Assembly: GCA_021735645.1 (NCBI GenBank)
Contig: JAIPGP010000004.1
Coordinates: forward strand, 3,225 to 67,224
Origin: Candidatus Cloacimonadota bacterium
GTDB taxonomy: Bacteria; Cloacimonadota; Cloacimonadia; Cloacimonadales; TCS61
Length of the DNA stretch: 64,000 nucleotides
Reading direction: 5' to 3'
Under the pieces are notes generated by a model. The model saw only the letters and a program-made list of their open reading frames with translations. It ran no database searches and had not been told where the DNA came from. The position numbers were made by a program, and so were the translations under genes. This document shows positions 1 through 64,000 of this stretch, piece by piece (the first letter of the stretch is position 1; each line of letters begins with the position of its first letter).

Positions 1-191
1 GTATTATCAGGATCTGGAACAAAATATGGGGTTGTGAAACTTTTGCAGATAAACTGCAGATTATTGCCATCCACATCAATCATAGCAATCCATTCTTCAG
101 AGGTTGTCTCTGGCGGTATTACCGGATTGCAGGATAACAGAAAAATAACAGCTAATAACAAGATAATGTATAGCAAGTTTGTAAAACTCAT
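1..191 (-). CDS. putative lipoprotein, N-terminal part only (gene continues past left edge)
   Basis: Own minus-strand translation from the ATG at 189-191 gives MSFTNLLYIILLLAVIFLLSCNPVIPPETTSEEWIAMIDVDGNNLQF..., open to base 1. It has a signal peptide with an LLSC lipobox. It starts 1 nt after the stop of 193..918, so it is probably co-transcribed. It is absent from the ORF track because it is truncated. Confidence 0.45.
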   Translation of the reverse strand, partial: MSFTNLLYIILLLAVIFLLSCNPVIPPETTSEEWIAMIDVDGNNLQFICKSFTTPYFVPDPDN

Positions 192-192
192 A

Positions 193-918
193 TTAATCTC
201 CTTTTCTGTAGCTTTTTAGCCTTAAATTATTATTTCTCACAAATCCGGCATTATCCATCAGAAATTCCTTTTTTCCTGTACAAGCTACAGCAACTGGCAC
301 AAGAGGCAGCATCTTTGGTACATCATTAGACATCAGTACGGATATCTCTGAACTGTTTTCTCGTAATCCATCTTGCACCTTTGAAGGTAGGGTTTCATCA
401 ATGTCCAGTTCAATTAACTTGCACTGTATTTGCTTGTCTTTTACACTATAATTCTCTCTTGGGGTCGTCACTTTCCACTTACATAATTCTTTCATCGGAT
501 TCTTATCTATATTGGTTTTCCCAACAACCTCTTCAACTTCTTGTTGCGAAAGCAAAGTCAGTTCATGGTCTCCCCCGACAATATCTTTTCCCCATATTCT
601 TACGACTTCCTTTGTTTTGTTAAAAAATTCCACGAATAGTTCATTACCCTCGAATAATTCAAGAACTGTTGTGGTGTTGTTATTTCTATCAATCACTCGC
701 AAAGTATGATCTGCATATTCTTCACTTTGTGTCTCATCATTGACTTCATAAACAACTTCATCACCTTTTTTAAGGTTATCCCCAAACCTGAATTCTGAGG
801 TATATTGGATTATTGCGGTTATTCTCCTCGTATCCTCAGGGTCAGGATCTGATAATTCTATTCCGTATGCCGGGATTGATAGTAAAATCAATAAAACTGC
901 TGTTAATAGTCTTTTCAT
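193..918 (-). CDS. secreted hypothetical protein
   Basis: 241-aa ORF with GGAGG about 6 nt upstream of the ATG and signal peptide MKRLLTAVLLILLSIPAYG. No family motif recognised. Confidence 0.6.
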   Translation of the reverse strand: MKRLLTAVLLILLSIPAYGIELSDPDPEDTRRITAIIQYTSEFRFGDNLKKGDEVVYEVNDETQSEEYADHTLRVIDRNNNTTTVLELFEGNELFVEFFNKTKEVVRIWGKDIVGGDHELTLLSQQEVEEVVGKTNIDKNPMKELCKWKVTTPRENYSVKDKQIQCKLIELDIDETLPSKVQDGLRENSSEISVLMSNDVPKMLPLVPVAVACTGKKEFLMDNAGFVRNNNLRLKSYRKGD

Positions 919-1151
919 CCAATTCCTCCATCTTCTCTTTTATAAATTATGTTACAATTTATCTTCTACATTACTTTATTTACAAATACAGTACATTGTA
1001 TTTTTCACTAATTATTTTTGTATGACTATAATTATATTTTTGCATAAATTATGTCAAATATTTTTTTTGATTTGTTATCTCTCCAAAAAGTAATTGTATT
1101 TCTGCCACAAATCACAGGTGTGAATAAATGATAACCGTTGAGCACAGGATT

Positions 1152-1196
1152 TATAAGTCGTATAGGTCATATAAGTCCTATAAGCCCTATAAGCCA
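1152..1196. repeat. tandem 9-bp array, 5 units (TATAAGTCG TATAGGTCA TATAAGTCC TATAAGCCC TATAAGCCA)
   Basis: Read directly. It ends 2 nt from the stop codon (1199-1201) of the radical SAM gene. The core is the reverse complement of the array at 41198-41260. Confidence 0.9.
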
Positions 1197-1198
1197 CT

Positions 1199-2851
1199 CT
1201 ACGTAACAGTCACTATCTGCTTCCTGCCAGCCTTGCCAAAGTAAACCTGTATTTCACTACTTTTATAATAGTCAGAAACTGGTAAAAAAAATATCGCCTG
1301 CCGGATTTCCGCTGCTTTCAATCCATCTATATCATTTTTGTGCTGACTCAGTATCTGATAACCCTTCTTTCGCGCCTTAGCCAAGACCTCATTCTGCAAA
1401 AATACCGGATAATAACTGCTCCTGGACTGCCCGCACCAGTCAATTCTTAAATGGTCCAGCAATTCTTCCCTGCCGATTATATTCAGCGTCATCACCATAT
1501 CAACCAAGGCAATAGCACATCTCTCCCAGTCCCGCATCCGCAAATCAAGCCCCAGCTGCTGATAGTATCCCGCTAAACCTCTCAGCAGTAACCAGCCACT
1601 GATCTCTTTTTCTGTGAGCAATACAGTCATTGCCCTCTTAAACCTGCCGGAATTATAATAAATATCCAGTACAGCTTCCACCTGGCGCACTTTTCCCAGA
1701 TCCGCCCAACTCATTAGCTTGGTTTGCAAAACCTGATAGGGAGCTTTTACCTGATAGATAATTTCATGTTCAGAAACCAGGCTTTCCATCTCAGTTCCTG
1801 CCAGTATCTTCAAAAAACCTAACTGCAAATGACCACTGTCTAATTTTATCACGTCATCAAATCCTGCTGCCAGAGAATCTATATCCTCTCCCGGCAATCC
1901 AGCGATCAGATCAAGATGAATATGAATATTGCCCAGCTCTTTTATTCTTAAAATATTCTCTTTCACTTTTGCCCAATCCATCTGCCGGTGTATCAGCTTT
2001 CCTGTTTCGCTATTCAAAGTCTGAATCCCGATCTCAAACCGAAATCTGCCAGAAGGAATAGCAGATAATACCGCAAAATCTTCCTCACCTAATAACTCCG
2101 GGTGTATCTCAAAGTGAAATCCCGTCTCACTTTCAGGATAGGCTTTATATAGCTCAGCTATCTTCTGCCAGATCTGCCGTGACCTTGCTGGTTTAGCATT
2201 AAATGTCCTGTCCACCAGCTTGATGTGAGCATATCCTCCCCGGATAAATTGTTCCAACTCTATATAAACCAGTTGTATTGGTCGAAACTGTAATTTCTGA
2301 TCACTTCTGGATGACAGGCAATAGGCACAGCGAAACGGACAGCCCCGTGAGGTTTCATAATAAAAATAGCGACTATCCTTTCCTTCTATGTCCAAATGCT
2401 CATATGGAAATGGCAATTCTGCGATACTTACTGCTTTTCCCGGCACTATCCCTTTCAACCTGCCATTTTCATCAGCTATTATCTCTGCTATCACACCTTC
2501 CCCAGCACCTGTAACCACATAATCCAGGCACTCAAATTCCGCCAGCCACTTCTCCGCTTTATAACTCACCTCCGGTCCTCCGGCTATAAAACGTGTAGAT
2601 TCTACCAGTCTGCCCAGATCAGTCAGTATTGATTTTATCTGCTCCACATTCCAGATATAAATACTGAAAGCTATGTAATCTGCCTGCCGGCTCAAAAGGT
2701 CTTCGATAATATCCAGTTGCGGCTGATTTATATTGTATTCACAAAGTTCTACTTCTATATCCTGCCCCTGCAACACTGCCTGCAGATAATACAGTGCCAG
2801 GCTGGTATGCGTATATCGCGCATTCAACGTGGTTAATACTAATTTCTTCAT
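1199..2851 (-). CDS. B12-binding-domain radical SAM protein (DUF4080-type C-terminus)
   Basis: 550 aa. The N-terminal MKKLVLTTLNARYTHTSLALYYL region is typical of cobalamin-binding radical SAM enzymes. CxxxCxxC cluster motif in ETSRGCPFRCAYCLSS. Overlaps the upstream gene by 4 nt. Confidence 0.85.
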   Translation of the reverse strand: MKKLVLTTLNARYTHTSLALYYLQAVLQGQDIEVELCEYNINQPQLDIIEDLLSRQADYIAFSIYIWNVEQIKSILTDLGRLVESTRFIAGGPEVSYKAEKWLAEFECLDYVVTGAGEGVIAEIIADENGRLKGIVPGKAVSIAELPFPYEHLDIEGKDSRYFYYETSRGCPFRCAYCLSSRSDQKLQFRPIQLVYIELEQFIRGGYAHIKLVDRTFNAKPARSRQIWQKIAELYKAYPESETGFHFEIHPELLGEEDFAVLSAIPSGRFRFEIGIQTLNSETGKLIHRQMDWAKVKENILRIKELGNIHIHLDLIAGLPGEDIDSLAAGFDDVIKLDSGHLQLGFLKILAGTEMESLVSEHEIIYQVKAPYQVLQTKLMSWADLGKVRQVEAVLDIYYNSGRFKRAMTVLLTEKEISGWLLLRGLAGYYQQLGLDLRMRDWERCAIALVDMVMTLNIIGREELLDHLRIDWCGQSRSSYYPVFLQNEVLAKARKKGYQILSQHKNDIDGLKAAEIRQAIFFLPVSDYYKSSEIQVYFGKAGRKQIVTVT

Positions 2852-3558
2852 TTACTGAATAAGGCTTTTGCCCGTTTAAGGTCTTCAGGAAAATCTATTT
2901 CTATTACAGCAGCGTCACCTGTAGATATTGCCATGATCTCTATACCGCCACAAAACTTGTTAACTGCATATTCAAAATAATTATTATGTTGCTGAGCTTC
3001 TACTCCCAGCTCCAGAAATTTCACCATTCTGCCCAACACTTCCTTCCGGAAACAAGCTATCCCGATAAATTCACCCGCACACTCTTCCAGACTGAGTTCT
3101 TTGCCAATTGCGGTAACATATCCCGCTTCATTGATGATCACTTTCACCTCTTCTGCTCCGCAGACTTTCATCTCAACCAGTATTGAGCTGACAGGATTAT
3201 CCAGCAGCATAGGCAGCAGCTTCTCTTCAAAAAGCACATCTCCATTAAAATAAAGCGTGTCTTTATCTAAAAATTCCCGCGCCAGAAATAATGAATAAAG
3301 TGTATTAGTAACAGCAAAATCGGGATTGATCACAAATATTACCTGCTCAGGTGATAATATCTCCAGCACATGCTCCTTCATTTCTGCCTGTCGATAACCA
3401 ATCACGATCACAAAATGCATCACCCCATTTTGCAGACATTTTTCTATCTGATAATGTATGACCGATTTATCAGTGATCTTAAGCATTGGCTTCGGCAGCC
3501 CTCCCGTCAAAGAATTGAGTCTGCGTCCCATACCCGCTGCTAAAATTATTGCCTGCAT
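2848..3558 (-). CDS. sugar-phosphate/phosphocholine nucleotidyltransferase family protein (LicC/GlmU N-terminal-like)
   Basis: 236 aa. N-terminal ILAAGMGRRLNSLTGGLPKPML matches the GxGxR...KP NTP-transferase signature. AGAGGG lies upstream of the ATG. 4-nt overlap with 1199..2851. Confidence 0.8.
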   Translation of the reverse strand: MQAIILAAGMGRRLNSLTGGLPKPMLKITDKSVIHYQIEKCLQNGVMHFVIVIGYRQAEMKEHVLEILSPEQVIFVINPDFAVTNTLYSLFLAREFLDKDTLYFNGDVLFEEKLLPMLLDNPVSSILVEMKVCGAEEVKVIINEAGYVTAIGKELSLEECAGEFIGIACFRKEVLGRMVKFLELGVEAQQHNNYFEYAVNKFCGGIEIMAISTGDAAVIEIDFPEDLKRAKALFSK

Positions 3559-3816
3559 AATCCCTCTTAAGTTTTTTTTATGCTTTTCACTTATTACACT
3601 TTTCTTGTCAATTCAAACTCCCCATTCACCACGTATTTCTTCTAATGACACTCTAAACCTTTGGAGTACATTAACCGTGTTAATGTGTGCGGTGCCAGCC
3701 GCATAAAACCAGCACCAAATCATAAATCACTAAGCTCCAATAAATTAACAACCTCAAAATTAAACTAACCGTTACAAGGGAACCAACTTTCATCTTCACA
3801 TTAAATTTTTTAGCGG

Positions 3817-3880
3817 CTTTCGCGGTTCAAATAACGTGAAGGTCAGAAAGTTTGAAGATTTGAGGGTTTGATGTAAACTT
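3817..3880. repeat. 64-bp dispersed repeat, copy 1 (CTTTCGCGGTTCAAATAACGTGAAGGTCAGAAAGTTTGAAGATTTGAGGGTTTGATGTAAACTT)
   Basis: Identical except for 1 nt to 4272-4335 in the same intergenic region. Confidence 0.9.
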
Positions 3881-3956
3881 GACTCGTAGTTAAAAATTAG
3901 TTCGTCTTGTTAGCATTGGCTTGATAGGGCGTAATCCATGAAGCCTATTCGCTGCC

Positions 3957-4211
3957 ATAAAATATCTTACATTACATTACCTTGTTCGCGTTTGTTCGGT
4001 TTGTTCGCGGCTAAATTATCTTCACATTATAATCGTAGCTTAATCCCGGATTAAGCATTAATTTCCATCAAACTGGAAAGTATAAAATATCTTACATTAC
4101 AATACCTTGTTCGCGTTTGTTCGGTTTGTTCGCGGCTTAAAATTATCTTCACATTATAATCGTAGCTTAATCCTCCCGGATTAAGCATTAATTTCCATCA
4201 AACTGGAAAGT
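3957..4211. repeat. tandem duplication, two units of about 125 and 130 bp
   Basis: Unit 1 is 3957-4081 and unit 2 is 4082-4211, differing by small indels. Each unit contains ATAAAATATCTTACATTAC, a TTGTTCGnn x3 nonamer array, ATCTTCACATTATAAT, the palindrome GCTTAATCC(C)GGATTAAGC and TTCCATCAAACTGGAA. Confidence 0.9.
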
Positions 4212-4271
4212 TTGATCTACATCTAACTTACCTTCTTTCTTCGCATTACATTTTTTCGCGTAATTTCGCGC

Positions 4272-4335
4272 CTTTCGCGGTTCAAATAAAGTGAAGGTCA
4301 GAAAGTTTGAAGATTTGAGGGTTTGATGTAAACTT
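4272..4335. repeat. 64-bp dispersed repeat, copy 2
   Basis: Matches 3817-3880 with one mismatch. It is preceded by a TTTCGCG x3 array (4254-4280). Confidence 0.9.
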
Positions 4336-4400
4336 TTGTAATTTTATCTAAATTGCAATGTTTCCTATTACGTTTGCCATTTTTATCAATGAAGTTTAAC

Positions 4401-4465
4401 AAAAAAAAATAGGAGGACAAACAGGACACTTGAGCAGTATAAATCTGCTTCCTGTTCATCCTCCT
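4401..4465 (-). terminator. Rho-independent terminator of the C25 operon
   Basis: On the minus strand, stem AGGAGGATGAACAGGA / TCCTGTTTGTCCTCCT (plus-strand 4411-4426 and 4450-4465) is followed by a T9 run (plus-strand A-run 4401-4409). It lies about 60 nt after the stop at 4523. Confidence 0.8.
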
Positions 4466-4522
4466 GATATGTAACCTTTAACTCTGTACTAAGTTTTCAA
4501 TGTGAGTTTATTCCTGAACATA

Positions 4523-7500
4523 TTAATGTAGCAATAACATTTTTTTGTGCTCAGAGAATACTCCATTCGCTTTAAGCGCATAACAATAAACTCCGGCACC
4601 AACTTTAATATTACTGCTATTGCGTCCATCCCAGATTATTTCTCCACACCGCTTTTCTTCAGGATTCAAAACATAGCTCATCACTTTTTGTCCCTTGATG
4701 TTATATATAGCAATTTCTGCCTCGCTGATATCATCTTGCAATGCATATTCTATTACTGTCCCTGTCCTCATATTGTTAGTTGCAAAAAATGGATTGGGAT
4801 AGTTTTGATTAATTATGTTATGAGAGATAATATCTTCTCCCGTACCTGTTCCATTATAAACTACAGTAACTGTTATTGGAATTGTAAGTTCCGGGTATTC
4901 GGGATGATCAGTTACCTCCAGTATTAGATTCGTTGCATATACATGATTCAGTTCCAGATAAGAAGCATCAACCTGCAGTATCAAATTTTCGCTTTCTTCA
5001 CCTTCAATCTCCAGTTCACTATCTTCCAGGCTAATCCCTGGTACCACGGAAAGCTGATGAGTTACATTCTCCTGTTGTAGCGTTACTTCCAAGGTTTCAT
5101 GAACCAGATCATCCCAGCTATTAGGATCATCAAATCTCCAATAAGCTATTAGATCTTCATCACTGGGGTCTACTACTTGACTCATGTAGGCATTGATTTC
5201 CTGTTCTGTACGAACATCACTCCAAAAGCGAACTTCATCCATTGCACCATTCAATTTAGCCTTAACAGCACCACTATACTGATGAGCACCCAGATCAATA
5301 TGAGCTACACCAGTAGTGTAGTTACCTGATTCATTATTTCCTGCATGATCTACTTCTTCACCATCAATATATAGATAAATATCGTCATCATCTACCGTAA
5401 CTGCATAATGATGCCATATTCCCAAATCAGGGGCATCAGCAGCCAGTTCGGTACTGGTGGTATTGGGATAAGAATATCCATTAATAACGAATTTAGTCTC
5501 ATCATCCCCTGTTCTGACAAAAAAGCATATCACAGCACCAGATAATCCGGTTGCATTATCTTTTCTCTGTTCAAATAGAGTATTAGTTGTCCATGTTCCA
5601 AAGCCGTCCCCATCAACTCTTACCCAGGCTTCAATGGTAAAATCCTCATCAGTAAGCAGACATTGATCAAGTGACAAAAATCCACCATAAAAATCCGCAC
5701 AATCATTATAACAACCTTCTAAATGAGCTGAAACTTCTATATTTTCCTCGCCGATATTACTGATACTGATTGGGATATCTGTTATTTCATCAATTAGTAC
5801 GGAAAAATCTGTAATTTCTTGTACTTCAATTTCAGGAGGATCTATAACGGTACCTACTACAGGAATTTCAATCTCATCATTAGTAAAAGAATTGCTGTTA
5901 ATTGTTATTGATCCATCAAATTCCCCGTTTTCGTCGCTTTCATAAGTAAGTACCATGTCTACAGTTTCACCTGGGTCAAGGTTTACCTCTGGAAAATCAC
6001 ATGTAAGACCAGTGCAGTATATATCAATTCCCCTAAGTGACAATTCTCCTGAACCGATATTTTCAATCTCCACTACATACTCTTTCCCATAATCATTGAA
6101 AACATCTCCAAAATCAATCGTTTCTTCAGCAATATAAATTTCAGGGACTAAAACTTCCATAACTGAAATATAATCCCAACTCATTCCATTACATTGAAAA
6201 TTAAGATTAAATCTTACCGTTTCCTGAATTGGAAAATCCTCACTGAGATCGAATGAAAGACCAGTAATATCTTCTTCCAGATATCCTGCAGCTATTGTAG
6301 TAACTGTGATTTCGCTGGTTGTCAAATCAACAAATTCTTCATGATCACATGATAAAGTAATGTCAATATCCCCGGTGGCTTCATCTCCGAAATTCAAGAG
6401 ATCAATAGAAAGATCGATTGTTTCACCTGGCAATACAATTTCAAGTTGGTTTTCATCGTAATAATGCAAATCATCCAGTATCAGCCAGCAGGAATCTTCC
6501 GGTAAAGTAGCTCCGCTGATAAGTAAAGCAGTTTCATCATCAAGATCATCTCCAGTTTCAAAATAGTCATTATCAAATGTATATTGAAGCCCTACTGTTC
6601 CTGTCTGGTCTTCAATACCGATTGTTGAATATTGACCATGGTCTGCAGTACCACCATTATAAGAGCCAACATTGACATTATTAAATGTCTTATACTGATA
6701 TTTCATTTGATTATTTCCATTGGAAGTGGGATAATAAGCTCTGTCATAGATGATTAGTTCAAAGGTCTCTTCGCTAGTACTATTATAATCATTTATCAGA
6801 TCATCCCATTCGACAACAAATATATGATCGTTTGCATTGTAATAAGCGTATACTCCCGAATTTGCATCACCTACCAGATCATCCCAGAATACAGCTATCA
6901 TTGGTGACACTCCTCCATCACCGGGAATCGGTCTGTTCATATATGATACACTCTCCGTATAACCAGGAGCTACCCAGCCATTTGAGCAAACAGTTAATTC
7001 ATCATAATTTTGACCATAAAAACGAAATTCGAATGGAAGATTTACCTGACATGATGAGCCTTGATCACTTCCATTGATTAGATCTATAGGTAAAGCTGTG
7101 GTTGTGTTTATTTCTATCCAGCTATAATTAACTGTTTGATATCCGGTATCATATTCATCGTAAATACAATATCCAAATTCATCTGGCCCTGCAGGATCAC
7201 TTGCACCGGGAGTTCCTATTGACTGGACAACTTCTATCTCCTGCAGGAATCCCGCTGCATTGGATAATATTAAGGTGAATATTGAACCAGTTTCTGCAAT
7301 GAACTCATCAGGAATAACAATAGTGAAAGGCGTTACTGATTCATAAATCTCCTCCGGGTCAAGATCTCCCACATAACAGGAGCTTGGTGAAATAGTTATT
7401 AAGTTACTGGTACTGGCTAGTTCCAGATTTATACCATTAATCTCATAATCACCCGTATTTTCTATTTCATAATCAAAATATACTGTTTCTCCGGGTTCTG

Positions 7501-9637
7501 GAATATTATTATTATTATCTGAAAATTCATAATCATTTAGCGTTAATTCCAGAAATGTTAGTGGTACAATATATGAGTCTGTGTAGTCACGAAATTCTGC
7601 TGGTGCAATATTGATGCTTATACTGCATTCAGATAGATCTCCACTCCCAAGATAATTTATTGTGATGTCATCTAGAGAAGCAGTTAACCCTGCACCAATC
7701 GAAGCGATCGTTATATTTCCATCTTCAATTGTTATTTCGTCTGAAATACTCTCTACACTTACTTCTATCTGGTAAATAGTATTAATGCTATTATTAACCA
7801 GATCAAAGGTTAATTCTCCTGCTTCTCCTGGCTCAAAACTTCCATTAATGCTTACATCATCATAAGCCAGATTAGTTATTTCCAGAGTGTGGTTAAGATC
7901 CAGAGAAATATCTTCCTGCACTGGAATGTAATTTCTACCGCTAACAGTCAGTTTAAATTCATCAGAAGTACATCCTGAAATATCAAAGAAAGCATATCCG
8001 TTTTCATCTGTGAAACTAAAATACTGTTCATCATAGGTGTCATTATAAAGACATGCATATAAGCCTTCTAATGCGTAGTTATTGTCGTTTTCTGCATAAA
8101 TAATAATGCTGTTTTGATCAATTGAGTATGCCGCTTCGCATTCAACCACTAGCTCTTGTGGTGCTCCTATCCAGATTTCTTCTGAAGGATCACCCATCAA
8201 GTTACAATAGTGATTTAATTTTACAGTTTGATTATCCGGATTAGTTGGATAACTCTCCCATAATGAAACTTTCCCTCTTGTATGGGCGGCTCCCATTGTT
8301 TTTAAGTCCTCTGCATATAATCCATAAGCAACTCCTTGAGTAAAACTGTTATTTAAACAAGTATTTGTCAGATCGTGTGCTGCCCCTATAGCTCCGATCC
8401 CCCCCCCTACATTTCCGATCGTTCCGGCACGAAGAAATGACTCACTACAACTACAATCATCTACGGCAAAACTACCAGTATTGCAAGTAATTGTAACTAC
8501 AAAAGGCAACATCCAGCCATTATTTAACTCATTTGCTGTACTACTTTGCCAACCACTCATTCCAATTTCTCCTCGATAGGTGAAAAAGCTAACTCCCTGA
8601 TTAATAGCGTTCATCATTGAGATTAAATAAGAAGGAATATTGTCGTACACTTCAATAAAATTATAATAAGGATGATTATTAGTGATCAATTCTTTGATGT
8701 TTATACAGGTATAAACTGCGGATTCACCGGAATACGGCAACCCTTCAGGACCTGGATCTCCTGCCAAAAGAACCCGATTATACCAGCTTGTATCACCTAT
8801 ATATGGCTCTTTTTCATAATTAATTGTCTTATATAACATCACTTGCAATACATATAAACTGTTATAAGATAATCTTCCAATATGAACATCGCTGATATAG
8901 TCATTACCTGCCAGCAGTGTGTAAGGGTTGTCTCCTTCTACGGAATGACCTGTCCACGTTTCATACCAGGTGGGAATACCTAATTCACCTCCAACATCTC
9001 CGACCAGGCAAATATACTCTGGTGGCACATCCCAGTTATCGTAAGCATCTTGAATATATGCTTTAATTGCCGTATTAGTTGTTCCGGTCTCGGTTGTATT
9101 AGCTAAAGTTACCAGATAACCCCTTTGTTTTTTCCATTCTACAAGATAATTCATATTCTCCTCTATATCCTCATCATCAACATATATATAGAGAATACTT
9201 GGCTGGGCTGGTTCTATATCCCGCCAGTTCTCACGTTCTGCCATTTCGGGAAACATACTGATATACATCTGCAGAAATGATCCGGCCGGTTGCTGAAAAG
9301 TTATCCCCTCTTCGCTGCTACCGCTCAATTCTACACTTATAGTATCGCCACTGGCTAATCCAAATTCTGGTTCTACTGTAAGTACAGTAAATTCCATATC
9401 CCTCATCCTCATTACTGAACTTAATTCTGCAGAACAGTTCAGGGAATTATCTATGCTGTATCCTATCCCGTCTATTACGGGAAGAACATGATGATATATT
9501 GAATCGGTTTCTGAACTGTATAAAGGCATTCGCAGGATTGTCTTATCAACAGTAGCTTCAACTTGAAACTGATTGGTAATTGCACTTAAAAACAACGGTA
9601 ACAGTAATAGTATTGCCAGGTAAATTCTTTTATTCAC
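4523..9637 (-). CDS. giant gingipain-like (peptidase C25 family) surface protein with LamG-like module and T9SS C-terminal sorting domain
   Basis: 1704 aa. GTG start with AGGAGG upstream and a signal peptide. C25-type core (YICLVGDVGG..., DVHIGRLSYNS, FVVTITCNTGSF). Several Ig/CARDB-like segments. LamG/ConA-like segment (FTIEAWVRVDG...MDEVRFWSDVRTEQEI). C-terminus NYPNPF...IAIYNIKGQKV...WDGRN...GVYCYALKANG is typical of T9SS type-A CTDs. Confidence 0.8.
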   Translation of the reverse strand: MNKRIYLAILLLLPLFLSAITNQFQVEATVDKTILRMPLYSSETDSIYHHVLPVIDGIGYSIDNSLNCSAELSSVMRMRDMEFTVLTVEPEFGLASGDTISVELSGSSEEGITFQQPAGSFLQMYISMFPEMAERENWRDIEPAQPSILYIYVDDEDIEENMNYLVEWKKQRGYLVTLANTTETGTTNTAIKAYIQDAYDNWDVPPEYICLVGDVGGELGIPTWYETWTGHSVEGDNPYTLLAGNDYISDVHIGRLSYNSLYVLQVMLYKTINYEKEPYIGDTSWYNRVLLAGDPGPEGLPYSGESAVYTCINIKELITNNHPYYNFIEVYDNIPSYLISMMNAINQGVSFFTYRGEIGMSGWQSSTANELNNGWMLPFVVTITCNTGSFAVDDCSCSESFLRAGTIGNVGGGIGAIGAAHDLTNTCLNNSFTQGVAYGLYAEDLKTMGAAHTRGKVSLWESYPTNPDNQTVKLNHYCNLMGDPSEEIWIGAPQELVVECEAAYSIDQNSIIIYAENDNNYALEGLYACLYNDTYDEQYFSFTDENGYAFFDISGCTSDEFKLTVSGRNYIPVQEDISLDLNHTLEITNLAYDDVSINGSFEPGEAGELTFDLVNNSINTIYQIEVSVESISDEITIEDGNITIASIGAGLTASLDDITINYLGSGDLSECSISINIAPAEFRDYTDSYIVPLTFLELTLNDYEFSDNNNNIPEPGETVYFDYEIENTGDYEINGINLELASTSNLITISPSSCYVGDLDPEEIYESVTPFTIVIPDEFIAETGSIFTLILSNAAGFLQEIEVVQSIGTPGASDPAGPDEFGYCIYDEYDTGYQTVNYSWIEINTTTALPIDLINGSDQGSSCQVNLPFEFRFYGQNYDELTVCSNGWVAPGYTESVSYMNRPIPGDGGVSPMIAVFWDDLVGDANSGVYAYYNANDHIFVVEWDDLINDYNSTSEETFELIIYDRAYYPTSNGNNQMKYQYKTFNNVNVGSYNGGTADHGQYSTIGIEDQTGTVGLQYTFDNDYFETGDDLDDETALLISGATLPEDSCWLILDDLHYYDENQLEIVLPGETIDLSIDLLNFGDEATGDIDITLSCDHEEFVDLTTSEITVTTIAAGYLEEDITGLSFDLSEDFPIQETVRFNLNFQCNGMSWDYISVMEVLVPEIYIAEETIDFGDVFNDYGKEYVVEIENIGSGELSLRGIDIYCTGLTCDFPEVNLDPGETVDMVLTYESDENGEFDGSITINSNSFTNDEIEIPVVGTVIDPPEIEVQEITDFSVLIDEITDIPISISNIGEENIEVSAHLEGCYNDCADFYGGFLSLDQCLLTDEDFTIEAWVRVDGDGFGTWTTNTLFEQRKDNATGLSGAVICFFVRTGDDETKFVINGYSYPNTTSTELAADAPDLGIWHHYAVTVDDDDIYLYIDGEEVDHAGNNESGNYTTGVAHIDLGAHQYSGAVKAKLNGAMDEVRFWSDVRTEQEINAYMSQVVDPSDEDLIAYWRFDDPNSWDDLVHETLEVTLQQENVTHQLSVVPGISLEDSELEIEGEESENLILQVDASYLELNHVYATNLILEVTDHPEYPELTIPITVTVVYNGTGTGEDIISHNIINQNYPNPFFATNNMRTGTVIEYALQDDISEAEIAIYNIKGQKVMSYVLNPEEKRCGEIIWDGRNSSNIKVGAGVYCYALKANGVFSEHKKMLLLH

Positions 9638-9659
9638 TTTATCCTCCTATTTTACTGAT

Positions 9660-12600
9660 TTATTTGATTAAAATGATTTTCTTGGTAATATCAAGATTAC
9701 GAGCTTTCAATCTGGCAAAATACATTCCTGTACCTGTAGTTTTACCTGAAGCATTTCTTCCATCCCAGACTACAGAATGATTACCCTTATCAAGATGTTC
9801 ATTGACCAATTCCCTGACTAATTGCCCTTTGATATTATAAATACTGAGATTTATCTCAGTGTTTTCACTCAAATTAAATGAAAGGGTTGTCGAAGGGTTA
9901 AATGGATTAGGATAGCTTTTTAAAACTGTCACAGCATTCCCGAAATTATCTTCAGGTTTTTCTCTTGCTGATGAATAAACTTGAATATCATCAAAGGCAA
10001 ATCCGTCATAACCGATAATCTCATTATCGTAATGCTGAAATTTAACAACGTAATGTGAATTTAGATCCCAGGTAAGATTCGCTGCAATTGCTGATATATC
10101 CAACACTACATTTGTCCATGTTTTATCTTCATGATGCTCACCATTAATATCATAGATTTTTACAAAATTCAATCCCGCATCCTTAGAGAGGTAAATTCCG
10201 TCTCCAGCCTGATATTCATCAGCGAAATCTCTCCACCAGAAATCAAGTTCTACATCAGTTTCATCCTCAAGGTCCAAATATAAAAATGCCCTGTTATACA
10301 CATAAACTCCAGTTGTATCACTTGACATAACAAGATATTCCTGGCCCCCATGAGCATACCCATAATCAGAAGTGACTTCAATCAAACCATGTGCATCACT
10401 GGATTCAATATCCCAGTAATCATCCAGACCTGATTCGAAATCTATACTATAGGGAAGTTCAGCATAGTTTGAATAGATTTGAATATCATCAAAAGCAAAG
10501 CCATCGCTACTTATTGGAAAATTATCATACTGTTCGAATCTGATAATGAAATTATTGTTATATTCCAATCCTGCCGTGTTTATGGCTGCATCAAGATCTA
10601 TCACTATATTTTCCCAGCCACTGCCATTAATTAATGAATAAATTTTACTGAAGTGATCTCCATTGTCATCTGATATGAATACGCCATCATAATAATGAGT
10701 TTCATCATTAAATTCCCTCCACCAGAAATCAAGCATCAATCTGTCTTCGCCTGTGAGATTTAGATGTAAATCTGCCTTGTTGTATACATATTCATAGAAT
10801 GTATTTGAGTCCATGGTCATATGCTTTGTTCCACTATGAGGGGAATTATCTGAAGTAATTAAAATTCTGCCATAAGTCGGATCTGTCTCTAATCTCCAAT
10901 TCTTATCCAGCCCCTCCTCGAATCCCATCGAATAAGGTACTGTAGCATATGTCTTCAAATAACGGTATTCCCTTAAATCCTGAACGTAGTTTGCCCTGTT
11001 GGCTGTTATTATCCAGTTATCACCAACTGAGCTATTAAATTGATAAGGTGATATCCCACGTCCCTGGAGCACTCCTGCATCATTTATTACACTTACAAGT
11101 GCTTCAACAGGATTACCCTGAGTATCAAAAACTTCAAATTCAGGATATGGATTAACAGGGTCTACAATGATATTTTCACTAAGAACAAGTTGCCTGGCTT
11201 CATCAGACCATATACTCAAACTTGGATCTCCGAATAAGGTATAACCTAAATATATTAACCTGTACAAATACATTGAAAAGAGATTGTCATATAAATGCCA
11301 GGCTTCATTAGTTATATATCCCAAAGTATGTTCATCGTCAATAAACTGTAAATCCAGATATTCCTGTACTATAAATCGTGAAATACTCGGATAATCGGTT
11401 GCCGATGAGGCATAGATTGCTACTGGACCACCCACGTGATTAAAAAATACTTCATTGATACAATTCTCTGCATTATAAACCGTCACAGGTTCAGTTTCCA
11501 CCCAATAGTCTGACCAGCCATTGGGTCCCAAATTACAGATGACTTCGTCATATTCATCTCTGGCACAATCCTGGGAAGAACTTATATAATTCAAGTCCAT
11601 TGTTCTACATGATGCTATCCAGGTAAAGTATGTATTCCCAAGTGATTGTGGTAAAACATCTTCAAGCTGCAGGTAACTCTCTGCTGGAGTTGTGTAGAAA
11701 TATTTCCATTCACCATCATGGGCTCCACCTACCTGTAGTTCATAATAACAACTCCCTTCATCTACTTTATTAGTATTTATGCTTAAAGATTGCTTATGAT
11801 GACCAAAACCCTGCTCGTAGGCTGAATCGTTATGATCAAACTCACTGTCCAGGATAGTAAATTGATCCACTCCATGCCATACTCCATATAAAAATGAGTA
11901 ATCCCTGGACTGAAGCACATCTACCACTTCAGTAGCTGGACCATTTACTACGTCAACTAAATCTTCACATAACAATGATTCACAGCTAATAGTATTTCCA
12001 ACATGGGTCATTATATCACTCACAAAAGAATCGTATAGATCATAAGAATCATTTTTTGGTACATTTGTGGATATAAAACTCATCCTGGCAACATCATTAA
12101 TATCATTCGTCCGATAATTCTGGTACTTGGTTATATAATTTTCAACCTCAGTAGAATTACTTACTGGTAATCGACCCACGTAAAGATCAATATCAGTATC
12201 TATGTCCATTATATCATCATCCTGAGGCCAGACTGATAATACATTACTATAATAAAAATCGGTTGATGCAGTAATAGTACTTCCTAAATGGTCATATACT
12301 ATTTGATGCGACGGAACTAAATCAGTACTACCTCCGATTATCACATATTGCAAGCTTGGATATGTCGTTTTCCGGGCTGCCAGCCAGTTTCTTATTGCTG
12401 TAGAAGTTGAATCTGTGGTTGCTAATGTGACTACATCTGTCACTATTCCTTCTTCAGTCTTGATCTCTGCAAACTCTTCAAAATCATCTTCCAATGCATC
12501 AACCGTAATGATTACTAACTCTGCAGCAAGTGATCGGTTATCTCTCAACTCTTGATGATTAATTTTGTGCTCTGTATTCTCCATCGATGAAATTATGGTC

Positions 12601-12746
12601 TCTACATCGACTCTGTACTTATCAGGAATACTAATATCCTGATTACCAATTGTCTCTGCACATAATAAAGCCCCACTTAGAAGTCCAAATGTAATTGTGC
12701 AGATCAAAACTAAAAACCCATTCTTGTTAACTCTAATACTTGTCAT
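9660..12746 (-). CDS. gingipain-like (peptidase C25 family) surface protein with two MAM-like modules and T9SS C-terminal sorting domain
   Basis: 1028 aa with AGGAGG 7 nt upstream of the ATG. C25-type motifs (YVIIGGSTDLVP, STDFYYSN, LYVGRLPVSN, WHGVDQ, WIASCRT). Two about 175-aa repeats each end in GFAFDDIQ(I/V)YS. C-terminus SYPNPFNPSTTLSFNL...IYNIKGQLV...WDGRNASG...GMYFARLKA. 22 nt upstream of the next C25 gene. Confidence 0.8.
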   Translation of the reverse strand: MTSIRVNKNGFLVLICTITFGLLSGALLCAETIGNQDISIPDKYRVDVETIISSMENTEHKINHQELRDNRSLAAELVIITVDALEDDFEEFAEIKTEEGIVTDVVTLATTDSTSTAIRNWLAARKTTYPSLQYVIIGGSTDLVPSHQIVYDHLGSTITASTDFYYSNVLSVWPQDDDIMDIDTDIDLYVGRLPVSNSTEVENYITKYQNYRTNDINDVARMSFISTNVPKNDSYDLYDSFVSDIMTHVGNTISCESLLCEDLVDVVNGPATEVVDVLQSRDYSFLYGVWHGVDQFTILDSEFDHNDSAYEQGFGHHKQSLSINTNKVDEGSCYYELQVGGAHDGEWKYFYTTPAESYLQLEDVLPQSLGNTYFTWIASCRTMDLNYISSSQDCARDEYDEVICNLGPNGWSDYWVETEPVTVYNAENCINEVFFNHVGGPVAIYASSATDYPSISRFIVQEYLDLQFIDDEHTLGYITNEAWHLYDNLFSMYLYRLIYLGYTLFGDPSLSIWSDEARQLVLSENIIVDPVNPYPEFEVFDTQGNPVEALVSVINDAGVLQGRGISPYQFNSSVGDNWIITANRANYVQDLREYRYLKTYATVPYSMGFEEGLDKNWRLETDPTYGRILITSDNSPHSGTKHMTMDSNTFYEYVYNKADLHLNLTGEDRLMLDFWWREFNDETHYYDGVFISDDNGDHFSKIYSLINGSGWENIVIDLDAAINTAGLEYNNNFIIRFEQYDNFPISSDGFAFDDIQIYSNYAELPYSIDFESGLDDYWDIESSDAHGLIEVTSDYGYAHGGQEYLVMSSDTTGVYVYNRAFLYLDLEDETDVELDFWWRDFADEYQAGDGIYLSKDAGLNFVKIYDINGEHHEDKTWTNVVLDISAIAANLTWDLNSHYVVKFQHYDNEIIGYDGFAFDDIQVYSSAREKPEDNFGNAVTVLKSYPNPFNPSTTLSFNLSENTEINLSIYNIKGQLVRELVNEHLDKGNHSVVWDGRNASGKTTGTGMYFARLKARNLDITKKIILIK

Positions 12747-12937
12747 TCTAATACCTCCTGTTCTTTTTTATTTAATGACTATCCGTACAAATCCGCTTAA
12801 GTTATTTAGCTTGAATTTGCACAAGCCATGATTACTCTGTCATACTACTCATTCTCTGATATCCTCTATTCAACCTGGAATAGTATTTCCCTGATGCAAT
12901 CCGCTGCCATCTCCTGCTTTAATGATGAATGACAACA

Positions 12938-13510
12938 TTATTCCAATTGGATATATTCCGGTACCTCAAAATTCACATAATCATCAAATGATTTTATTAT
13001 GTGCCTTGAATCTCCCAATATTGATGCAACATAAACAATATTTTGATCGATTTCAATAGCTGTTGATATGTCTAACCCAAATATTACACTGGATAATTGC
13101 TGGGTATAATTATAATAGTAATCTTCACTATGTTTCACGTATCCTCTGTATAACCTGCCTTCGGTTACTCCGCTTTATAATTTTCTTGATATATCAGGAT
13201 TTCTAAGAATCCAGCTAAACACTTCTACATGATTTTCTAATACATATAGGATGTCATAAATATCTTGTCCATAGCTTAAATCTGGAATTATATCAGCAGC
13301 GATACTAGTTATATTGTTGTTTGTATATAAGGTGCTGTCTATCCAGGTTGCCGTTTCTCCGAAATCAGTTGAAGGATATAAACTATAGCCTGTTACAATA
13401 AATCCCAGAAAGTATATATCTCCAGCTTCAAACCAAAAGATTATCAATGTGTAGCAAAATAAATTTTCACTATTCATTAATAATAATAACTTCAATATTG
13501 ATTTTTTCAT
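12938..13510 (-). pseudogene. hypothetical ORF interrupted by one in-frame TAA (13175-13177)
   Basis: Track ORFs 13175..13510 and 12938..13138 are in the same frame. My translation across the gap is ...ISRKL*SGVTEGRLYRGYVKHSEDYYY... GGAGGGGGG lies upstream of the 13510 ATG. No family recognised. Confidence 0.3.
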
Positions 13511-14495
13511 CCCCCCTCCAAATGGGCAGATAAACCTAATAATTTCGCCTTGCTGTAAAACTTCTCAATATTTAATCAAATTCCGTTTTTTTCTCTTTTG
13601 TACTACATAACATATTTTTAATTCTGGTATGATACTGTCTAGATTATTTTTTTTTCTTGTACTTATTTTTTCCTCTGCTTTATTATAGTCTAATTTGATT
13701 ATGTTTCAGTCTTCTAAATATATCTATTCATACTGGACGTTGAACTGCCAATACTCTTATATATATTATCGAGTTTCAGATTTTTTTATTTGTTATCCCT
13801 ATGGACGTATTATCGATGTCAGGGTTTTTTGCTACAGATAATTTAGCACGTGTTAATAAATCATAGTCAATCCACCCAGCTAACCGGAAGTTTTGCATGG
13901 TGCTCCAGACAAGACTTATGATGACAATAAACTCCCAAAATATGTCTCAATTAAATTACATAATACATTCCCATTTAAATTGTTTTTCCTAAAATTAAGT
14001 CAGTGGTACGGCGTAGATGACAACCATTGCAAGGTGCAAAATCTTCGAATGGTCTGATATCTTCGCAATGATTGACTTCGCAACAGAACATTTAGGTCAT
14101 GCGATCTCAAAACCTTATTAAATAAACCGAACGTTCCGGCTTAGTTAATACATTTTACATTCTGTAACTGACTTATTTCTTCTTTTTTTTTGCCCCCTGA
14201 ACTGTTCTATTATTCGCTTAATTGCTGTCAGAAAATTATTTAAACTCATTTATCGTCCCTTACCTCACCCCCTGCACCCTGCCTGTGGGTTCCCTGCGGC
14301 TTCAAAGGACGATAATTCTACTTATAGCATCATAATATAACACTAGTTCTATAATTGGTCAATAAATATCACAGACAGACATATGGGTCTGCCCCCTTCT
14401 GCAAATCTCAAAATCCCAGCCAGCTTATAAGCATCAGGTGTTCTTAGCAACCAAAACAGGACTTCAGATTTATCTGGCAGGCTGCCACAAATTTC

Positions 14496-14948
14496 TTGCC
14501 GAATTATGTGCTCTTTTCTGAAGTGGTTTCAAGGGTATTAATCATGTGCAAAAGAGAAAAACTGGAGGATAAGTATTTCCTCCTGAACTTTGACCACACC
14601 TTCCTGGCAGCCAGTCTTCAGGAAGAAGCTCTGCTCTTTGGAGCAGATTCTCATGCCCCCTTTCTCTCTAATACCGTCCGTCAGTTTCAAGCCTTCAAAC
14701 CGGATTTTACCCTGAACCACCCGCTTGATCATCTTTCCGGTGGCGAAAACGCCATTCTGGCAGTGATCTTCTATTCCGCTCTGGTTCTGCATAAAAAGAA
14801 ACCACTCCATTTCCTGCTGCAAAACATTCTGGAATCACTTTCAACCTCTAACAGACATGCCCTGATAATATTGCTGACTGAATATCAGCAGCAGGCTATC
14901 TCCTATCACCTTCTGAGTAATAATGAGGTAATCTCTATAAATGAATAG
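14496..14948 (+). CDS. truncated, degenerate ABC-ATPase-like protein (signature motif present, no Walker A)
   Basis: 150 aa at most; an in-frame TAG at 14445-14447 blocks any N-terminal extension. LSGGE signature at 14733-14747. The Walker-B position reads HFLLQNILESLS, lacking the acidic D/E pair. Overlaps the next ORF by 8 nt. Confidence 0.55.
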   Translation: MPNYVLFSEVVSRVLIMCKREKLEDKYFLLNFDHTFLAASLQEEALLFGADSHAPFLSNTVRQFQAFKPDFTLNHPLDHLSGGENAILAVIFYSALVLHKKKPLHFLLQNILESLSTSNRHALIILLTEYQQQAISYHLLSNNEVISINE

Positions 14949-15510
14949 TCTTCTCCAGATCAAGCCAGGTAAACTGAAACTAAAAAACAGACCATTTATC
15001 TTTCAGCTTGATCAGCCTTTGAAAATCGCCTCTGATAGTGGCAAAATTCTTCTGCTGATCAAGGGTGACAATGGCAGTGGCAAAACCACTTTCCTGGAGC
15101 AGGTCATTATCCCTCACCTTAAGCAAAATAATATATTATTCCTCTTTAAAGGTCAGGATAATCACATTCAGAGTATTATAGACCGCTCTCTGGAAGCTAT
15201 TTTCTCCATCTCACATTCCGGGAAAAACCTTATTTCGCAAGTTTTTTTTAATGCTCCGGCAAAACATCCAGCGAAAAAAATCACTACTCCTACAGCAGAA
15301 GTGCTGCTGATGGATGAAACTGATAAACTGCTCTCATCCAGTGAATTTGATGATATTATCAAAAATCCTGATTATAAATTACTGATCCTCATCTCACATA
15401 ACCTCGATAATCCTGAATTTCAGCAGCATTTTAATCTCTTCCCCCGAAAATATTCTCTCACTATTGCAGGACAGTCTGCGGTGCGAACCGCCAGTTTTAC
15501 AAAATGCTGA
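14941..15510 (+). CDS. ABC-ATPase-like protein with Walker A/B and H-loop but no recognisable signature motif
   Basis: 189 aa. GDNGSGKT (15064-15087), VLLMDETDKL (Walker B) and LILISHN (H-loop-like). No LSGGQ-like segment before Walker B. Confidence 0.6.
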   Translation: MNSLLQIKPGKLKLKNRPFIFQLDQPLKIASDSGKILLLIKGDNGSGKTTFLEQVIIPHLKQNNILFLFKGQDNHIQSIIDRSLEAIFSISHSGKNLISQVFFNAPAKHPAKKITTPTAEVLLMDETDKLLSSSEFDDIIKNPDYKLLILISHNLDNPEFQQHFNLFPRKYSLTIAGQSAVRTASFTKC

Positions 15511-16103
15511 AGCTCATCAAACTTATCTGCCTGATTCTGATAATTATTACCTTTTTCATAATCACCGGCTTCATCTATTATGACAGGCTATTGCTGCACT
15601 CTATCATTCTCGGTGCAGTTCTCATCCTGCATTCCTGGAAATTCTCCCTGCGTCAATCCGGTGATATGATCCTCATTCTGCTGCCCTTTACCGTTACAAT
15701 ATTTATCTTTGGTCTTTTCTTTCAGCTGATCCACCTGCAAGGCAGAACTGACTGGCTCTATGACAGCCTGATAAAAGTAATATATTTCCCGGCTTCTTTC
15801 CTGTTCACAAAACTGCTCATCTCGCTGTTCACTTATCAAGACATCCTGGGGCTTCCCCTCAGAGGCGAACTGAAAACTGATATTATCTTCCTGCAGGTTT
15901 TCATCAAAAAAGCTTTTTATATTATGCCCAGACTGCAATTCTATATAAAGATGCACCCGCTCATTCAAGGCAAAAAGGGATTTTTGAAAAATTTCCTGAT
16001 ACTTTGTGCTTTTCCACTTTCGCTTTATATTTATTTAATAGATGAAGGCAATATTATTCGCCAAATATATCTAAACAGACTTTATCATCTGGAGGAATTA
16101 TGA
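15504..16103 (+). CDS. small polytopic membrane protein, possible EcfT/CbiQ-like transmembrane component
   Basis: 199 aa with about 5 hydrophobic helices. Its position between the ATPase-like genes and an S-component-like gene supports the call. Resemblance to the CbiQ coupling region is weak (IMPRLQFYIKMHPLIQGKKG). Confidence 0.45.
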   Translation: MLKLIKLICLILIIITFFIITGFIYYDRLLLHSIILGAVLILHSWKFSLRQSGDMILILLPFTVTIFIFGLFFQLIHLQGRTDWLYDSLIKVIYFPASFLFTKLLISLFTYQDILGLPLRGELKTDIIFLQVFIKKAFYIMPRLQFYIKMHPLIQGKKGFLKNFLILCAFPLSLYIYLIDEGNIIRQIYLNRLYHLEEL

Positions 16104-16630
16104 GAAAAAATACTGTATTTCAAACAATTATGATGATTGTGCTCATCATGGCTACTACTCTCCTGATTAAAATACCTCTGCCTACCCGGGGCTACTTTAA
16201 TTTCGGTGATGTTGCAGTAGTTTTTGCAGGCCTTACCCTGGGTGCCCCCATCAAAAAAAACGGCTTACGTATTGACAATGATCATGGCATCTGGCTGGCA
16301 TTTCTGGCTGGCGGAATTGGTTCTGCCCTGGCGGATGTAATTGGTGGCTTTGCTATTTTTGCCCCCATGACTTTTATCGCCAAAGCTCTCGAATGTGCCT
16401 GGGCTGCTCTTGCCAGCACTACTAAGGGTATGTTTCACTTTCTGGCTTTAGTATTAGGAGGCGCGTTTATGGTTCTCACTTATTACGCTTTTGAATCTCT
16501 CACTCCCAGTATTGGTTTGCAGGGTTCTTTCAGCGAAATAATTCCTAATCTCATCCAGGCTGCCGGAGGATTCCTGGGAGGTAAGATCATCTTCATCGCC
16601 AGTAGACAACTCCTCACCAAAGAAAAATAG
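16100..16630 (+). CDS. ECF-transporter S-component-like membrane protein
   Basis: 176 aa with about 6 TM helices. The GYFNFGDVAVVFAGLTLG motif resembles the GYhxhGD motif of the RibU/DUF1393-type S components (recalled from memory, not searched). ATGA overlap with the upstream gene. Confidence 0.6.
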   Translation: MRKNTVFQTIMMIVLIMATTLLIKIPLPTRGYFNFGDVAVVFAGLTLGAPIKKNGLRIDNDHGIWLAFLAGGIGSALADVIGGFAIFAPMTFIAKALECAWAALASTTKGMFHFLALVLGGAFMVLTYYAFESLTPSIGLQGSFSEIIPNLIQAAGGFLGGKIIFIASRQLLTKEK

Positions 16631-16669
16631 ACCAGTTGCCCATCACGTAGCACCTGAGCATTTCGCATT

Positions 16670-16705
16670 GTCCATAATGTCCATATTGTCCATTGTGTCC
16701 ATAAA
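16670..16705. repeat. tandem 9-bp array, 4 units (GTCCATAAT GTCCATATT GTCCATTGT GTCCATAAA)
   Basis: Read directly. It begins 40 nt after the stop of 16100..16630 and is preceded by CATTTCGCATT. Confidence 0.9.
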
Positions 16706-16812
16706 AATATGACCCTTTACTGGTAATAAATCTCATAGAGTCATTATAATGTTGACGAATGAATTGGGTCAAATTTTGTTGCATGGAAATAATATTATAA
16801 TGTGAGGTAAGG

Positions 16813-18849
16813 ATGAGTAACAATCCATTAATTGAATTAAAGCGCGTAGGTAAATATGGTGCTATACCCTTTAATGAGATCACACAGGAACATTTTTTGC
16901 CGGCGATCGAGCATGGCTTGCAAGAAGCAGAAGCTAAACTGGAAACGATAAAGAACAACCCGGATAAGGCAAATTATGATAATACCTTACGGGCTATGCA
17001 GGAGCTTTCCGAAGTATCGGATATAGCTTCAACAGTATATTTTAATCTGATGAGCTGCGAATCTGATGATGAATTTAAGCAGCTTGCCCAGGAAATAGCC
17101 CCAAAATTATCGCTATTCTCCAGCAAAATGATCTCTGATCCAATACTTTTTGAACGCGTGAAATCTGTATATGAACGTCGTGAAACTATAGGACTCACCA
17201 GTCAGCAGCGTCGCTTAGTAGAGAAGCAGTATCGTGGATTTATTCGTAATGGTGCCTTGCTGAGTGATGAAGATAAACAGAAGCTGCAGGAAATTGATGT
17301 GGAGCTTTCGCAGCTTGGTCCCAAATTCGGACAAAATGTTCTGGGTGCTACCAATGCCTGGGAAAAGCATGTAATTGATGCTGAAGCAGTAGCTGGTATC
17401 CCGGAAAATGCTTTGAAGGCAGCCGCTTTTAGAGCCAGACAAAAAGGATATAAAGAAGGCTGGTTATTTAACCTGCAGATTCCCAGCGTATTGCCGGTAC
17501 TCACTTATTGCAGCAATCGGGCTTTACGGAAAGACGTTAATAGTGCTTATTCCAGCCGAGCTTATAAAGATGATTTTGATAACCAGGAAATTCTTAAACG
17601 TATCTCCTGTCTCAGATACAAAAGAGCAGAGCTTCTGGGTTACAAGAGCCATGCCGAAATAGTTCTGGAAGAGCGCATGGCACAAACCCCGGAAACTGTT
17701 ATGAGTTTTCTGGACAGATTATATGATGCCAGCATCGAGCCGGCTAAGATGGAGCTGGCAGAAATGCACGCCTTTGCCAGAGAACTGGATGGCATAGAAA
17801 AAATGAAGCCGTGGGACTTGATCTATTACGCTGAAAAGCTGAAACAGCTGAAATTTGATTATAATGCTGAGGAACTGCGTCCTTATTTTAAGATGGAAAA
17901 TGTGGTAAGCGGAATATTCAAAGTAGCAGAAAAACTATATGGCATAAGATTCAATTCTGTAGATGATGTACCCCGCTATCATGAGGATGTGCAGGTGTTT
18001 GAAGTTACAGAAGCTGATGAGAGCTATATTGGTCTGCTCTATCTGGATTTGTTCCCCCGCGAAACCAAGCGAGGAGGAGCCTGGATGACAACATTTCAAA
18101 CCCAGGGATACAGCTATGGTAAAGATAGGCAACCTCACGTATCTATTGTTACCAATTTTACTCCTTCAACCGAAGACACTCCTTCTCTGCTGAGTTTAGA
18201 TGAAGTAACTACTCTCTTCCATGAATTTGGTCATTCGCTACATGGCTTGCTTTCCAATGTGAATGAAGCTGCCCTGGCAAGCCCAAATGTCTATTGGGAC
18301 TTTGTGGAACTGCCTTCTCAGATCATGGAAAACTGGGCAACTGAGAAAGAAACCCTAGCATTGTTTGCTTATCATTATGAAACGGGAGAATTGATCCCTG
18401 ATGATCTGATCGAGAAGGTAAAAAAATCGAAATCTTTTAATGCCGGCAGCAACTCCTTGAGACAAATAGGTCTGAGTTTACTGGATATGGCATGGCATAA
18501 TGGCAATACCTGTGATATAGAAGACGTATATACCTATGAAAAGAAGGCTATAGCTAAAACCAGCCTCCTGCCCCCTCTGGCTGGAAGAAATACTTCCTGT
18601 TCATATTCACATGTATTTGCCGGTGGTTATTCTTCCGGATATTATTCTTATAAATGGGCAGAAGTTCTGGAAGCAGATGCTTTTCAACTTTTCCTGGAAA
18701 AAGGGATATTCGATAGCGATACTGCCGCTGCATTCCGTAAAAACGTTCTGGCAGCGGGTAATACAGAAGAGCCTATGGACTTGTTCGTTAAATTCAGAGG
18801 ACGTAAACCAGATCCTGATGCTTTGCTGAAAAGAGTGGGTCTAAAATAA
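16813..18849 (+). CDS. dcp: M3-family zinc metallopeptidase (peptidyl-dipeptidase Dcp / oligopeptidase A type)
   Basis: 678 aa. HEFGHSLH zinc motif with a downstream E. The length and overall pattern (ALRKDVNSAY, YYAEKLK, GGAWM) are typical of Dcp/PrlC. Confidence 0.85.
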   Translation: MSNNPLIELKRVGKYGAIPFNEITQEHFLPAIEHGLQEAEAKLETIKNNPDKANYDNTLRAMQELSEVSDIASTVYFNLMSCESDDEFKQLAQEIAPKLSLFSSKMISDPILFERVKSVYERRETIGLTSQQRRLVEKQYRGFIRNGALLSDEDKQKLQEIDVELSQLGPKFGQNVLGATNAWEKHVIDAEAVAGIPENALKAAAFRARQKGYKEGWLFNLQIPSVLPVLTYCSNRALRKDVNSAYSSRAYKDDFDNQEILKRISCLRYKRAELLGYKSHAEIVLEERMAQTPETVMSFLDRLYDASIEPAKMELAEMHAFARELDGIEKMKPWDLIYYAEKLKQLKFDYNAEELRPYFKMENVVSGIFKVAEKLYGIRFNSVDDVPRYHEDVQVFEVTEADESYIGLLYLDLFPRETKRGGAWMTTFQTQGYSYGKDRQPHVSIVTNFTPSTEDTPSLLSLDEVTTLFHEFGHSLHGLLSNVNEAALASPNVYWDFVELPSQIMENWATEKETLALFAYHYETGELIPDDLIEKVKKSKSFNAGSNSLRQIGLSLLDMAWHNGNTCDIEDVYTYEKKAIAKTSLLPPLAGRNTSCSYSHVFAGGYSSGYYSYKWAEVLEADAFQLFLEKGIFDSDTAAAFRKNVLAAGNTEEPMDLFVKFRGRKPDPDALLKRVGLK

Positions 18850-18871
18850 ATATCTGAGATTTATAAAATGA

Positions 18872-18917
18872 AGTACCTGGTATATATAACCTAAATAATA
18901 CCGGGTACTTTTTTTTC
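18872..18917 (+). terminator. Rho-independent terminator after the M3 peptidase gene
   Basis: Stem AGTACCTGGTAT / ATACCGGGTACT (one G-U pair) followed by T8. Confidence 0.75.
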
Positions 18918-18951
18918 ATATCATCAGATCAAATAAATTTACAGGAATTAA

Positions 18952-19866
18952 ATGAAAAAAATTATTCCCTATCTGGCAGTTATACTGGCGATGTTTTTCT
19001 GGTCATTATCTTTTATTGCTATCAAATTTGTTTTCAGATACATGGGTCCTTTCACAATAACCTTTTTAAGGCTCCTGATCGCCTGCCTGATCATGCCGTT
19101 ACTCTATTATTTATTACCGCAGCGTGATGTGATCAAGCGCAGGCATATACCTCATTTTATGCTGCTGGCATTTTTTGAACCTTTTATTTATTTCATTGGA
19201 GAAAGCAACGGTATGCTTTATGTACAGGCTTCGCTGGGAGCTGTGATCATCTCCCTGATTCCCTTGATAACGCCCATATTTGCCTGGTTTCTGATCAAGG
19301 AACCTCTTCATAAATGGGGAATTGCCGGAACAATTATCTCGTTTATGGGCGTGGTGCTAATCGTGATGGAAGTGGATGAAGCAGCTGCCACCTTCAAGGG
19401 TGTGGTTCTGCTCTTTCTCGCTGTATTCGGGGCTGTGGGCTATGGCATCAAGCTGCGTCAGATCGCTATGGAATATAAACCAGTGACGATTGTGATGATG
19501 CAGACAATTTTGGGAATGCTCTATTTTCTGCCTTTATTCCTGATCATCGAAGGTAAAACCTTTTTTGGAGACCTCCCGCCGCTTCAGGCTTTTTATCCAG
19601 TGCTTGGATTAGCTTTGTTTTGTACCTGCGGTTCTTTTTTACTATTTACTTTTGCGATTAAAAAGATAGGTTTAAATAATGCTAATGTATTTAGTAATAT
19701 GATCCCTGTATTTACTGTGATATTAGCATTTATCATCTTGCACGAAGCAGTAAGCCTGCGTAAATCAGCCGGAATATTAATAGTGGTCAGTGGTTTATTC
19801 TTATCTCAGATCCCATCTTTCAGAAAACGAGGTGTCAGCTTGTTAAAGATAAAATCCTTTACATAA
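18952..19866 (+). CDS. EamA/DMT-family permease
   Basis: 304 aa with about 10 TM helices and a duplicated EamA-like layout (FFWSLSFIAIK..., ...FTFAIKKIG). Confidence 0.8.
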   Translation: MKKIIPYLAVILAMFFWSLSFIAIKFVFRYMGPFTITFLRLLIACLIMPLLYYLLPQRDVIKRRHIPHFMLLAFFEPFIYFIGESNGMLYVQASLGAVIISLIPLITPIFAWFLIKEPLHKWGIAGTIISFMGVVLIVMEVDEAAATFKGVVLLFLAVFGAVGYGIKLRQIAMEYKPVTIVMMQTILGMLYFLPLFLIIEGKTFFGDLPPLQAFYPVLGLALFCTCGSFLLFTFAIKKIGLNNANVFSNMIPVFTVILAFIILHEAVSLRKSAGILIVVSGLFLSQIPSFRKRGVSLLKIKSFT

Positions 19867-19932
19867 TAACTACCGGAAATTGTGTAGATTTTTAGATATT
19901 TATGATATATGTGTAAATTGCCAGGAGGTATT

Positions 19933-22482
19933 ATGGCAAATATTAGATTTAAGAAATTTTATGTGAGACCAGCTTTCCCTGATAACCTGAACCCACTACT
20001 GGAACTGGCAAGTAATATCTGGACTACCTGGGATACATCCGCCTATCGTTTGTTTCTGCGGATAGATCCGAAGCTTTTCCGGGAAGAAAATCATAATCCC
20101 ACCAGTATTATTCGTAATATCAGCGAAAACCGGATCAGGGAATTAAGCAATTCAGCAGGTTTTGTGAAAGAACTGGAAACCGTTTACCGGAAATTCAAGG
20201 AATACTTGAGTTTTGAAGGGCAATACATGAAGGAATATGAGAAGAAGCTGAATGTTTCTGAAGACTTTAAAATTGCCTATTTTTCCATGGAATATGGCTT
20301 GCATGAGAGCTTGCCGATCTATTCCGGCGGATTGGGTATTCTTTCCGGTGACCACCTGAAAGGTGCCAGCGATCTGGGTCTGCCGCTATATGGCTTTGGT
20401 CTGCTCTATAAACTGGGTTACTTTAACCAGAGAATAAACCTGGAAGGTATGCAGGAAGAGATTTATGAAGTGAATAACTGGTATACCAAACCAGTGCATA
20501 AACTCCTCAATGAAGATGGCTCGGAAATGATCTTTAAGATATTGCTGGGTAACGAAACCTGCTATATCCAGCCCTGGTGTATCAATGTTGGTAAGATTCC
20601 ACTGTATCTGATGGATACTAATCTCATCCTTAACAAGGATAAATTCCGGCATATCACAGATTACCTGTATGTAACCGACCGTGAAATGAGGCTATTGCAG
20701 GAACTGGTTATTGCCTATGGTTCCGCAGAATTGATGAAACAGCTTAAAATAGTGCCTACAATCTATCATCTGAATGAAGGTCATTCTGCCTTTTTGATCC
20801 TGAAACGGCTCGAAGACCTGATCAATGAGCACAAATACAGCTATGAAGAAGCAGTAGAGCTGATTCATTCCAGCACTGTGTTCACTACTCATACTCCTGT
20901 ACCGGCAGGTAATGAACGCTTTAGCAACGACCTCGTGGAACCTTACCTGAAAGACCACTGTCAGGCTTTTGGTAAAAGTTTTAATGAAATCAAACAACTG
21001 GCAGCTGAGCAGGATAGGGAAAACCAGTTTTCACTTTCTGTACTTGCTATCCGTTTTAGTAATTACATAAATGGAGTTTCCAAACTACACAGTGAAGTTT
21101 CCAAAGAAATGTGGTCATCTATCTATCCCGGGGTCACTAAGCAGGAAATGCCCATCCATGGTATCACCAATGGTGTGCATATTCAAACCTGGCTTGGACC
21201 TCAGCTTGTGGAACTTTTTGACCGCTATGTAGGAACGGGCTATCAGCATTTAGCCGAAGAGAAATCAGTTTGGGAAAATGTATATTCCATCCCCGATACA
21301 GAGATATGGGAAGCACACATGCAGCGTAAGCAACAATTGATCAGCTATATCAATAAAAGGCTGGAAAAGTCTCTTATCTATAAAAATGATCTGAAGCTCT
21401 TTCACCAGGGACGCAGTCTGGTTCTGGACGCTTCACATCTCCTGATTGGCTTTGCCAGAAGATTTGCACCCTACAAAAGAGCAAACCTGATACTGCGTAA
21501 CCCGGAACGTCTTTTGAAACTGCTTAATCATCCCACCCATCCTGTTCAATTTGTCTTCGCTGGCAAAGCACATCCGGCAGATGATAAAGGTAAAGAACTG
21601 ATCAAAAAGATTATTGAATTTGCCCGTGAGCACGACGTGCAGGATAAATTCATCTTTTTGGAAGATTATAATATTGATCTCGCCCGGCATTTAGTTCAGG
21701 GCGTAGATGTCTGGCTGAATAATCCCATCAAACCTTTGGAAGCAAGTGGAACTTCGGGCATGAAAGCCGGTATGAATGGCGTTTTGAACCTGAGCGTACT
21801 GGATGGCTGGTGGCCAGAATGTTATGACGGTGAAAATGGCTGGGCTCTGGAAGCCGGAGAAAATATCCAGGATCAGGAACTGAGGGATAGAATGGAAGCC
21901 GAAGAACTGTATTATATGCTGGAAAATGAAATTGCACCTTTGTATTATACCCGAAACAAAAATGGCTATCCTTCTGTCTGGATCAGCAAAATGATCAATT
22001 CCATCTACTCGGTTGGCAGAGGTTTTAATATGCACCGCATGCTGCGGGAATATGTGAATGATTTCTATCTGCCGGGTTCTCTTTATTCCAAAATACTCAA
22101 TCAGGATAATCAGAAGTGCCTGCTGGAACTGGTTGCGCTCAAAGATACTCTAACAAAGAGCTGGAATGACGTACGGATTTCTGATCTTAAACTGGATTTA
22201 CATGAAAATGCTATAGTACTGAGCGGACAAAAAATACCAGTTACTGCGACTGCCTTTTTAAACGGCTTAGATGACGATCTGCTGGAATGCGAAATTTATT
22301 ATAAATACGACGATAAATTCGCGATAGCTTCTCTCAGGAAAACCCGCACTGAAGGTGAATTTACTATTTTTGAAGGTAATATTAAAATTATTGGCTCTGG
22401 TATCCAGTACTTTAATGCCAGACTGAAACCAAGACCATACCTTTTCCGTGATTTCCCCCATCTGGTGAAATGGTATTATTAA
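19933..22482 (+). CDS. glgP: alpha-glucan (glycogen/maltodextrin) phosphorylase, GT35
   Basis: The start is chosen at the ATG preceded by AGGAGG (the track ORF begins at 19909). Motifs: YFSMEYGLHESLPIYSGGLGILSGDH, HLNEGHSAF, and EASGTSGMKAGMNG containing the PLP lysine. Confidence 0.9.
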   Translation: MANIRFKKFYVRPAFPDNLNPLLELASNIWTTWDTSAYRLFLRIDPKLFREENHNPTSIIRNISENRIRELSNSAGFVKELETVYRKFKEYLSFEGQYMKEYEKKLNVSEDFKIAYFSMEYGLHESLPIYSGGLGILSGDHLKGASDLGLPLYGFGLLYKLGYFNQRINLEGMQEEIYEVNNWYTKPVHKLLNEDGSEMIFKILLGNETCYIQPWCINVGKIPLYLMDTNLILNKDKFRHITDYLYVTDREMRLLQELVIAYGSAELMKQLKIVPTIYHLNEGHSAFLILKRLEDLINEHKYSYEEAVELIHSSTVFTTHTPVPAGNERFSNDLVEPYLKDHCQAFGKSFNEIKQLAAEQDRENQFSLSVLAIRFSNYINGVSKLHSEVSKEMWSSIYPGVTKQEMPIHGITNGVHIQTWLGPQLVELFDRYVGTGYQHLAEEKSVWENVYSIPDTEIWEAHMQRKQQLISYINKRLEKSLIYKNDLKLFHQGRSLVLDASHLLIGFARRFAPYKRANLILRNPERLLKLLNHPTHPVQFVFAGKAHPADDKGKELIKKIIEFAREHDVQDKFIFLEDYNIDLARHLVQGVDVWLNNPIKPLEASGTSGMKAGMNGVLNLSVLDGWWPECYDGENGWALEAGENIQDQELRDRMEAEELYYMLENEIAPLYYTRNKNGYPSVWISKMINSIYSVGRGFNMHRMLREYVNDFYLPGSLYSKILNQDNQKCLLELVALKDTLTKSWNDVRISDLKLDLHENAIVLSGQKIPVTATAFLNGLDDDLLECEIYYKYDDKFAIASLRKTRTEGEFTIFEGNIKIIGSGIQYFNARLKPRPYLFRDFPHLVKWYY

Positions 22483-22509
22483 GCCCAAAGGAACAGCTAA
22501 CGCTTATAT

Positions 22510-25500
22510 ATGAAAACAATAAATAGTAACTCACGGCAGGGTTTGGCAGTTAACCGCACTCTGCCATTCATAAAAAAAATCCCTGACTACCGCTTTTCCA
22601 GCTATGGCAAACTCACTAATGCCAATACTCCTGATATGCTGCATACCGTGCAGATATTAAACGAGAATATTTCGCCCCAGGATGAGCTCCTCAGCGCTGG
22701 AAATTTAAAAGCAATTATCTCTCTCGCAGAAATGACTCTTCAGGTGATTCAAAACTACATTAAGAAGTATTCTCCGACTCTGCTGACTGATATCCACGCC
22801 TATCTGAAATCTTCACAGGGTCTTAATAGCTACTACCAGTTTCTGGAACTCTATAGAACTCACTTCCTCAATCTCGACTTTCAACGTGAAAGTGAAGATC
22901 ATGCTCACTACCTGCTGCAGGAAATTATCATTAACTGGCTGAATAACCTGAATCCTGCCTATAAACCTTATTACCCAATATTTGATAATTCCAGGTTTTT
23001 TAAAGATAGTGGAAATACGGTGATCATGCAGGAGATTATAAATTGCCTTCAGAAAGAGCATACGAATCCTGATGATGAAGATTATAGCAAAAAATCGCTC
23101 TATTCAATCCTGAGAGAACCTTCTCTCAGATTTCCTGATTCCATCAAAGCTCAACTGGAGTATGTGCTGGAAAGCTGGAATGAATATCTGGATGATAAAA
23201 CTGCTCTCCTGCAGGCTCTCGATCTCATCAGAGAGGAAGAGAAACATTTCTCTGGCGAATTTCCACCTCCGCAACCTCTTGAATATATTTTTGACAGTGA
23301 TATGGAATCTGAGGAATACTACTCGGAAGATTCTAACTGGATGACTTCTCTGGTGCTCTTAGCCAAAAGCACCTATGTCTGGCTGCATCAGCTTTCTCTT
23401 AAATACGGCTATTCCATCACTAATCTGGCTGATATTCCCGACCGTGAACTGGAAATTATGCAGAAAAGAGGAATTACAGGACTTTGGCTGATCGGCATCT
23501 GGCAGAGAAGCCGTGCCTCCCGTAAAATTAAAAGCAGGAATGGTGATCTGCAGGCTATCGCCTCCGCTTATTCACTGGAAAGCTATAACATTGCTGAAGA
23601 ACTGGGAGGTATTAATGCCTGGGATAACCTGACTGCCCGAGCCAGAAAATATGGCATCAGGCTCGGTTGCGATATGGTGCCAAACCATACAGGTATCGAC
23701 TCTGACTGGATTATTTATCATCCGGACTGGTTTTTGCAGGTTGATTATCCACCCTTTCACTCATATTATTTTACCGGAGAAAACCTTTTATCGCATCCCG
23801 AAGTGGAAGTGAGAATAGAAGACCATTATTACGCCAAAACCGATGCAGCAGTTGTCTTTGAATTATATGATAAAAGAACTAAAAAACGTAGATATATCTA
23901 TCATGGCAACGACGGCACCGGCTTACCCTGGAATGATACCGCTCAACTGGATTATACCCTCAATGAGGTGCGTCAGGCTGTTCTACAGGAAATCATTCAA
24001 ATTGCCAGAAAAATACCTATAATTCGCTTTGACGCTGCTATGACACTGGCAAAAAAACACTTCCAGAGATTGTGGTTCCCTGCTCCGGGCAAAGGTGGTG
24101 ATATTCCTTCCCGCAGTGATTATAGCTTGAGTAAAACAGAATTTGACGCAGTATTCCCCCGCGAATTCTGGCGTGACGTGGTAGATGCCATTGCTGTCGA
24201 AGCTCCGGATACTCTGCTCCTGGCTGAAGCGTTCTGGATGATGGAAGGCTATTTTGTCCGTAACCTGGGAATGCACCGCGTCTATAATAGTGCCTTTATG
24301 CACATGATGATGCGGGAAGATAATTCTGCCTTCCGCCAGACAATTAATAACACTATCGAATATGACCGCCGTATCCTGAAACGCTATGTGAATTTTATGA
24401 GCAATCCTGATGAAGATACTGCCATAGCTCAGTTTGGCGATGATGATAAATACTTTGGCGTTTGCGTGATCATGTGCACTCTGCCGGGACTGCCTATGTT
24501 TGGTCATGGTCAGATCGAAGGCTTGCACGAAAAATATGGCATGGAATTTGCCTCTCCCAGAATTTTGGAAACAGAAAACCGCTATCTGGTTAGACGGCAT
24601 GAACGGGAAATTTTCCCGCTGCTCAAGAAACGCAAGATATTTGCCGAAGCTGATAATTTCCAGCTCTTGGATTTCCGGGATAATGCCGGACAGATCAATG
24701 AAAATGTCCTGGCGTATTATAATAATAACGCGAACAAACACTCCCTGGTATTTTACAATAATAGTTTTCAGCAGACAGCAGGCAGCATTCTGGCAGCCGG
24801 TGATAAATCTCTGGGCGAACTGCTCAACCTGCAGTATGGTCCCGACAGGTTCATCATGTATAAAGATATGATCTCCCGTCAGGAATATATCCGCAAATGT
24901 GACGAAGTACTCACCAGCGGCTTAGACCTGCCTCTGAATGGTTATGAATACCATGTATTTACTGATTTCAAAGAAATGAAAGATAATGAGGAACATAAAC
25001 TCAGCATGGTCTATATGCAACTTGCCAAAAATGGCACTGACAGTATAGAAAATATGCGAAAAAGAATCTTCCTGCGCCCTCTGCATGAGAAGCTGAAAAA
25101 ACTCTTTTCTTATGGTATGATCTCTAACCAGGAATTGATGATCAGCGGACAACTAAAAGACAGCCAGGAACGTAAATTCTTCCTTAAAAATGAACTTTTC
25201 CCCGCTGTTATTGAATTTCATACCACCATTATGGAACTGGAAAATTTCATTCCCTGGACAGAAAAAAAACTTAAAAATAATACCCTGGCTCTCTTTAAAT
25301 TTGCCGAAACTGCTCTGATTAGACATAAACCCGCTTTTGAAATATTTCCGCCCAGTTGCCTGATTGCTGCTTGGACTTTGTTCCATGAAATTAATATCAG
25401 AGCCCGGGAGAATAATAAGAAGCTGTCTGAACTGGTCGAAAAATACCTGCTTAATGAACCGCTGCTGCAGATATTCGCCAGCCGCTGCCATAATCTGGAA

Positions 25501-25842
25501 GCCAATCAGTGCCTTGCCATTGTATATTCCTGCCTCAAATACGAAACTTTAGGACAGGACATCACTTCTGCCAGCTGTCAGCCTCTGGCTCAGGTACTCA
25601 AAGATGATGATGTAAAAAAAATCATCCAGCTCCATGAATATAACAATGTTCAATGGTTCAGAAAAGAAGCCTTTGAAACTTTATTTTATACCCTGGAAAT
25701 TGTTATCCGCATCAATCGCGCTGCCTTCAGCAGAACAAAATTGCTGGCTGACCTGAAAAAAATCAGTGCCTGCTTTGCCGCTATCTATCAGCTGGCTGCA
25801 GAATCTGGCTATAATTACGATAAATTAATGGCATCACTATGA
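22510..25842 (+). CDS. large alpha-amylase-family (GH13-like) protein with long N- and C-terminal extensions
   Basis: 1110 aa. GH13-like conserved regions CDMVPNHTG, IIRFDAAMTL, LLLAEAFW and FMSNPDED lie in the central third. The flanking ~300 and ~350 aa are not recognised. Confidence 0.7.
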   Translation: MKTINSNSRQGLAVNRTLPFIKKIPDYRFSSYGKLTNANTPDMLHTVQILNENISPQDELLSAGNLKAIISLAEMTLQVIQNYIKKYSPTLLTDIHAYLKSSQGLNSYYQFLELYRTHFLNLDFQRESEDHAHYLLQEIIINWLNNLNPAYKPYYPIFDNSRFFKDSGNTVIMQEIINCLQKEHTNPDDEDYSKKSLYSILREPSLRFPDSIKAQLEYVLESWNEYLDDKTALLQALDLIREEEKHFSGEFPPPQPLEYIFDSDMESEEYYSEDSNWMTSLVLLAKSTYVWLHQLSLKYGYSITNLADIPDRELEIMQKRGITGLWLIGIWQRSRASRKIKSRNGDLQAIASAYSLESYNIAEELGGINAWDNLTARARKYGIRLGCDMVPNHTGIDSDWIIYHPDWFLQVDYPPFHSYYFTGENLLSHPEVEVRIEDHYYAKTDAAVVFELYDKRTKKRRYIYHGNDGTGLPWNDTAQLDYTLNEVRQAVLQEIIQIARKIPIIRFDAAMTLAKKHFQRLWFPAPGKGGDIPSRSDYSLSKTEFDAVFPREFWRDVVDAIAVEAPDTLLLAEAFWMMEGYFVRNLGMHRVYNSAFMHMMMREDNSAFRQTINNTIEYDRRILKRYVNFMSNPDEDTAIAQFGDDDKYFGVCVIMCTLPGLPMFGHGQIEGLHEKYGMEFASPRILETENRYLVRRHEREIFPLLKKRKIFAEADNFQLLDFRDNAGQINENVLAYYNNNANKHSLVFYNNSFQQTAGSILAAGDKSLGELLNLQYGPDRFIMYKDMISRQEYIRKCDEVLTSGLDLPLNGYEYHVFTDFKEMKDNEEHKLSMVYMQLAKNGTDSIENMRKRIFLRPLHEKLKKLFSYGMISNQELMISGQLKDSQERKFFLKNELFPAVIEFHTTIMELENFIPWTEKKLKNNTLALFKFAETALIRHKPAFEIFPPSCLIAAWTLFHEINIRARENNKKLSELVEKYLLNEPLLQIFASRCHNLEANQCLAIVYSCLKYETLGQDITSASCQPLAQVLKDDDVKKIIQLHEYNNVQWFRKEAFETLFYTLEIVIRINRAAFSRTKLLADLKKISACFAAIYQLAAESGYNYDKLMASL

Positions 25843-25862
25843 TCAAAGATAAGGGAGGCGTT

Positions 25863-27413
25863 ATGCCTGGCAAAGATATTGATCTTGAATTTAAAAATAC
25901 CGTTACCAAGCACAAAAAACCGCGAATTCTGATCTGTACACCCGAAATCACTGAATTACCTGAAGGTATGGGAAATGCTGCTAACCTGATAGCTGCTAAA
26001 GGCGGTGGACTGGGTGACATCTCAGCCAGCCTGGTTAAATATTTCAGCGATGCTGATAAATACGATATCCACGTGGTCATTCCCAAATACGACAGCTGCA
26101 TCAAACATCTGGCTGATATCACAAACCGTCAGATTGATCGCCTCACTCTCGTTCTGAGAGGCAAAGGAATTCACCTGGTTAATGACAGCGCCTTCGCACA
26201 TCTACATAATCCCTACGAAGATAACAAAGTTCATTCTCGTGTCAGACGAGCCCTGGCTTTTCAAAGATATATCGTTAATGACCTGATTGACTGGATTCAA
26301 CCTGATGTGATACATTGTAATGACTGGATGACTGCTTTAATTCCGTCTGCTGCCAGAGCTAAAGGCGTGAAAACACTCTTCACTCTCCATAATTTTTTCA
26401 CCGAATTGCAAACGCCAAAGCAAATTGAACTCTCTGGATTGAAACCCTATGACTTTGGTGAATATCTATATTTTGAGAAATTCCCTGAAAACCTCCGAAA
26501 CAGGTGGGAAGAAAATTTTGATTCTAACCATGTGGATTTCACTGCCAGTGCCATTTTCGCCTGTGACCACTTTAACACTGTAAGTCCCACATTTCTGGAG
26601 GAACTGGTTGCTGGTAAATTCTCTTCCTTAGTCCCTGATTCTATTTTCCGCACTATCCGCGATAAATACTCTCAAGGAACAGCTACCGGGATCATTAATG
26701 CCCCAAATATGCACATAAACCCCAGACTAATGTCTCATATTGTTAATTACAGCCGCTCAAATGTCATAAAAGGTAAAGCTGTTAATAAGGAAAATTTCCA
26801 AAGAAAAATGGGCTTGCCAATTGAACCGGATACTCCCTTATTCTTCTGGCCAAACCGACTCTTCTTTCAAAAAGCTCCTGACCTGCTCCTGGATAATATT
26901 GCCTATTTCTTCTCACGCTATAATATCCAGATTGCAATAGTTGCTAATGGTGACGCTGAATTGGAACACCAAGCTATTAAACTCTCTGGTAAATACCAAC
27001 AGTTTGCCTATAAACCATTTGATGAATCTCTCAGTAGTTTAGGTAAAGCTGCTGCTGATTTCATTCTAATGCCTTCCCGTTATGAGCCCTGCGGCTTGCC
27101 CCAGATGGAAGCTCCCAAATTTGGTACTCTCCCGGTTGTTCATGCTACCGGCGGATTGGCAGACACTATCAGACAGCTTGATGTCTCGCAAAACACCGGA
27201 AATGGCTTCCTGTTCAAACTTAATGATAAAATAGGTCTGGAATACGGAATTGTGGAAGCACTTAAATTTTATCAATTACCTTTAGCTGACAGAGAATCTC
27301 AAATCCAGCGCATCATGACAGAATCAGAACGGGATTTTAACCTGGAAGCTACTGCCATTAGTTATATGGAAATCTATGACCGCCTGATTGAACAAACCCG
27401 TGTTGCAAAATAA
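25863..27413 (+). CDS. glgA: glycogen/starch synthase, GT5
   Basis: The start is chosen at the ATG preceded by AAGGGAGG (the track ORF starts at 25839, overlapping the upstream stop). KGGGLGD N-terminal motif. C-terminal MPSRYEPCGLPQMEAPKFGTLPVVHATGGLADTI. Confidence 0.85.
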   Translation: MPGKDIDLEFKNTVTKHKKPRILICTPEITELPEGMGNAANLIAAKGGGLGDISASLVKYFSDADKYDIHVVIPKYDSCIKHLADITNRQIDRLTLVLRGKGIHLVNDSAFAHLHNPYEDNKVHSRVRRALAFQRYIVNDLIDWIQPDVIHCNDWMTALIPSAARAKGVKTLFTLHNFFTELQTPKQIELSGLKPYDFGEYLYFEKFPENLRNRWEENFDSNHVDFTASAIFACDHFNTVSPTFLEELVAGKFSSLVPDSIFRTIRDKYSQGTATGIINAPNMHINPRLMSHIVNYSRSNVIKGKAVNKENFQRKMGLPIEPDTPLFFWPNRLFFQKAPDLLLDNIAYFFSRYNIQIAIVANGDAELEHQAIKLSGKYQQFAYKPFDESLSSLGKAAADFILMPSRYEPCGLPQMEAPKFGTLPVVHATGGLADTIRQLDVSQNTGNGFLFKLNDKIGLEYGIVEALKFYQLPLADRESQIQRIMTESERDFNLEATAISYMEIYDRLIEQTRVAK

Positions 27414-27436
27414 TCTAATAATTAGAGGGTAAAAGT

Positions 27437-28339
27437 ATGCCGGATAAATGGTTCTTTATTGTTAATTCCACAGCGGGTAACGGCAAAACAGGCAAGAAAA
27501 TAAATACTCTCATCAATCTGCTCAACCAGCATAACTTTGATTTCCAAATCGAACTCACCCGCTACACCAAACATGCTATCGAATTAGCTCAAGTAGCCTG
27601 TCTGGAAGGTTTCAAAAATATCATTGCTGTAGGCGGTGACGGCACTGTCAGTGAAGTTGCTGCCGGGATTGCACGTTCCGGCTTGGCTGATCAGGTGAAT
27701 TTCAGCGTTATCCCTGAAGGTGGTGGCAATGATTTCTGTAAGAATTTCCACTTGAGCCACAATATCGAAAAATGCCTTACTCAATTGATTAACGGCAAGC
27801 TCATGAAAATTGATATCGCTGCTTTTGAAGACCAGTTCTTCGTTAATTCCTTTGGGATTGGCTTTGATGCCCAGACTGCTGCCCAGGCAAATAAAATTAA
27901 ATTCCTCAATGGTCTCCCCCGCTACCTGCTCGCTATCGCCGCTGCCCTCCTGAAATATCGCAATTTTCCCCTGAAAATCATTATTGATGATAAGGAAGTG
28001 CTCTCAGGAAAATTCCTCCTGGTTGCCATTGGTAATGGTAAGTACGCCGGTGGAGGTTTCAAACTTAATCCCAATGCTCTGGTTAATGATGATTTCCTGG
28101 ATGTAATGCTCGCTCGTGATGTCACCCTTATGCGCATCTTCAAAGTCCTGCCCAAAGCTATCGAAGGTACTCACGAAGCTGAACCGGAAGTAAGCTTTCA
28201 CCGCTGCCGCAAAATTGAAATTATCTCTGAGTGCGATTTGCCAGTATATTATGATGGCGAAATACCTCAGCTAAAAAACTGTAAACACCTCACCATCCAG
28301 ATAGCACCCCAAAAACTGAATTTCATCGCCCCCAGATAG
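27437..28339 (+). CDS. diacylglycerol/lipid kinase family protein (YegS/BmrU-like)
   Basis: 300 aa. IIAVGGDGTVSEV catalytic-domain motif and the N-terminal FFIVNSTAGNGK pattern. Confidence 0.8.
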   Translation: MPDKWFFIVNSTAGNGKTGKKINTLINLLNQHNFDFQIELTRYTKHAIELAQVACLEGFKNIIAVGGDGTVSEVAAGIARSGLADQVNFSVIPEGGGNDFCKNFHLSHNIEKCLTQLINGKLMKIDIAAFEDQFFVNSFGIGFDAQTAAQANKIKFLNGLPRYLLAIAAALLKYRNFPLKIIIDDKEVLSGKFLLVAIGNGKYAGGGFKLNPNALVNDDFLDVMLARDVTLMRIFKVLPKAIEGTHEAEPEVSFHRCRKIEIISECDLPVYYDGEIPQLKNCKHLTIQIAPQKLNFIAPR

Positions 28340-28448
28340 TATTGGTACTTTTAATTTGACAAATTGTAGATAATTAAGCTGATTTGTACTTAGATTTATT
28401 AAATTTATTGAACTGAATAATATTAACAGGAAGGTGCCAGGATTCTTT

Positions 28449-28476
28449 GTTGACTGATATTTTTTATCTTTATAAT
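28449..28476 (+). promoter_or_regulatory. sigma70-like promoter of the serpin gene
   Basis: TTGACT (28449-28454), a 16-nt spacer, then TATAAT (28471-28476). GGAGG at 28489-28493 and ATG at 28499. Confidence 0.5.
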
Positions 28477-28498
28477 TCTCTATATTTTTGGAGGAAAC

Positions 28499-29755
28499 AT
28501 GAAGAAAACTATTGTCACCTTTACTCTTATGTTACTACTGCTATCTTGCACTGTAACTTCATCGGAACAGGATAGCTCTTATCTGGAAGATACCTGGCAG
28601 GCAAACCGGGCAGAAGATATTGTCACTGCCAATTCTCATTTTGCTTTTAATGTACTACAGCAACTGATAGATACTGAGGAACCTGATAATATTGTATTTT
28701 CACCCTTATCCCTCTCTCTGGCACTTGGCATGACTATGAATGGAGCTGCAGCAACTACTCTTGAGCAAATGAAACAAACCCTGCATTATGGTGATTTAGA
28801 GCTGGAAGAAATTAATCAGCAGAATTTGCATTTGATAAGTAATCTTCTGGAGTTTGATCCAAGTATTATTCTGGGACTGGCAAATTCCATCTGGATAAGA
28901 AATGGATATCCAGTTAAAGAACAGTTTATTGCTCTAAATGAAGAGTATTATCTATCTGAGATATTTCCTGATCTTCCCTTTAATGAACAGACCATTATTG
29001 ATGCTAATGCCTGGGTGAGTGATAATACCGGCGGTAGAATAAGAGATATTCTGAAAAACTTATCTGAGGATGATGTTGTTTTTTTGATTAATGCCATCTA
29101 TTTTGCTGCTGACTGGAAATATCAGTTCGACTCTGAAGAAACTACTGAAGATTATTTTTACACTGGATACAATGAACCTGTACAAGTCCCCTTTATGAAC
29201 TGCGCCGGAATTGATTTCACTTATCTGAATGGGGAAAATTTCCATGCAGCCCGTTTACCGTATGGAAATGGTGACCTTGCCATGTATGTATTTCTTCCTG
29301 AATATGGTGCTGACCTGCAGGAACTTATCTCTGACCAGAATTTTGCCTCATTTGATAGCTGGTTCGCTGGTTATGAACCTGTTCCACCCCAAATGCAGGA
29401 ATCCAGCAGCTTTTCTATGCCATCTTTTCAAGTTTCCTGCTCCCAAAAATATGAAGACATCTTATCCGACCTGGGAATGCCACTTCCCTTTAGTCAATAT
29501 TCAGCAGATTTCTCTAATATGGTGTATGAGCCAGCTCATCCTTACATCAGATATATAAAACAAAATACCTGGATAAGAACTGATGAACAAGGCAGTGAAG
29601 CAACAGCCGCCACTTTGGTCATGATGGCAGATGGAATGCCTCTTGAAAGCAATATCTTTGTTGCAGACAGACCTTTCCTATATGTCATCAGAGATGATAG
29701 AGATGGCTCAATCCTCTTTATAGGAATAATGAATAACCCACTTATAGAGGAATAA
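28499..29755 (+). CDS. secreted serpin (serine protease inhibitor family)
   Basis: 418 aa. Signal/lipobox-like N-terminus (LLLLSC). Serpin pattern NIVFSPLSLSLALGM, FLINAIYFAADWKYQF, hinge/RCL GSEATAATLVMMADG, and C-terminal FVADRPFLYVIRDDRDGSILFIG. Confidence 0.85.
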   Translation: MKKTIVTFTLMLLLLSCTVTSSEQDSSYLEDTWQANRAEDIVTANSHFAFNVLQQLIDTEEPDNIVFSPLSLSLALGMTMNGAAATTLEQMKQTLHYGDLELEEINQQNLHLISNLLEFDPSIILGLANSIWIRNGYPVKEQFIALNEEYYLSEIFPDLPFNEQTIIDANAWVSDNTGGRIRDILKNLSEDDVVFLINAIYFAADWKYQFDSEETTEDYFYTGYNEPVQVPFMNCAGIDFTYLNGENFHAARLPYGNGDLAMYVFLPEYGADLQELISDQNFASFDSWFAGYEPVPPQMQESSSFSMPSFQVSCSQKYEDILSDLGMPLPFSQYSADFSNMVYEPAHPYIRYIKQNTWIRTDEQGSEATAATLVMMADGMPLESNIFVADRPFLYVIRDDRDGSILFIGIMNNPLIEE

Positions 29756-29947
29756 AAAAAAGACGAACCAAGCTTCAGCTACAAAGTGACGCCCTCCAAG
29801 TCCACTGCATCCTCTGCGTTCTCTGCGTCCACTTAGTACACTCCCTATCTATTTATGGCAGGTAGAATATTGGAATAACAAAAAAAAATTGCTTTACTCA
29901 TAAAAGGTTCATGGAGTATTTGATAATAAAAATCAGGAGGCTATAAT

Positions 29948-32900
29948 ATGCGTAAAATGATATTATTATTATTGAGTTTGTGCTTAGTTGCCGGACTGTC
30001 AGCCAGCAGGTTTGAAGGTGATGTTAAAAGCTGGGCAGCGGAAGATTTCATCGGTTTTGACCTGGTGGGAGATAGTAATGGAACAGCAGGAGACATCACT
30101 TCTGCCTACATTTACCAGGATACCGGGAACCTCTATCTGCGACTGAGCTTTGCTGATATGGTAACTCGAGTGGATAACCGGATGGTAAATGACAATTTTG
30201 CCCGGGCAGATATGATGCTCACAATTATGGTATTGAATAATGACAATATTCAGATCAAAGAATCATTTTCTCTTAATGAAAAAAACGGAACTATTAATAA
30301 CCTGAGCTGGCTGAGAACTCCTCAGAACAATCTGCTGGAATTAAAACTACCAGCCCTGAAAAGTGACAGAAAAGACCTGCTGATCAGTTTCAGACTGCAG
30401 AAAAATAATCAGCTTATTGATGAATTTTCTACTACCGGGCGCGAAAACCGTGATACTGGTAATTGTGCTTTTGTCCATCATGGCAATCAGGGACTCACCT
30501 ATACAGAAGTATTTTATGGCAGTGGCTCACATCCCCAGGGACTGGATGGCAGCGGTTTTGATGAAGTATTAGAGGTGCATGAAGCTACTGATGTACCAGG
30601 AAACTTTCACATGAGCGGTACCTTGATGCCGGCTGCCCAGTGGCACGATCCGCAATTTAATGACTGGTTGAGCAATATGGTCACGGATGGCACAGCCTCT
30701 ATGATGACCTCTGCTTTGGGACAGCATATTATGCCCTTTGTGCAGAATAATATGAATGACTGGGCTGTGGCAGTGGAAAGCGATATGGTGGAATACCGTT
30801 ATAATTACCAGCCACATGTTGCCTGGGTGCCCGAACGCGTCTGGCTCGCTTTGGGTCAGTATCCTGATGCCGGAGTTGTAGATAACTGGCTGGGTAATAA
30901 CTGGACGCAGCATGGCGTTTGGGGCGTGGTATTAGATGATGGTCCACATTTAAACGGATATGATAATCATAAGATACACTGGATGAGCAATGGTGTGGGT
31001 ATTGACCTGCGAGTGATACCTATTGATAACACCTTTGTGGGCAATATGCACTATGACGCGGGAGCTGCCATGAATAGAATAGCATCTATGGGACAGTATG
31101 ATATCTGCGTATATGGAACTGACTGGGAAGTGGCAGCAGAAATGAATGAACATGCCTGGAACGGCACTGAAGACACATATTTTCTGGATAACTACCAGAT
31201 GGTTTTATGGTATTGTCACGATAACTATCCGGGCGTAAATGTCTGGAAGCTCGATGATGCGATCCAGAATGCTGATTTTAATGGCACGCAAGCTAATATT
31301 ACTCCCGGAACTTACGGTCTGTTAGGTGGAGAAGGCGGCTATGGCGGCAGTAATAATAGCTGGTACACAAGCTGGGCAGGAGCAGCCTCACATTCAGATT
31401 TTCATATTCCCGCCTGGACTTATGGTTATATCTGGAACAATGCTTATGAAAACCTCATGAACTGCCCTGATAATAATCTTTCGCAACTGGGCTGGTACAC
31501 TTTGATGATAAATCTGCATGAAACCGGCTGGCATGACAGCGGTGACATCTCCGGCTGGGAACACCGCTATTCCAGTCATATTAAAAACGCTAATGTATAT
31601 GCCGAAGCATCCCGCTGGGCAGCAGGGCAGTATGAACTTACCACAAATGCTTACTTCAACGATATAGACCGTGATGGCGTGGATGAAATTGTCATGCACA
31701 ATGACAAAAACTATTTTGTGTTTGAAAGTATTGGAGGTAGAGCTGCGTGGGTATTTGCCAAAGACGGATTTGGCAACGCCTGGGCAGTTGTTGGCTCTGA
31801 TGTGGCATATTATTCCGATACAGACGGTGATTATAATGAAGGATCAAATAATCATGTTGCTGCCTTTAGCGATACATATCCTAATTACCAGAACGACCTT
31901 TATAGTATGAATATTATTTCCGTCAATGATGATGAAGTGGTGGTAGAATTTAGCCACAATGATGTAGTGCGTATTGCAACTCTTATCACTGGCAACAGCT
32001 ACCTTGATATGGCATATGATGGAGACGGAGATTTTTATATCAAACATGGATTCACGGCAGACCTGTTGGACATCATCTGGAATGGGAAAAGCCATTTGCA
32101 GAGAATGTGGGGCGATTTTGGTGGCTACTGCGGTAGAAGAAATTCAGCTTCAGGTGCTACTGTCGCTGCCGTGTTAGGTTCTGCTGGCGGTGAACATAAT
32201 ATGGAATTTGAAGGAACTCTGGTTCAGGGTGATGAAATTCATGGTCCCGAACATTTCCATTTCTATCTATATGCAGGCTGGACAAGTGAACCTTATGATA
32301 TGAATTTCAATAAAGTTACAGAGCTGGACGATCTGGCTGCACAACTTTCTGATGATAATCCACCTGCCGTTGAACTTGGAGCTGCCCTGCAGCTTAATCA
32401 GCACCTGGTGCAAATAGTGATGACAGAAGCTGTAACTCCTGCTTCAGCAACTAATATTGCTAACTTTACATTTACTGGAGAGATCAGTAGTTATGATCTT
32501 GTGAATGTTGAGCTTACTCACAATAATCGCAAAATAGTTCTGTTGTTTGATGATGAGTTACCGGATGAGGTTAGTGGATCAATTATCTTAAGCGCTATAG
32601 AAGACTTGAGTGGTAATCCAGTAGCTGATGGTAATCTGGCAGAACTTACTGATTATATTACTCCGCATCTTGTTGGCACCATAAACTCCTGGACTCCCTC
32701 AAACCACGATTATGATCTGGTGTGCCATGATAATATGCTCTGGTCAGTAGATGTTTTACTGGCTGCCGGTACGCACGAATATAAAGTGATAGAATCTAAT
32801 GCCTGGGATGGCAGTGACTGGCCCTCAGCTAATCAGGTGATAGAACTTAGCGAAGCAGGTGAAATCACGATCTGGGTGAATTGCGGTTTATTCCCGGGTG

Positions 32901-33469
32901 CAAATGGATTTGACGGCTATGTCTGCCATAGTACTAATCCACCAATTGTCTGTGGAGATTTCATGAGTGAGCTTGGTGGCATAGACTGGGATCAAACCAG
33001 TGATATCACAGCTATGAATGATAATGGAGAAGCTGGTGACCTGGTAGCTGGCGACGGCATTTTCAGCAGAGCACTGGAGCTTGGGACCGGAAACTGGGAA
33101 TTTAAAATTGTGCTTAATAATAGTTGGGAACAAGGAACCACTGGCGAGAATCTTTTTATCAATCTGAATGAACCTGCAACTATCATATTTACTTATAACT
33201 TTATCGATAACCGGGTAAGCTGGCAGGACGGTAATCAAAGCATGGGTTATGGCGATATTGATAATAATGGCTATGTGGAATCTTATGATGCTGCCCTGAT
33301 CCTCCAGTACTTCGTGGGTATCGACCCTCCAGGTGCACCCCTGCCCTGGCTGGACTGGCAGTTATTACGCGCCGATGTAGATGGTAATGGCGCGGCTGAA
33401 GCCTATGATGCCTCTCTCATCCAGAGATTCGTGGTAGGTATGATTGATCATTTCCCAGTAGAAGAATAG
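29948..33469 (+). CDS. secreted GH57-like alpha-glucan-active enzyme with beta-sandwich (CBM-like) modules and a C-terminal dockerin
   Basis: 1173 aa with a signal peptide. GH57-like blocks FVHHGNQG, NFHMSGTLMP, GQHIMPF and AWVPERVW. DUF1926-like DIDRDGVDEIVMHND...GGRAAWVF. Two about 90-aa starch-binding-like modules. Type-I dockerin duplicate GDIDNNGYVESYDAALILQYFVG / ADVDGNGAAEAYDASLIQRFVVG. Confidence 0.7.
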   Translation: MRKMILLLLSLCLVAGLSASRFEGDVKSWAAEDFIGFDLVGDSNGTAGDITSAYIYQDTGNLYLRLSFADMVTRVDNRMVNDNFARADMMLTIMVLNNDNIQIKESFSLNEKNGTINNLSWLRTPQNNLLELKLPALKSDRKDLLISFRLQKNNQLIDEFSTTGRENRDTGNCAFVHHGNQGLTYTEVFYGSGSHPQGLDGSGFDEVLEVHEATDVPGNFHMSGTLMPAAQWHDPQFNDWLSNMVTDGTASMMTSALGQHIMPFVQNNMNDWAVAVESDMVEYRYNYQPHVAWVPERVWLALGQYPDAGVVDNWLGNNWTQHGVWGVVLDDGPHLNGYDNHKIHWMSNGVGIDLRVIPIDNTFVGNMHYDAGAAMNRIASMGQYDICVYGTDWEVAAEMNEHAWNGTEDTYFLDNYQMVLWYCHDNYPGVNVWKLDDAIQNADFNGTQANITPGTYGLLGGEGGYGGSNNSWYTSWAGAASHSDFHIPAWTYGYIWNNAYENLMNCPDNNLSQLGWYTLMINLHETGWHDSGDISGWEHRYSSHIKNANVYAEASRWAAGQYELTTNAYFNDIDRDGVDEIVMHNDKNYFVFESIGGRAAWVFAKDGFGNAWAVVGSDVAYYSDTDGDYNEGSNNHVAAFSDTYPNYQNDLYSMNIISVNDDEVVVEFSHNDVVRIATLITGNSYLDMAYDGDGDFYIKHGFTADLLDIIWNGKSHLQRMWGDFGGYCGRRNSASGATVAAVLGSAGGEHNMEFEGTLVQGDEIHGPEHFHFYLYAGWTSEPYDMNFNKVTELDDLAAQLSDDNPPAVELGAALQLNQHLVQIVMTEAVTPASATNIANFTFTGEISSYDLVNVELTHNNRKIVLLFDDELPDEVSGSIILSAIEDLSGNPVADGNLAELTDYITPHLVGTINSWTPSNHDYDLVCHDNMLWSVDVLLAAGTHEYKVIESNAWDGSDWPSANQVIELSEAGEITIWVNCGLFPGANGFDGYVCHSTNPPIVCGDFMSELGGIDWDQTSDITAMNDNGEAGDLVAGDGIFSRALELGTGNWEFKIVLNNSWEQGTTGENLFINLNEPATIIFTYNFIDNRVSWQDGNQSMGYGDIDNNGYVESYDAALILQYFVGIDPPGAPLPWLDWQLLRADVDGNGAAEAYDASLIQRFVVGMIDHFPVEE

Positions 33470-33478
33470 AAATATTTG

Positions 33479-33562
33479 TCTGAATCAGGATTTACAGGAT
33501 TTAAGATATTTACAGGATTAATGAAAGGAGAATGATATAAATACTGTAAATCCAGATTCAGA
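33479..33562. repeat. 19-bp-arm inverted repeat enclosing a 9-bp-periodic array
   Basis: TCTGAATCAGGATTTACAG (33479-33497) pairs with CTGTAAATCCAGATTCAGA (33544-33562) with one mismatch. Internal array AGGATTTAC AGGATTTAA GATATTTAC AGGATTAAT (33487-33522). Confidence 0.85.
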
Positions 33563-33617
33563 AAATAAAAATCTGCTTGCCAGAAAATAAGCTATCCGGC
33601 TATTTTGCATTTAAAAA

Positions 33618-34857
33618 GTGAATTGGACGGCATATATGTATATTGAAAGAGATTTACAAGATTATATCTTGAGGATCAACAAGTCCTTCTTTGCCCTTTT
33701 CCTTACTGGTGCCCGGCAAGTTGGTAAAACAACTTTACTTGAGCATCTTAGTGAAGATAAACGAAGATATATCACCCTTGATGACCCAGTATTAAAGGAG
33801 ATGGCAATTAATGATCCATCGATGTTCCTGCAAAGATTTCCAGCACCTCTGTTTATTGATGAAATTCAGTATGCGCCTGAGTTGTTTCCATACCTGAAAA
33901 TTCAGATCGATTCTTTACAGATTAATGGGTCATACTGGTTGAGTGGTTCGCAGCAGTTCTCTTTGACGAAAAATGTATCTGAATCATTAGCTGGAAGAAT
34001 AGCAGTTCTTAATCTTTATGGTTTAAGCCAGGCAGAACTTGATAATTCAGAAATAAAAAACACTGTTTTTACCTAAACCAGATGTTTTGGATCAGCGTTC
34101 TGTAGCTGATACGCAGCTTGATCTCGCAGGGGTGTATCAGCGAATATTCAGAGGACAGATGCCAGCTTTACATTCTGAGCAAAAGCCAGATACTTATCCA
34201 TTTTACAGTTCATATATCCAAACCTATATCCAGAGAGATGTTCGGTCATTTTTAAAAATCGGAGATGAGATGAGTTTTTACCGCTTTCTGCGTGCTGCAG
34301 CAGCACGAACAGGGCAACTTCTGAATAAGTCTGATCTTGCCCGTGTTGCTGGAATTTCTCCAACTACTGCCGAGAATTGGCTTTCCATTCTGCGAGCATC
34401 AGGTATCATCTACATTATGGAACCCTACTACAGAAATATAACTAAGCGACTGATTAAAAGTCCTAAACTCTATTTTCTCGATACCGGACTTTGCGCTCAT
34501 CTTACAGGCTGGCATAATTGGGAAACATTGGAAGCTGGTGCATTAAGCGGAGCTATTCTTGAAACATGGGTAGTTTCGGAAATCATTAAAAACTTTAATA
34601 ATAATGGTGTCCCGGCAAATTTCTATTATCTACGAACAAAAGACGGTAGTGAAATTGATCTGCTAATCGAATTAAATGGAGTTATCTATCCTTTGGAAAT
34701 AAAAAAAACTACTCACCCTTCAAAAAATGATATCGGACATTTTCATCTGCTGCAGAAAAATGGTTGTAACACAGCTACTGGAGGTGTTATCTGCCTTTGT
34801 AAACACCTGCTGCCTATTGATGAAAAAAATTATTCGATTCCCATAGGGATTATTTAA
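33618..34857 (+). pseudogene. AAA+ ATPase with DUF4143-type C-terminal domain, split by a frameshift near 34055-34076
   Basis: ORF 33618..34076 carries Walker A (LTGARQVGKTTLL) and Walker B-like (LFIDEIQ). ORF 34087..34857 lies in a different frame and carries the DUF4143-like part (KLYFLDTGL...). That second frame is open from 34057. The switch lies at the A6/T5 runs. Confidence 0.7.
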
Positions 34858-34905
34858 TCACTTACGCGTCTGTTTTGGGATTTTCGTGGTTATTATTAGA
34901 CTTTA

Positions 34906-35249
34906 ACATTTTGTGCAGTACCTTACAATTAATATTCTGTCAATTTTTGGCAGAAAAGATTTTCAACCACTGACCACACTGACTTCACTGACGAAAATAA
35001 TGCCAGAATAAATCCGTTCTTTTCTTACATTGTCAGTGCTGTCCGTGACGTCCGGTGATAATCTTTCAATTGGTTTCGGTTTATCCGAGTTAGGCTTTTG
35101 CAAAGAGTGCTAATCCCGATACAGGGACAAGTGCAGTTGGATTTACCCATCACAGTTCACTGTTCACTGGTTAAATATTTAATATCATTTCCTATCTTAT
35201 TTTGTGCCAGATACTTGGTGCTATTTGTGAAATACTACTGCATAAAGTG
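34906..35249. repeat. about 345-bp dispersed repeat, copy R1
   Basis: Near-identical to 43251-43603, with a handful of substitutions plus 3-nt and 7-nt indels. Contains CACTGAC x3 (34967-34993), GTCnGTG x3 (35032-35058) and TTCACTG x2 arrays. Confidence 0.9.
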
Positions 35250-35286
35250 CGTTTAATCATCCCAGACCAGGGATGGTCTGGTTACA

Positions 35287-35313
35287 ATAAAAAAGCCACC
35301 GCTAGCGGTGGCT
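35287..35313 (-). terminator. terminator downstream of tRNA-Phe (hairpin usable on both strands)
   Basis: AGCCACC GCTAGC GGTGGCT hairpin. On the minus strand it is followed by TTTTTTATT. Confidence 0.7.
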
Positions 35314-35324
35314 TTTCTATATTA

Positions 35325-35400
35325 TGGTGGCAGGACCCAGACTTGAACTGGGGACACAAGGCTTTTCAGGCCTCTGCTCTACCAACTGAGCTATCCCGCC
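35325..35400 (-). tRNA. tRNA-Phe(GAA): tRNA-Phe (anticodon GAA), CCA encoded
   Basis: The reverse complement reads GGCGGGATAGCTCAGTTGGTAGAGCAGAGGCCTGAAAAGCCTTGTGTCCCCAGTTCAAGTCTGGGTCCTGCCACCA. It folds by hand into a cloverleaf: 7-bp acceptor, GCTC/GAGC D stem, GAGGC/GCCTT anticodon stem with loop CTGAAAA, and CCCAG/CTGGG T stem with TTCAAGT. Confidence 0.95.
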
Positions 35401-35897
35401 ATTTAAATCAAAGTGAAGTGAAATAAATTAATCTATGATTATTCTGTCAAGTGAAAAAGTAATATCATAGCTAATAATAGAAATCTGGTATCCCCCTGTT
35501 TTTCTGAAAACCGCTATAGATATCTCAAGAACTTATAAATGGTTAGGCGTATTTTATAAGCAAATTTTTCACTCTCATTAACACCGGGTTTCTAACCTGG
35601 TGAAAAGCGAAAAAGAATATGGATTGAGTGGCTTCAGCCACTTCTTATAATAATAATTCATACCATTCTGGATTTTAGTATAACAAACTCAAATACAGAG
35701 GGAAATCACTGAAGTGATTATACATCGTTCATCATTAACCCCTAAGTTAATTTAGGGGTTAATGAGAATGATTTATTTGATGCTATTGGTAAACTAAAAT
35801 GAAATCAATTTCAGGAGGATACCAGCTAATAATAGAAATACCTTGTAAAGAAAATCAGGGATTATTTTTTTAGCAAAAATGCCTAAAGGAAATAATT

Positions 35898-38441
35898 ATG
35901 ATGAAAGATAAAAAACATAAAAGCCAAGTATTGCCAGTACTTGGCATCAGCTTCACTGTATTACTGATACTGATAATCCTCCTGCCCATCCTGCTCAAAA
36001 ACCAGATAGCCGATAAAGCTCTGGAAATAGCCAATAGCAATGTCAATGCCCGAATAAAAGTGAAAGGTGTGTCTCTATCCATCTTTAAAAGCTTCCCTGA
36101 TCTGCAGTTTGGCATGACCGGTTTGCAAGTGAGTGGCATTGGCAGACAGGCAGGTACCGACCTGGCAAAAATTGGCTCAATATCGCTTGATCTTGATCTG
36201 AAGCAGGCGCTAAAAAAACAAATCAAGATCAATTCCATTGTTATTGATAATCCGGAAATTAATGCCGTTGTGCTGGCAGATGGCAGTGCGAACTGGGATA
36301 TTGCCAAAACAGAAAAAGAAAAGACCCAGGCAGTAAAAGAAGAGAAACAGCCTTCCAATAGCAATCTCAGTGTGATCATGCAGGATTTTCAGATCAATAA
36401 TGCCTCAATCAGATTTACTGACCAGCAGAGTAACACGTCCGCTGAGCTTGATAACCTGAATTTTAGTCTCAATGGCGATCTATCAGCGGTAAATTCTCAG
36501 TTGAATCTAAAAACTGATATTGAAAAGATCAATTTCACCCAGGCTGCTGTGAAAATGGCAAAAGACCTGAATCTCGATTTTATGGCAACAATTGCCATTG
36601 ATCTGGAAAATATGAAATTCACTTTCATAGAAAATACACTCAGCCTGAATGAACTGAACTTAGGCTTTGATGGCAGCGTCCAGATGCTGCCAGATGGCAG
36701 CATAATCACTGACCTTACTTTCCAGACGGAACAGACAGATTTCAAGACTCTGCTTTCCTTTGTACCGGCAGTATTTATGACAGGTTTTGAAGACCTGAAA
36801 ACTGAAGGTAATCTGCAATTCAATGGTTTCGCCAAAGGAACGATGATCGGTGAAAGCCTGCCGGCATTTAGTATAGATTTACTGGTGACTGATGCCATGG
36901 TGCAATATCCTGACCTGCCAGGGTCTATCAATAACATCAATATTGACGTGAAAGTAGCTAATCCCGGTGGCGATGCCGATCTCACTACTATAGCAGTAAA
37001 TCGTTTTGAGCTTTTTATGCAGGACAATCCTGTTTCTGCCAAATTTAGACTCGCTACTCCTGTCAGCGATCCGGATATCAGCAGTCAGTTCAATCTGAAG
37101 CTTGACCTGAACACGCTCAAAGATGTAATTCCTCTGGAAAGTATGAATCTGAGCGGAAATATAGATGCAGACATGAAACTGAACACCAGACTCTCTACTA
37201 TTGAAAAAGAAGATTATAGTAATGTGGATATGCAGGGTGGAGTAACATTGACGAATTTTGTGTTCAGCAGTGCAGATTTCACCCGGGATGTCACGATCAA
37301 AAAAGCAGACCTGAAATTCACTCCCCGCTATGTGGAATTGAAACAGTTTTCTGCTAAGGTAGCCAATAGTGATCTCAGTTTAAGCGGTAAAATAGAAAAT
37401 TTCATTCCCTTTGCCTTACAGGGCAAGGTGCTAAAAGGTACTCTTAATATAAATTCTTCTTTGATTGATGCTAATCAGTTAATGACTCTAAGCTCTGCTC
37501 CGGAAACCGCTGCCCCAGCTCTAGAAGCTAAACCAGCCGCTCAAGTTGTGATCATTCCCGATAATCTGGACTTGACCCTGAAATGTGACCTGAAAAAGAT
37601 TCGCTTCGATAATATGGAAATCACTAAACTTACCGGTAATTTCGCTCTTAAAAACACAATAGCTGACCTCTCTGAACTGCGGTTTGATGCCATGAAAGGC
37701 GGTATTCACATTTCGGGGAATTATCAGGGATATTCCAGACAGTCCGCTACTACACAGGCAAAATTAAAACTCTGGAAAATCGATGTAAACAGTGCTTTCA
37801 ACTCCTTTTCCGTTTTGCAGGAAATGATGCCGGTACTGGGCTACAGCAGTGGAAATATCTCCGGAACAATGAATCTGGATGCCAGGCTTGATCAGCAGAT
37901 GCAGCCTGTATTAACTTCTATCAATAGTGAGGGTACTCTGCAAACCAGTGATATCATAATAGAAAACTCACCTGCCCTGAATGATATTGCCGCTAACCTG
38001 AAGAATCCTAAATTCAAAAAAGTGAAACTCTCTGCCGCTGATGTGTCATATACTATGACAAATGGCAACCTGACAATTTCTCCTTTCACCACTAATTTTT
38101 CAAAATCATCTGTAGAAATATCCGGTACTGTCAACGTTGATCAGCAGATGGATATTAAACTACAAACCAGACTTGCCGTCAATGACCTGGGGGACGAAGC
38201 TAGAAAACAAATAGATGACCTGGTAAAACAGATCAATAAAGCCGGTCTTAGCGTGCATACTCCTGAGTATCTGGATATCACAGCAAAACTGGAAGGCACT
38301 GTTAATAAACCAAAACTTGTTCTCGATTGGCAAACCAGCTTTGATGCTGTCCTTAAATCATTGCAGAATCAGGTGGTTGAAGCTGGTAAGGACAAAGTGA
38401 AAGATGAAGCTATCGACCTGCTGAAAGGTCTATTTAAGTAA
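35898..38441 (+). CDS. AsmA-family / DUF748-like outer-membrane-biogenesis protein
   Basis: 847 aa. Single N-terminal TM anchor (VLPVLGISFTVLLILIILLPILL). The rest is long, repetitive and beta-rich, with low-complexity N/S/T/D sequence typical of AsmA-like proteins. Confidence 0.65.
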   Translation: MMKDKKHKSQVLPVLGISFTVLLILIILLPILLKNQIADKALEIANSNVNARIKVKGVSLSIFKSFPDLQFGMTGLQVSGIGRQAGTDLAKIGSISLDLDLKQALKKQIKINSIVIDNPEINAVVLADGSANWDIAKTEKEKTQAVKEEKQPSNSNLSVIMQDFQINNASIRFTDQQSNTSAELDNLNFSLNGDLSAVNSQLNLKTDIEKINFTQAAVKMAKDLNLDFMATIAIDLENMKFTFIENTLSLNELNLGFDGSVQMLPDGSIITDLTFQTEQTDFKTLLSFVPAVFMTGFEDLKTEGNLQFNGFAKGTMIGESLPAFSIDLLVTDAMVQYPDLPGSINNINIDVKVANPGGDADLTTIAVNRFELFMQDNPVSAKFRLATPVSDPDISSQFNLKLDLNTLKDVIPLESMNLSGNIDADMKLNTRLSTIEKEDYSNVDMQGGVTLTNFVFSSADFTRDVTIKKADLKFTPRYVELKQFSAKVANSDLSLSGKIENFIPFALQGKVLKGTLNINSSLIDANQLMTLSSAPETAAPALEAKPAAQVVIIPDNLDLTLKCDLKKIRFDNMEITKLTGNFALKNTIADLSELRFDAMKGGIHISGNYQGYSRQSATTQAKLKLWKIDVNSAFNSFSVLQEMMPVLGYSSGNISGTMNLDARLDQQMQPVLTSINSEGTLQTSDIIIENSPALNDIAANLKNPKFKKVKLSAADVSYTMTNGNLTISPFTTNFSKSSVEISGTVNVDQQMDIKLQTRLAVNDLGDEARKQIDDLVKQINKAGLSVHTPEYLDITAKLEGTVNKPKLVLDWQTSFDAVLKSLQNQVVEAGKDKVKDEAIDLLKGLFK

Positions 38442-38480
38442 TTTGGGTTAGTGGTTAGTGGTTAATCAGTGAGACGTCCT

Positions 38481-38617
38481 CTGAGACCTTGCGGATGGTC
38501 TTGCACCTCCGCAATGGTCGACCATTGAGAAGAGATCACCAGTCTAATGTCCAGCATATTACCTTAGATACTAAGTCAACCATTGCGGAGGTTTAGCAAC
38601 CATCCGCAAGGTCTCAG
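38481..38617. repeat. MITE-like inverted-repeat element (about 40-bp arms, about 56-bp loop)
   Basis: CTGAGACCTTGCGGATGGTCTTGCACCTCCGCAATGGTCG (38481-38520) pairs with CAACCATTGCGGAGGTTTAGCAACCATCCGCAAGGTCTCAG (38577-38617). Related partial copies lie at 55811-55849 and 14021-14084. Confidence 0.85.
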
Positions 38618-39008
38618 CTGGTTAATACGTATTGCATTACATTCCTCTGTGTCCTCTGTGCCTCTGTGGTAAAAAGTCTTACATTACATTAGCTGTACTC
38701 AGCGTCCGTGTTGTCAGTGTAGTCCGTGGTTGTAAAAATCTTACATTGCATTATCCATATTAATCGATAAAATCCGTGGCTAATGAGTAATTTTGAAGTT
38801 TGAATTGAATGTAATATAATATAATGTAATCAGACCAGGTCTGGGTAGGCAAACGACTCACGACATTAAGCATCAACTCATAAATATCTGTAGATTTAAA
38901 CTTGTTCTTTGCCTTATATCTGTGTTGTTCATCGCTGCATATCAGAAGTTATTGAAGCTCTTCACGCCTGGCATAATTCAAAACCTCTGCGTGCAATGTA
39001 ACAGATAT

Positions 39009-39842
39009 TTATAACGCAATGCTTAGCTGCTTTCGCTCCGGCAAACCAGCTAATATAGCACCTGTCAGCATCAGAAGGCAGCCGGCTAATGCCTGCAGCG
39101 TCATGCTTTCCCCCAAAATCAGGTAACCACCCAAAACGGCAAATGCGCCTTCCAGACTCAAAATCACCGCACAATCAGCTGCCGGTGCCTTACGCTGAGC
39201 AAAAAACTGCAGTGTATAGGCTATTCCCACCGATACCAGACCACCATATAATATTGCTGTCAGTGCCTGCTGCCAGCCAGAAGTTTCAGCTTTTTCGATC
39301 ACACCCCAGCCAGATAAGCTGAGTATTCCGCAGACAGCAAACTGCAAAAATGCCAGACGAAAAGGCGAATATTGCCGGGCATACTGCCCCACCATCCGCA
39401 CATGGATGGCAAACAGCACAGCACACATCAGCACCAGGCTGTCACCTAAATCTATATCTACTTTCCCATGAATACTCAATAAGTACAATCCGCCAATTGC
39501 CGCTATTACGCCCAGCCAGGTTCTGATTCCAGGATTATCACCTGCGAAAACTCCCAGTATCGGGACAAAGATCACATACAATCCTGTGATAAAACCCGCC
39601 TTGCCGGCAGTAGTATAGATTATCCCGATCTGCTGCAAAGTGGCTGCCATAAAGAGTACTACTCCCAGCAGCACTCCTGCCCGTAATTCGCTGCGGCTGA
39701 ATTTTACCCCGCTAAAGGGCAATATTGCCAACGCTCCTAAGAGGAATCGAAACCCATTAAAGAAAAAAGGTCCTACAAATTTCATGCCATGACGTTGGGC
39801 AACAAAAGCAAAACCCCATAGCATGGCAGCAGTAAGCAGCAT
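39009..39842 (-). CDS. EamA/DMT-family permease
   Basis: 277 aa from the first ATG, with about 9-10 TM helices and a LTAAMLWGFAFVAQR EamA start. The frame is open a further 15 codons upstream without a canonical start. Confidence 0.8.
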   Translation of the reverse strand: MLLTAAMLWGFAFVAQRHGMKFVGPFFFNGFRFLLGALAILPFSGVKFSRSELRAGVLLGVVLFMAATLQQIGIIYTTAGKAGFITGLYVIFVPILGVFAGDNPGIRTWLGVIAAIGGLYLLSIHGKVDIDLGDSLVLMCAVLFAIHVRMVGQYARQYSPFRLAFLQFAVCGILSLSGWGVIEKAETSGWQQALTAILYGGLVSVGIAYTLQFFAQRKAPAADCAVILSLEGAFAVLGGYLILGESMTLQALAGCLLMLTGAILAGLPERKQLSIAL

Positions 39843-39896
39843 GAGGTCTGATTTATATTTTCCGACTAATTTAATTTTTTTCTCCCATTATTCCGC

Positions 39897-41132
39897 TTAT
39901 TTCACTTTCGGTGTGAAGATAGTGTATAAGCCTCCGGCAATGATCTGTGATACTTCTTTCTCGCTGTAACCCATGATTTTCACACCTATTTCCACCAGAA
40001 GTTTTAGCTCTGCCTGATTGATATCACTATCCGCCAGCACAATATCCAGCAGATAATTCATCAACGAATCCCGTTCTGAGGGATTTTCTTTAAGAATATT
40101 AACTACTGATTTCACGAACTTATCCTGCACATTTTTTGATTTCACCATTTCATCCAGATATTTGCGGGGATATAGCGTGAATCGTGAGATATAGCTCACG
40201 ATTCTCTCATACTCATCTTCTGCCATTGCTTCATCACAGCCGCTCACTATCAGTCCGCCAGTTGCCATAAACACCATTCGGTCATGATTAAGTCCTTCTG
40301 CCAGGGCAGTATGCTCTTCCACAAGCTTTTGCACTGCCGCTTCCAGCTTTTCATCAGCACTTAGCGTATTACCTGCCAGAGTATCATTGAATAATGGTGA
40401 TTTGGAGAATAACTGCAAAGCCTTCACCCGGACAGGATTGATCGGATGGGTGCTCTGGTCAAATGCCTGCTCACCTTTCAAATTCTTGAGCAGTTCGTCA
40501 TTTTTTCGTATATAAGAGCGGATATTAATGCCCAGCTCACGCCAGTCCAATCCGGATGTCAGCTTAAAAAAGCTGCTCACTGCCGGCTCCAAATCTCCAC
40601 AGGCAAGCAACCCAAACCGGTCAGCACTAAGCTCTGAAAGCCTCTGCCAGTACATGATCCGGTTATGGTAATAAAAAGGTATCTTCTTATTTTCGTTAAA
40701 TATAAACTGGATCACCTGCTGCAATGAACGGTTCCCTGTCCACAAATGCCCAATTTCGTGACCGATGATAAAAAGAAGTTCATCTTTTGTAAAATTCTTG
40801 ATAACAGCAGAATTAATGGTAATGATATGTGGCTGATCCGGGGCATCAGACTCGATGCAGAAAGCATTATATTCCGGGGAGTTCATAACATAATATTCAA
40901 TTTTTCCCTCGTATCCGGTGCGTTTCTGGGCTTCCTGACAGATTGCCCAGATTTCCTCACAAAAATCCTCTCCTACTTTAAAATATATGCCATTGAACAT
41001 ATTCGTGATTGATTTACGCTTATCCACCTGCGCTGCCAGTAACAATTCATTGATCAGCTTCTCATGCAGATTCTTTCTTATCTCCTCGGTAAAACTCCGT
41101 TCCAGTTCTATCCGTAATAATGAATAATCCAT
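39897..41132 (-). CDS. M48-type zinc metallopeptidase domain fused to a TerB-like C-terminal domain
   Basis: The start is chosen at the ATG preceded by AGGAGG (the track uses a TTG at 41180). HEIGH zinc motif, with downstream LSELSADRFG supplying a candidate third-ligand E. The C-terminal ~120 aa (DEAMAEDEYERIV...DSDINQAELKLLVEIG) resemble TerB/DjlA-N tellurite-resistance-like domains. Confidence 0.7.
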   Translation of the reverse strand: MDYSLLRIELERSFTEEIRKNLHEKLINELLLAAQVDKRKSITNMFNGIYFKVGEDFCEEIWAICQEAQKRTGYEGKIEYYVMNSPEYNAFCIESDAPDQPHIITINSAVIKNFTKDELLFIIGHEIGHLWTGNRSLQQVIQFIFNENKKIPFYYHNRIMYWQRLSELSADRFGLLACGDLEPAVSSFFKLTSGLDWRELGINIRSYIRKNDELLKNLKGEQAFDQSTHPINPVRVKALQLFSKSPLFNDTLAGNTLSADEKLEAAVQKLVEEHTALAEGLNHDRMVFMATGGLIVSGCDEAMAEDEYERIVSYISRFTLYPRKYLDEMVKSKNVQDKFVKSVVNILKENPSERDSLMNYLLDIVLADSDINQAELKLLVEIGVKIMGYSEKEVSQIIAGGLYTIFTPKVK

Positions 41133-41197
41133 GCTACCTCCTATGAGATTAGCTTTGTAATTTTCTATTTTTTCTGTCAACCAGCTTTTCCAGATGA

Positions 41198-41260
41198 CTT
41201 ATAGGATTCATAGGGCTTATAGGGCTTATAGGGCTTATAGGGCTTATAGATCTTATAGGA
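41198..41260. repeat. tandem 9-bp array, 7 units (CTTATAGGn)
   Basis: CTTATAGGA TTCATAGGG CTTATAGGG x3 CTTATAGAT CTTATAGGA. It ends 6 nt from the histidine kinase stop codon (41267-41269). Confidence 0.95.
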
Positions 41261-41266
41261 GGGTAA

Positions 41267-43120
41267 TTAGATTTCTATGCGGAAGCAGGCTCCTGAGGGG
41301 GTGTTTTTAACTAAGAGTTTGCCTTTCATATTATTTTCAATGATCAGCTTTGACATGTATAAGCCCAAACCAGTCCCCTTTTCACGAGATTTGGTTGAGA
41401 AATAGGGATTAAAAATTTTGGTGATAATCTCGGGATCAATTCCCCCGGCATTATCTTCAATTGTCAAAACCGCATGTTTCGAACGCTGGGAGATAAATGA
41501 TTTGATCAGGATAGCTGGACTTTTCACCTGCTTCTCCTGCAGAGCGTCTCTGGCATTATTGATGATATTCATCACAACCTGACTGTAATAATTTGGAAAG
41601 CCATGAGCGGTTATATCCTTCAGGTTCAAGGTAACATTAATATTGCTTTGTTTCAGAGAATGTTCTACAAAACGCAAGGTTGTCTGGACAATGTCTTTCA
41701 CATTGAAATCACCAGGTACTATGTCCGGGCGGAAAAAATTCCGGAAGTCATTGATGGTATTACTCATAAATTCCACCAGATCAAGCATGCTCTGGCAGTT
41801 TTTAAAGAGGAAGTCCCTGTCAAATTCATTGTATTCCCAGCCATCCATCAGGTTTTGAGTGATCAAGCTAATGCCATTGAGCGGTTGACGCCACTGGTGG
41901 GCAATACAAGCCATCATTTCACCCATTGATGCCTGTCGGGATTGCAGCATCAGCATCTGATCTTTTTGACGCATAAGCTCCAGTTGTCTGTTAAGCTCTT
42001 TTTGCAGGTTATCATTTAATGATTTCAGCTTCTTTTTCTGGATTGAAATTTGCTCATTCTTTCTTTTAAGCTCGATATTCCGCAGCCGGAAAATTTCATT
42101 TTCCTTCTCTTTTTCCTTTACTTCAAAATCCTTCTGAAGTTTAGCTATCTGCTGCAGATTCTCTTCCTGGGTCATTTCCTGCCAGGTATCAGTTAATAGC
42201 TCATGATATTCAAGAGCTTTCAGGAAATCACCGCTATGCTTATAATATTCTGTGGCAATAGCATATAATGACTTTGCCAGTGGCTTAGCGCCAATTTCAC
42301 GAGAAATAGCAATTCCTTCCTGAAAGGCAGCCAGGGACTTTGGCATTAATCCGTCTAAAAAATACAACCTGCCAAGGGTTGATAGACAGTGGCAAATCCC
42401 CCATTTATCCTTGATCTCTCTTTTAATTGCCAGAGATTTTTCTATCTGCTTAAGCGCTTCCTCCTCACGGCCCGTTTCTAAATAACTATTAGCAATATTC
42501 AAATATGAATTTGCCATCAACTTAAGATCATTCTCCTGCTCAAAGATCAATAACGCTTTCAGTAAATATTCTTCTGCCTCTTTGTACTGACCCAACTTCA
42601 GAAAGCAGATACCTATATTATTTAGAACATTTGCGGCATTATGACTGCTCGTATCTTTTAAAAGAGTAAAACCTTTCCGATATATTTCCATAGCAGTTTT
42701 AAAATCGTCTTCTATCCAGTAGATCATGCCAATATTATTATAGGCATTAAAGAGTAGTTTTTTATCACCTAACTTTTCGGCAATCTGCTTAAGATCAAGA
42801 TATTCAACTAATGCCTTGGAATAATTACCCTGATACCAGTGTATAGTCCCCTTAAAATTATTGATTTTAGCTGACTGCTGCAGATTACCATGATCGACAG
42901 CGATCTTCTCGGCAGGATTAAGCACTTCCCTTGCCTTTTGATAGTTGCCTAAATGAGAATATACTTCGGATAGGAGCAGATAGCATTTAAATTGATTATC
43001 AAAATTACCCGATTCTATATATTGAGCCAACAGCTTCTGAGCCTGTTGCTCAACCAGACCCGGAGCTTCCTGGATTTGATGATTTAGTTTTTGAAATATG
43101 TCTTCTTCTTCTTTTAGCAT
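41267..43120 (-). CDS. cytoplasmic sensor histidine kinase with N-terminal TPR repeats and coiled coil
   Basis: 617 aa with AAGGAG upstream of the ATG. About 7 TPR-like repeats, then a K/E-rich coiled coil. H-box CIAHQWRQPLN. HATPase_c N/G boxes (NIINNARDAL, DNAGGI, GTGLGLYMS). No TM segment, and no response regulator adjacent. Confidence 0.85.
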   Translation of the reverse strand: MLKEEEDIFQKLNHQIQEAPGLVEQQAQKLLAQYIESGNFDNQFKCYLLLSEVYSHLGNYQKAREVLNPAEKIAVDHGNLQQSAKINNFKGTIHWYQGNYSKALVEYLDLKQIAEKLGDKKLLFNAYNNIGMIYWIEDDFKTAMEIYRKGFTLLKDTSSHNAANVLNNIGICFLKLGQYKEAEEYLLKALLIFEQENDLKLMANSYLNIANSYLETGREEEALKQIEKSLAIKREIKDKWGICHCLSTLGRLYFLDGLMPKSLAAFQEGIAISREIGAKPLAKSLYAIATEYYKHSGDFLKALEYHELLTDTWQEMTQEENLQQIAKLQKDFEVKEKEKENEIFRLRNIELKRKNEQISIQKKKLKSLNDNLQKELNRQLELMRQKDQMLMLQSRQASMGEMMACIAHQWRQPLNGISLITQNLMDGWEYNEFDRDFLFKNCQSMLDLVEFMSNTINDFRNFFRPDIVPGDFNVKDIVQTTLRFVEHSLKQSNINVTLNLKDITAHGFPNYYSQVVMNIINNARDALQEKQVKSPAILIKSFISQRSKHAVLTIEDNAGGIDPEIITKIFNPYFSTKSREKGTGLGLYMSKLIIENNMKGKLLVKNTPSGACFRIEI

Positions 43121-43250
43121 AGCCTACTCCTTTCTTATTTAATAATTTATATTTAAAGATAATTAAGTCAAGTTAAATTCTCTTTAAATCTTTATCTGGC
43201 ATCCACCCATTTTTCTGAACCCTGTAATAGAGATATTATTAATATTTAAT

Positions 43251-43603
43251 ACATTTTGTGTAGTACCTTACAATTAATATTCTGTCAACTTTTGGCAGAA
43301 AAGATTTTCAACCACTGACCACACTGACTTCACTGACGAAAATAATGCCAGAATAAATCCGTTCTTTTCTTACATTGTCAGTGCTGTCCGTGACGTCCGT
43401 GGTTGATAATCTTTCAATTGGTTTCGGTTTATCCGAGTTAGGCTTTTGCAAAGAGTGCTAATCCCGATACAGGGACAAGTGCAGTTGGATTTACCCATCA
43501 CAGTTCACTGTTCACTGTTCACTGGTTAAATATTTATTATCATTTCCTATCTTGTTCTGTGCCAGAAATTTGGTGCTATTTGTGAAATTTTACTGCATAA
43601 AGT
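43251..43603. repeat. about 345-bp dispersed repeat, copy R2
   Basis: See 34906-35249. It sits between the divergent histidine kinase (start 43120) and lipoprotein (start 43667) genes. Confidence 0.9.
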
Positions 43604-43666
43604 GGGATTAAATGTTTATTAATTGACAAACTTAGGATATATTTCTTAATTTTGCTGGAGGTTATT

Positions 43667-44185
43667 ATGAAATGGATAAATTTGCTTTTAATCGTGATAT
43701 TGTTCGCTGGCTGTGCTCATCCACCTTTCACAGTTGTCCCTGAAAAAAATCGGGGCAATGAGCGACCACTGGTTTATGACAGTTCAGAAATTTCCACTGT
43801 CTTTAATTATCAGGATAAGACATTGGAGATGAAGGTTGCCTTGCACAGTCGCGAATTTCCCAATGGTATTTTATGGTCACTTTCTCTGGAATCGCCTATA
43901 GATGTGGTTCTGCCTTTGAAAATGTATGCCTTTCAGGATGGCACTACTTATGAACTGATCAGATTACAGAGTGATCAGAATTATCCCAACCTGGCTTATT
44001 ACGTGCTGCCACCTAACTTCATTAAAAATTGCCGCTTCTCTGATGAAATGACACTGAGCGTACTAATTGATGGCAATGAATGGTCTAAGATGAGCGATGA
44101 AGCCTATGTGGAGAATTTCGGCATGTTCTATAGCTTTGTTACTATCGATATTGAAAGGAATACTTCTATTCTATATATTCACTAG
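43667..44185 (+). CDS. small lipoprotein, function unknown
   Basis: The start is chosen at the ATG 5 nt after GGAGG (the track begins at 43652). MKWINLLLIVILFAGC lipobox. Confidence 0.65.
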   Translation: MKWINLLLIVILFAGCAHPPFTVVPEKNRGNERPLVYDSSEISTVFNYQDKTLEMKVALHSREFPNGILWSLSLESPIDVVLPLKMYAFQDGTTYELIRLQSDQNYPNLAYYVLPPNFIKNCRFSDEMTLSVLIDGNEWSKMSDEAYVENFGMFYSFVTIDIERNTSILYIH

Positions 44186-44199
44186 AATCTTCAAGTGAT

Positions 44200-44245
44200 A
44201 AAAAAAATACGGGTGAAAGAGTAAAATCTTTCACCCGTTTTATTT
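44200..44245. terminator. bidirectional Rho-independent terminator between convergent genes
   Basis: A8 run, stem ACGGGTGAAAGA / TCTTTCACCCGT, then TTTTATTT. Confidence 0.8.
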
Positions 44246-44250
44246 CAGGA

Positions 44251-47200
44251 TTATTTTACCTGTTTCAGTATTTCCAGTCTCTTCTCGTGAATCCCGGCTT
44301 GGTAGGGTGTGTGACATACAGCAGCTTTCTGCAGCAGTTCTGCCAGAGTTTCTTTTACCGTGCCACCTTGCTCAAGCTTGATATTACTTCTGAAATATTC
44401 AGCATCATGCTCTTCTGACAGAAGTCCCGCTTCCTTAAACACTTTAATCAGTTTCGGGAAATTTTCGGACTGACGTGGATTATTGAATATAAGTGTTCTA
44501 TGACCATCACCAATAGCTGTCCCCTGTATTTCCTGCACTGTTGGCTTGGCAAGCAGAGCGTCTGCATATAATCCATCCAGATGAGTATGCACGCAAACTA
44601 CCCCGGCTGCTTTCTTATATATCTCTTCCGTAGGGTCTTCACCGTAAAGCAGCACAAAATCTCCTGCTTCCACTTCTGCCCTCGTGATCCCTGCAGCCAG
44701 CAGTCCCAATGAATTGCAGAACTTGCTGGTGACATATACTTTGCCTTTCACATCTTTCAGAACAGTATCTGCCAGTTGCCAGATCATCTGACTCACTTTG
44801 CCAGAGACATTATCACGATTATAAATAAACAGTGTATTTTCCGGAAAATCTATACACTGTGGCTTGCATTTTGGAGTAGTAGTATAACATTCCAGAGTGT
44901 GCTCCAACGCTGTTTCCAGCTCGTAATTCACGTGCATATCCGCCAGCTCATTAAACTTGCTGTCCAGATTATTTACCAGCCAGAGCTTTTTACCTTCCCG
45001 CTGCTGTAATCTAAGAACTGTTCTTAGGGTCTGGCTGATTTCACCTACCACATAATATGCTTCGGCTTCTTCAATTGCATCCAGGCTTGCCAGGTCTTCA
45101 ACAGGTAAACTGTCGCTTAAATCAGGAGCCAGAGTGAGACTTTGTAGCTTGGCTTTCATATTATCAGCCACTTCCTGCAGCATCACCACTTCTTCCAGAG
45201 TTGTGGAAGGATGCACGAATATTTTAGCAGCTTTAGCTGTTTTCAATTTCTCTTTGATTAATTGAGGAATACTGCAACTGCACACACTTTGCCACTGGTT
45301 ATCATGATTGATGTATGCACCCTTAATACGCGCTTCATCATCAGTCACCTGCCAGCCAAAACGTCCCTTAAAGCAGAGGTTTCTGCCGTTCCAGGCTTCT
45401 TCGGCTGCTTCTATGGTAGTCACGCGGTCTCCAGTAAGATTGATCTGCACTTCACAACCGGTTCCACACTGTCCGCAGCTCTGAACAACCTTTGTCTCTG
45501 GTGTGTGCGGATTTAGCTTATAATGTACATTTTTGGGCATAAGAGCACCTACGGGACACACAGCAATACACTTGCCGCATTCCTCGCAGCCTGTCAGATT
45601 AAGGCTCTCACCAAATTCAGGGGCTACATAACTCTGGAATCCGCGCCAGATATAGCCCAGCACTCCAGCTCCCTGAACTTCTGCACAAATCCGTACACAA
45701 CGTCCGCATTTCACACAGCGATTGGCATCACGCAGGATAAAGGGATGGGTATGATCAATCGGATGCTTGTTTTTTGCCCCGGCATATGTTTCTGCATCAA
45801 TTTCATATTCTGTGGCATACTTACGCAATGCACAGGTTTCATTTACGTGGCAGCCGCACTCAATACAGCGGTCTGCTTCGGCTCTTGCCTGCTCATGATC
45901 ATAATCATATTCCACTTCTTCCAGATTGCTTCTTCTATATTCTGCTTCCAGCTCCGGCATATTTATGCGGGGAGCTTTTTCATACTGCTCAAACTGCTTA
46001 GGATTGATATCTGCCAGTTTCTTTTCTTTTTTACTGTTAAAGCGTTTCAGCCCACGCATCATCTCACCCTGCAGGTAATGATGAATGCTCTCTGATGCCT
46101 GTCTGCCATCTGCAATAGCTTCTATCGCCGTTGCTGCTCCGCGCCGGAAATCTCCTCCGGCAAACACATTATCTGCCCAGAACATCGTAGCTTCGTCACT
46201 ACCGGCTGTCAGCCAGCGAGTTATGCCCCATTCCTTGCCACCTATCTGGTTCTTATCTTCTGCCAGAAATCCCACTTCCGGTGACTGACTGATTGCTGCT
46301 ATCACTGTATCATAATCTTCTTCAAAGAACTTGCCCGTTGGATTGGGACGACGCCTGCCACTACTATCTGGTTCACCCAGTTCCATTATTTCCAGCTTCA
46401 CGGTCTTCAGTTTGCCATCAATACCAAACATCTCGGCGGGATTAGTGAGAAAATGGAATTTTACTCCCTCTTCCTCGGCGGCATCAACTTCATAAGCCTC
46501 AGCTGGCATTTCTTTACGAGTCCGGCGATAGATCAAGGTTACATCGGTTCCCTGGCGCACAGCAGTACGGGCACAATCTATAGCAGTGTTTCCACCACCT
46601 ACAATTGCCACCTTTTTGCCTAAATCGATGTCTTTGCCTAAAGCAAAATCTTTCAGAAAATCCACTCCCAGCAGTACGCCTTCCAGATCACTGCCTTTGG
46701 TACGCATAGGTACTGCATTCTGAGCGCCTATTGCCATATACACGGCATCATATTCACTGGCAAGTCCTGCTACTGTGATATCTTTACCTATAAAGCTATT
46801 ATATTCTATTTCCATGCCATTTGCACACATATTATCTATTTCCGCATCTAAGATCGCCTTCGGTAGCCGATATTCAGGAATACCATAACGCAGCCAGCCA
46901 CCTGCCTGTGGTGACGCTTCAAAGCATTTCACTTCATATCCCTTATTACTCAGGTAATATCCACAGGTCAAGCCGGAAGGTCCAGCCCCGATTATGGCTA
47001 TCTTTTTACCCTTAGCTGCCTCTCGTGGCGGAATATAGCTGTGATCAAGTCCCAGATCAAAATCTGCGGCATGACGCTTTAGCTGACGTATCGCAACCGG
47101 CTCATCAACTATGCTTCTGCGGCACTCAGCTTCACAAAATGCCGGACACACCCGTCCAATTGATAAAGGCATCGGCAATTTCTCTTTGATCACTTTCACG

Positions 47201-47586
47201 GCTTCTTCATATTGACCATTAGCTATCAGTGATACATAACTCTGGATGTCCACATGATCCGGGCAAGCTACAGAGCACGGTGCTTCACAATCTGCATAAT
47301 GATCACTCAAAAGCAGCTCCAAAGCTGTCTTGCGAGCATCACGCACATCTTCTGTATCAGTCCACACTTTCATGCCGTCATAGATTTCCGTTCCGCAGGC
47401 AGTTACAAAGCCTCTACGACCCTCCACCTGCACAGCACATACCCAGCAACTGCCAAAAGGCTTCAGTTCTTCATCATGACAGAGGGTTGGTATTTCATAT
47501 CCGTGTTCATTAGCCAGTTCCAGAATTGTCTTCCCGGGCTCAGTCTTTATCTCTTTTCCATTTAATGTTATTGTTATCATATCCAC
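44251..47586 (-). CDS. multidomain iron-sulfur flavoprotein: NuoG-type 2Fe-2S N-terminus + GltD/NfnB-like FAD/NAD(P)H module + 4Fe-4S domains + cofactor-less NuoG/Fdh-like C-terminal domain
   Basis: 1111 aa. 2Fe-2S region TLCHDEELKPFGSCWVCAV. GltD-like region CPDHVDIQSYV...GRVCPAFCEAECRR, IAIIGAGPSGLTCG, VAIVGGGNTAIDCA. Two ferredoxin CxxCxxCxxxCP motifs. Mo-bisPGD-type 4Fe-4S cap CGQCGTGCEV...LCFKGRFG. An alternative ATG lies at 47580. Confidence 0.75.
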   Translation of the reverse strand: MDMITITLNGKEIKTEPGKTILELANEHGYEIPTLCHDEELKPFGSCWVCAVQVEGRRGFVTACGTEIYDGMKVWTDTEDVRDARKTALELLLSDHYADCEAPCSVACPDHVDIQSYVSLIANGQYEEAVKVIKEKLPMPLSIGRVCPAFCEAECRRSIVDEPVAIRQLKRHAADFDLGLDHSYIPPREAAKGKKIAIIGAGPSGLTCGYYLSNKGYEVKCFEASPQAGGWLRYGIPEYRLPKAILDAEIDNMCANGMEIEYNSFIGKDITVAGLASEYDAVYMAIGAQNAVPMRTKGSDLEGVLLGVDFLKDFALGKDIDLGKKVAIVGGGNTAIDCARTAVRQGTDVTLIYRRTRKEMPAEAYEVDAAEEEGVKFHFLTNPAEMFGIDGKLKTVKLEIMELGEPDSSGRRRPNPTGKFFEEDYDTVIAAISQSPEVGFLAEDKNQIGGKEWGITRWLTAGSDEATMFWADNVFAGGDFRRGAATAIEAIADGRQASESIHHYLQGEMMRGLKRFNSKKEKKLADINPKQFEQYEKAPRINMPELEAEYRRSNLEEVEYDYDHEQARAEADRCIECGCHVNETCALRKYATEYEIDAETYAGAKNKHPIDHTHPFILRDANRCVKCGRCVRICAEVQGAGVLGYIWRGFQSYVAPEFGESLNLTGCEECGKCIAVCPVGALMPKNVHYKLNPHTPETKVVQSCGQCGTGCEVQINLTGDRVTTIEAAEEAWNGRNLCFKGRFGWQVTDDEARIKGAYINHDNQWQSVCSCSIPQLIKEKLKTAKAAKIFVHPSTTLEEVVMLQEVADNMKAKLQSLTLAPDLSDSLPVEDLASLDAIEEAEAYYVVGEISQTLRTVLRLQQREGKKLWLVNNLDSKFNELADMHVNYELETALEHTLECYTTTPKCKPQCIDFPENTLFIYNRDNVSGKVSQMIWQLADTVLKDVKGKVYVTSKFCNSLGLLAAGITRAEVEAGDFVLLYGEDPTEEIYKKAAGVVCVHTHLDGLYADALLAKPTVQEIQGTAIGDGHRTLIFNNPRQSENFPKLIKVFKEAGLLSEEHDAEYFRSNIKLEQGGTVKETLAELLQKAAVCHTPYQAGIHEKRLEILKQVK

Positions 47587-47590
47587 ACCT

Positions 47591-49354
47591 TTACACCTTT
47601 ACTACTGCGTCAAAGCGGCAGGCTTCGTAGCAGGCACCACACTTGATGCACTTATCCTGATCTATCACATGAACCTGTTTCACCTTACCGGTGATTGCAT
47701 CTGCCGGACATTTGCGAGCACAAGCTGTGCAGCCTACACATTTACCGGCATCAATCGTGTATTTTAGCAGAGCAGTACATACTCCAGCCGGACATTTCTT
47801 GTCCACTATATGAGCAATATATTCTTCCCGGAAATATTTGATAGTTGTCAATACCGGATTCGGAGCACTTTTGCCCAAGCCGCAAAGTGAAGTATCTATG
47901 ATCTGATGAGCCAGTTTGTCCAGCGTATCAATATCTTCCAGAACTCCTTCACCACGCGTGATCCGGTTCAATATCTCCAGCATCCGCTTAGTCCCTATCC
48001 GGCAGAAAGTGCATTTACCGCAGCTTTCATTCTGAGTGAAATTTAAAAAGAACCGGGCGATATCTATCATACAGGTATCGCTATCCATCACTACCATTCC
48101 ACCAGAACCCATGATTGCTCCAGTTTTCAATATTGTCTCATATTCCACAGGAGTATCTAATAGATGTTCCGGTATGCAGCCACCCGATGGCCCACCCAGC
48201 TGAACAGCCTTAAAAGGCTTATCAAATTTCATTCCGCCACCTACACCATAAATCACTTTACGCAGGGGAGTTCCCATCGGCACTTCGATCAATCCACTAT
48301 TTCTGATCTTACCCGCTAAAGCAAATGCTTTGGTACCCGCACAGGTTTCTGTACCATATTTCCGGTATTCAGAAGCTCCATGTAATATTATCCAGGGGAT
48401 ATTTCCATAAGTTTCTACATTATTGTTATTAGTCGGCTTTCCCCAGAGTCCGCTCTTGGCAGGGAAAGGAGGACGCAGATTTGGCATTCCACGCTTACCT
48501 TCAATTGATCCTATCAATGCCGTCTCTTCTCCGCAAACAAATGCTCCGGCTCCTTCCTTGATGTGCAGATCAAAGCAAAAATCACTGCCAAATATATTAT
48601 CTCCTATATAACCACGCTCAGTAGCATCTGCAATCGCCTTCTTTAAATGACGCACTGCCAGTGGATACTCCGCCCGGCAATATACATAGCCTTCGTCAGC
48701 TCCTATTGTATAGGCACAGATCAGCATACCTTCTATCACGCTATGCGGATCACCTTCCAGAATGCCCTTATCCATAAATGCTCCCGGATCACCTTCATCA
48801 GCATTGCAGATCACATATTTTTTGTCACTCTCGTTCTGCCAGGCAAACTGCCATTTGAGCCCGGTACTAAATCCAGCTCCACCACGACCACGCAAACCGG
48901 AATCTTTGATCTCTTTGATCACTTCTTCCGGAGTCATTTCTTTTAATACTTTTTCCAGCGATTTATATCCGTCATTTTCCAAATATTCATCAATACTCTC
49001 AGGATCGATCCTGCCTGCATTTCGCAATACTATTCTCGTCTGGGATGCTTTATTATCATTCTCAGGACAATCATAATCCGGTGATAATATTGCCTTCTCA
49101 AGTAACGGATTATTTTGAAGACAGCTATCTATGATCGGAGCAATATCAGCATCGGTCAATCTGCCGTAGGTGATATTCTTCCCGTCGTCTGTAGTGATCT
49201 CTATTATCGGCTCAGCAAAACACATCCCGATACAGGCTGTCTTCTTCAACTCTATATCAAGTCCCTTAGAACTGATATAATCCTTGATGCCATCATATAT
49301 TGCTCCGGCTCCCGCAGCTAATCCACAACTGGCAAGTCCTACTTTTATTTCCAT
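47591..49354 (-). CDS. NuoF/HydB-like NADH-binding FMN iron-sulfur subunit
   Basis: 587 aa. GRGGAGFSTGLKW, the ESCGKCTFCR N3-cluster motif, and two C-terminal ferredoxin motifs (CVGCTACARKCP, CIKCGACYEAC). Confidence 0.85.
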   Translation of the reverse strand: MEIKVGLASCGLAAGAGAIYDGIKDYISSKGLDIELKKTACIGMCFAEPIIEITTDDGKNITYGRLTDADIAPIIDSCLQNNPLLEKAILSPDYDCPENDNKASQTRIVLRNAGRIDPESIDEYLENDGYKSLEKVLKEMTPEEVIKEIKDSGLRGRGGAGFSTGLKWQFAWQNESDKKYVICNADEGDPGAFMDKGILEGDPHSVIEGMLICAYTIGADEGYVYCRAEYPLAVRHLKKAIADATERGYIGDNIFGSDFCFDLHIKEGAGAFVCGEETALIGSIEGKRGMPNLRPPFPAKSGLWGKPTNNNNVETYGNIPWIILHGASEYRKYGTETCAGTKAFALAGKIRNSGLIEVPMGTPLRKVIYGVGGGMKFDKPFKAVQLGGPSGGCIPEHLLDTPVEYETILKTGAIMGSGGMVVMDSDTCMIDIARFFLNFTQNESCGKCTFCRIGTKRMLEILNRITRGEGVLEDIDTLDKLAHQIIDTSLCGLGKSAPNPVLTTIKYFREEYIAHIVDKKCPAGVCTALLKYTIDAGKCVGCTACARKCPADAITGKVKQVHVIDQDKCIKCGACYEACRFDAVVKV

Positions 49355-49363
49355 AACTTCCCC

Positions 49364-49825
49364 CTATTCATATCTGTCCAGAATTTTACCGACACTGTCA
49401 GGAGTCAGCTTTCCGTGTGTTTCTTCATCTATCATCATCACAGGTGCCAGACTGCAGCATCCCAGACACGCTACTTCCATCACTGTATATTTGCCATCAT
49501 CTGTGGTGTCTTCCAGGTCAGTTAATCCTAAATGACTCTGGATGGCATGAAATATGGTCTCTGCTCCTGATACATGACAGGCTGTGCCCTTGCATACTTT
49601 GATGATATGACGACCCTGTGGCTTCAACCGGAACATGGAATAAAAGGTCGCCACTCCATACATATCCGCAATCTTGATGCCTGTCTGGTCAGAAGCATAT
49701 TGCATTATCTCCCGGCTCAGAAAACCTTCTATGGACTGCAAATCCTGTAAAAGAGGTATCGTCGCGCCCTTCTTACCTTTATATTTCGTGATTATTGCAT
49801 CTATCTCGTTTTTATTTTCCATCAC
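49364..49825 (-). CDS. NuoE/HydC-like 2Fe-2S thioredoxin-fold subunit
   Basis: 153 aa. CKGTACHVSG...ACLGCCSLAPVMMID cysteine pattern. Confidence 0.85.
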   Translation of the reverse strand: MMENKNEIDAIITKYKGKKGATIPLLQDLQSIEGFLSREIMQYASDQTGIKIADMYGVATFYSMFRLKPQGRHIIKVCKGTACHVSGAETIFHAIQSHLGLTDLEDTTDDGKYTVMEVACLGCCSLAPVMMIDEETHGKLTPDSVGKILDRYE

Positions 49826-49862
49826 TTTACCCTATTTTTTATACTCATTAGCTGTTAACAAA

Positions 49863-49898
49863 CATAAGAGATTTACCCAGATAGATAAATCTCTTATG
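49863..49898. promoter_or_regulatory. perfect 13-bp inverted repeat (candidate operator or 5-prime-UTR hairpin) upstream of the nuoE-like operon
   Basis: CATAAGAGATTTA, a 10-nt spacer, then TAAATCTCTTATG. It lies 38-73 nt upstream of the start codon at 49825 and downstream of the gdhA terminator. Confidence 0.4.
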
Positions 49899-49918
49899 TG
49901 ATTAATTATCCATTTCAT

Positions 49919-49950
49919 AAAAAAAAATCAGGTGAGCGAACTCACCTGAT
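49919..49950 (-). terminator. Rho-independent terminator of gdhA
   Basis: Minus strand: ATCAGGTGAG TTCG CTCACCTGAT followed by T9. Confidence 0.85.
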
Positions 49951-49961
49951 TTATTTATAAT

Positions 49962-51329
<1,368 letters not shown>

Positions 51330-51450
51330 TTAATTTACGGCAACAAATGTGAACCGTATATTTGTTGTCAAGCTGCAATAGTTATTTAGCAATAATTTAT
51401 TCTAAACTTAGTACTTTAACTCCAGATTATCACCAAATTTAATCCCAAAA

Positions 51451-51630
51451 CCCACTCTCATTAACCCTCAGATTCATCTGGGAAACGGCATACTCCACCC
51501 TATCTAAACACTAATAGTCGCTTCACCTACTTCCCACTCTCATTAACCCCCAGATTTATCTGGGGGACTGCATACTCCACCACCACCCTATCTAAACACT
51601 AATAGTCGCTTCACCTACTTCCCACTTTCC
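51451..51630. repeat. tandem duplication (82-bp + 88-bp units plus a partial third) upstream of gdhA
   Basis: The units start with CCCACTCTCATTAACCC at 51451 and 51533. A third start, CCCACTTTCC, at 51621 abuts the stop codon of 51630..52886. Each unit has a CCCnCAGATTnATCTGGG hairpin. Confidence 0.9.
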
Positions 51631-52886
51631 TAAAACCCCAAAAACTCCCACCCCTGGAACTGCTCATCTATTAGTATCATCCTGCCACCCAGCTTCCCGG
51701 CTATCTGCTCTGCGGATACTCCATCAATTGTAAACCGCTCACTATTAAAGCTGTTACTGGCAAATACTGCCACCTCATCGTCACCCAATATAAGCTGCTT
51801 CTCAATATCACTCCAGGTTAGCAGTCCCGCCACTGTCACGTCCGCACCAAAATAATCATTGAGTATTGACTGCACTCTCGCCTTCCCCGGTAATTCTGCA
51901 TTGATTTCAGCAACTATCTTCCCGATATACTCTTCTGCCAGCAGCCCTGTCACAAAAACCAGCGTCGGCTCTATTTCCCGGATATCAGCAATAAAAACCT
52001 TTTTCTCTTCTGCCCAGTTCATTAAAAGCATCCGTATCATACCAATCCCGTTCTCCAACTGCTCAAAATCCTCATAATACTCAGCATCAGGGATATCCAC
52101 TCCCGCTTTGATATAGATCTCATCTGAACACCGGGTTCGTCTATACCGCGAAGTAGCTGCCAAAATCTGCCCCGATTCTTCAGCAGTAATCACTCGCAAC
52201 TCCTTGAGACCTTCCCGATACTTTGTAAGTCCGACCGGCACTATCCCGATACTTAGACAATTATAGCCCAGACTGTCCAGATCTGCCAGACTCCGCTCCA
52301 GCTCTACCCCATCATTATAACCGGGCACAACTACTATCTGGGTATGAAAAGAAATGTCGTTTTTATCTAAAAACCGCAGCTTTTCCATGATATTGAACTC
52401 TCGATCATAACGCAGCATCTCTTGATGTAATACCGGATTTGTGGTATGCACAGAAATGTATAAAGGACTCAGATTCTGCTCAATTATCTTGCGGTAATCC
52501 CGATCAGTGAGATTGGTAAGAGTGATAAAATTGCCATAATAAAACGAAAAACAGGTGTCATCATCCTTAATATACAGCGTCTCCCGCAGTCCCGACGGCA
52601 TCTGATCTATAAAACAGAATATACAGTCGTTCACGCATTGCCGGCAGAAATGGTCATCTGCGATTATACCTAACGGTTTCTCCCAGCTATCCTGAACCTT
52701 AAATACCTGCAAACTGCCATCCAGCCGCTCTATCTCAAGTTGCAGTTTCTCGTCACCACTGTAATATTTCAAATCTATAAAATCTATTATTCGATGACCA
52801 TTTATTGATAATACCCGCTCGCCAGGAACCAGTCCCAGGCTCTCTGCCCAACTGCCTTCTGCTACTTCTTTTATTCGTAAAGCCAT
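51630..52886 (-). CDS. PDZ-domain plus DUF512-type (radical-SAM-like) protein
   Basis: 418 aa. N-terminal PDZ-like region (GSWAESLGLVPGERVLSINGH). Cysteine cluster CRQCVNDCIFCFIDQMP. Layout matches the DUF512/TIGR03279-type family as recalled. Confidence 0.7.
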   Translation of the reverse strand: MALRIKEVAEGSWAESLGLVPGERVLSINGHRIIDFIDLKYYSGDEKLQLEIERLDGSLQVFKVQDSWEKPLGIIADDHFCRQCVNDCIFCFIDQMPSGLRETLYIKDDDTCFSFYYGNFITLTNLTDRDYRKIIEQNLSPLYISVHTTNPVLHQEMLRYDREFNIMEKLRFLDKNDISFHTQIVVVPGYNDGVELERSLADLDSLGYNCLSIGIVPVGLTKYREGLKELRVITAEESGQILAATSRYRRTRCSDEIYIKAGVDIPDAEYYEDFEQLENGIGMIRMLLMNWAEEKKVFIADIREIEPTLVFVTGLLAEEYIGKIVAEINAELPGKARVQSILNDYFGADVTVAGLLTWSDIEKQLILGDDEVAVFASNSFNSERFTIDGVSAEQIAGKLGGRMILIDEQFQGWEFLGF

Positions 52887-52888
52887 TG

Positions 52889-53968
52889 CTATTTATCCTC
52901 CTCATTAGCCGGAGCTCGCGGATGACGCTGCTCGGTGGCGATTAATGCTGTAAATAACTTCATTGAATCAAACTGCTTCAAGATTATATTTATGGCGGAC
53001 ATGATAGGAACAGCCAGTACCATCCCGATTGGTCCCCATACCCAATACCAGAATATCAACGATATTAAGATCACCAGCGGTGACATTTTTAGTCTATTAC
53101 CCATAAACCGTGGCTCTATTATATTGCCCATGATCACTTGGGTAATGATCAGCAATCCCGCTACAACAACCAGTACCCAGCCAATTCCATACTGAAAAAA
53201 ACAGACCATGATCGGAAATGCTGTCGCCACTATCGAACCAAAATTCGGGATGTAGTTTAAGATAAATATCAGTAATCCTGCAATTACTGCAAAATCTACT
53301 CCAAAGATGCTCAACCACAATACAGAGATCATGCCAGTTATCAAACTGATTATGGTCTTATTGATAATATATTCCTTAATTGAGTTTTCGATGTCCTGCA
53401 TTGTATCCCGCTTCCGCTTGATATCCCGCTCCGAAAGAACTACCCTCAACCGCTCATTAAGACTTTTACGCTCTGCCAGTAAAAATAATAAAAATATCGT
53501 AGTCAATAACAGCTTGGTGATAAAATCCAAAAAAGTACCCATCGAACTCGCTATCACCTTCGATAACGATAACCGGTCAAATATCTCTACCCAGTTTACT
53601 CGGTTATTGATATAGGAGCGAACCTCCTCCATTGGAATCTCAAAATGCACGATCGCTGACTGAAATACTTCCTGTATCTTTACCTCATACTTAGGAAATT
53701 CTTTGATAAAGGAATTCACACTGGCAAATACCACTGATCCCAAACCAAAAAATACTCCCAGCATAAAGATCACCAGCAGCACATTTATCACCCATCCAGG
53801 CACACGGCGCTTTTCCAGTCCTCGATATACAGGGATAAACATAAATTGTAAAAACACTGCAAATGAGAGGGGTATGAAAATCCCCTTCAATATTTTTATC
53901 ATATAAACTAATATCGATAATACTACGATTATCAAAGATATGTTTATTATCTTATTATTATTCACCAT
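52889..53968 (-). CDS. AI-2E family (PerM/UPF0118) transporter
   Basis: About 8 TM helices. C-terminal block IPNFGSIVA...NIIEPRFMGNRLKMSPLVILISLIFWYWVWGPIGMVLAVP is typical of AI-2E family. The ATG at 53968 is chosen (the track TTG is at 53980). The stop is 2 nt before the next gene start. Confidence 0.85.
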   Translation of the reverse strand: MVNNNKIINISLIIVVLSILVYMIKILKGIFIPLSFAVFLQFMFIPVYRGLEKRRVPGWVINVLLVIFMLGVFFGLGSVVFASVNSFIKEFPKYEVKIQEVFQSAIVHFEIPMEEVRSYINNRVNWVEIFDRLSLSKVIASSMGTFLDFITKLLLTTIFLLFLLAERKSLNERLRVVLSERDIKRKRDTMQDIENSIKEYIINKTIISLITGMISVLWLSIFGVDFAVIAGLLIFILNYIPNFGSIVATAFPIMVCFFQYGIGWVLVVVAGLLIITQVIMGNIIEPRFMGNRLKMSPLVILISLIFWYWVWGPIGMVLAVPIMSAINIILKQFDSMKLFTALIATEQRHPRAPANEEDK

Positions 53969-54120
53969 TCCCCCGCTCAACCATTTATTGTTTCACTTTT
54001 TAACTTCTTCTCCAACCGCGTCAAGTTTTTCCCAATCCAATCTAAGATATCGAGTTAATATGATATTTCTCCCGATATATGATATATCGGGAACAGCCAG
54101 ATATTCCCGGGGAAAAAAAA

Positions 54121-54294
54121 TCAAATCCAGATAGCCTCTGCCTGCTTATCCCAGTTCTGTTTCTGTCTCTCACTCAGCTCCTGCCCACCCTCTCGCTTAG
54201 TGCAGTACAATACGCCTTCCAGTTCGCCATGTTTCTCAAAATGACGCTCCAGATAAGTGACTATATTACCCTCTCGCCATTCAGCAGACATCAT
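54121..54294 (-). CDS. small acidic hypothetical protein (56-57 aa), below the ORF-track length cutoff
   Basis: Own translation: M(M)SAEWREGNIVTYLERHFEKHGELEGVLYCTKREGGQELSERQKQNWDKQAEAIWI*. AGGAGG lies 2 nt and 5 nt upstream of the tandem ATGs. It competes with an opposite-strand hydrophobic track ORF (54079..54315) that has no SD. Confidence 0.4.
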   Translation of the reverse strand: MMSAEWREGNIVTYLERHFEKHGELEGVLYCTKREGGQELSERQKQNWDKQAEAIWI

Positions 54295-54454
54295 TACCTC
54301 CTGTTTTTAATATAAAATAAACATTTAATCTCTATTGCCAACAAATAATTTCCAAAATCCCAAACCTGGGATAGTCTGGGTACAATCTCCCTCAACCACA
54401 AAGTGCCCAAGTTGTAACACAGGGAATGGACAGGGTGGACGTTATGGACATAGA

Positions 54455-54508
54455 GTCTATATTGTCCATAGTGTCTATAATGTCCATAGTGTCTATAATG
54501 TCCATAGC
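54455..54508. repeat. tandem 9-bp array, 6 units (alternating GTCTATAnT / GTCCATAGn, so also 18-bp x3)
   Basis: Read directly. It has the same GTCCATA core as 16670-16705 and is preceded by the inverted copy TATGGACATAG. Confidence 0.95.
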
Positions 54509-54564
54509 ACTTCTTCGCAAAATTTTCTGTTGACTCTCATTAACAAGATAAAGAATTTATCATC

Positions 54565-55749
54565 ATGGAAAATAAATACTACAAAAGAAATGTAAAAGTA
54601 TTTCTTTATTATAAGTTTTTTAATAATATGCTGATAATCGGTCCAGTGCTGATGCTTTTTCTGCTTTGGAAGGGGCTTAGTTATACCAATATCATGGTGC
54701 TGCAATCGCTATCTGCTTTGTCTGTGCTATTATTTGAAGTTCCTACCGGGATAGTTTCTGATAAGATCACGCGGCATCTGGCCTTGTTTATGGGCAGTCT
54801 TTTATGCTTTATGGGGCTTCTGCTTTATATTTTGGGACACTGTTTTTTTGTTTTTGCGGTTGCTGAGATAGTTTTTGGACTGGGTATGACCTTCACGAGC
54901 GGTTCTGATACTTCACTGCTTTATGAGAGTCTGGTAAAACTGGACAGAAAAAAGGAATATCAGACCATTCTGGGAAAATCCATGTCAATAATGTTCATAG
55001 GTCAGGGTATTGGGGCAGTTATCAGCAGTCTTTTATATAAGATCAATCCGTTGATTCCTTTTATAATCAGTCTGGGATTTTTGATAGTTGCTATGGTCAC
55101 TTCCACTTTTTTCAAAGATCAGGGCAGACATAAATCTACCGGCAACTACCTGAGCCATATTATTCACAGCGGCAGGGAAGTATTTACCAAAAAGCGAATA
55201 CTCTGGGCACTTGGTTTTGCGGTTATTATGGGAATAGCCAGTCGCTGCAGTTTCTGGCTTTATCAGCCCTATTTTGAGGTGATAAAGCTTGATGTAGCCT
55301 GGTTTGGAGTGGCATTTCTGTTCTTCAATATTGCCGCTGCTTCCTCGTCTCATTATCTGGTGAAAAAATTTAAAGATGTGCGACCACGACGTTTGCTGCT
55401 GGTTCTGCTATTTATTATGGGCATATCATTTTTGGTTCCGGCACTTCATCCGGCGATATTTCTGATACCTGTTTTTGCATTGCAGCAGTTTGTTCGCGGA
55501 TTGTATAATCCCACCATGAGCTTTTATATTAATCATCAGGTGGAAGATCACAACCGGGCGACCGTAAGCTCAATGGTGAGCATGGCAGCCTGCCTGGGAT
55601 TTGCCATCTTCTCCCCCATCAGCGGACACTGGCTGGATACGATTGGGGCAATTCCCACCTATTTCCGTATGACCTGGTTCTCCTGGAGCGGATTTGTGCT
55701 GCTCTTCATATTCTGGAGGTGGCATAAACTGGCAAAGAAAAAGAAATAG
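54565..55749 (+). CDS. MFS-family transporter
   Basis: 394 aa with about 12 TM helices and a loop 2-3 motif-like GIVSDKITRH. Confidence 0.8.
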   Translation: MENKYYKRNVKVFLYYKFFNNMLIIGPVLMLFLLWKGLSYTNIMVLQSLSALSVLLFEVPTGIVSDKITRHLALFMGSLLCFMGLLLYILGHCFFVFAVAEIVFGLGMTFTSGSDTSLLYESLVKLDRKKEYQTILGKSMSIMFIGQGIGAVISSLLYKINPLIPFIISLGFLIVAMVTSTFFKDQGRHKSTGNYLSHIIHSGREVFTKKRILWALGFAVIMGIASRCSFWLYQPYFEVIKLDVAWFGVAFLFFNIAAASSSHYLVKKFKDVRPRRLLLVLLFIMGISFLVPALHPAIFLIPVFALQQFVRGLYNPTMSFYINHQVEDHNRATVSSMVSMAACLGFAIFSPISGHWLDTIGAIPTYFRMTWFSWSGFVLLFIFWRWHKLAKKKK

Positions 55750-55957
55750 GTTTTTCATAAGATATCCAACCAGATAAATTACCTAACGGTTGTACTTGCG
55801 TAACGAGTGGCAACCATTGCGAAGGTTTAGCAACCATTCGCAAGGTTTAACTTGCTGGTTACTTTACAGGCATCCCCCTGCTTTATTTACTAATAACAAC
55901 ATGTAACACGCTAATTAATATAGATTTACAGGTTATTATTTCTTGAAATTGTTCTTT

Positions 55958-56142
55958 ACCCTGAAAGGGTTGTACTATAGTAGCCATGGGTGAAACCCAT
56001 GGAAAAATGAACGAAAAAAATTCCCACCCTTCCTGCTTTGGGCGGAGCCGAAAACAGGAAGGGTGGGAATTTATGTGGTTTTGGGTCGATGGGTTAAAAC
56101 CCATGGCTATTAGGCTTCGCCGTAGTTACACCCTTTCAGGGT
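55958..56142. repeat. 185-bp nested palindromic element with a central 15-bp GC-rich hairpin
   Basis: Outer pair ACCCTGAAAGGGT (55958-55970) / ACCCTTTCAGGGT (56130-56142). Inner pair CCATGGGTGAAACCCATGG (55984-56002) / GATGGGTTAAAACCCATGG (56088-56106). Centre TTCCCACCCTTCCTG-N19-CAGGAAGGGTGGGAA (56021-56069), flanked by A7 and TTTATGTGGTTTT, so terminator-like on both strands. Confidence 0.85.
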
Positions 56143-56258
56143 GAAGATGAAAACAAAACCCTGAGAAATTACGGGGGGATGCGAACTTGTTACTTTATAG
56201 TTGACAAGTATTTTCCGTCTGGCATTAATAGTACATTCAATATTATAGAGAGGCGGAA

Positions 56259-59200
56259 ATGAGTAAGTTGGTGTTTTTTTTAGTATTATTTGTATCAACA
56301 GTTATTTTGTGGGGCACTATTATTAACATTCCAGCAGACTATCCATCAATTCAGGAAGGGATTTATGCAGCAGTAAACTTTGATACTGTGCTGGCAGCTC
56401 CCGGAACTTATATTGAGAATATAGATTTTGAAGGTAAGGCGATCACAGTAGGTTCCTGGTATCATACTACCCAGGATACGAGTAATATATCTCAGACGAT
56501 CATTGATGGTGATCAGAATGGAAGCGTGGTCATAATAGATAATGTGGAAGATTCTACAGCAGTATTAACCGGCTTCACGATTACTAATGGAAATGCCATC
56601 CAGGGCGGGGGGATATATTGCAACGAATCTACGGTGATTTTCAACAATCTGAAGATCAATGCAAACCAGGGTCATAATGGAGGTGGAGTTTATGCTAGAT
56701 TCTCAGATATCAATCTGGAAAATCTTACAGTAGCAGATAATACCAGTGAATGGAGTGGTGGAGGAATTCAAATAGATGATTCCAGTTTGGAGGCAGTAAA
56801 TCTTGTAATTACTGGTAATCAGGCAGAAAGTTATGGAGGAGGAGTTTACCTCGGTTATGTATCTGGAGACAACTTTTCTAATATAACAATAGCAGATAAT
56901 TTCTCTGATATATACGGTGGTGGATTTTTTTGCAGTAGCTGTGATCTGGTTTTCAGTAATTTAACTATCAGGGATAATTCAACTCCTGGTGAAGGAGGGG
57001 GGATATTTATATCTGATGCCCTGCTTTGCAGCTTCAGTAGTGAAAACCGCTGTAATATTTATAGTAATCGGATAAGTGGCAGAGGAAGAGGGAGTGATAT
57101 CTATTCTACCGACTTTATAGAAGTGATAGTTGATACTTTTACCGTTCTGGAGCCAGGCGATTTTCATGCTTCCCCACTGGAATACTTCAGCTTTGATATA
57201 CTGCACGGAGCTTGTGAACAAGTTGAAGCTGATCTTTATGTTTCCCCGGAAGGTGATAATGGCAATAGCGGTTTAACCCCTGAAGAGCCTTTAAAAACCA
57301 TCCAATACGCCTGCACAATAATCCAGGCAGACGTCTGGAATCACCGCACGATTTTTCTGGCGGGAGGTATCTATAGCCCTTCCACAAACCAGGAATGCTT
57401 TCCGGTGTGTCCACCCTCTTTTGTATCATTGATCGGAGAAGATGTATGTACAGTGATACTCGATGCAGAAAATACTGCTGGAGTAATAGCACTTGATTAT
57501 CTGGAAGATATTACGCTCAGTAATATGACAATCACCCACGGACTATCCGGTTGCGGAGGAGGAATAAATGCCCAATGGTGCGATCCTGTAATAGAAAATG
57601 TGATTATCACAGAGAATACAGCACATTCCGGGGGAGGAATTTACTGTATGCATGCTAATCCCATAATAGCGAGTGTGAGAGTTACAAATAATGTTTCAAC
57701 TTCCGGTACCGGCGGTGGTGGCGGGATGCTGTTCTGCTACTCTATTCCGTTGTTATCTGATGCAATAATTGAAAACAATTCAGCATTGGGATTTGCTGGA
57801 AAAGGTGGCGGTATTTATTTGGATGTGAATGCTCATGCCAATATGGAAAATGTTGTCATCAGGAATAATTTTGCCACTTTGAAAGGAGGAGGCTTATCCT
57901 GTTGGCATTCAGATCCCCTGATGGCAAATGTGACAATTTCGGATAATACTGCTGGAGAATACGGCGGGGGTATGAATTGTGAATTCTCTGGTCCTGCCTT
58001 CAATCTGGAAAATCTCTGTAATATATATTGTAACAGCACAACCAGCAACGGTAATGGAATGGATTTATATACTAATCACTTTTTATATGTCAATGTTGAT
58101 ACATTTACGGTGATAAATCCCTCAGCTTATTACGCCGCTCCAGGTAATGATTACAATTTTTCTATATTACATGGGAAACTGGAACAAGTTGATGCTGATC
58201 TATATGTTTCACCGACTGGTAATGATGAAAACAGCGGTTTGACAGTTGAAGAGCCTATGAAAACAATAAGGTATGCCAGTAATCTAATTTATGCAGATAT
58301 AGATGATCTTCATATCATTCATCTTTTGCAAGGAGTTTACAGTCCCTCGAGTAATGGTGAATCTTTTCCGGTGGAACTACCGGATTATATTTCTCTCATT
58401 GGTGTTGGGCGGGAAGAAGTGATACTTGATGCTGAAGACAGCACCAGAGTGATAAATTCCATAGGTAATGATCAGGTACTTTATAGCAATTTCACAGTCA
58501 CAAATGGCAATGAAAATCATGGCGGAGGGATATATTGCCTGGGTTCTGAAGCCGTTTTTGAAAATCTGAGGATAACCGGCAATACTGCCAATAGTGGTGG
58601 TGGAATCTCCTGCACTGACTCGAATCCTGTTTTTAGTAATATTGTGATAGAAGATAACTCAGTCTCATTATATGGAGGAGGAATTTCCTGCAGTTCCTCA
58701 AGTATAGAACTATCCGATGTGATAATCAGAAATAATACTGCAGATAGATATGGTGGAGGGCTTAACTGTTTAAATATGACGCTGGTTCTGGAGCATGTTA
58801 CAATTGCCGATAATACCAGTCAGGAAATTGGAGGCGGAATTCGCAGCTACAATTCCGAACTGCACTTTAATGCGGATAACCGCTGCAATATTTATAATAA
58901 TTTCAGTCATGTCTTATGTGGAAATGATATTTATTCCAATGAGGATTTTACGGTATATGTAGATACTTTCACTGTATATTATCCTAATGAAAGGCAGGCA
59001 ACCCCATATGAGAATTTTCATTTTTCTATACAGCACGGCTATCATGCCCAAGTGTTTGAGGATCTTTATGTTTCGCCGGAGGGTGATAATACCAATAGCG
59101 GACTTGATGCTGAACATCCCTTAAAAACGATAATTTATGCCAGTACGATTATGTTAACCGGCTGGACTCATCATACAATTTATCTCGGTGCAGGAATATA

Positions 59201-60296
59201 TAGTCCTTCTGCTAATGGTGAATTTTTCCCTGTTTCCCTGCCGCCTAATGTTTCTTTGGCAGGAGTGGATAGAGATGAGGTGATACTTGATCCTGAAGGT
59301 CAATCTGCTGCAATCCGGCTTATTGATAATAATAATAATGCCACTATAAGTAATTTAACAATAACTAATAGCCAGGGAGGGCATGGCGGAGGCATTGTCT
59401 GCGAAAGTTGTGATCCTGTAATATCCAATGTGACTATTAAGAATTCTTATGCTGCCTGGGGTGGCGGAATATATTGTTATTGGTCTAATGCAGAATTAAA
59501 GAATATTCTGATCCAGAATTGCAGTGGAATATATGGAGGAGCAATCCATCTGGAACATTCTTCACCTTTTATCACAAATCTGACAATCGCAGATAATACT
59601 GCTTCTTTGTACGCCGGGGGTATATATCTGCAGAGTTTCAGCAATCCAATTCTGATTAATTCCATTTTATGGGGTAATCAGCCCCAGCAAATTGTTATGA
59701 GGGATAATGGCTATCAAAGCTTTATGGTAATTGCCAATAATGATCTGGAAAATGGAATTGAAGCCATTGAAATCCTGGGTTCAGGAGAGCTGGTAAACTT
59801 GAATGGCAATCTAAATGAAGACCCCATGTTTTGCTGTCCTATGCTGGGGAATTATGCTTTGAGTGAGGAATCACCCTGTATTGATGCAGGAACTGCCTTT
59901 TTCGAGTTTGATAATGACGTTTTTCTTGATCTTAATGAGAATGAGTATTACGGAACAGCACCTGATATGGGAGCTTTTGAATATGGCATGGTGGAGATCG
60001 ACGAAGTCGTAATTGAAAATGAAAAATTGAAAATTGAAAATTACCCCAATCCGTTCAATCCGGAAACACAAATAGTATTTAATTTACCGGAATCTGAAAA
60101 AGTATATCTATCAGTCTATAACCTGAAGGGGCAGCTTGTGCGGGTGCTGGCAGACGATGTTTTACCGGCTGGAGAGAACTGTCTGTACTGGGATAGCAGG
60201 AATGAGATGGGTAGAATTGTGAGTTCAGGAGTATATCTGGTGCGTTTGCAGAGTGGAAAAGCAAATGTGATGAGAAAGATAATGCTTATCAAATAA
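56259..60296 (+). CDS. surface protein with three tandem right-handed beta-helix (pectate-lyase-fold) modules and a T9SS C-terminal sorting domain
   Basis: 1345 aa with a signal anchor. Many GGG(I/V)Y/NxT beta-helix rungs. Three DUF1565-like entry motifs, (A/E)DLYVSP(E/T)G(D/N)(N/D)xNSGL...P(L/M)KTI.YA, start at nt 57228, 58194 and 59058. C-terminus NYPNPFNPETQIVFNL...VYNLKGQLV...WDSRN...GVYLVRLQSG. Confidence 0.8.
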   Translation: MSKLVFFLVLFVSTVILWGTIINIPADYPSIQEGIYAAVNFDTVLAAPGTYIENIDFEGKAITVGSWYHTTQDTSNISQTIIDGDQNGSVVIIDNVEDSTAVLTGFTITNGNAIQGGGIYCNESTVIFNNLKINANQGHNGGGVYARFSDINLENLTVADNTSEWSGGGIQIDDSSLEAVNLVITGNQAESYGGGVYLGYVSGDNFSNITIADNFSDIYGGGFFCSSCDLVFSNLTIRDNSTPGEGGGIFISDALLCSFSSENRCNIYSNRISGRGRGSDIYSTDFIEVIVDTFTVLEPGDFHASPLEYFSFDILHGACEQVEADLYVSPEGDNGNSGLTPEEPLKTIQYACTIIQADVWNHRTIFLAGGIYSPSTNQECFPVCPPSFVSLIGEDVCTVILDAENTAGVIALDYLEDITLSNMTITHGLSGCGGGINAQWCDPVIENVIITENTAHSGGGIYCMHANPIIASVRVTNNVSTSGTGGGGGMLFCYSIPLLSDAIIENNSALGFAGKGGGIYLDVNAHANMENVVIRNNFATLKGGGLSCWHSDPLMANVTISDNTAGEYGGGMNCEFSGPAFNLENLCNIYCNSTTSNGNGMDLYTNHFLYVNVDTFTVINPSAYYAAPGNDYNFSILHGKLEQVDADLYVSPTGNDENSGLTVEEPMKTIRYASNLIYADIDDLHIIHLLQGVYSPSSNGESFPVELPDYISLIGVGREEVILDAEDSTRVINSIGNDQVLYSNFTVTNGNENHGGGIYCLGSEAVFENLRITGNTANSGGGISCTDSNPVFSNIVIEDNSVSLYGGGISCSSSSIELSDVIIRNNTADRYGGGLNCLNMTLVLEHVTIADNTSQEIGGGIRSYNSELHFNADNRCNIYNNFSHVLCGNDIYSNEDFTVYVDTFTVYYPNERQATPYENFHFSIQHGYHAQVFEDLYVSPEGDNTNSGLDAEHPLKTIIYASTIMLTGWTHHTIYLGAGIYSPSANGEFFPVSLPPNVSLAGVDRDEVILDPEGQSAAIRLIDNNNNATISNLTITNSQGGHGGGIVCESCDPVISNVTIKNSYAAWGGGIYCYWSNAELKNILIQNCSGIYGGAIHLEHSSPFITNLTIADNTASLYAGGIYLQSFSNPILINSILWGNQPQQIVMRDNGYQSFMVIANNDLENGIEAIEILGSGELVNLNGNLNEDPMFCCPMLGNYALSEESPCIDAGTAFFEFDNDVFLDLNENEYYGTAPDMGAFEYGMVEIDEVVIENEKLKIENYPNPFNPETQIVFNLPESEKVYLSVYNLKGQLVRVLADDVLPAGENCLYWDSRNEMGRIVSSGVYLVRLQSGKANVMRKIMLIK

Positions 60297-60323
60297 AAAA
60301 AAGGTCATCACTTAAGATGACCT
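60296..60323 (-). terminator. Rho-independent terminator of rpsA
   Basis: Minus strand: AGGTCATC TTAAGT GATGACCT followed by T8. Confidence 0.75.
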
Positions 60324-60352
60324 CTATATAAAAATCTATATTATCTGCTTAA

Positions 60353-61981
60353 TTATAAGGCATTAAACGGATTATCTTCATCTACTTCGTCTTTTTTATC
60401 ATGCTTGTAGCTCTGCCAGTCATTGTCCCGGCCTCGATCGCGATCACGTCCACCGTCACGTCCACCGTCACGTCCACCGTCACGAGAATCTCTCTTTTCT
60501 GTTTCGGGCATGTCTGTGGGTTCCAAAGATATTCTTCTACTGTCAATATCCACTCTTGAAACTCTCACGCTTACTGTTTCACCAATATTTTCCTTGGTAT
60601 AAGTGAGATTTGCCATCTTCATTTTACTGTTCGGCAATAAACCCGTAACGCCTTCAGAGATTTTGATAAAGGTGCCAAAATTTGCTACATTCTCTATCAC
60701 ACCGTCAATCACATCATTTACTCTGATCACATCATCAATAGATTCCCAGGGGTCTGGCTGCAATGCCTTTAAGGAAAGAGATACTTTCCGTTCAGCAGGA
60801 CGCACTTTTAGCACCTGAACTTCAACAATGTCACCCGGTTTGAGAATATCATTGGCATTTACAACGCGGCGGTTTCTATCCATTTCGGAAATCGGGATCA
60901 AGCCTTCTACGCCGGGCTGAATTTCCACAAAAGAGCCAAAGGGCAGATTGCGTAATACGCGACACTTGATAGTTGAACCCTCTTCCAGTTCGGCAAGCAC
61001 TAAATCAGTAGGATCAGGAGTCATTGCCTTAAAACTGAGAGAGACTTTATCACCCTTTAAGCGAATGATCTTGGCTTCTACATCTTCACCAATGTTAACC
61101 ATATCAGAAGGAGATTCCACCCGTCTGTGTGCAAATTCAGAAATATGCAGCAGTCCTTCCAGACCACCAATATCAATGAATGCACCAAAATTAGTCAATC
61201 GCACTACTTTACCGGTAATGATGTCACCAATCTGGATTTTGGAAAGCGTCATTTCTTTCTGCTGCTTTTCTGCTTCTTCCAGAATAGCGCGGCGTGAAAG
61301 AACTATGTTTTTACCTTTTTCTGAAAAATCTATCACCCGGAAATCAAAATCATTGCTCAGGTACACTTTGTAGTCAGGAACCATCTTGTTACTGATCTGG
61401 CTAAGCGGACAAAATGCTCTAATCCCGGAAACATCAACCAGCAAGCCACCTTTGATCATACTGATCACTTTTCCAGCCACAGGTATCTTCTGGTCATAAG
61501 CTTCACGCAGGATGTGAAGATTTACACCAATCAAACTGCGGGATATACAAGTTTCAGTGTCTGAATATTTAGAAATGTATCCAGATAAATTGTCTCCGAC
61601 TTTGTACTTTAGTGCACCGGTTTTATCGGCGAACTCACTTTTATCAGCGTAAGCATCACGCTTACCGCCTAAAGTAACAAAGATAAACGAATCTGTGATA
61701 TTAATGATCTCGCCAGTAACTTTGTCACCAATCTGGTGATCTGTGATACCAGCCAGTGATTTTTCCAGCATTTCATCATAATCGTCGTCAGAATCGTTGT
61801 CTTCAGTCTCGTCTTCTGTTTCTTCGATTTCTTCTAATTCAGGTTCTACAACTTCATCGCTCTTAATTGGTTCTTCTTTCTCTTCCGTTTCTACCGCTTC
61901 CGCAGGAACGGACTTCTCTTCGATAGTAACTTCTTCTGCCATTGGCATCTCTTCCTCTCGGATTTCATTGTCTTTTTCCAT
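60353..61981 (-). CDS. rpsA: 30S ribosomal protein S1 with acidic N-terminal extension and RDGG-repeat tail
   Basis: 542 aa with repeated S1/OB motifs (GDKVTGEIINITDSFIFV, VAGKVISMIKGGLLVDV, ITGKVVRLTNFGAFIDIGGLEGLLHISE, IKCRVLRNLPFGSFVEI, VEVQVLKV, IDGVIENVANFGTFIKI). The N-terminal ~75 aa are E/D-rich. The C-terminus is RDGGRDGGRDGGRDRDRGRD. Confidence 0.9.
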   Translation of the reverse strand: MEKDNEIREEEMPMAEEVTIEEKSVPAEAVETEEKEEPIKSDEVVEPELEEIEETEDETEDNDSDDDYDEMLEKSLAGITDHQIGDKVTGEIINITDSFIFVTLGGKRDAYADKSEFADKTGALKYKVGDNLSGYISKYSDTETCISRSLIGVNLHILREAYDQKIPVAGKVISMIKGGLLVDVSGIRAFCPLSQISNKMVPDYKVYLSNDFDFRVIDFSEKGKNIVLSRRAILEEAEKQQKEMTLSKIQIGDIITGKVVRLTNFGAFIDIGGLEGLLHISEFAHRRVESPSDMVNIGEDVEAKIIRLKGDKVSLSFKAMTPDPTDLVLAELEEGSTIKCRVLRNLPFGSFVEIQPGVEGLIPISEMDRNRRVVNANDILKPGDIVEVQVLKVRPAERKVSLSLKALQPDPWESIDDVIRVNDVIDGVIENVANFGTFIKISEGVTGLLPNSKMKMANLTYTKENIGETVSVRVSRVDIDSRRISLEPTDMPETEKRDSRDGGRDGGRDGGRDRDRGRDNDWQSYKHDKKDEVDEDNPFNAL

Positions 61982-62064
61982 CTAAACACTCCCAGTTCTA
62001 TATTTACTTAATATTTTCGAGTTTAAGACAAAAACATTTCACCATTTATGGTGTCCAGTACTTT

Positions 62065-63312
62065 TTATGTTTTCAGCTTTTTCTTTTCCGCAGCCGGAAA
62101 AAGGATGTTGTTAAGGATCAATCTGTAGCCTGGAGAATTCTTATGCATATCAAGTACTGTCTCGGGGTCTCCAATCCGGTGCTGGTAATCTTCCGGGTCA
62201 TGTCCTCCATAAAAAGTGAAGGTTCCTTTGCCATAATTACCATGCAGATATTTCACTTCATCAGCTCCCGGTACTTCGCCCAGAATAATCACACTTTTTT
62301 TTACAAAACGCTTGTGAAAGGAAGTCGTCTGACCTAAAAAACCATTTACGGCATTCGTGTGGCATTGCGTTAGCATCGTGGGTACCGGATCATATTTAGC
62401 AGAAAAATCAAAAAGCTGAAAATAATCCTGCTCAGCTCCCCGCAATTTGGCATAATCACTGGCATCTATGGAACTGAATTCATATTGATAGGGATTTGTG
62501 ATCAGGGTGAAATTCTCAAATGCCAGACATCGGTCATAATTCAGTTTCGACTTATAATTCGGGTCTATTCCATCACCATCAAATACCTGATCAACCGCAT
62601 CTACATCTCCCAAAGCCTGCGCTACATCATAACTGTCACAGGCGGCACACATGGCAAAAAGAAAACCTCCTTTCTGCACAAAATCCTTGATTTTGTCTGT
62701 GACAGCATGCTTCATCTGCCACACTTTCTTATAACCCAGCCGAGCTGCCAGATCCACATTGTTCTGCAAATCTTCTTGATACCAGGGCGCATTCCGGTAG
62801 CTGGCATAAAACTTGCCAAACTGTCCCGTGAAATCTTCGTGATGCAAATGCAGCCAGTCATATTCATCCAGCTTTCCAGCCAAAACCTCCGCATCCCACA
62901 AAGTTTCATACTCTATCTGAGCATAAGTGAGAGCTAAAGTAACCGCATCATCCCAGGGCTCTTCACTGGGTGGAACATATACTGCTATTTTCGGTTCTTT
63001 CTCCAGCATCACTGCATCCATATTGGAATTCTGTATTTCAGACATAATCTGCACTTCCTCAGCTGCATTAACCGTTTCATAGGTAACACCCCTGATATTG
63101 CAAAGACTTTGGATATTATAAGAATCCGGCATCAGCCATGATCCACCGCGGTAATTCAATAACCACTTGACAGAGATTTCTTCCTGAAGAGCAGCAAATG
63201 CCACTCCATAAGCTTTTAAATGATTATTTTGAGTATTATCCATCGGAATCAGGATGGAACCATTTATTATTCCTGCCAATATTAGAATTAATATTATTAA
63301 TTTACTTCTCAT
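62065..63312 (-). CDS. conserved secreted protein of unknown function
   Basis: 415 aa with signal peptide MRSKLIILILILAGIINGS. The PMDNTQNNHLKAYGVAFAAL block recalls an FCB-group family that I remember as often labelled asparagine synthetase B; that label is unverified. Possible nucleophile-elbow-like FLFAMCAACDSYD. Confidence 0.55.
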   Translation of the reverse strand: MRSKLIILILILAGIINGSILIPMDNTQNNHLKAYGVAFAALQEEISVKWLLNYRGGSWLMPDSYNIQSLCNIRGVTYETVNAAEEVQIMSEIQNSNMDAVMLEKEPKIAVYVPPSEEPWDDAVTLALTYAQIEYETLWDAEVLAGKLDEYDWLHLHHEDFTGQFGKFYASYRNAPWYQEDLQNNVDLAARLGYKKVWQMKHAVTDKIKDFVQKGGFLFAMCAACDSYDVAQALGDVDAVDQVFDGDGIDPNYKSKLNYDRCLAFENFTLITNPYQYEFSSIDASDYAKLRGAEQDYFQLFDFSAKYDPVPTMLTQCHTNAVNGFLGQTTSFHKRFVKKSVIILGEVPGADEVKYLHGNYGKGTFTFYGGHDPEDYQHRIGDPETVLDMHKNSPGYRLILNNILFPAAEKKKLKT

Positions 63313-63321
63313 TTTTACCTC

Positions 63322-64000
63322 TCAGACAAATTCACTCAGAACTTCATTACTAATGAAATACCCTTCAGGTGTTAACCTGATATAGCCATCTGCCAATTCC
63401 AGTAATTTCAGGTTCTGGAATTTGACAAGTTTTTCACTGTATTTCTCTCTGAAATCTATTTTAAATTCCTTTTTAAAATCTGCTGATTTGAAGCCTTGTG
63501 TTGTTCTTAATGCCAGAATTATATATTCTTTTTCTCGTAATGTCTCGTCTATCTCTTCGTTATTCGGCATAAAACGCCCTGATAATACCTGCTCTCGCCA
63601 CAAGTTAAGATTTGCCGAATTCTGATACCTGATCCCGGAAATATATCCGGATGCCGAAGGTCCGCAACCTACATATTCCCTGCTTTGCCAATAGGCAGAA
63701 TTGTGGACGGAATGCCTGTTATTCCTGCTGAAACTGCTTAGTTCATACTGCTGCCAGCCATTCTGCTGTAATACCTGCCTGATCATATAATACATCTCAC
63801 TTTCTGTTTCATCGTCAGGCAACTGCTTTTTGAGATATGCCAGCCGGCAGTCATCTGCCAGTGATAGACAATATGTAGAAAGATGCTCAGGTGAGAGTTT
63901 CATATATTCCTCAAGCGAATATTTCACATCTGCCAAACTCTGCTGGGGTAAGCCATATATCAGGTCAAAAGAGATATTGGTAAAACCGCTTTCTCTTAAT
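63322..64000 (-). CDS. hemW: radical SAM heme chaperone HemW / oxygen-independent coproporphyrinogen oxidase-like protein, C-terminal part (gene continues past right edge)
   Basis: The frame stays open to base 64000. Upstream of the track start it reads LRESGFTNISFDLIYGLPQQSLADVKYSLEEY, the classic HemN/HemW block, followed by the HemN_C-like domain (HLSTYCLSL..., YELSSFS). Confidence 0.8.
   Translation of the reverse strand, partial: LRESGFTNISFDLIYGLPQQSLADVKYSLEEYMKLSPEHLSTYCLSLADDCRLAYLKKQLPDDETESEMYYMIRQVLQQNGWQQYELSSFSRNNRHSVHNSAYWQSREYVGCGPSASGYISGIRYQNSANLNLWREQVLSGRFMPNNEEIDETLREKEYIILALRTTQGFKSADFKKEFKIDFREKYSEKLVKFQNLKLLELADGYIRLTPEGYFISNEVLSEFV

What the first reader, a model, noticed from the sequence alone, without database searches (positions are those of the whole stretch)
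14496..16630. Miniaturised ECF-type module whose two ATPase-like proteins carry complementary halves of one ATP site
Four translationally coupled genes have overlaps of 8, 7 and 4 nt. ORF1 (150 aa at most; an upstream in-frame TAG excludes extension) has the ABC signature LSGGE. It has no Walker A, and its Walker B is dead (LLQNILES). ORF2 (189 aa) has Walker A GDNGSGKT, Walker B LLMDETD and an H-loop-like SHN, but no signature motif. In ABC dimers each ATP is sandwiched between the Walker A of one subunit and the signature of the other. These two proteins could therefore form a heterodimer with exactly one composite catalytic site split over two half-size polypeptides. They are followed by a short (199 aa) T-like membrane protein and an S-component-like protein (GYFNFGD motif). 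Canonical EcfA subunits are about 270-290 aa and each carries all motifs.
Basis: partly seen in the sequence, partly recalled or inferred. Interest (0 to 1): 0.6.

Follow-up and report, generated by a model that had tools for sequence, protein, structure and literature searches.

The report
Mini ECF-type importer, one-and-a-half ATPases
This is a real, conserved and so far unannotated four-gene vitamin-type (ECF-like) uptake module, found in at least five bacterial phyla, whose motor appears to be one small complete ATPase plus a half-ATPase that has no ATP-binding loop and keeps only the "signature" that closes the partner's ATP site; it would be a natural test of how little an ABC motor needs.

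Summary
Four co-directional ORFs overlap by 8, 7 and 4 nt. g1 has an invariant LSGG(Q/E) signature, no Walker A and no catalytic Glu. g2 has invariant Walker A, Q-loop, Walker B D-E and H-loop His, and no signature.

It is not a frameshifted EcfA. The same g1-g2-g3-g4 order occurs in 83 of 232 Cloacimonadota genomes. It also occurs in Desulfobacterota (including cultured Desulforhopalus vacuolatus DSM 9700), Chlorobium, Moduliflexus, Spirochaetia and Bacteroidales. None of 80 g1 homologues has a P-loop. All four genes are under purifying selection.

- **g1:** it aligns to residues 89-199 (Q-loop to H-loop) of the genome's own canonical ECF ATPase. Its model's best PDB matches are CbiO and EcfA.
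- **g4:** a true ECF S component, closest to the pyridoxamine-binding HmpT (4HZU_S).
- **g3:** probably a shortened, very divergent EcfT (hhalign 75%). It is fused to the S component throughout one genus.
- **Annotation:** no Pfam or NCBIfam model covers g1-g3, and RefSeq calls them hypothetical.

Best reading: a dedicated ECF-type importer whose g1:g2 heterodimer has a single composite ATP site. The dimer itself is inferred, because no multimer model could be run. This is a new variant of a known kind.

The parts
14487..14501 (+). Conserved 5' motif CACAAATTTCTTGCC just upstream of g1; possible promoter or operator, function unknown
   Evidence: It is nearly invariant in four Stygibacter-type loci, while the surrounding intergenic DNA is not conserved. 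No Rfam family matches anywhere in 13000-17000.
14496..14948 (+). g1: P-loop-less half NBD, spanning Q-loop strand, short helical subdomain, LSGGE signature, dead Walker B strand, D-loop helix and H-strand. The likely start is the ATG at 14544 (134 aa); 14496 is the longest possible start.
   Evidence: ORF and overlaps. Start position from relatives. hhalign to canonical ECF ATPase residues 89-199, 95%. AF2 model pLDDT 87, pTM 0.83. Foldseek top hits are CbiO 5x3x and EcfA 4huq/4hlu. 0 of 80 homologues have a Walker A.
14733..14747 (+). ABC signature LSGGE of g1
   Evidence: Read from the sequence. S-G-G is invariant or nearly so in 92 homologues.
14941..15510 (+). g2: miniature complete RecA-like ABC core with a beta subdomain, Walker A, Q-loop plus Q-x4-Q helix, Walker B D-E and H-loop. 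It has no helical subdomain and no signature.
15064..15087 (+). Walker A GDNGSGKT of g2
   Evidence: G42, N44, G45, G47 and K48 are invariant.
15154..15156 (+). Q-loop Gln72 of g2. Gln77 follows five residues later, the spacing I recall for the ECF Q-helix.
   Evidence: Q72 and Q77 are each present in 93/95 sequences.
15304..15318 (+). Walker B LLMDE of g2, with catalytic Glu126
   Evidence: D125 and E126 are present in 95/95. Aligned to the Walker B of the canonical ECF ATPase.
15397..15399 (+). H-loop His153 of g2
   Evidence: Present in 95/95.
15504..16103 (+). g3: 199-aa polytopic membrane protein, probably a shortened and highly divergent EcfT-like coupling subunit
   Evidence: No Pfam, NCBIfam or PDB sequence hit. 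hhalign of 92 g3 sequences against canonical EcfT of the order gives 75%, E 2.6e-5, colinear 38-220 against 32-224; controls give 0.2%. It is fused to g4 in L024, L030, L031 and across genus g30, and in P0264.
16100..16630 (+). g4: ECF S component (PF07155 family) with the GYFNFGD and GG-GSALAD motifs
   Evidence: PF07155 E 1.1e-13. Profile against PDB finds only 4HZU chain S, E 4.9e-13. 26 columns are invariant.

Best explanation
The four genes encode a dedicated, miniaturised ECF-type importer: S component g4, divergent short T-like subunit g3, and an asymmetric motor made of g2 and g1. g2 is a small but catalytically complete ABC core. g1 is what remains of the second ECF ATPase after it lost the N-terminal ~88 residues (beta subdomain and P-loop strand and helix) and the C-terminal extension. 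It keeps the contiguous Q-strand, Walker-B-strand and H-strand sheet, the helical subdomain that normally receives a coupling helix of T, the D-loop, and the LSGG(Q/E) signature. g1 and g2 are proposed to pair head-to-tail like EcfA/EcfA'. One ATP would be clamped between the P-loop of g2 and the signature of g1 and hydrolysed by Glu126 and His153 of g2. The second site of a normal dimer is not merely degenerate but physically deleted. ATP-driven closing and opening of this one-and-a-half NBD dimer would be passed through g3 to topple or release g4, as in canonical ECF transporters. Shown here: the anatomy, the motif complementarity, the homologies, the conservation, the selection, and the T-S fusion. 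Inferred: the 1:1 dimer, the ATPase activity, and transport. The substrate is unknown. A B6 vitamer or a related pyrimidine or pyridine micronutrient is the leading guess, at roughly 30%.
For: (1) The module g1-g2-g3-g4 is conserved in order and tightly coupled in 29 of 30 Cloacimonadota loci and in 77 of 80 loci found through the S component. The latter set covers Cloacimonadota, Desulfobacterota, Chlorobium, Moduliflexus, Spirochaetia and Bacteroidales. g3 is single-copy in 83 of 232 Cloacimonadota genomes.
(2) Selection is purifying: dN/dS is 0.12-0.27 for g1, 0.08-0.19 for g2, 0.05-0.12 for g3 and 0.04-0.09 for g4.
(3) The invariant motifs are complementary, and 0 of 80 g1 homologues have a Walker A.
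(4) g1 corresponds to residues 89-199 of the genome's own ECF ATPase (95%, E 3.9e-8). Its nearest full-length relatives are second NBDs of duplicated ATPases of 430-500 aa. Its confident AF2 monomer (pLDDT 87, pTM 0.83) matches CbiO, EcfA and EcfA' best.
(5) g2 hits ABC NBDs (E 6.4e-8; 91% on Walker B to H-loop).
(6) g4 is related to the S component of the solved ECF-HmpT complex.
(7) g3 resembles EcfT weakly but colinearly, and the T-S fusion is fixed in one genus.
(8) G082, a 99% complete genome, has the module but no PF02361 hit. There the S component cannot borrow a canonical T.
(9) By established ABC mechanism, only a g1:g2 pairing puts a signature opposite a P-loop. A g2:g2 pair would have none, and a g1:g1 pair could not bind ATP.
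Against: - No direct evidence for the g1:g2 contact. No multimer prediction could be run, and no natural g1-g2 fusion was found.
- The g2 model is only moderately confident (pLDDT 76, residues 93-117 disordered). Its best fold hits are MutS, ABCF and KaiC rather than ECF ATPases.
- g3 is not recognised by Pfam CbiQ or by any PDB sequence. Its hhalign probability is only 75%. The alignment suggests that the region of the first Ala-Arg-Gly coupling motif is missing, and the Arg aligned to the second motif is replaced by Leu in one subclade.
- One Desulfovibrionales locus has this S component without g1-g3 nearby.
- The substrate hint is weak. The window's own genome has PdxJ, and neighbouring genes are not conserved across phyla.
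Confidence: 0.6

Rival explanations
1. Split NBD with 2:2 stoichiometry. g1 docks in cis onto g2 and supplies the helical subdomain and signature that g2 lacks. Two such composite NBDs then dimerise into a normal two-site motor.
For: g2 lacks exactly the parts that g1 has, the helical subdomain and the signature. SMC and Rad50 heads show that an ABC head can be assembled from separate N- and C-terminal pieces, and C-terminal head halves of SMC and Rad50 were among the first PDB hits of g1.
Against: g1 is not just a helical subdomain. It keeps its own Q-strand, Walker-B strand, D-loop helix and H-strand, colinear with residues 89-199 of a whole NBD. These would duplicate elements g2 already has. 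g1 folds confidently on its own (pTM 0.83). Its acidic Walker B residues are specifically lost, which is the pattern of a degenerate second NBD. By my knowledge of canonical ECF complexes, T offers two coupling helices, enough for two NBD bodies and not four.
Confidence: 0.12
2. g2 alone is the motor, as a monomer or homodimer. g1 is a non-catalytic adaptor or regulator that only links g2 to the membrane subunits, and its signature is a fossil with no role in ATP closure.
For: g1 retains the helical subdomain and Q-helix region, the surface that normally binds T. Some P-loop ATPases that lack a helical subdomain, such as the MutS-like top fold hits of g2, work in other geometries.
Against: S-G-G of the signature, the D-loop Leu and E44 are the only invariant or near-invariant columns of g1 across at least 5 phyla. 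A fossil motif would not be the best-conserved part of the protein. A g2 homodimer would have no signature at either site.
Confidence: 0.12
3. The complex is not an importer. It would be an ATP-dependent membrane complex that merely reuses an S-component-like fold, for example for sensing, export or cofactor handover.
For: No substrate is identified. There is no riboswitch or other Rfam element upstream and no conserved metabolic neighbour across phyla. g1-g3 match no curated family.
Against: g4 is a clear homologue of a transport-proven S component. The gene order A-A'-T-S, the tight coupling and the T-S fusion are what I recall as typical of dedicated (group I) ECF transporters. Six of eight module-bearing Cloacimonadaceae genomes lack both PLP synthesis routes but keep a PdxK/ThiD-type kinase, so they need some vitamin importer.
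Confidence: 0.08
4. Decay product: a frameshifted, truncated or pseudogenised normal EcfA/EcfA' pair.
For: Only the small sizes and the missing motifs in a single genome suggest this.
Against: The same truncated architecture is present in more than 90 unique sequences from at least 5 phyla, and none has a P-loop. In relatives only about 150 bp lie upstream of g1 before the next, divergently oriented gene, so there is no room for a missing half. dN/dS is well below 1. The frames are intact.
Confidence: 0.02

Closest known systems
Group I (dedicated) ECF transporters, e.g. CbiMNQO (PDB 5x3x/5x41) and BioMNY; group II EcfAA'T plus S, e.g. L. brevis ECF-HmpT (4HZU) and ECF-FolT (4HUQ)
   Same: The gene order is ATPase-ATPase-T-S in one tightly coupled operon, with no solute-binding protein gene. 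The S component is homologous to 4HZU_S. The g1 fold is closest to CbiO and EcfA/EcfA'. g1 is colinear with an ECF ATPase. g3 is weakly homologous to EcfT.
   Different: One 'ATPase' has no Walker A, no catalytic Glu and no H-loop His, and is about 115-150 aa. The other has no signature or helical subdomain and is about 160-190 aa. Solved ECF ATPases are 245-284 residues (target lengths). T is about 200 aa, is invisible to PF02361, and may have only one coupling motif. The whole complex is about one third smaller.
Heterodimeric ABC transporters with one degenerate and one consensus ATP site (TM287/288, TAP1/2, CFTR, LmrCD/BmrCD; from my own knowledge)
   Same: The distribution of defects is the same. 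The subunit with the good signature has the dead Walker B, and the subunit with good Walker A, Walker B and H-loop has the bad signature. All defects therefore fall in one site and one site stays canonical.
   Different: Those proteins keep a full NBD and still bind nucleotide at the degenerate site. Here the P-loop and its strand are deleted, so the second site cannot exist at all. They are also exporters with a different membrane architecture.
ECF modules with degenerate or eroded ATP sites noted earlier in this scan (E. coli accessory ECF operon with LHSAQ signature; gut Firmicutes EcfA1/A2 lacking catalytic residues)
   Same: They also show asymmetry or loss of ATP-site residues in ECF motors that remain under selection.
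   Different: Those retain full-length NBDs of normal size and canonical EcfT. None has a truncated P-loop-less subunit. These are AI notes that I did not check.
SMC/Rad50 ATPase heads assembled from separate N- and C-terminal segments
   Same: A signature, Walker B and D-loop segment lies on a polypeptide stretch without its own P-loop. This explains why g1 first hits SMC_N, SMC and Rad50 C-terminal halves.
   Different: In SMC and Rad50 the partner segment lacks Walker B and the H-loop, and the two halves make one NBD. Here g2 is a complete core on its own. There is no coiled coil and the context is a membrane transporter.

Membership tests
ECF transporter (type III ABC importer) | S component of the ECF S-component superfamily | tested here: met
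   PF07155 E 1.1e-13, above cut-off. Profile against PDB finds 4HZU_S, E 4.9e-13. RefSeq names orthologues 'ECF transporter S component'.
ECF transporter (type III ABC importer) | T component of the CbiQ/EcfT family (PF02361) with two coupling helices ending in Ala-Arg-Gly motifs | tested here: inconclusive
   PF02361 does not detect g3, whereas it detects two other genes in the same genome. hhalign profile-profile gives 75%, E 2.6e-5, colinear, against 0.2% for controls. The Arg of 'DNRI' or 'LNRL' aligns to the Arg of the second motif. The region of the first motif aligns to a gap.
ECF transporter (type III ABC importer) | Two ABC ATPase subunits (or domains), each with a full motif set | tested here: not met
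   g1 lacks Walker A, the Q-loop Gln, the catalytic Glu and the H-loop His. g2 lacks the signature.
ECF transporter (type III ABC importer) | No extracytoplasmic solute-binding protein; A, T and S genes clustered (group I) | tested here: met
   The four genes are contiguous and overlapping. The same order is found in 77 of 80 loci. No SBP-like gene is conserved nearby.
ABC-type ATPase (NBD), applied to g2 | Walker A, Q-loop, Walker B D-E and H-loop in canonical order on a RecA-like core with an N-terminal beta subdomain | tested here: met
   The invariant columns are and the counts. PDB profile hits to ABC NBDs, E 6.4e-8. hhalign 91% on Walker B to H-loop. AF2 secondary-structure order.
ABC-type ATPase (NBD), applied to g2 | LSGGQ signature and alpha-helical subdomain | tested here: not met
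   No column is conserved between Q77 and D125. The model has a single helix followed by a disordered linker there. Pfam ABC_tran scores below cut-off.
ABC-type ATPase (NBD), applied to g1 | Signature, Walker-B strand, D-loop and helical subdomain homologous to an NBD | tested here: met
   PDB profile E 5.5e-7. hhalign 95% to residues 89-199 of the ECF ATPase. Foldseek probability 1.0 to CbiO and EcfA, TM (query-normalised) 0.53-0.62.
ABC-type ATPase (NBD), applied to g1 | Walker A P-loop and catalytic carboxylate, i.e. able to bind and hydrolyse ATP itself | tested here: not met
   0 of 80 homologues match G-x4-G-K-[ST]. The catalytic position is hydrophobic in 91 of 92, Pro in the other, and never acidic.
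Asymmetric single-consensus-site ABC dimer | Physical head-to-tail dimer with the intact signature facing the intact P-loop | not testable with these tools
   Only single-chain prediction was available and fusion constructs are not accepted. No natural g1-g2 fusion was found.

The most novel reading that the evidence does not exclude
A widespread natural ABC motor may run on one complete nucleotide-binding domain plus a P-loop-less half domain. One ATP site and one-and-a-half RecA cores would then be sufficient to drive ECF-type substrate translocation through a T subunit reduced to about 200 residues, perhaps with a single coupling motif. This would be the minimal ABC importer known and an unrecognised micronutrient (possibly vitamin B6) uptake route in anaerobes such as Cloacimonadaceae and Desulfobacterota.
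Probability: 0.5. Interest if true: 0.8.

Novelty: new variant of a known kind. Interest (0 to 1): 0.72.

Why it matters
Whether both ATP sites of an ABC motor are needed, and what a 'degenerate' site is for, is a long-running question. It has been studied mostly with mutants and with exporters that still bind nucleotide at the dead site. This module is a natural experiment in which the second site has been removed altogether, yet the system has been kept by selection across several phyla.

It is small (about 650-700 residues in total) and occurs in cultured strains (Desulforhopalus vacuolatus DSM 9700, Desulfomicrobium spp.). That makes it attractive for structural and single-molecule work on ECF toppling.

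Practically, three of its four proteins are 'hypothetical' in RefSeq and have no Pfam or NCBIfam model. Vitamin-uptake capacity in these anaerobes is therefore under-annotated. Most module-bearing Cloacimonadaceae genomes examined lack both PLP biosynthesis routes.

Tried and rejected
- **Rfam, 13000-17000:** the permissive scan found no riboswitch or leader, only a chance sRNA hit.
- **Single-sequence searches:** Pfam and NCBIfam scans of g1-g3 gave only sub-threshold P-loop or SMC hits.
- **Four-sequence g1 profile against PDB:** the SMC/Rad50 hits were only marginal. The 29-sequence profile was needed.
- **g3 against canonical T:** hhalign against single T sequences gave nothing, and the g3 profile had no PDB hit. 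Only family-against-family hhalign gave a signal.
- **Word-index search with the g2 profile:** Walker-A words saturated it. It returned only the close family plus three weak canonical ABC ATPases.
- **Neighbour-gene clustering across 80 loci:** it found only lineage-specific synteny (GNAT, YhhN, TadA-like deaminase, EamA, RluA-like, peroxiredoxin) and no conserved metabolic partner.
- **Promoter and terminator scan:** uninformative.
- **Literature searches:** 'ECF transporter' with Cloacimonas, TIGR04002, and degenerate or single-site ECF motors found no description of this module.
- **Considered but not run:** a mutual-information or DCA analysis of g1-g2 pairs. About 90 sequences from a few clades would be dominated by phylogeny.
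- **Rejected ideas:** a frameshift or pseudogene; a TGA recoding that would extend g1, since the long ORFs of the window read cleanly under table 11; and over-long g1 ORFs in high-GC relatives, which are start-codon artefacts without a P-loop.
Full report
**1. Observation**

The window carries four co-directional ORFs:
- ORF1 (g1): 14496..14948
- ORF2 (g2): 14941..15510
- ORF3 (g3): 15504..16103
- ORF4 (g4): 16100..16630

They overlap by 8, 7 and 4 nt. The frame of ORF1 is closed upstream by a TAG at 14445-14447. In four related species the gene is called at 131-135 aa and the alignment puts the start at the ATG 14544, giving 134 aa. No possible start adds a P-loop.

The roughly 450 bp upstream have no ORF and no Rfam match. 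A 15-nt motif, CACAAATTTCTTGCC (14487-14501), is conserved there among Stygibacter-type loci.

**2. It is a conserved module, not debris**

ORF2 has homologues of 57-78% identity, all 189-196 aa, in Candidatus Stygibacter MAGs, and each is embedded in the same four-gene cluster. In those relatives the next gene upstream of g1 is a divergently oriented NTP-transferase or B12-radical-SAM gene, only about 150 bp away. That leaves no space for a missing N-terminal half.

A genome search found weak ORF2 matches in 53 of 232 Cloacimonadota genomes. Iterated HMMs on the fetched loci showed that 29 of 30 carry all four genes in the same order:
- g1: 113-150 aa
- g2: 162-189 aa
- g3: 199-215 aa
- g4: 155-176 aa

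A profile of g3 finds exactly one copy in 83 of 232 genomes, covering 12 of 66 genera: essentially all of one family plus the window's own genus.

Starting from the S component, a scan of one genome per species returned 80 loci. They come from:
- Cloacimonadota
- Desulfobacterota (Desulfomicrobium, Desulfovibrionales, Desulfobacterales and the cultured Desulforhopalus vacuolatus DSM 9700)
- Chlorobium
- Candidatus Moduliflexus
- Spirochaetia
- Bacteroidales

Of these, 77 have g1-g2-g3 immediately upstream. Two exceptions are cut by contig ends and one is a solitary S gene.

A profile of g1 against 1.84 billion representatives found 64 clusters at E<1e-10, nearly all of 100-150 aa. Two of the more distant short hits (E 2.5e-11 and 6.7e-9) were checked and sit in the same module.

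Pairwise dN/dS within the Stygibacter group is 0.12-0.27 (g1), 0.08-0.19 (g2), 0.05-0.12 (g3) and 0.04-0.09 (g4).

**3. What the two ATPase-like proteins are**

*g1.* A 29-sequence profile hits ABC NBDs in the PDB across the signature, Walker B and D-loop region (SMC3 5.5e-7, ABCB1 1.5e-6). Against the window genome's own canonical ECF ATPase (a 446-aa duplicated ATPase found with PF02361 next to a canonical T), the g1 profile aligns colinearly to residues 89-199 of the first NBD. That is from the Q-loop 'QNP' to the H-loop 'VEHN' (95%, E 3.9e-8). Nothing corresponds to residues 1-88, which include the Walker A.

The nearest full-length relatives in the big library are the second NBDs of 430-500-aa duplicated ATPases. 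The AF2 model built from the alignment is confident (pLDDT 87, pTM 0.83). Its element order is helix, strand, two helices, signature helix, strand, helix, strand, strand. Its best PDB matches are CbiO (5x3x, 5x41), EcfA/EcfA' (4huq A and B, 4hlu, 7nnt, 8bms) and 4mki, with probability 1.0 and query-normalised TM 0.53-0.62.

By my knowledge of the ASCE strand order (5-1-4-3-2), g1 keeps the contiguous strands 2 (Q), 3 (Walker B) and 4 (H). It loses the edge strands 1 (P-loop) and 5. This is a clean truncation and fits a stably folded half domain. That last step is my inference from the secondary structure, not a measured superposition.

*g2.* The profile hits ABC NBDs (ABCF1 6.4e-8, ABCD1, EcfA). 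It aligns to Walker B through the H-loop of the canonical ECF ATPase (91%). The AF2 model has pLDDT 76, with residues 93-117 disordered. It shows these elements in order:
- the N-terminal antiparallel beta subdomain
- the P-loop strand and helix
- the Q-strand immediately after
- one long helix
- a linker
- the Walker B strand
- the H-strand
- C-terminal strands

There is no helical subdomain. Accordingly, its fold neighbours are ABC-class ATPases with small or absent helical subdomains (MutS, ABCF1, YbbA, HrtA) and RecA-like KaiC. Q72 and Q77 are both present in 93 of 95 sequences. This Q-x4-Q spacing is what I recall for the ECF 'Q-helix' (FQNPxxQ), but that is a lead and not a test.

**4. 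Complementarity**

Across 92 unique g1 sequences:
- Signature: S 92/92, G 90/92, G 92/92, Q/E 92/92.
- D-loop Leu: 79/92.
- E44 of the 'L-x-[ED]-E' element: 92/92.
- Q-loop position: D, E or N, never Q.
- Walker-B Asp position: N, H or D.
- Catalytic-Glu position: L, V, I, F or A in 91 of 92, Pro in the other, never acidic.
- H-loop position: no conserved His.

None of 80 g1 homologues matches G-x4-G-K-[ST].

Across 95 g2 sequences: Walker A G, N, G, G and K are 94/94, Q-loop Q 93/95, Walker B D and E 95/95, and H-loop His 95/95. No column is conserved where a signature would lie.

This is the distribution seen in heterodimeric ABC transporters with one consensus and one degenerate site (my knowledge), taken to the point where the degenerate site's P-loop is gone. 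Only a g1:g2 head-to-tail pair puts a signature opposite a P-loop.

**5. The membrane subunits**

*g4.* It passes PF07155. As a profile it finds a single PDB sequence: chain S of 4HZU, the L. brevis ECF-HmpT complex (E 4.9e-13). The substrate of that transporter was later reported to be pyridoxamine (PMC4860826, title and abstract).

*g3.* It has no Pfam, NCBIfam or PDB sequence match. PF02361 does not see it at E<=1e-5 in any genome, although it finds canonical T genes in 50 of 61 genomes of the order. Family-against-family hhalign (92 g3 sequences against 22 canonical T) gives 75% probability and E 2.6e-5. The alignment is colinear over columns 38-220 against 32-224. g3 against g4 and T against g4 give 0.2%. 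In that alignment the C-terminal 'IDNRI' ('LNRL' in the window) falls on the 'ELRGF' motif of T. The region of the first 'LRG' motif falls in a gap of g3. This part is low-confidence.

Independent support for a physical g3-g4 complex comes from fusions. T-S fusion proteins of 366-374 aa occur in L024, L030 and L031 and in a Stygibacter-type contig (P0264). Open frames of 366-485 aa for g3 run through most of one genus.

G082, a 99%-complete genome, has the module but no PF02361 hit. There g4 cannot depend on a canonical T.

**6. Function and substrate**

The best-supported reading is a dedicated (group-I-like) ECF-type importer with subunits g1:g2:g3:g4. The substrate is open:
- No riboswitch was found.
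- Neighbours are lineage-specific.
- Hints toward a B6 vitamer are weak. They are the HmpT relationship, a probable pyridoxal-kinase-type gene directly upstream in one genome (L018; recognised by eye, not scanned), and the PLP-pathway pattern below.
- Six of eight high-quality module-bearing Cloacimonadaceae genomes have neither PdxS nor PdxJ, yet all keep a PdxK/ThiD-family kinase.
- Against this, the window's own genome and its congener do have PdxJ.

**7. Comparison and novelty**

The module works like an ECF transporter combined with the single-consensus-site logic of asymmetric ABC heterodimers. It fails the ECF membership criterion of two full ATPases, and it is inconclusive on the CbiQ-family T.

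No curated model covers g1-g3. RefSeq names them 'hypothetical protein' (WP_205217679, WP_205217678, WP_205217677) next to an 'ECF transporter S component' (WP_205217676). IMG's automatic labels are 'ABC-type thiamine transport system ATPase subunit' and 'KaiC/GvpD/RAD55 family RecA-like ATPase'.

Full-text searches found no description of such a module. The library lacks many subscription papers, so absence there is not proof. Earlier notes of this scan describe ECF motors with degenerate sites but full-length NBDs. I used them as context only.

**8. Verdict**

The heterodimer with one composite site remains an inference, at confidence about 0.6. It is a new variant of a known kind, with interest 0.72.

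Noticed in passing
window 1199-3558 versus 4523-14495; L001, L002, L004: In related species the module lies directly beside a divergent NTP-transferase plus B12-binding radical-SAM/DUF4080 pair. In this window about 11 kb separate them. That stretch holds two giant genes (4523-9637 and 9660-12746), which an earlier first-stage note of this scan (e1-3515711, unchecked) reads as T9SS C25-like proteases, and about 1 kb of ORF-free DNA. It looks like an insertion.
   Followed up: partly
window 14487-14501: A 15-nt motif, CACAAATTTCTTGCC, is conserved just 5' of g1 in four Stygibacter-type loci. The codons between it and the ATG are also unusually conserved (S-E-[VL]-x-[ST]-G-V-[LF]), even though an in-frame TGA precedes them in the relatives. 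Possible promoter, operator or leader.
   Followed up: partly
L024 1925-3022; L030; L031; genus g30 genomes; P0264: The T-like and S genes are fused into one protein of 366-416 aa throughout one Cloacimonadaceae genus and in one Stygibacter-like contig. A covalently tethered S component bears on how far the S component must move during transport.
   Followed up: partly
L131 2132-2644; also L070, L075, L098: A fifth ORF (171 aa in the representative, L131) with no Pfam match follows the S gene on the same strand in four loci whose organism labels differ (Bacteroidales, Chlorobium, a 'Stakelama'-labelled MAG, and one unlabelled metagenome contig). Possible accessory subunit.
   Followed up: no
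G000:C151 (L037 131-2187) and G000:C130 (L036 1405-2139): The same genome also has canonical ECF parts. One locus has a 446-aa duplicated ATPase followed by a 238-aa CbiQ-family T. The other has a second CbiQ-family T beside what looks, by eye only, like a TonB-dependent-receptor gene.
   Followed up: partly
G004, G022, G082, G093, G034, G027 (whole genomes): Six high-quality Cloacimonadaceae genomes lack both PdxS and PdxJ but keep PdxK/ThiD-type kinases. This implies vitamin B6 auxotrophy with salvage.
   Followed up: partly
L076 2929-3504: One Desulfovibrionales MAG has this S-component subtype alone, after what looks by eye like a trigger-factor gene, with no g1-g3 within 3 kb.
   Followed up: partly
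P0084 (176 aa): This protein joins a g3-like N-terminus to a g1-like C-terminus. It is probably an assembly or frameshift artefact, but it could be a rearranged locus.
   Followed up: no
window g1 compared with P0091-P0105, L069, L070, L075: The Stygibacter g1/g2 subtype (DFxHxF, SGGE, NILESLS, GKT) resembles the Desulfobacterota and Chlorobium subtype more than that of the other Cloacimonadota. The module is also absent from the other genera of the window's family. This suggests horizontal acquisition.
   Followed up: no

What the first reader, a model, noticed from the sequence alone, without database searches (positions are those of the whole stretch)
38621..38760. Shared grammar: CTTACATT(ACATT)-type leader + three nonamers ending in GG(T)
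Here two modules follow each other. The first is ATTGCATTACATT + CCTCTGTGT CCTCTGTGC CTCTGTGGT. The second is AAAAAGTCTTACATTACATT(+13 nt) + GTCCGTGTT GTCAGTGTA GTCCGTGGT. A third leader, TAAAAATCTTACATTGCATT, comes next. The same architecture occurs with different cores at several other sites. At 3962-4010 and 4087-4135 it is ATCTTACATTAC.. + TTGTTCGnn x3 ..CGCGG. At 4240-4280 it is CTTCGCATTACATT + TTTCGCG x3 ..CGCGG. At 35022-35058 and 43368-43403 it is TTCTTACATT + GTCnGTG x3 ..GTGGT. At 16659-16705 it is TTTCGCATT + GTCCATA x4. So leader, orientation, unit number (3-4) and period are conserved while the 7-nt core is swapped. This is what one would expect from a templated or cassette-like process, or from a family of binding arrays with programmable specificity. 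I do not know a described element class with this structure.
Basis: seen in the sequence. Interest (0 to 1): 0.7.

Follow-up and report, generated by a model that had tools for sequence, protein, structure and literature searches.

The report
Modular REP-like repeat triplets, Cloacimonadota
The flagged stretch is a chain of three small non-coding repeat modules, each a constant spacer plus three copies of a 7-letter word. They belong to an apparently undescribed, probably mobile repeat family whose words match the arms of REP elements in Bacteroidetes.

Summary
Window 38630-38779 holds three head-to-tail modules: an A-rich run, (T)CTTACATT(R)CATT, then three ~9-nt units ending in GG. The window is a Cloacimonadota MAG contig.

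It also recurs in about 45 contigs of Ca. Stygibacter, where I catalogued 88 arrays. In the window there are 9 triple arrays against 0.16 expected.

The words are not free. All fit N-T-Y-N-G-Y-G and fall into about six recurrent types. Within an array the 2-nt prefix is identical in 96% of comparisons, against 27% between arrays. The 2-3 nt after each core agree in only 15%.

Modules behave as mobile or mosaic DNA:
- Whole-module presence/absence occurs at orthologous loci.
- A 411-nt composite insertion has target duplications.
- Other small repeats lie alongside.

There is no RNA structure, no Rfam family, and no promoter or terminator signal.

The same triplets occur in Bacteroides, Gemmatirosa and Nostocales plasmids. 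In Bacteroides and Gemmatirosa they form the two arms of hairpins. Three words equal the 9-nt arms of REPs that flank Bacteroidetes-type RAYT transposases (PMC6006769).

Best reading: these are REP/BIME-like mosaic repeats built from direct triplets of REP-arm words. The partner enzyme is inferred, not found. It is a new variant of a known kind.

The parts
38630..38643 (+). separator/leader 1 (TATTGCATTACATT, variant without the A-run)
38644..38669 (+). array type C: CCTCTGTGT CCTCTGTG CCTCTGTGG
   Evidence: The same triplet occurs in Stygibacter, Scytonema, Calothrix, Gemmatirosa and Bacteroides.
38670..38690 (+). separator 2: TAAAAAGTCTTACATTACATT
   Evidence: family D7.
38691..38729 (+). 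type F module body: 13-nt AGCTGTACTCAGC, then GTCCGTGTT GTCAGTGTA GTCCGTGG
   Evidence: A near-identical module occurs in L090, and its start in L003 and L108.
38730..38752 (+). separator 3: TTGTAAAAATCTTACATTGCATT
38753..38779 (+). decayed type A array: ATCCATATT AATCGATAAA ATCCGTGG
   Evidence: read against type A copies. This assignment is an inference.
3794..3825 (+). two-unit type B module: CTTCACATTAAATTT TTTAGCGGC TTTCGCGG
3958..4010 (+). separator plus type E array (TTGTTCGCGT TTGTTCGGT TTGTTCGCGG), copy 1 of a 125-nt tandem unit
4083..4135 (+). separator plus type E array, copy 2 of the tandem unit
4239..4280 (+). type B module: CTTCGCATTACATT T TTTCGCGTAA TTTCGCGCC TTTCGCGG
34967..35058 (.). 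inverted pair of type F arrays around a loop that carries CTTACATT. It lies inside composite element copy 2 (34862-35251).
   Evidence: (fold z = -4.4).
43312..43402 (.). inverted pair of type F arrays around a loop that carries CTTACATT. It lies inside composite element copy 1 (43197-43607).
16661..16703 (+). GTCCATA(nn) x4 array after TTTCGCATT. This is a related but atypical array: no GG end and no A-rich trailer.

Best explanation
**What it is.** The flagged stretch is a chain of three 'separator-triplet' modules. Each module is an A-rich run plus (T)CTTACATT(R)CATT, followed by three (range 2-5) copies of one 7-nt word at 9-10-nt spacing. The last copy is followed by G. All words fit N-T-Y-N-G-Y-G.

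**Where it belongs.** The modules belong to a family of small non-coding dispersed repeats. These repeats make up mosaic intergenic DNA in this Cloacimonadota lineage and in Ca. Stygibacter. The triplet of words is older and wider than these lineages. It occurs in Bacteroides, Gemmatirosa and Nostocales plasmids. In Bacteroides and Gemmatirosa it forms the two arms of intergenic hairpins. Three of the words are the 9-nt arms of REPs that flank Bacteroidetes-type RAYT (TnpA_REP subclass 2.6) genes.

**How it most likely works.** These are REP/BIME-like non-autonomous elements.
- Shown: modules are gained and lost as units, they ride in composite insertions with target duplications, and they collect in the same intergenic regions as other small repeats.
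- Inferred: the 7-nt words are the recognition sites of a trans-acting Y1-HUH (RAYT-like) enzyme acting on one DNA strand. This would keep word and prefix constant while the joints drift, and would explain why modules point the same way within a contig.
For: **The grammar is real and recurrent.** Triple arrays are 9 against 0.16 expected.

**Constraint pattern.**
- Prefix identity is 96% within arrays and 27% between arrays.
- Joint identity is 15%.
- Spacing is 10/9 or 9/9 in 72 of 88 arrays.
- Each type has its own junction to the separator.

**Mobility and turnover.**
- One, two or a different module at one orthologous locus: L095, L149, L053.
- A 411-nt composite at 43197-43607 is flanked by TTTAAATCTTTATC / TTAAATGTTTATT. 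L003 has the single empty site.
- A second copy is flanked by TTTAATCAC / TTTAATCAT.
- A precise 32-nt indel lies inside an array, L113 against L132.
- Some copies decay like their flanks, L072 against L095.
- The only nucleotide similarity between the window and Stygibacter loci is in such small repeats.

**Strand behaviour.**
- Modules at separate sites of one contig almost always share orientation.
- Between co-directional genes, 12 are antisense and 2 sense.

**Cross-phylum conservation.** The Bacteroides arm AATCCGTGTTAATCCGTGTAATCTGTGG is 26/27 identical to the Stygibacter type A array. The type C triplet occurs in Gemmatirosa, Scytonema, Calothrix and Bacteroides.

**REP link.** PMC6006769 Table S1 lists these arms for RAYT subclass 2.6:
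- TTTCCGTGC (F. columnare)
- AATCCGCGC (F. johnsoniae)
- TTCGCGTGG (F. indicum)
Against: - No RAYT, IS200-type or any other transposase gene was found in the window or in the 1.28 Mb of related DNA held. No Cloacimonadota name appeared among RAYT relatives.
- The flagged modules are not palindromic and do not fold (z = -0.4 and +0.6). They therefore fail the defining hairpin feature of REPs.
- Module gain and loss between identical separators could be plain unequal recombination rather than transposition.
- Prefixes change in concert on a shared CCGTG/CAGTG/CCGTG scaffold. A simple master-copy model does not explain this.
- The orientation bias rests on about 13 loci and crude ORF calls.
Confidence: 0.5

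Rival explanations
1. The modules are host-function cis elements. The triplets would be binding arrays for a host protein, for example a trimeric or ring-shaped RNA- or DNA-binding factor. They would act in 3' or 5' untranslated regions or on the nucleoid. The separator would be a common docking or spacing element.
For: - Word plus prefix is conserved while the joints are free.
- A whole 27-nt array is conserved across phyla.
- Modules are strictly intergenic, often 1-110 nt from a gene end, and antisense to co-directional genes 12:2.
- In an 85%-identical orthologous pair, one array differs at a single joint position.
Against: - At least six word types coexist in one genome and are chained in variable order.
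- Modules sit between convergent genes, as at the flagged site.
- Presence is not conserved at orthologous loci: window against L003 and L095/L149/L053.
- Some copies decay.
- No structure and no promoter or terminator signal was found.
Confidence: 0.22
2. The arrays are cryptic simple sequence made by replication slippage in AT-rich intergenic DNA, with no recognition by any factor. The leader (ACATT)n is just another slippage product.
For: - Many other short tandem arrays of period 5-9 occur in the same genomes: GGTTAGT, TCACTGT, CTTATAGGG, TTTTACA, CCCTAAT.
- Unit number varies from 2 to 5, and ACATT occurs 1-3 times.
- Intergenic heptamer repeats of unknown function are known in Nostoc and Xanthomonas (PMC4692102).
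Against: - Slippage would copy the joints too, yet joints differ within arrays (15% identity) while prefixes agree (96%).
- The same 27-nt arrays, joints included, recur at non-homologous loci and in different phyla.
- The fixed order array-GG-A-run-CTTACATT holds in 65-75 of 88 arrays.
Confidence: 0.1
3. The arrays are written by a templated process. An enzyme such as a reverse transcriptase or a primase-polymerase would copy a short 7-nt template three times, with untemplated joints, next to a fixed primer or anchor sequence (the separator).
For: - Seven-nt words are of one type within an array, with free 2-3-nt joints and unit lengths falling 10/9/8.
- Prefixes are swapped in concert on a shared scaffold.
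- In L003 an array word and a single downstream inverted copy change together in otherwise homologous blocks.
Against: - No reverse transcriptase or similar gene lies near any locus.
- Array types are few and are copied with their joints largely intact between loci. This fits dispersal of finished copies, not repeated de novo writing.
Confidence: 0.07
4. The chain is a CRISPR-like mini-array, with ~22-nt separators as repeats and ~27-nt arrays as spacers.
For: Constant and variable segments alternate with a period of 47-50 nt.
Against: - The 'spacers' are internally repetitive and drawn from about six recurrent types found at many loci.
- Chains hold only 1-5 units and are scattered over dozens of sites.
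- None of the window or neighbour ORFs scanned is a cas gene.
Confidence: 0.01

Closest known systems
REP / BIME / REPIN elements with their RAYT (TnpA_REP) transposases, especially the 'atypical' REPs of Bacteroidetes-type subclass 2.6 (PMC6006769, PMC3116915)
   Same: - They are short, high-copy and strictly extragenic.
- Several sequence families coexist in one genome.
- They cluster in mosaics with linker motifs.
- Copy content varies between strains.
- Three word types equal the 9-nt REP arms listed for Flavobacterium RAYT loci.
- In Bacteroides and Gemmatirosa the triplets form hairpins, like REP doublets.
   Different: - The Cloacimonadota modules are direct triplets, not palindromes, and do not fold.
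- The unit is three tandem words, not one arm.
- A constant CTTACATT separator chains the modules head to tail.
- No GTAG/GTGG 5' tag is present.
- No RAYT gene was found.
Intergenic heptamer tandem repeats of heterocystous cyanobacteria and Xanthomonas (three heptanucleotides in Calothrix; GGGGAYT in Nostoc; GGGAATC in Xanthomonas; PMC4692102)
   Same: - They are short tandem units of 7-9 nt in intergenic DNA, often close to a gene end and sometimes in inverted pairs.
- Function is unknown.
- The type C triplet itself occurs on Scytonema and Calothrix plasmids.
- A relative, L153, carries GGGAYTG/CCCTAAT heptamer arrays.
   Different: Those are near-perfect iterations of a single unit with variable length. 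Here there are three 7-nt words with non-repeating joints, a fixed GG end, a fixed separator, and several word types chained together.
Small dispersed repeats (SDR) of Nostoc and MITEs
   Same: - Very small elements lie nested in or next to other repeats.
- A precise 32-nt indel lies inside an array.
- A 411-nt composite has target duplications.
   Different: What I know of SDRs comes from my own memory of Elhai et al. 2008; the paper was not read here. It is only cited in PMC3116915. No terminal inverted repeats define the single modules.
Iteron-plus-nick-site origins of HUH Rep proteins (rolling-circle plasmids, CRESS-DNA viruses). This comparison rests on my own knowledge.
   Same: A conserved short motif sits next to 2-4 direct repeats whose sequence is lineage-specific.
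   Different: There are dozens of copies per genome. No hairpin carries the constant motif, and no Rep gene is nearby. This is an analogy only.

Membership tests
REP / REPIN (RAYT-associated) | Short, high-copy, extragenic | tested here: met
   About 10 modules lie in 64 kb, all intergenic. There are 88 arrays in the related loci.
REP / REPIN (RAYT-associated) | Imperfect palindrome that forms a hairpin in single-stranded DNA or RNA | tested here: not met
   The flagged region folds no better than shuffles on either strand (z = -0.4 and +0.6). The feature is met only by inverted array pairs: 34960-35065 (z = -4.4) and the Bacteroides and Gemmatirosa forms.
REP / REPIN (RAYT-associated) | Conserved GT[AG]G tetranucleotide at the 5' foot | tested here: not met
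   Arrays end in GTGG or GCGG at the 3' side, with no 5' tag. The published Bacteroidetes subclass 2.6 REPs also lack the tag.
REP / REPIN (RAYT-associated) | A cognate RAYT gene in the genome, usually flanked by the repeats | tested here: inconclusive
   No Y1 transposase was found in the window or the 1.28 Mb held. None lies next to the modules. No Cloacimonadota name appears among the top RAYT relatives. Whole genomes were not available.
REP / REPIN (RAYT-associated) | Sequence relationship to known REP families | tested here: met
   Words TTTCCGTG, AATCCG(C/T)G and TTCGCGT(GG) equal the 3' arms of REPs at RAYT loci of F. columnare, F. johnsoniae and F. indicum (compared).
BIME-type mosaic clusters | Clusters of repeat units joined by a small set of linker motifs, with variable unit number between strains | tested here: met
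   Chains of 2-5 modules are joined by one separator with a 47-50-nt period. Module number differs at orthologous loci. The alternating orientation of the E. coli form is absent.
MITE | Terminal inverted repeats plus target-site duplication, and an empty site in a relative | tested here: inconclusive
   The 411-nt composite has flanking direct repeats and an empty site in L003, but no clear terminal inverted repeats. Single modules have neither feature.
CRISPR array | Identical repeats separated by unique spacers, with cas genes | tested here: not met
   The 'spacers' are recurrent and internally repetitive. None of the window or neighbour ORFs scanned is a cas gene.
Known RNA family (Rfam) | Match to a covariance model | tested here: not met
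   Only a tRNA reaches threshold. Nothing matches at the modules even at E <= 1.
Simple sequence repeat made by slippage | Near-perfect iteration of the whole unit | tested here: not met
   Joints between words agree in only 15% of arrays, while the words and their prefixes agree in 96%.

The most novel reading that the evidence does not exclude
The triplets may be addressable recognition arrays. On this reading a conserved three-unit scaffold (C-N-G-Y-G x3, often CCGTG/CAGTG/CCGTG) carries a 2-4-nt 'address' prefix. That prefix is rewritten in concert in all three units. The arrays would be read by a family of matched sequence-specific factors, or laid down by a templated copying step. This would be a cassette-like system shared across the FCB superphylum, of which classical REP hairpins are only one form.
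Probability: 0.15. Interest if true: 0.85.

Novelty: new variant of a known kind. Interest (0 to 1): 0.6.

Why it matters
REPs have mostly been studied as palindromes in Proteobacteria. The REPs of Bacteroidetes-type RAYTs were only noted as 'atypical' structures.

Here the same 9-nt words appear as ordered direct triplets, chained by a constant separator, in a little-known phylum. They also appear as triplet-armed hairpins in Bacteroides, a major gut genus.

If the link to a Y1 transposase holds, this widens what such enzymes can mobilise. It would also give a clear test case for how recognition words and enzymes change together.

Practically, these modules break short-read assemblies. The Logan contig with the same AsmA gene ends 72 nt after its stop codon. 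The modules could also serve as strain markers for Cloacimonadota and Bacteroides.

Tried and rejected
- **Promoter or terminator.** No signal above shuffles. My own reading found no -35/-10, Bacteroidetes -33/-7 or sigma-54 spacing that holds across copies.
- **RNA element.** No fold and no Rfam hit.
- **Small ORFs or peptide repeats.** Frames are not kept between types (my reading).
- **The genome-contig scan** with the AsmA protein gave only a 31%-identical Saprospiraceae locus.
- **The viral-contig scan** gave 26 single hits, not inspected for arrays and taken as chance. I used it as a control.
- **Phage BLAST** gave nothing.
- **Plasmid BLAST** with types A, B and E and with the 34960-35065 hairpin gave nothing.
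- **Search for a partner gene.** Neighbours are ordinary genes. Local tblastn with IS608 TnpA and E. coli RayT found nothing significant. The weak L149 hit is noise.
- **Bernardetia RAYT** has ordinary GTAG REPs.
- **Literature.** Nothing on Cloacimonadota DNA repeats, and nothing by sequence string.
- **The 32-nt array insert** is not a hairpin on its own.
- **Relatedness of the window organism and Ca. Stygibacter** was not measured. Glutamate dehydrogenase is too conserved to resolve it.

Full report
**Where the window comes from.** The AsmA-family protein encoded just upstream of the finding (35898-38441) is 100% identical to a protein of a 'Candidatus Cloacimonetes bacterium' MAG on a 68.7-kb contig. 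Relatives exist at 82% (JGI contig, L003) and 60% (L005) amino-acid identity.

The flagged stretch lies in the 567-nt gap between two convergent genes. These are AsmA on the + strand, ending at 38441, and an EamA transporter on the - strand, ending at 39009.

**The observation.** It reads TATTGCATTACATT, then CCTCTGTGT CCTCTGTG CCTCTGTGG. Next comes TAAAAAGTCTTACATTACATT, then AGCTGTACTCAGC, then GTCCGTGTT GTCAGTGTA GTCCGTGG. Next comes TTGTAAAAATCTTACATTGCATT. I read what follows, ATCCATATT AATCGATAAA ATCCGTGG, as a decayed third array.

All the other listed sites exist. Two pairs are not independent:
- 3966 and 4091 are the two copies of a 125-nt tandem unit.
- 35024 and 43369 lie in two copies of a dispersed element.

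The site at 16659 (GTCCATA x4) has only a weak leader and no GG end.

**Statistics.** The octamer CTTACATT alone is not enriched: 6 found against 3.0 +/- 1.6 expected. However, all six copies are on the + strand and all touch an array.

Arrays are far above chance:
- 21 chains of a 7-mer repeated three or more times at 8-11-nt spacing, against about 2.7 in shuffles.
- 9 triple arrays of the specific core class, against 0.16 expected.
- 8 of those 9 have the same prefix in all three units, against none in 200 shuffles.

**The grammar in other genomes.** L003 carries the same grammar at a different locus, upstream of a tRNA. There it reads...TTGTTCGGT TTGTTCGCGG CTTAAAAATTCTTACATTACATT ... TTTCGCGTAA TTTCGCGGC TTTAGCGG TTAATAAATCTTACATTACATT TTCCGTGTG TTCCGCGG CTTAAAAATTCTTACATT.

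The 'leader' is therefore just as much a trailer. It is a separator between arrays.

Roughly 45 of these show chained modules. The same pattern in viral contigs gave 26 single hits, which I did not inspect for arrays and took as chance.

Of ten proteins sampled from ten of these loci, seven fall in clusters whose named members are Ca. Stygibacter australis or frigidus, Antarctic-lake Cloacimonadota. The paper describing them does not mention DNA repeats.

**Anatomy of the family.** I catalogued 88 arrays. Their features are:
- Core-to-core spacing is 10/9 or 9/9 nt in 72 of 88.
- 71 have xCATT within 16 nt upstream.
- 75 are followed directly by an A-rich run.
- 65 are followed by the next separator within 16 nt.
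- In chains the period is 47-50 nt.

The words are few. They are ATCCGTG (type A), TTTCG(C/T)G (B), (C/T)CTCTGTG (C), TTC(C/A)GTG (D), TTGTTCGCG (E) and GTC(C/A)GTG (F). All fit N-T-Y-N-G-Y-G. Each type has its own junction to the separator: GG-C-TAAAA, GG-TT-AAA or GG-TAAAA.

The flagged site is C, then F, then a decayed A. Other kinds of short arrays also follow separators, including TTTTACA, TCACACCY, TCTCACG and AGTGGAC.

**The key pattern.** The 2 nt before each core were not part of my search pattern. They are identical among the three units of an array in 96% of comparisons, against 27% between arrays. The 2-3 nt after each core agree in only 15%.

So a 7-nt word is held constant three times while the joints are free. 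Slippage would copy the joints too, so slippage alone does not explain the arrays.

One detail remains unexplained. A position-specific core variant, CCGTG/CAGTG/CCGTG, recurs in four different prefix types. It looks as if prefixes had changed in concert on a shared scaffold.

**What the modules are not.**
- The flagged region has no significant fold on either strand, with z = -0.4 and +0.6.
- No Rfam family matches, even at E <= 1.
- Promoter-like and terminator-like sites are at chance level.
- The 'spacers' of the chain are recurrent and internally repetitive, so it is not a CRISPR array.

**Evidence for turnover and mobility.**
1. At one orthologous locus, L095 has one module, L149 has two, and L053 has a different array. 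The difference is exactly one module from separator to separator.
2. Window 43197-43607 is a 411-nt composite. It carries an inverted pair of type F arrays around a CTTACATT loop, and it is absent from the orthologous gap of L003. It is flanked by TTTAAATCTTTATC and TTAAATGTTTATT, where L003 has one TTTAAATGTTTATT. A second copy at 34862-35251 is flanked by TTTAATCAC and TTTAATCAT.
3. L113 and L132 are 96% identical and differ by a precise 32-nt insert inside the last unit of a type A array.
4. Some copies decay at the rate of their flanks, as in L072 against L095.
5. The only nucleotide similarity between the window and Stygibacter loci lies in these modules and in other small repeats. These include a 145-nt hairpin and a ~160-nt element that flank the flagged modules.

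The AsmA-EamA gap is thus a mosaic of small repeats. In L003 it holds entirely different ones.

**Strand behaviour.** Modules at separate sites of one contig nearly always point the same way. Between co-directional genes they are antisense to the genes in 12 cases against 2, or 11 against 2 without the palindromic site. They often lie within 1-110 nt of the stop codon of the gene on the other strand. The sample is small and the gene calls are crude, so I treat this as suggestive.

**The wider family.** BLAST of the flagged region against plasmid records found the type C triplet in several places:
- Scytonema plasmid: ctcatt CCTCCGTGT CCTCTGTG CCTCTGTGG.
- Calothrix plasmid.
- Gemmatirosa megaplasmids: CCACAGAGG ACACGGAGG ACAAGAGGA - loop - CCTCTGCGT CCTCTGTGT CCTCTGTGG TAAAAAG. 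There are at least 39 and 32 copies on the two megaplasmids.

The same elements occur in Bacteroides finegoldii and B. ovatus records. A 50-kb B. finegoldii stretch holds several such hairpins with different words. One reads CACCACAGATT ACACGGATT AACACAGATT - 18 nt - AATCCGTGTT AATCCGTGT AATCTGTGG TG. Its arm is 26/27 identical to the Stygibacter type A array. Another reads CCTCTGTGT CCTCAGTGT CCTCTGTGG TG.

The triplet of words is therefore shared across the FCB group and some Nostocales plasmids. The CTTACATT separator and the head-to-tail chaining were seen only in the Cloacimonadota loci.

**Link to known biology.** Quentin et al. 2018 (PMC6006769) classify Y1 HUH transposases. [quoted passage not shown]

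Their Table S1 lists these REPs:
- GCACGGAAA-TGC-TTTCCGTGC (F. columnare)
- GCACGGATT-GCA-AATCCGCGC (F. johnsoniae)
- CCGCGCGAA-TCCT-TTCGCGTGG (F. indicum)

The 3' arms are my words D (TTTCCGTG), A (AATCCG[C/T]G) and B (TTCGCGT, TTTCG[C/T]GG). By my own rough estimate, three matches of 7-8 nt among about twenty listed families are well beyond chance. The arrays thus appear to be built from REP-arm words.

I could not find the partner enzyme. No Y1 transposase lies in the window or in the 1.28 Mb held. Neighbouring genes are ordinary. No Cloacimonadota name appeared among relatives of a Bacteroidota RAYT, and that RAYT itself has ordinary GTAG REPs.

**Verdict.** It is a chain of modules from a repeat family shared with a distinct Cloacimonadota genus, and its core unit is shared across phyla.

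The best-supported reading, at about 0.5, is REP/BIME-like mosaic DNA built from direct triplets of REP-arm words. A strand-specific RAYT-like enzyme would spread or maintain it. Gain and loss, target duplications, co-location with other small repeats and word identity are shown. The enzyme and the mechanism are inferred.

The modules fail the palindrome test for REP membership. I therefore file them as a new variant of that kind, not as members.

The rivals are host binding arrays (0.22), slippage alone (0.10), templated writing (0.07) and a CRISPR-like array (0.01). The concerted prefix pattern remains unexplained. It is the reason to keep a more novel 'addressable array' reading open, at about 0.15.

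Noticed in passing
window 38476-38620: A 145-nt nested hairpin lies directly upstream of the flagged modules (DNA fold z = -9.5). Its arms recur at 55811-55846, in L153:880-990 and in L116:4838-4880. It looks like a REPIN- or MITE-like element built from two REP-like motifs (ACCTTGCGGATGGT and CCTCCGCAATGGT) in inverted orientation.
   Followed up: partly
window 38867-39025: A ~160-nt element with 25-nt terminal inverted repeats is 80% identical to Stygibacter loci L150:2324-2487 and L093:945-1108. It overlaps the last codons and stop of the EamA ORF (39009-39842, - strand). No compensatory changes appear among the three copies.
   Followed up: partly
window 43197-43607 and 34862-35251: A composite 390-411-nt element is flanked by direct repeats (TTTAAATCTTTATC/TTAAATGTTTATT and TTTAATCAC/TTTAATCAT). 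The orthologous gap in L003 (17869-17990) is an empty site. The element carries inverted GTCnGTG triplets (fold z = -4.4) and a (TCACTGT)3-4 heptamer array.
   Followed up: yes
L113:10700-10800 vs L132 (and L110, L128): A precise 32-nt insert, CCTGCCGTGCCGTAGCTTTATGCGAAGGATGG, sits between atccg and tggc of the last unit of ATCCGTG or TTCAGTG arrays. It is present in some strains and absent in others, and it does not fold on its own.
   Followed up: partly
window 3898-3957: A TTGTTCG-type array is interrupted by a ~30-nt block (cttgatagggcgtaatccatgaagccta). The same block recurs in L078, L083, L118, L120 and L150. Its short stem appears to change in a compensatory way (AGCT/AGCT, AGCC/GGCT, GGGC/GCCT).
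   Followed up: no
window 41199-41259 and 1152-1195: (CTTATAGGG)x7 lies directly upstream of the M48 peptidase gene. Its reverse complement, x5, lies directly after the stop of ORF 1199-2851. The word is the same, in opposite orientation relative to the genes.
   Followed up: no
window 54436-54510 and 16667-16703: ATGGAC x3 followed by GTC(C/T)ATA x6 forms a strong hairpin (RNA fold z = -6.1) upstream of an MFS transporter gene. The same word forms the direct array at 16667. Stygibacter has AGTGGAC arrays after separators.
   Followed up: partly
window 51451-51640; 35739-35781; L003:9270-9440: An 88-nt unit is repeated 2.2 times (CCCACTCTCATTAACCCCCAGATTCATCTGGG...). Related pieces occur elsewhere in the window and at a non-orthologous site in L003. 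This is another dispersed repeat family.
   Followed up: no
L153:600-810: Upstream of the glutamate dehydrogenase gene of an 88%-identical relative lie GGGAYTG/GTGATTG heptamers, followed by (CCCTAAT)x7. This resembles the G-rich intergenic heptamer repeats reported for Nostoc and Xanthomonas (PMC4692102).
   Followed up: no
L003:9786-9880 and L003:5899-5975: Two homologous ~90-nt blocks differ in their array word: (AATGTTACY)x4 against (AATGTAATA)x3. In each, a single downstream inverted copy matches the local word (GTAACATT against ATTACATT). Array and partner therefore change together.
   Followed up: partly
window 33476-33527: A CAGGATTTA-type array directly after the stop of ORF 29948-33469 is 87-91% identical to sequences in Stygibacter loci L035, L113 and L132.
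   Followed up: no
window 33618-34857: An AAA ATPase/DUF4143 gene is split into two ORFs (33618-34076 and 34087-34857). It lies next to composite element copy 2. The gene is absent from the syntenic region of L003.
   Followed up: no
L167:1640-1770 (Bacteroides finegoldii): Next to the triplet hairpin lies a second large inverted repeat made of GGTGAGG-type heptamers (gggtccagggtgaggggtggtgagggtagattt ... aaatctaccctcaccacccctcaccctggaccc).
   Followed up: no

What the first reader, a model, noticed from the sequence alone, without database searches (positions are those of the whole stretch)
41198..41260. Intergenic DNA is populated by tandem arrays with a fixed 9-bp period but different cores (at least 14 arrays in 64 kb)
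This array has seven CTTATAGGn units. Arrays of 3-7 units with a conserved 6-7-nt core and 2-3 variable nt occur at the following positions. 1152-1196 (TATAAGnnn x5). 3982-4010 and 4107-4135 (TTGTTCGnn x3). 4254-4280 (TTTCGCG x3, spacings 10 and 9). 16670-16705 (GTCCATAnn x4). 29794-29838 (CTCTGCGTn, 2 strong plus 3 degenerate units). 33487-33522 (AGGATTTAn x4). 34967-34993 (CACTGACnn x3). 35032-35058 and 43377-43403 (GTCnGTGnn x3). 38644-38670 (CCTCTGTGn x3). 38704-38730 (GTCnGTGnn x3). 54455-54508 (GTCyATAnn x6). None lies inside a confident CDS. Five begin or end within about 40 nt of a stop codon (1199, 16630, 29755, 33469, 41267). A few 7-bp-period relatives exist (38445-38472 GGTTAGT, 43504-43524 TTCACTG). 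A constant period with changing cores is not explained by one satellite or by random slippage. Candidate explanations are recognition arrays for an oligomeric DNA/RNA-binding protein, 3-prime-end/termination or insulation elements, or a lineage-specific repeat-generating mechanism.
Basis: seen in the sequence. Interest (0 to 1): 0.7.

Follow-up and report, generated by a model that had tools for sequence, protein, structure and literature searches.

The report
Nine-base tandem repeats filling intergenic DNA
The spaces between genes in this uncultured Cloacimonadota bacterium really are packed with short 9-base tandem repeats, but they behave like fast-evolving, partly mobile repeat DNA, a 9-base cousin of the 7-base repeats known from cyanobacteria and Bacteroidetes, and not like conserved gene-control signals.

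Summary
In 7.9 kb of intergenic DNA I find 15 period-9 arrays against 1.4 expected from shuffles (10 vs 0.13 at a stricter cut-off). No other period comes close, and the density is about 8 times that of coding DNA. The window comes from a Cloacimonadota MAG close to 'Ca. Stygibacter'.

"Fixed period, unrelated cores" is only partly right.
- Three listed arrays are copies: a 343-bp MITE with terminal inverted repeats occurs twice, and a 125-bp segment is tandemly duplicated.
- Four of seven nonamer families share a GTCC anchor.
- Relatives carry 7-, 8- and 10-bp arrays in the same kind of mosaic.

The arrays turn over quickly. Relatives at 87-88% protein identity lack the TATAAGCCC array while keeping the downstream TTGACA box. 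One orthologous GTCCATAnn array has 14 versus 3 units. Two relatives have different heptamers at the same position.

Stop-codon proximity is explained by avoidance of the promoter-proximal 65-110 nt.

Best reading: slippage-amplified, partly MITE-borne short tandem repeats, a nonamer variant of STRR/LSSR-type repeats. A protein that reads them is not excluded.

The parts
41198..41260 (-). Anchor array of 7 nonamer units. It reads CCCTATAAG on the - strand, which makes it the same family as 1152. The centre is homogeneous (4 identical units) and the edge units are degenerate. It lies 6 nt after the stop of the TPR-histidine kinase gene and 17 nt upstream of a conserved TTGACA box.
   Evidence: It is unstructured as a single strand. 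It is absent at the orthologous site in L006, and L001 has other arrays there.
41175..41180 (-). TTGACA box at the start of a roughly 50-nt block upstream of the M48 peptidase start codon (41132). The block is conserved in all relatives, and the array lies outside it.
   Evidence: Alignments. The consensus scan did not call a full sigma-70 promoter here, so the promoter assignment is an inference.
1152..1196 (+). TATAAG(T/C)CN x5, running as a gradient from GTC to GCC. It lies 2 nt from the stop of the radical-SAM gene (1199-2851, - strand). It is antisense to transcription, the opposite orientation to 41198.
16670..16705 (+). GTCCATAnn x4, preceded by TTTCGCATT. It lies 39 nt after a stop codon and 107 nt before the next start codon.
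54426..54508 (+). Foldback module. Three inverted units (RTGGAC, period 9, at 54426-54452) face GTCYATAnn x6 (54455-54508). The long arm was built by an 18-bp higher-order duplication. It lies between divergent genes.
   Evidence: period 18, 95% matches; z = -3.8. An independent assembly gives the identical sequence.
29794..29838 (+). Degenerate CTCTGCGTY array (equal to GTCCTCTGC by rotation), with 2 good units and 3 weak ones.
33487..33522 (+). Degenerate AGGATTTAC x4. Its first unit forms part of a strong hairpin (33478-33558). The array is conserved but more degenerate in relative L048.
   Evidence: (z = -4.0).
34907..35249 (+). MITE-like element, copy 1. Its 14-nt terminal inverted repeats are CATTTTGTGCAGTA and TACTGCATAAAGTG. 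It contains CACTGACnn x3 (34967-34993), the inverted GTCnGTGnn x3 (35032-35058) and TTCACTG x3 (35150-35169). It is absent from the orthologous site in L048.
43252..43604 (+). MITE-like element, copy 2, 91-99% identical to copy 1. It contains CACTGACnn x3 (43313-43337), GTCnGTGnn x3 (43377-43403) and TTCACTG x4 (43498-43524, one unit more than copy 1). The orthologous intergenic region is 90 bp in L006 and L037, against 531 bp here.
38632..38752 (+). Higher-order mosaic in the order TTGCATTACATT, CCTCTGTGn x3, TTACATTACATT, GTCnGTGnn x3, TTACATTGCATT. Each triple array ends in GTGGT.
   Evidence: motif found 9 times vs 1.5 expected.
3957..4211 (+). 125-bp unit repeated twice. Each copy carries TTACATTACAWT followed by TTGTTCGCG / TTTGTTCGG / TTTGTTCGCGG (3982-4010 and 4107-4135). 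This is the same TTTGTTCGCG x3 module that has a clean 10-bp period in L032-L035.
4254..4280 (+). TTTCGCG x3 (spacings 10 and 9), preceded by TTCGCATTACATT. It is part of a 72-nt dispersed repeat (3809-3880 matches 4264-4335).
38445..38472 (+). Heptamer array GGTTAGT x3, starting immediately after the AsmA-family gene stop codon.

Best explanation
The arrays are short tandem oligonucleotide repeats. They belong to a lineage-specific set of mosaic, partly mobile intergenic repeat elements in the Stygibacter clade of Cloacimonadota.

How I think they arise:
- The basic module is a short word of 7-10 bp repeated about three times. It is often flanked by TTACATTACATT-type motifs and often present as an inverted pair, which makes a foldback.
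- Modules are spread to new intergenic sites as parts of MITE-like elements and local duplications.
- Replication slippage or unequal exchange then expands, contracts and homogenises individual arrays (3 -> 4-7 units here, 14 in a relative).
- Slippage preserves the unit length. Point mutations followed by homogenisation change the word.
- A genome therefore ends up with many arrays of one period and several related cores. Here these are mostly GTCC + 5 nt.
- Arrays persist only where they do no harm: outside genes and outside the roughly 65-110 nt promoter and 5'-UTR block in front of the next gene. That places them next to stop codons in short intergenic regions.

Shown: the excess, the family relationships, the insertion polymorphism, the copy-number change and the positional exclusion.

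Inferred: slippage as the amplifying process, transposition as the dispersal process, and the absence of a conserved locus-specific function.
For: Excess of period 9 in intergenic DNA only.

Turnover at orthologous sites:
- L006 (88% aa identity) and L001 (87%) keep the block with the TTGACA box and ribosome-binding site upstream of M48. L006 has no array at all, and L001 has other arrays.
- The 531-bp intergenic region 43121-43651 is 90 bp in L006 and L037.
- The roughly 430 bp between the ATPase gene stop codon and the tRNA-Phe terminator is missing in L048, at 93% aa identity.

Mobility:
- Two 343-353-bp copies at 91-99% identity have 14-nt terminal inverted repeats and AT-rich flanks.

Slippage signatures:
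- TTCACTG has 3 units in one MITE copy and 4 in the other.
- The GTCCATAnn array after the EamA gene stop codon has 14 units in L003 and 3 in L038, with flanks that align closely.
- Arrays at 41198 and in L003 have homogeneous centres and degenerate edges.
- The 54455 array grew by an 18-bp double-unit duplication.

Core turnover with the register kept:
- ACTTCTC x5 (L033/L034) and CGATTCA x5 (L032) sit at the same position in the mosaic.
- GTCCATAnn runs directly into GTCCTCnnn within one array.

Shared ancestry of the cores:
- GTCC is present in 4 of 7 families, against 4% expected per family.
- ATAMGCCnn x3 in L049-L051 links to TATAAGCCC.

Period is not universal. L002 has 7 heptamer arrays in 21 kb and no nonamer arrays. 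L032-L035 mix periods 7, 8 and 10. Distant Cloacimonadota have none.

Stop-codon proximity is expected once the promoter-proximal zone is excluded.

Precedent: intergenic heptamer arrays that are absent from close relatives and that break assemblies are described for Bacteroidetes, Cyanobacteria and Beggiatoaceae (PMC4679880).
Against: - Variation within units is concentrated in 2-3 positions (p about 0.006-0.03). Pure neutral slippage does not predict this. It hints at constraint on a 6-7-nt core.
- The same words recur at unlinked loci and in different genomes. This needs either mobility (shown only for the MITE) or selection.
- Triple arrays are remarkably constant at three units. TTTGTTCGCG x3 appears in every copy seen in four contigs from relatives, plus a less regular 9-10-bp version in the window. 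Part of this may be a detection threshold effect.
- GTCC lies on the sense strand of the neighbouring gene in about 8 of 10 independent arrays. This is not significant, but it is not what a neutral model predicts.
- No terminal inverted repeats or target duplications were found around the long arrays at 41198, 1152 and 16670, so their mobility is not shown.
- Copy numbers come from short-read assemblies, which can collapse arrays. L038 has an N gap close to its array.
Confidence: 0.55

Rival explanations
1. The arrays are recognition arrays for an oligomeric nucleic-acid-binding protein. It would read a roughly 7-nt core (or just the GTCC anchor) at 9-nt steps, a '7-2-7-2-7' layout. The protein could be a host factor, such as a nucleoid or regulatory protein or an RNA-binding protein, or the transposase of the mosaic elements. 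The fixed register would then be imposed by the protein's subunit spacing, and slippage would only supply the raw material.
For: - Conserved core with variable spacer positions.
- GTCC anchor shared across families.
- Constant three-unit modules, and inverted pairs of triples built from unrelated words but with the same architecture: CACTGAC / GTCAGTG at 34967-35058, ATAMGCC in L050 at 9735-9826, and CGCGAACAAA / TTTGTTCGCG in L034.
- Sense-strand bias of GTCC of about 8:2 (my count).
- From general knowledge, not tested here: the omega repressor of pSM19035 binds contiguous heptad arrays, and NarL sites are heptamers separated by 2 bp.
Against: - Arrays are not conserved at orthologous sites in relatives with 87-93% protein identity.
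- Several unrelated words (TTTGTTCGCG, TTTCGCG, AGGATTTAC) and other periods (7, 8, 10) occupy the same mosaic.
- No candidate binding-protein gene lies next to any array.
- Distance to the TTGACA box or start codon is not fixed: 17 to about 90 nt.
Confidence: 0.2
2. The arrays are 3'-end elements. When transcribed after a stop codon, the C-rich, G-poor, unstructured repeat (YC dinucleotides every 9 nt over about 60 nt) serves as a Rho loading site. It would terminate or insulate the upstream gene from the next promoter.
For: - 41198 on the transcribed strand is CCCUAUAAG x7: 63 nt, C:G of 3:1, and no structure (z = +1.8). It starts 6 nt after the stop codon, and no intrinsic terminator is called on that strand.
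- All five arrays in stop->start intergenic regions lie within 40 nt of the stop codon.
- The GTCC anchor supplies UC/CC dinucleotides.
- That Rho's primary sites bind YC dinucleotides is general knowledge and was not tested here.
Against: - The sister array at 1152 is G-rich on the transcribed strand and contains no YC.
- 54455 and 43313/43377 lie between divergent genes.
- 33487 has no YC.
- Orthologous genes in relatives do without the array.
- Stop-codon proximity is explained by promoter avoidance.
- The published C spacing in Rho loading sites is about 11-13 nt, from memory and not verified here.
Confidence: 0.07
3. The arrays are contingency loci. Gain or loss of units upstream of promoters would tune or switch expression of the downstream gene, as with the 7-bp repeats upstream of the Haemophilus hmw genes.
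For: - Arrays at 41198, 54455 and 16670 end 17-50 nt upstream of TTGACA/TTGACT/TTGACG boxes.
- Unit number differs between related genomes and between the two MITE copies.
Against: - No array lies between -35 and -10 elements or inside a coding sequence.
- The downstream genes are housekeeping types (M48 peptidase, MFS transporter, M3 peptidase), not surface antigens.
- No within-population length variation could be examined. The only second assembly is identical.
- Many arrays are far from any promoter.
Confidence: 0.08

Closest known systems
Short tandemly repeated repetitive (STRR) heptamers of heterocystous cyanobacteria, and the long simple sequence repeats (LSSR, 5-11-nt units) of Mrazek et al. 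2007
   Same: Head-to-tail arrays of a short word, confined to non-coding DNA. Several different words with one dominant unit length occur in the same genome. They are dispersed over many loci and vary between relatives. Slippage is the proposed driver (PMC4679880 introduction; PMC4692102).
   Different: The unit here is 9 nt (a 7-nt core plus 2 variable positions), not 7. In the LSSR survey, units that are multiples of three were mostly coding, whereas here they are non-coding. The phylum is Cloacimonadota, for which my literature searches found no report. Many arrays are fixed triples embedded in larger elements.
TAACTGA and other heptamer arrays of Beggiatoaceae, Cyanobacteria and Bacteroidetes (MacGregor 2015, PMC4679880)
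   Same: Intergenic arrays of 2-43 units. Closest relatives have shorter intergenic regions without the repeats. Assemblies break in the arrays. Clusters of different heptamers lie side by side. Relative L002 looks just like this: heptamer arrays fill the spacers between genes right up to the next start codon.
   Different: In the window the arrays are nonamers. They are not within a few nt of start codons, and they are mostly pyrimidine-rich on the sense strand. No single word dominates.
Mosaic intergenic repeats: BIME/REP of enterobacteria, the pneumococcal BOX element (with a variable number of boxB units), MITEs, and foldback elements whose arms are tandem subrepeats
   Same: Modular composition, with conserved motifs such as TTACATTACATT. 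Inverted arms form hairpins. There is insertion polymorphism between relatives, multiple near-identical copies, and terminal inverted repeats on the 343-bp element.
   Different: The subrepeat unit is much shorter (9-10 bp). No cognate transposase was identified. A RAYT-like Y1 transposase occurs in relative L037, but it is flanked by unrelated hairpins. The long arrays at 41198, 1152 and 16670 have no detectable element boundaries.
Heptad and iteron arrays bound by ribbon-helix-helix or initiator proteins (omega of pSM19035, ParR centromeres, plasmid iterons)
   Same: Contiguous short direct or inverted repeats at a fixed step, upstream of promoters.
   Different: No rep, par or ribbon-helix-helix gene lies nearby. 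The setting is chromosomal and housekeeping. The arrays are not conserved between relatives. This comparison rests on general knowledge only.

Membership tests
STRR / LSSR-type short tandem repeats | Head-to-tail arrays of a 5-11-nt unit, longer than chance allows | tested here: met
   TRF. Shuffle test gives 15 vs 1.4, 10 vs 0.13 and 7 vs 0.05.
STRR / LSSR-type short tandem repeats | Confined to non-coding DNA | tested here: met
   2.0 per kb in intergenic DNA against 0.25 per kb in coding DNA. The coding hits are weak codon-periodic matches.
STRR / LSSR-type short tandem repeats | Unit length of 7 nt (STRR in the strict sense) | tested here: not met
   The dominant unit is 9 nt. Only 3 heptamer arrays occur in the window. 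Relative L002 does meet this feature.
STRR / LSSR-type short tandem repeats | Rapid change of presence and copy number between related genomes | tested here: met
   Caveat: these are short-read assemblies.
MITE / mosaic intergenic repeat element | Multiple near-identical dispersed copies | tested here: met
   34907-35249 matches 43252-43604 at 91-99% identity. 3809-3880 matches 4264-4335 at 96%.
MITE / mosaic intergenic repeat element | Terminal inverted repeats | tested here: met
   14-nt arms, 86% complementary, at both ends of both copies. This applies only to the 343-bp element, not to the long arrays.
MITE / mosaic intergenic repeat element | Target-site duplication, with an empty site in a relative | tested here: inconclusive
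   Empty sites are seen in L048, L006 and L037. The flanks are AT-rich (ATTTAAT / ATTAAAT), but no clean duplication could be defined.
MITE / mosaic intergenic repeat element | A cognate autonomous element or transposase | not testable with these tools
   The rest of the genome is not available. No transposase is encoded in the window. The Y1 transposase in L037 has unrelated flanks.
Phase-variation (contingency) repeats | Repeat lies within a coding sequence or between promoter elements, so that unit number switches expression | tested here: not met
   Arrays lie 17-90 nt upstream of the TTGACA-type boxes, or far from any gene start.
Rho utilisation site | C>G, unstructured RNA of about 60-80 nt downstream of a stop codon, on the transcribed strand | tested here: inconclusive
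   Met by 41198, and partly by 16670 and 29794. Not met by 1152, 33487 or 54455.
Iteron / centromere / omega-type binding arrays | Adjacent gene for the cognate binding protein (Rep, ParR, ribbon-helix-helix) | tested here: not met
   Pfam annotation of 29 ORFs flanking or near the arrays finds none.
CRISPR array | Repeats of 23-55 nt separated by unique spacers of similar length | tested here: not met
   The units are 9 nt and contiguous.
Known structured RNA (Rfam) | Match to a curated covariance model | tested here: not met
   Only tRNA-Phe reaches threshold. Nothing overlaps any array at E <= 0.5.

The most novel reading that the evidence does not exclude
The 9-nt register is imposed by a factor that has not been described, not merely inherited. 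In this reading, a Stygibacter-clade protein binds GTCC-anchored heptamer cores at 9-nt steps, typically as three protomers per module. It could be a host nucleoid or RNA-binding protein, or the recombinase of the mosaic elements. The arrays would be its dispersed binding platforms. The switch between 7-, 9- and 10-nt registers among sister lineages would then track changes in that protein or in the replication and repair machinery.
Probability: 0.2. Interest if true: 0.7.

Novelty: new variant of a known kind. Interest (0 to 1): 0.4.

Why it matters
Tandem repeats with 7-nt units have been noted for decades in cyanobacteria and a few other phyla, without an accepted origin or function. Reports for 6-9-nt units are rare (PMC4692102).

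This clade offers sister lineages that favour 7-, 9- or 10-nt units in otherwise homologous mosaics. It shows visible steps of expansion, core replacement and MITE-borne dispersal. That makes it a natural comparison set for a long-standing question: is unit length set by the replication machinery, by a binding protein, or simply by descent?

Practically, these arrays break short-read assemblies of Cloacimonadota MAGs. They also inflate intergenic regions, so they can be mistaken for regulatory sites.

Tried and rejected
- **Known RNA families.** Rfam found nothing at gathering threshold or at E <= 0.5, apart from tRNA-Phe and noise.
- **Viral or mobile origin.** IMG/VR scans for GTCCATAnn x3 and TATAAGnCC x3 returned 25 contigs in all. 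In most of these the matching arrays belong to GC-rich or giant-virus contigs and look like coding repeats unrelated to this lineage; I did not check reading frames. TTTGTTCGCG x2 and the TTACATTRCATT...GTGG module gave no hits.
- **Metagenome scan.** The 1111-aa oxidoreductase query returned only one locus, L006. The genome scan returned three. A wide phylogenetic sample could not be built that way. I used homologue look-ups instead.
- **Strain-level polymorphism.** The only other assembly carrying identical proteins (SRR12088349) is identical in sequence, so it is uninformative.
- **Structure-based function.** 41198, 16670 and 29794 have no significant fold. Only the foldback-type loci do. 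A common hairpin or terminator role is therefore rejected.
- **Read-through translation of the array.** The frame after the kinase gene's stop codon is open (YKP repeats). However, two of the three frames of this unit are open anyway, so I dismissed it.
- **Palindromic-unit idea.** CTTATAGG and CATAATG are quasi-palindromes, but they depend on the variable positions, so I dismissed this too.
- **Pfam scan of the remaining ORFs.** One batch failed on a coordinate error and I did not repeat it.

Full report
**Source and setting.** The window is from an uncultured Cloacimonadota genome.
- The M48 peptidase (39897-41132, - strand) is 87% identical to that of a 'Candidatus Stygibacter frigidus' MAG. 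It is 68% identical to two other Cloacimonadota MAGs.
- Its exact sequence is on record in an NCBI 'Candidatus Cloacimonetes' contig of 68.7 kb.
- G+C is about 40%.
- Genes include T9SS-tailed C25 peptidase, dockerin proteins, serpin and glycogen metabolism. This matches the published description of the genus (PMC8542988). That paper does not mention DNA repeats.

**Checking the observation.** The anchor array at 41198-41260 is as described, with seven CTTATAGGn units (TRF period 9, 6.9 copies).
- TRF or a lag-9 scan recovers all listed arrays. One further array at 43313 was not listed.
- In 7.9 kb of intergenic DNA there are 15 period-9 arrays at score >=8, against 1.37 in dinucleotide shuffles. 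The figures are 10 vs 0.13 at >=10 and 7 vs 0.05 at >=12.
- No other period is comparable.
- Density is 2.0 per kb in intergenic DNA and 0.25 per kb in coding DNA. The coding hits are the usual weak codon periodicity.
- After collapsing copies, about 12 arrays are independent, still roughly ten times expectation.
- An independent assembly reproduces the 54455 array exactly and breaks inside the 41198 array.

**Two kinds of array.**
- *Long arrays of 4-7 units.* These are TATAAGnCC at 1152 and its reverse complement at 41198, and GTCCATAnn at 16670 and 54455.
- *Triple arrays.* These are GTCnGTGnn, CACTGACnn, CCTCTGTGn, TTTCGCGnn and TTGTTCGCG. Most are preceded by TTACATTACATT-like motifs (9 matches vs 1.5 expected) and end in GG.

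The two kinds are linked.
- At 54426-54508, an inverted triple (RTGGAC x3) faces a six-unit GTCYATA arm. That arm grew by an 18-bp double-unit duplication.
- The 16670 array is preceded by TTTCGCATT, a half motif.

**Several arrays are parts of larger repeats.**
- 34907-35249 and 43252-43604 are two copies (91-99% identical) of an element with 14-nt terminal inverted repeats (CATTTTGTGCAGTA / TACTGCATAAAGTG).
- This element carries CACTGACnn x3, the inverted GTCnGTGnn x3 and a TTCACTG heptamer array. The heptamer array has 3 units in one copy and 4 in the other.
- Both insertion sites are empty in relatives. L048 (93% aa identity) goes straight from the ATPase gene stop codon to the tRNA-Phe terminator. 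L006 and L037 have a 90-bp divergent promoter region where the window has 531 bp.
- 3982 and 4107 lie in a 125-bp tandem duplication.

**The cores are related.** After rotation, the families read as follows.
- GTCC-ATAAT.
- GTCC-TATAA, which is TATAAGTCC.
- GTCC-GTGnn.
- GTCC-TCTGY, which is CCTCTGTGT. CTCTGCGTC matches it at 8 of 9 positions.

A random intergenic 9-mer contains GTCC, on either strand and in any rotation, 4% of the time. Four of seven families contain it.

In L003 and L038, one array runs from GTCCATAnn directly into GTCCTCnnn in register. In L049-L051, triple ATAMGCCnn arrays link to TATAAGCCC. A constant period with changing cores therefore fits descent with modification inside arrays that keep their register.

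**Relatives show fast turnover, and the period is not fixed.**
- Upstream of M48, every relative keeps a roughly 50-nt block that starts with a TTGACA box and ends in the ribosome-binding site. The DNA beyond that block is unalignable.
- L006 has no array there. L001 has CTCTGTG x3 and an 8-bp array.
- L032-L035 carry a mosaic of TTTGTTCGCG x3 (clean 10-bp period, both orientations), heptamers and an 8-bp array.
- At one and the same position in that mosaic, L033/L034 have ACTTCTC x5 and L032 has CGATTCA x5.
- L002 has seven heptamer arrays in 21 kb and no nonamer arrays. They fill the short spacers between paralogous genes.
- L003 and L038, whose flanks align closely, share an array after the EamA gene stop codon with 14 versus 3 GTCCATA units. 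L038 has an assembly gap nearby.
- More distant Cloacimonadota (36% identity) show no such arrays.

**Position and orientation.**
- Five arrays lie within 40 nt of a stop codon, against 2.5 expected. All five are in stop->start intergenic regions of 134-280 bp, where the 65-233 nt before the next start codon are free of arrays. Avoidance of the promoter and 5'-UTR is enough to explain this.
- 54455 and 43313/43377 lie between divergent genes.
- The two TATAAG arrays have opposite orientation relative to transcription.
- Distance to the nearest TTGACA-type box ranges from 17 to about 90 nt.
- 41198, 16670 and 29794 have no significant secondary structure. Only the foldback-type loci and 33487 do.
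- No Rfam family matches.

**Signs of constraint that keep a functional reading alive.**
- Differences among units cluster in 2-3 of the 9 positions (p about 0.006 for the GTCCATA family, 0.012 for TATAAG, counting distinct units only).
- The triples are remarkably constant at three units. Three is also near my detection limit.
- Inverted pairs of triples recur with unrelated words but the same geometry.
- GTCC is on the sense strand of the adjacent gene in about 8 of 10 independent cases (not significant).

**Interpretation.** The best-supported account has four steps.
1. Short words are amplified by slippage.
2. They are carried around by MITE-like mosaic elements and local duplications.
3. 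They are homogenised and mutated within arrays.
4. They are tolerated only outside genes and promoter-proximal DNA.

This makes the phenomenon a nonamer-dominated, Cloacimonadota version of the STRR/LSSR class. In that class heptamers usually dominate, and polymerase-linked slippage has been proposed as the cause (Mrazek et al. 2007, as summarised in PMC4679880; PMC4692102). The published Bacteroidetes cases match it closely. Relatives there have shorter, repeat-free intergenic regions, contigs end in the repeats, and clusters of different heptamers lie side by side.

A protein that reads the arrays, Rho loading sites and promoter-tuning contingency repeats are kept as rivals with lower weight. 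None can be excluded without transcript or binding data.

**Novelty.** I found no report of such repeats in Cloacimonadota, and none of non-coding nonamer arrays as a dominant class. The kind of element is known. The unit length, the triple-module architecture and the 7/9/10-nt differences among sister lineages are new details. I rate it a new variant of a known kind, of moderate interest.

Noticed in passing
window 38470-38630; 55810-55849; L050 9600-9715 vs L049 11300-11345: A roughly 150-nt element with long nested inverted repeats (CCTTGCGRATGGT ... CCTCCGCAATGG and their complements). A fragment is tandemly repeated at 55810-55849. The full hairpin is present in L050 but truncated in L049 from another sample, so it is polymorphic. 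It could be a MITE or a structured RNA. There is no Rfam match.
   Followed up: partly
window 35262-35287; 54365-54379; L032 2940-2995; L034 520-550: A REP-like hairpin, CCAGACCAGGGATGGTCTGG followed by TTACAA, recurs in intergenic DNA of the window and its relatives.
   Followed up: partly
L037 8381-8827: A relative (78% aa identity) has an IS200/RAYT-type Y1 transposase gene next to tRNA-Phe. It is flanked by GTAACCCTGGAAGGGTTA-type hairpins, which are unrelated to the window's repeats.
   Followed up: partly
window 51451-51640; also 35572-35582 and 54534-54544: An 88-bp tandem repeat (2.2 copies) upstream of the radical-SAM/PDZ gene. Its CTCTCATTAAC motif followed by a small hairpin recurs at two other intergenic sites.
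   Followed up: no
window 33618-34076 and 34087-34857: The AAA_14/DUF4143 ATPase is split into two ORFs here. Relatives have it intact at 407 aa (P0086 and others). This is probably a frameshifted pseudogene or a sequencing error.
   Followed up: partly
L037 5732-5810 vs window 41267-43120: In L037 the TPR-histidine kinase gene is reduced to a roughly 90-nt remnant that fuses its first and last codons. The M48 gene follows without the TTGACA box.
   Followed up: no
L002 4060-4160, 5390-5470, 6855-6955: Pairs of different heptamer arrays fill the spacers between three paralogous - strand genes. One array overlaps the stop codon, and the arrays end about 20 nt before the next start codon. They are purine-rich on the sense strand. 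This resembles the Beggiatoaceae TAACTGA situation.
   Followed up: partly
window 60444-60484: A perfect 12-bp repeat, TCACGTCCACCG x3.4, inside the coding sequence 60353-61981 (- strand). It is a coding tetrapeptide repeat.
   Followed up: no
L003 1590-1790 vs L038: A 190-bp insertion with a long perfect inverted repeat (AAAGTGCAACAACTAAGCACAATCTGAC...) lies right after the GTCCATA array in L003 and is absent from L038.
   Followed up: no
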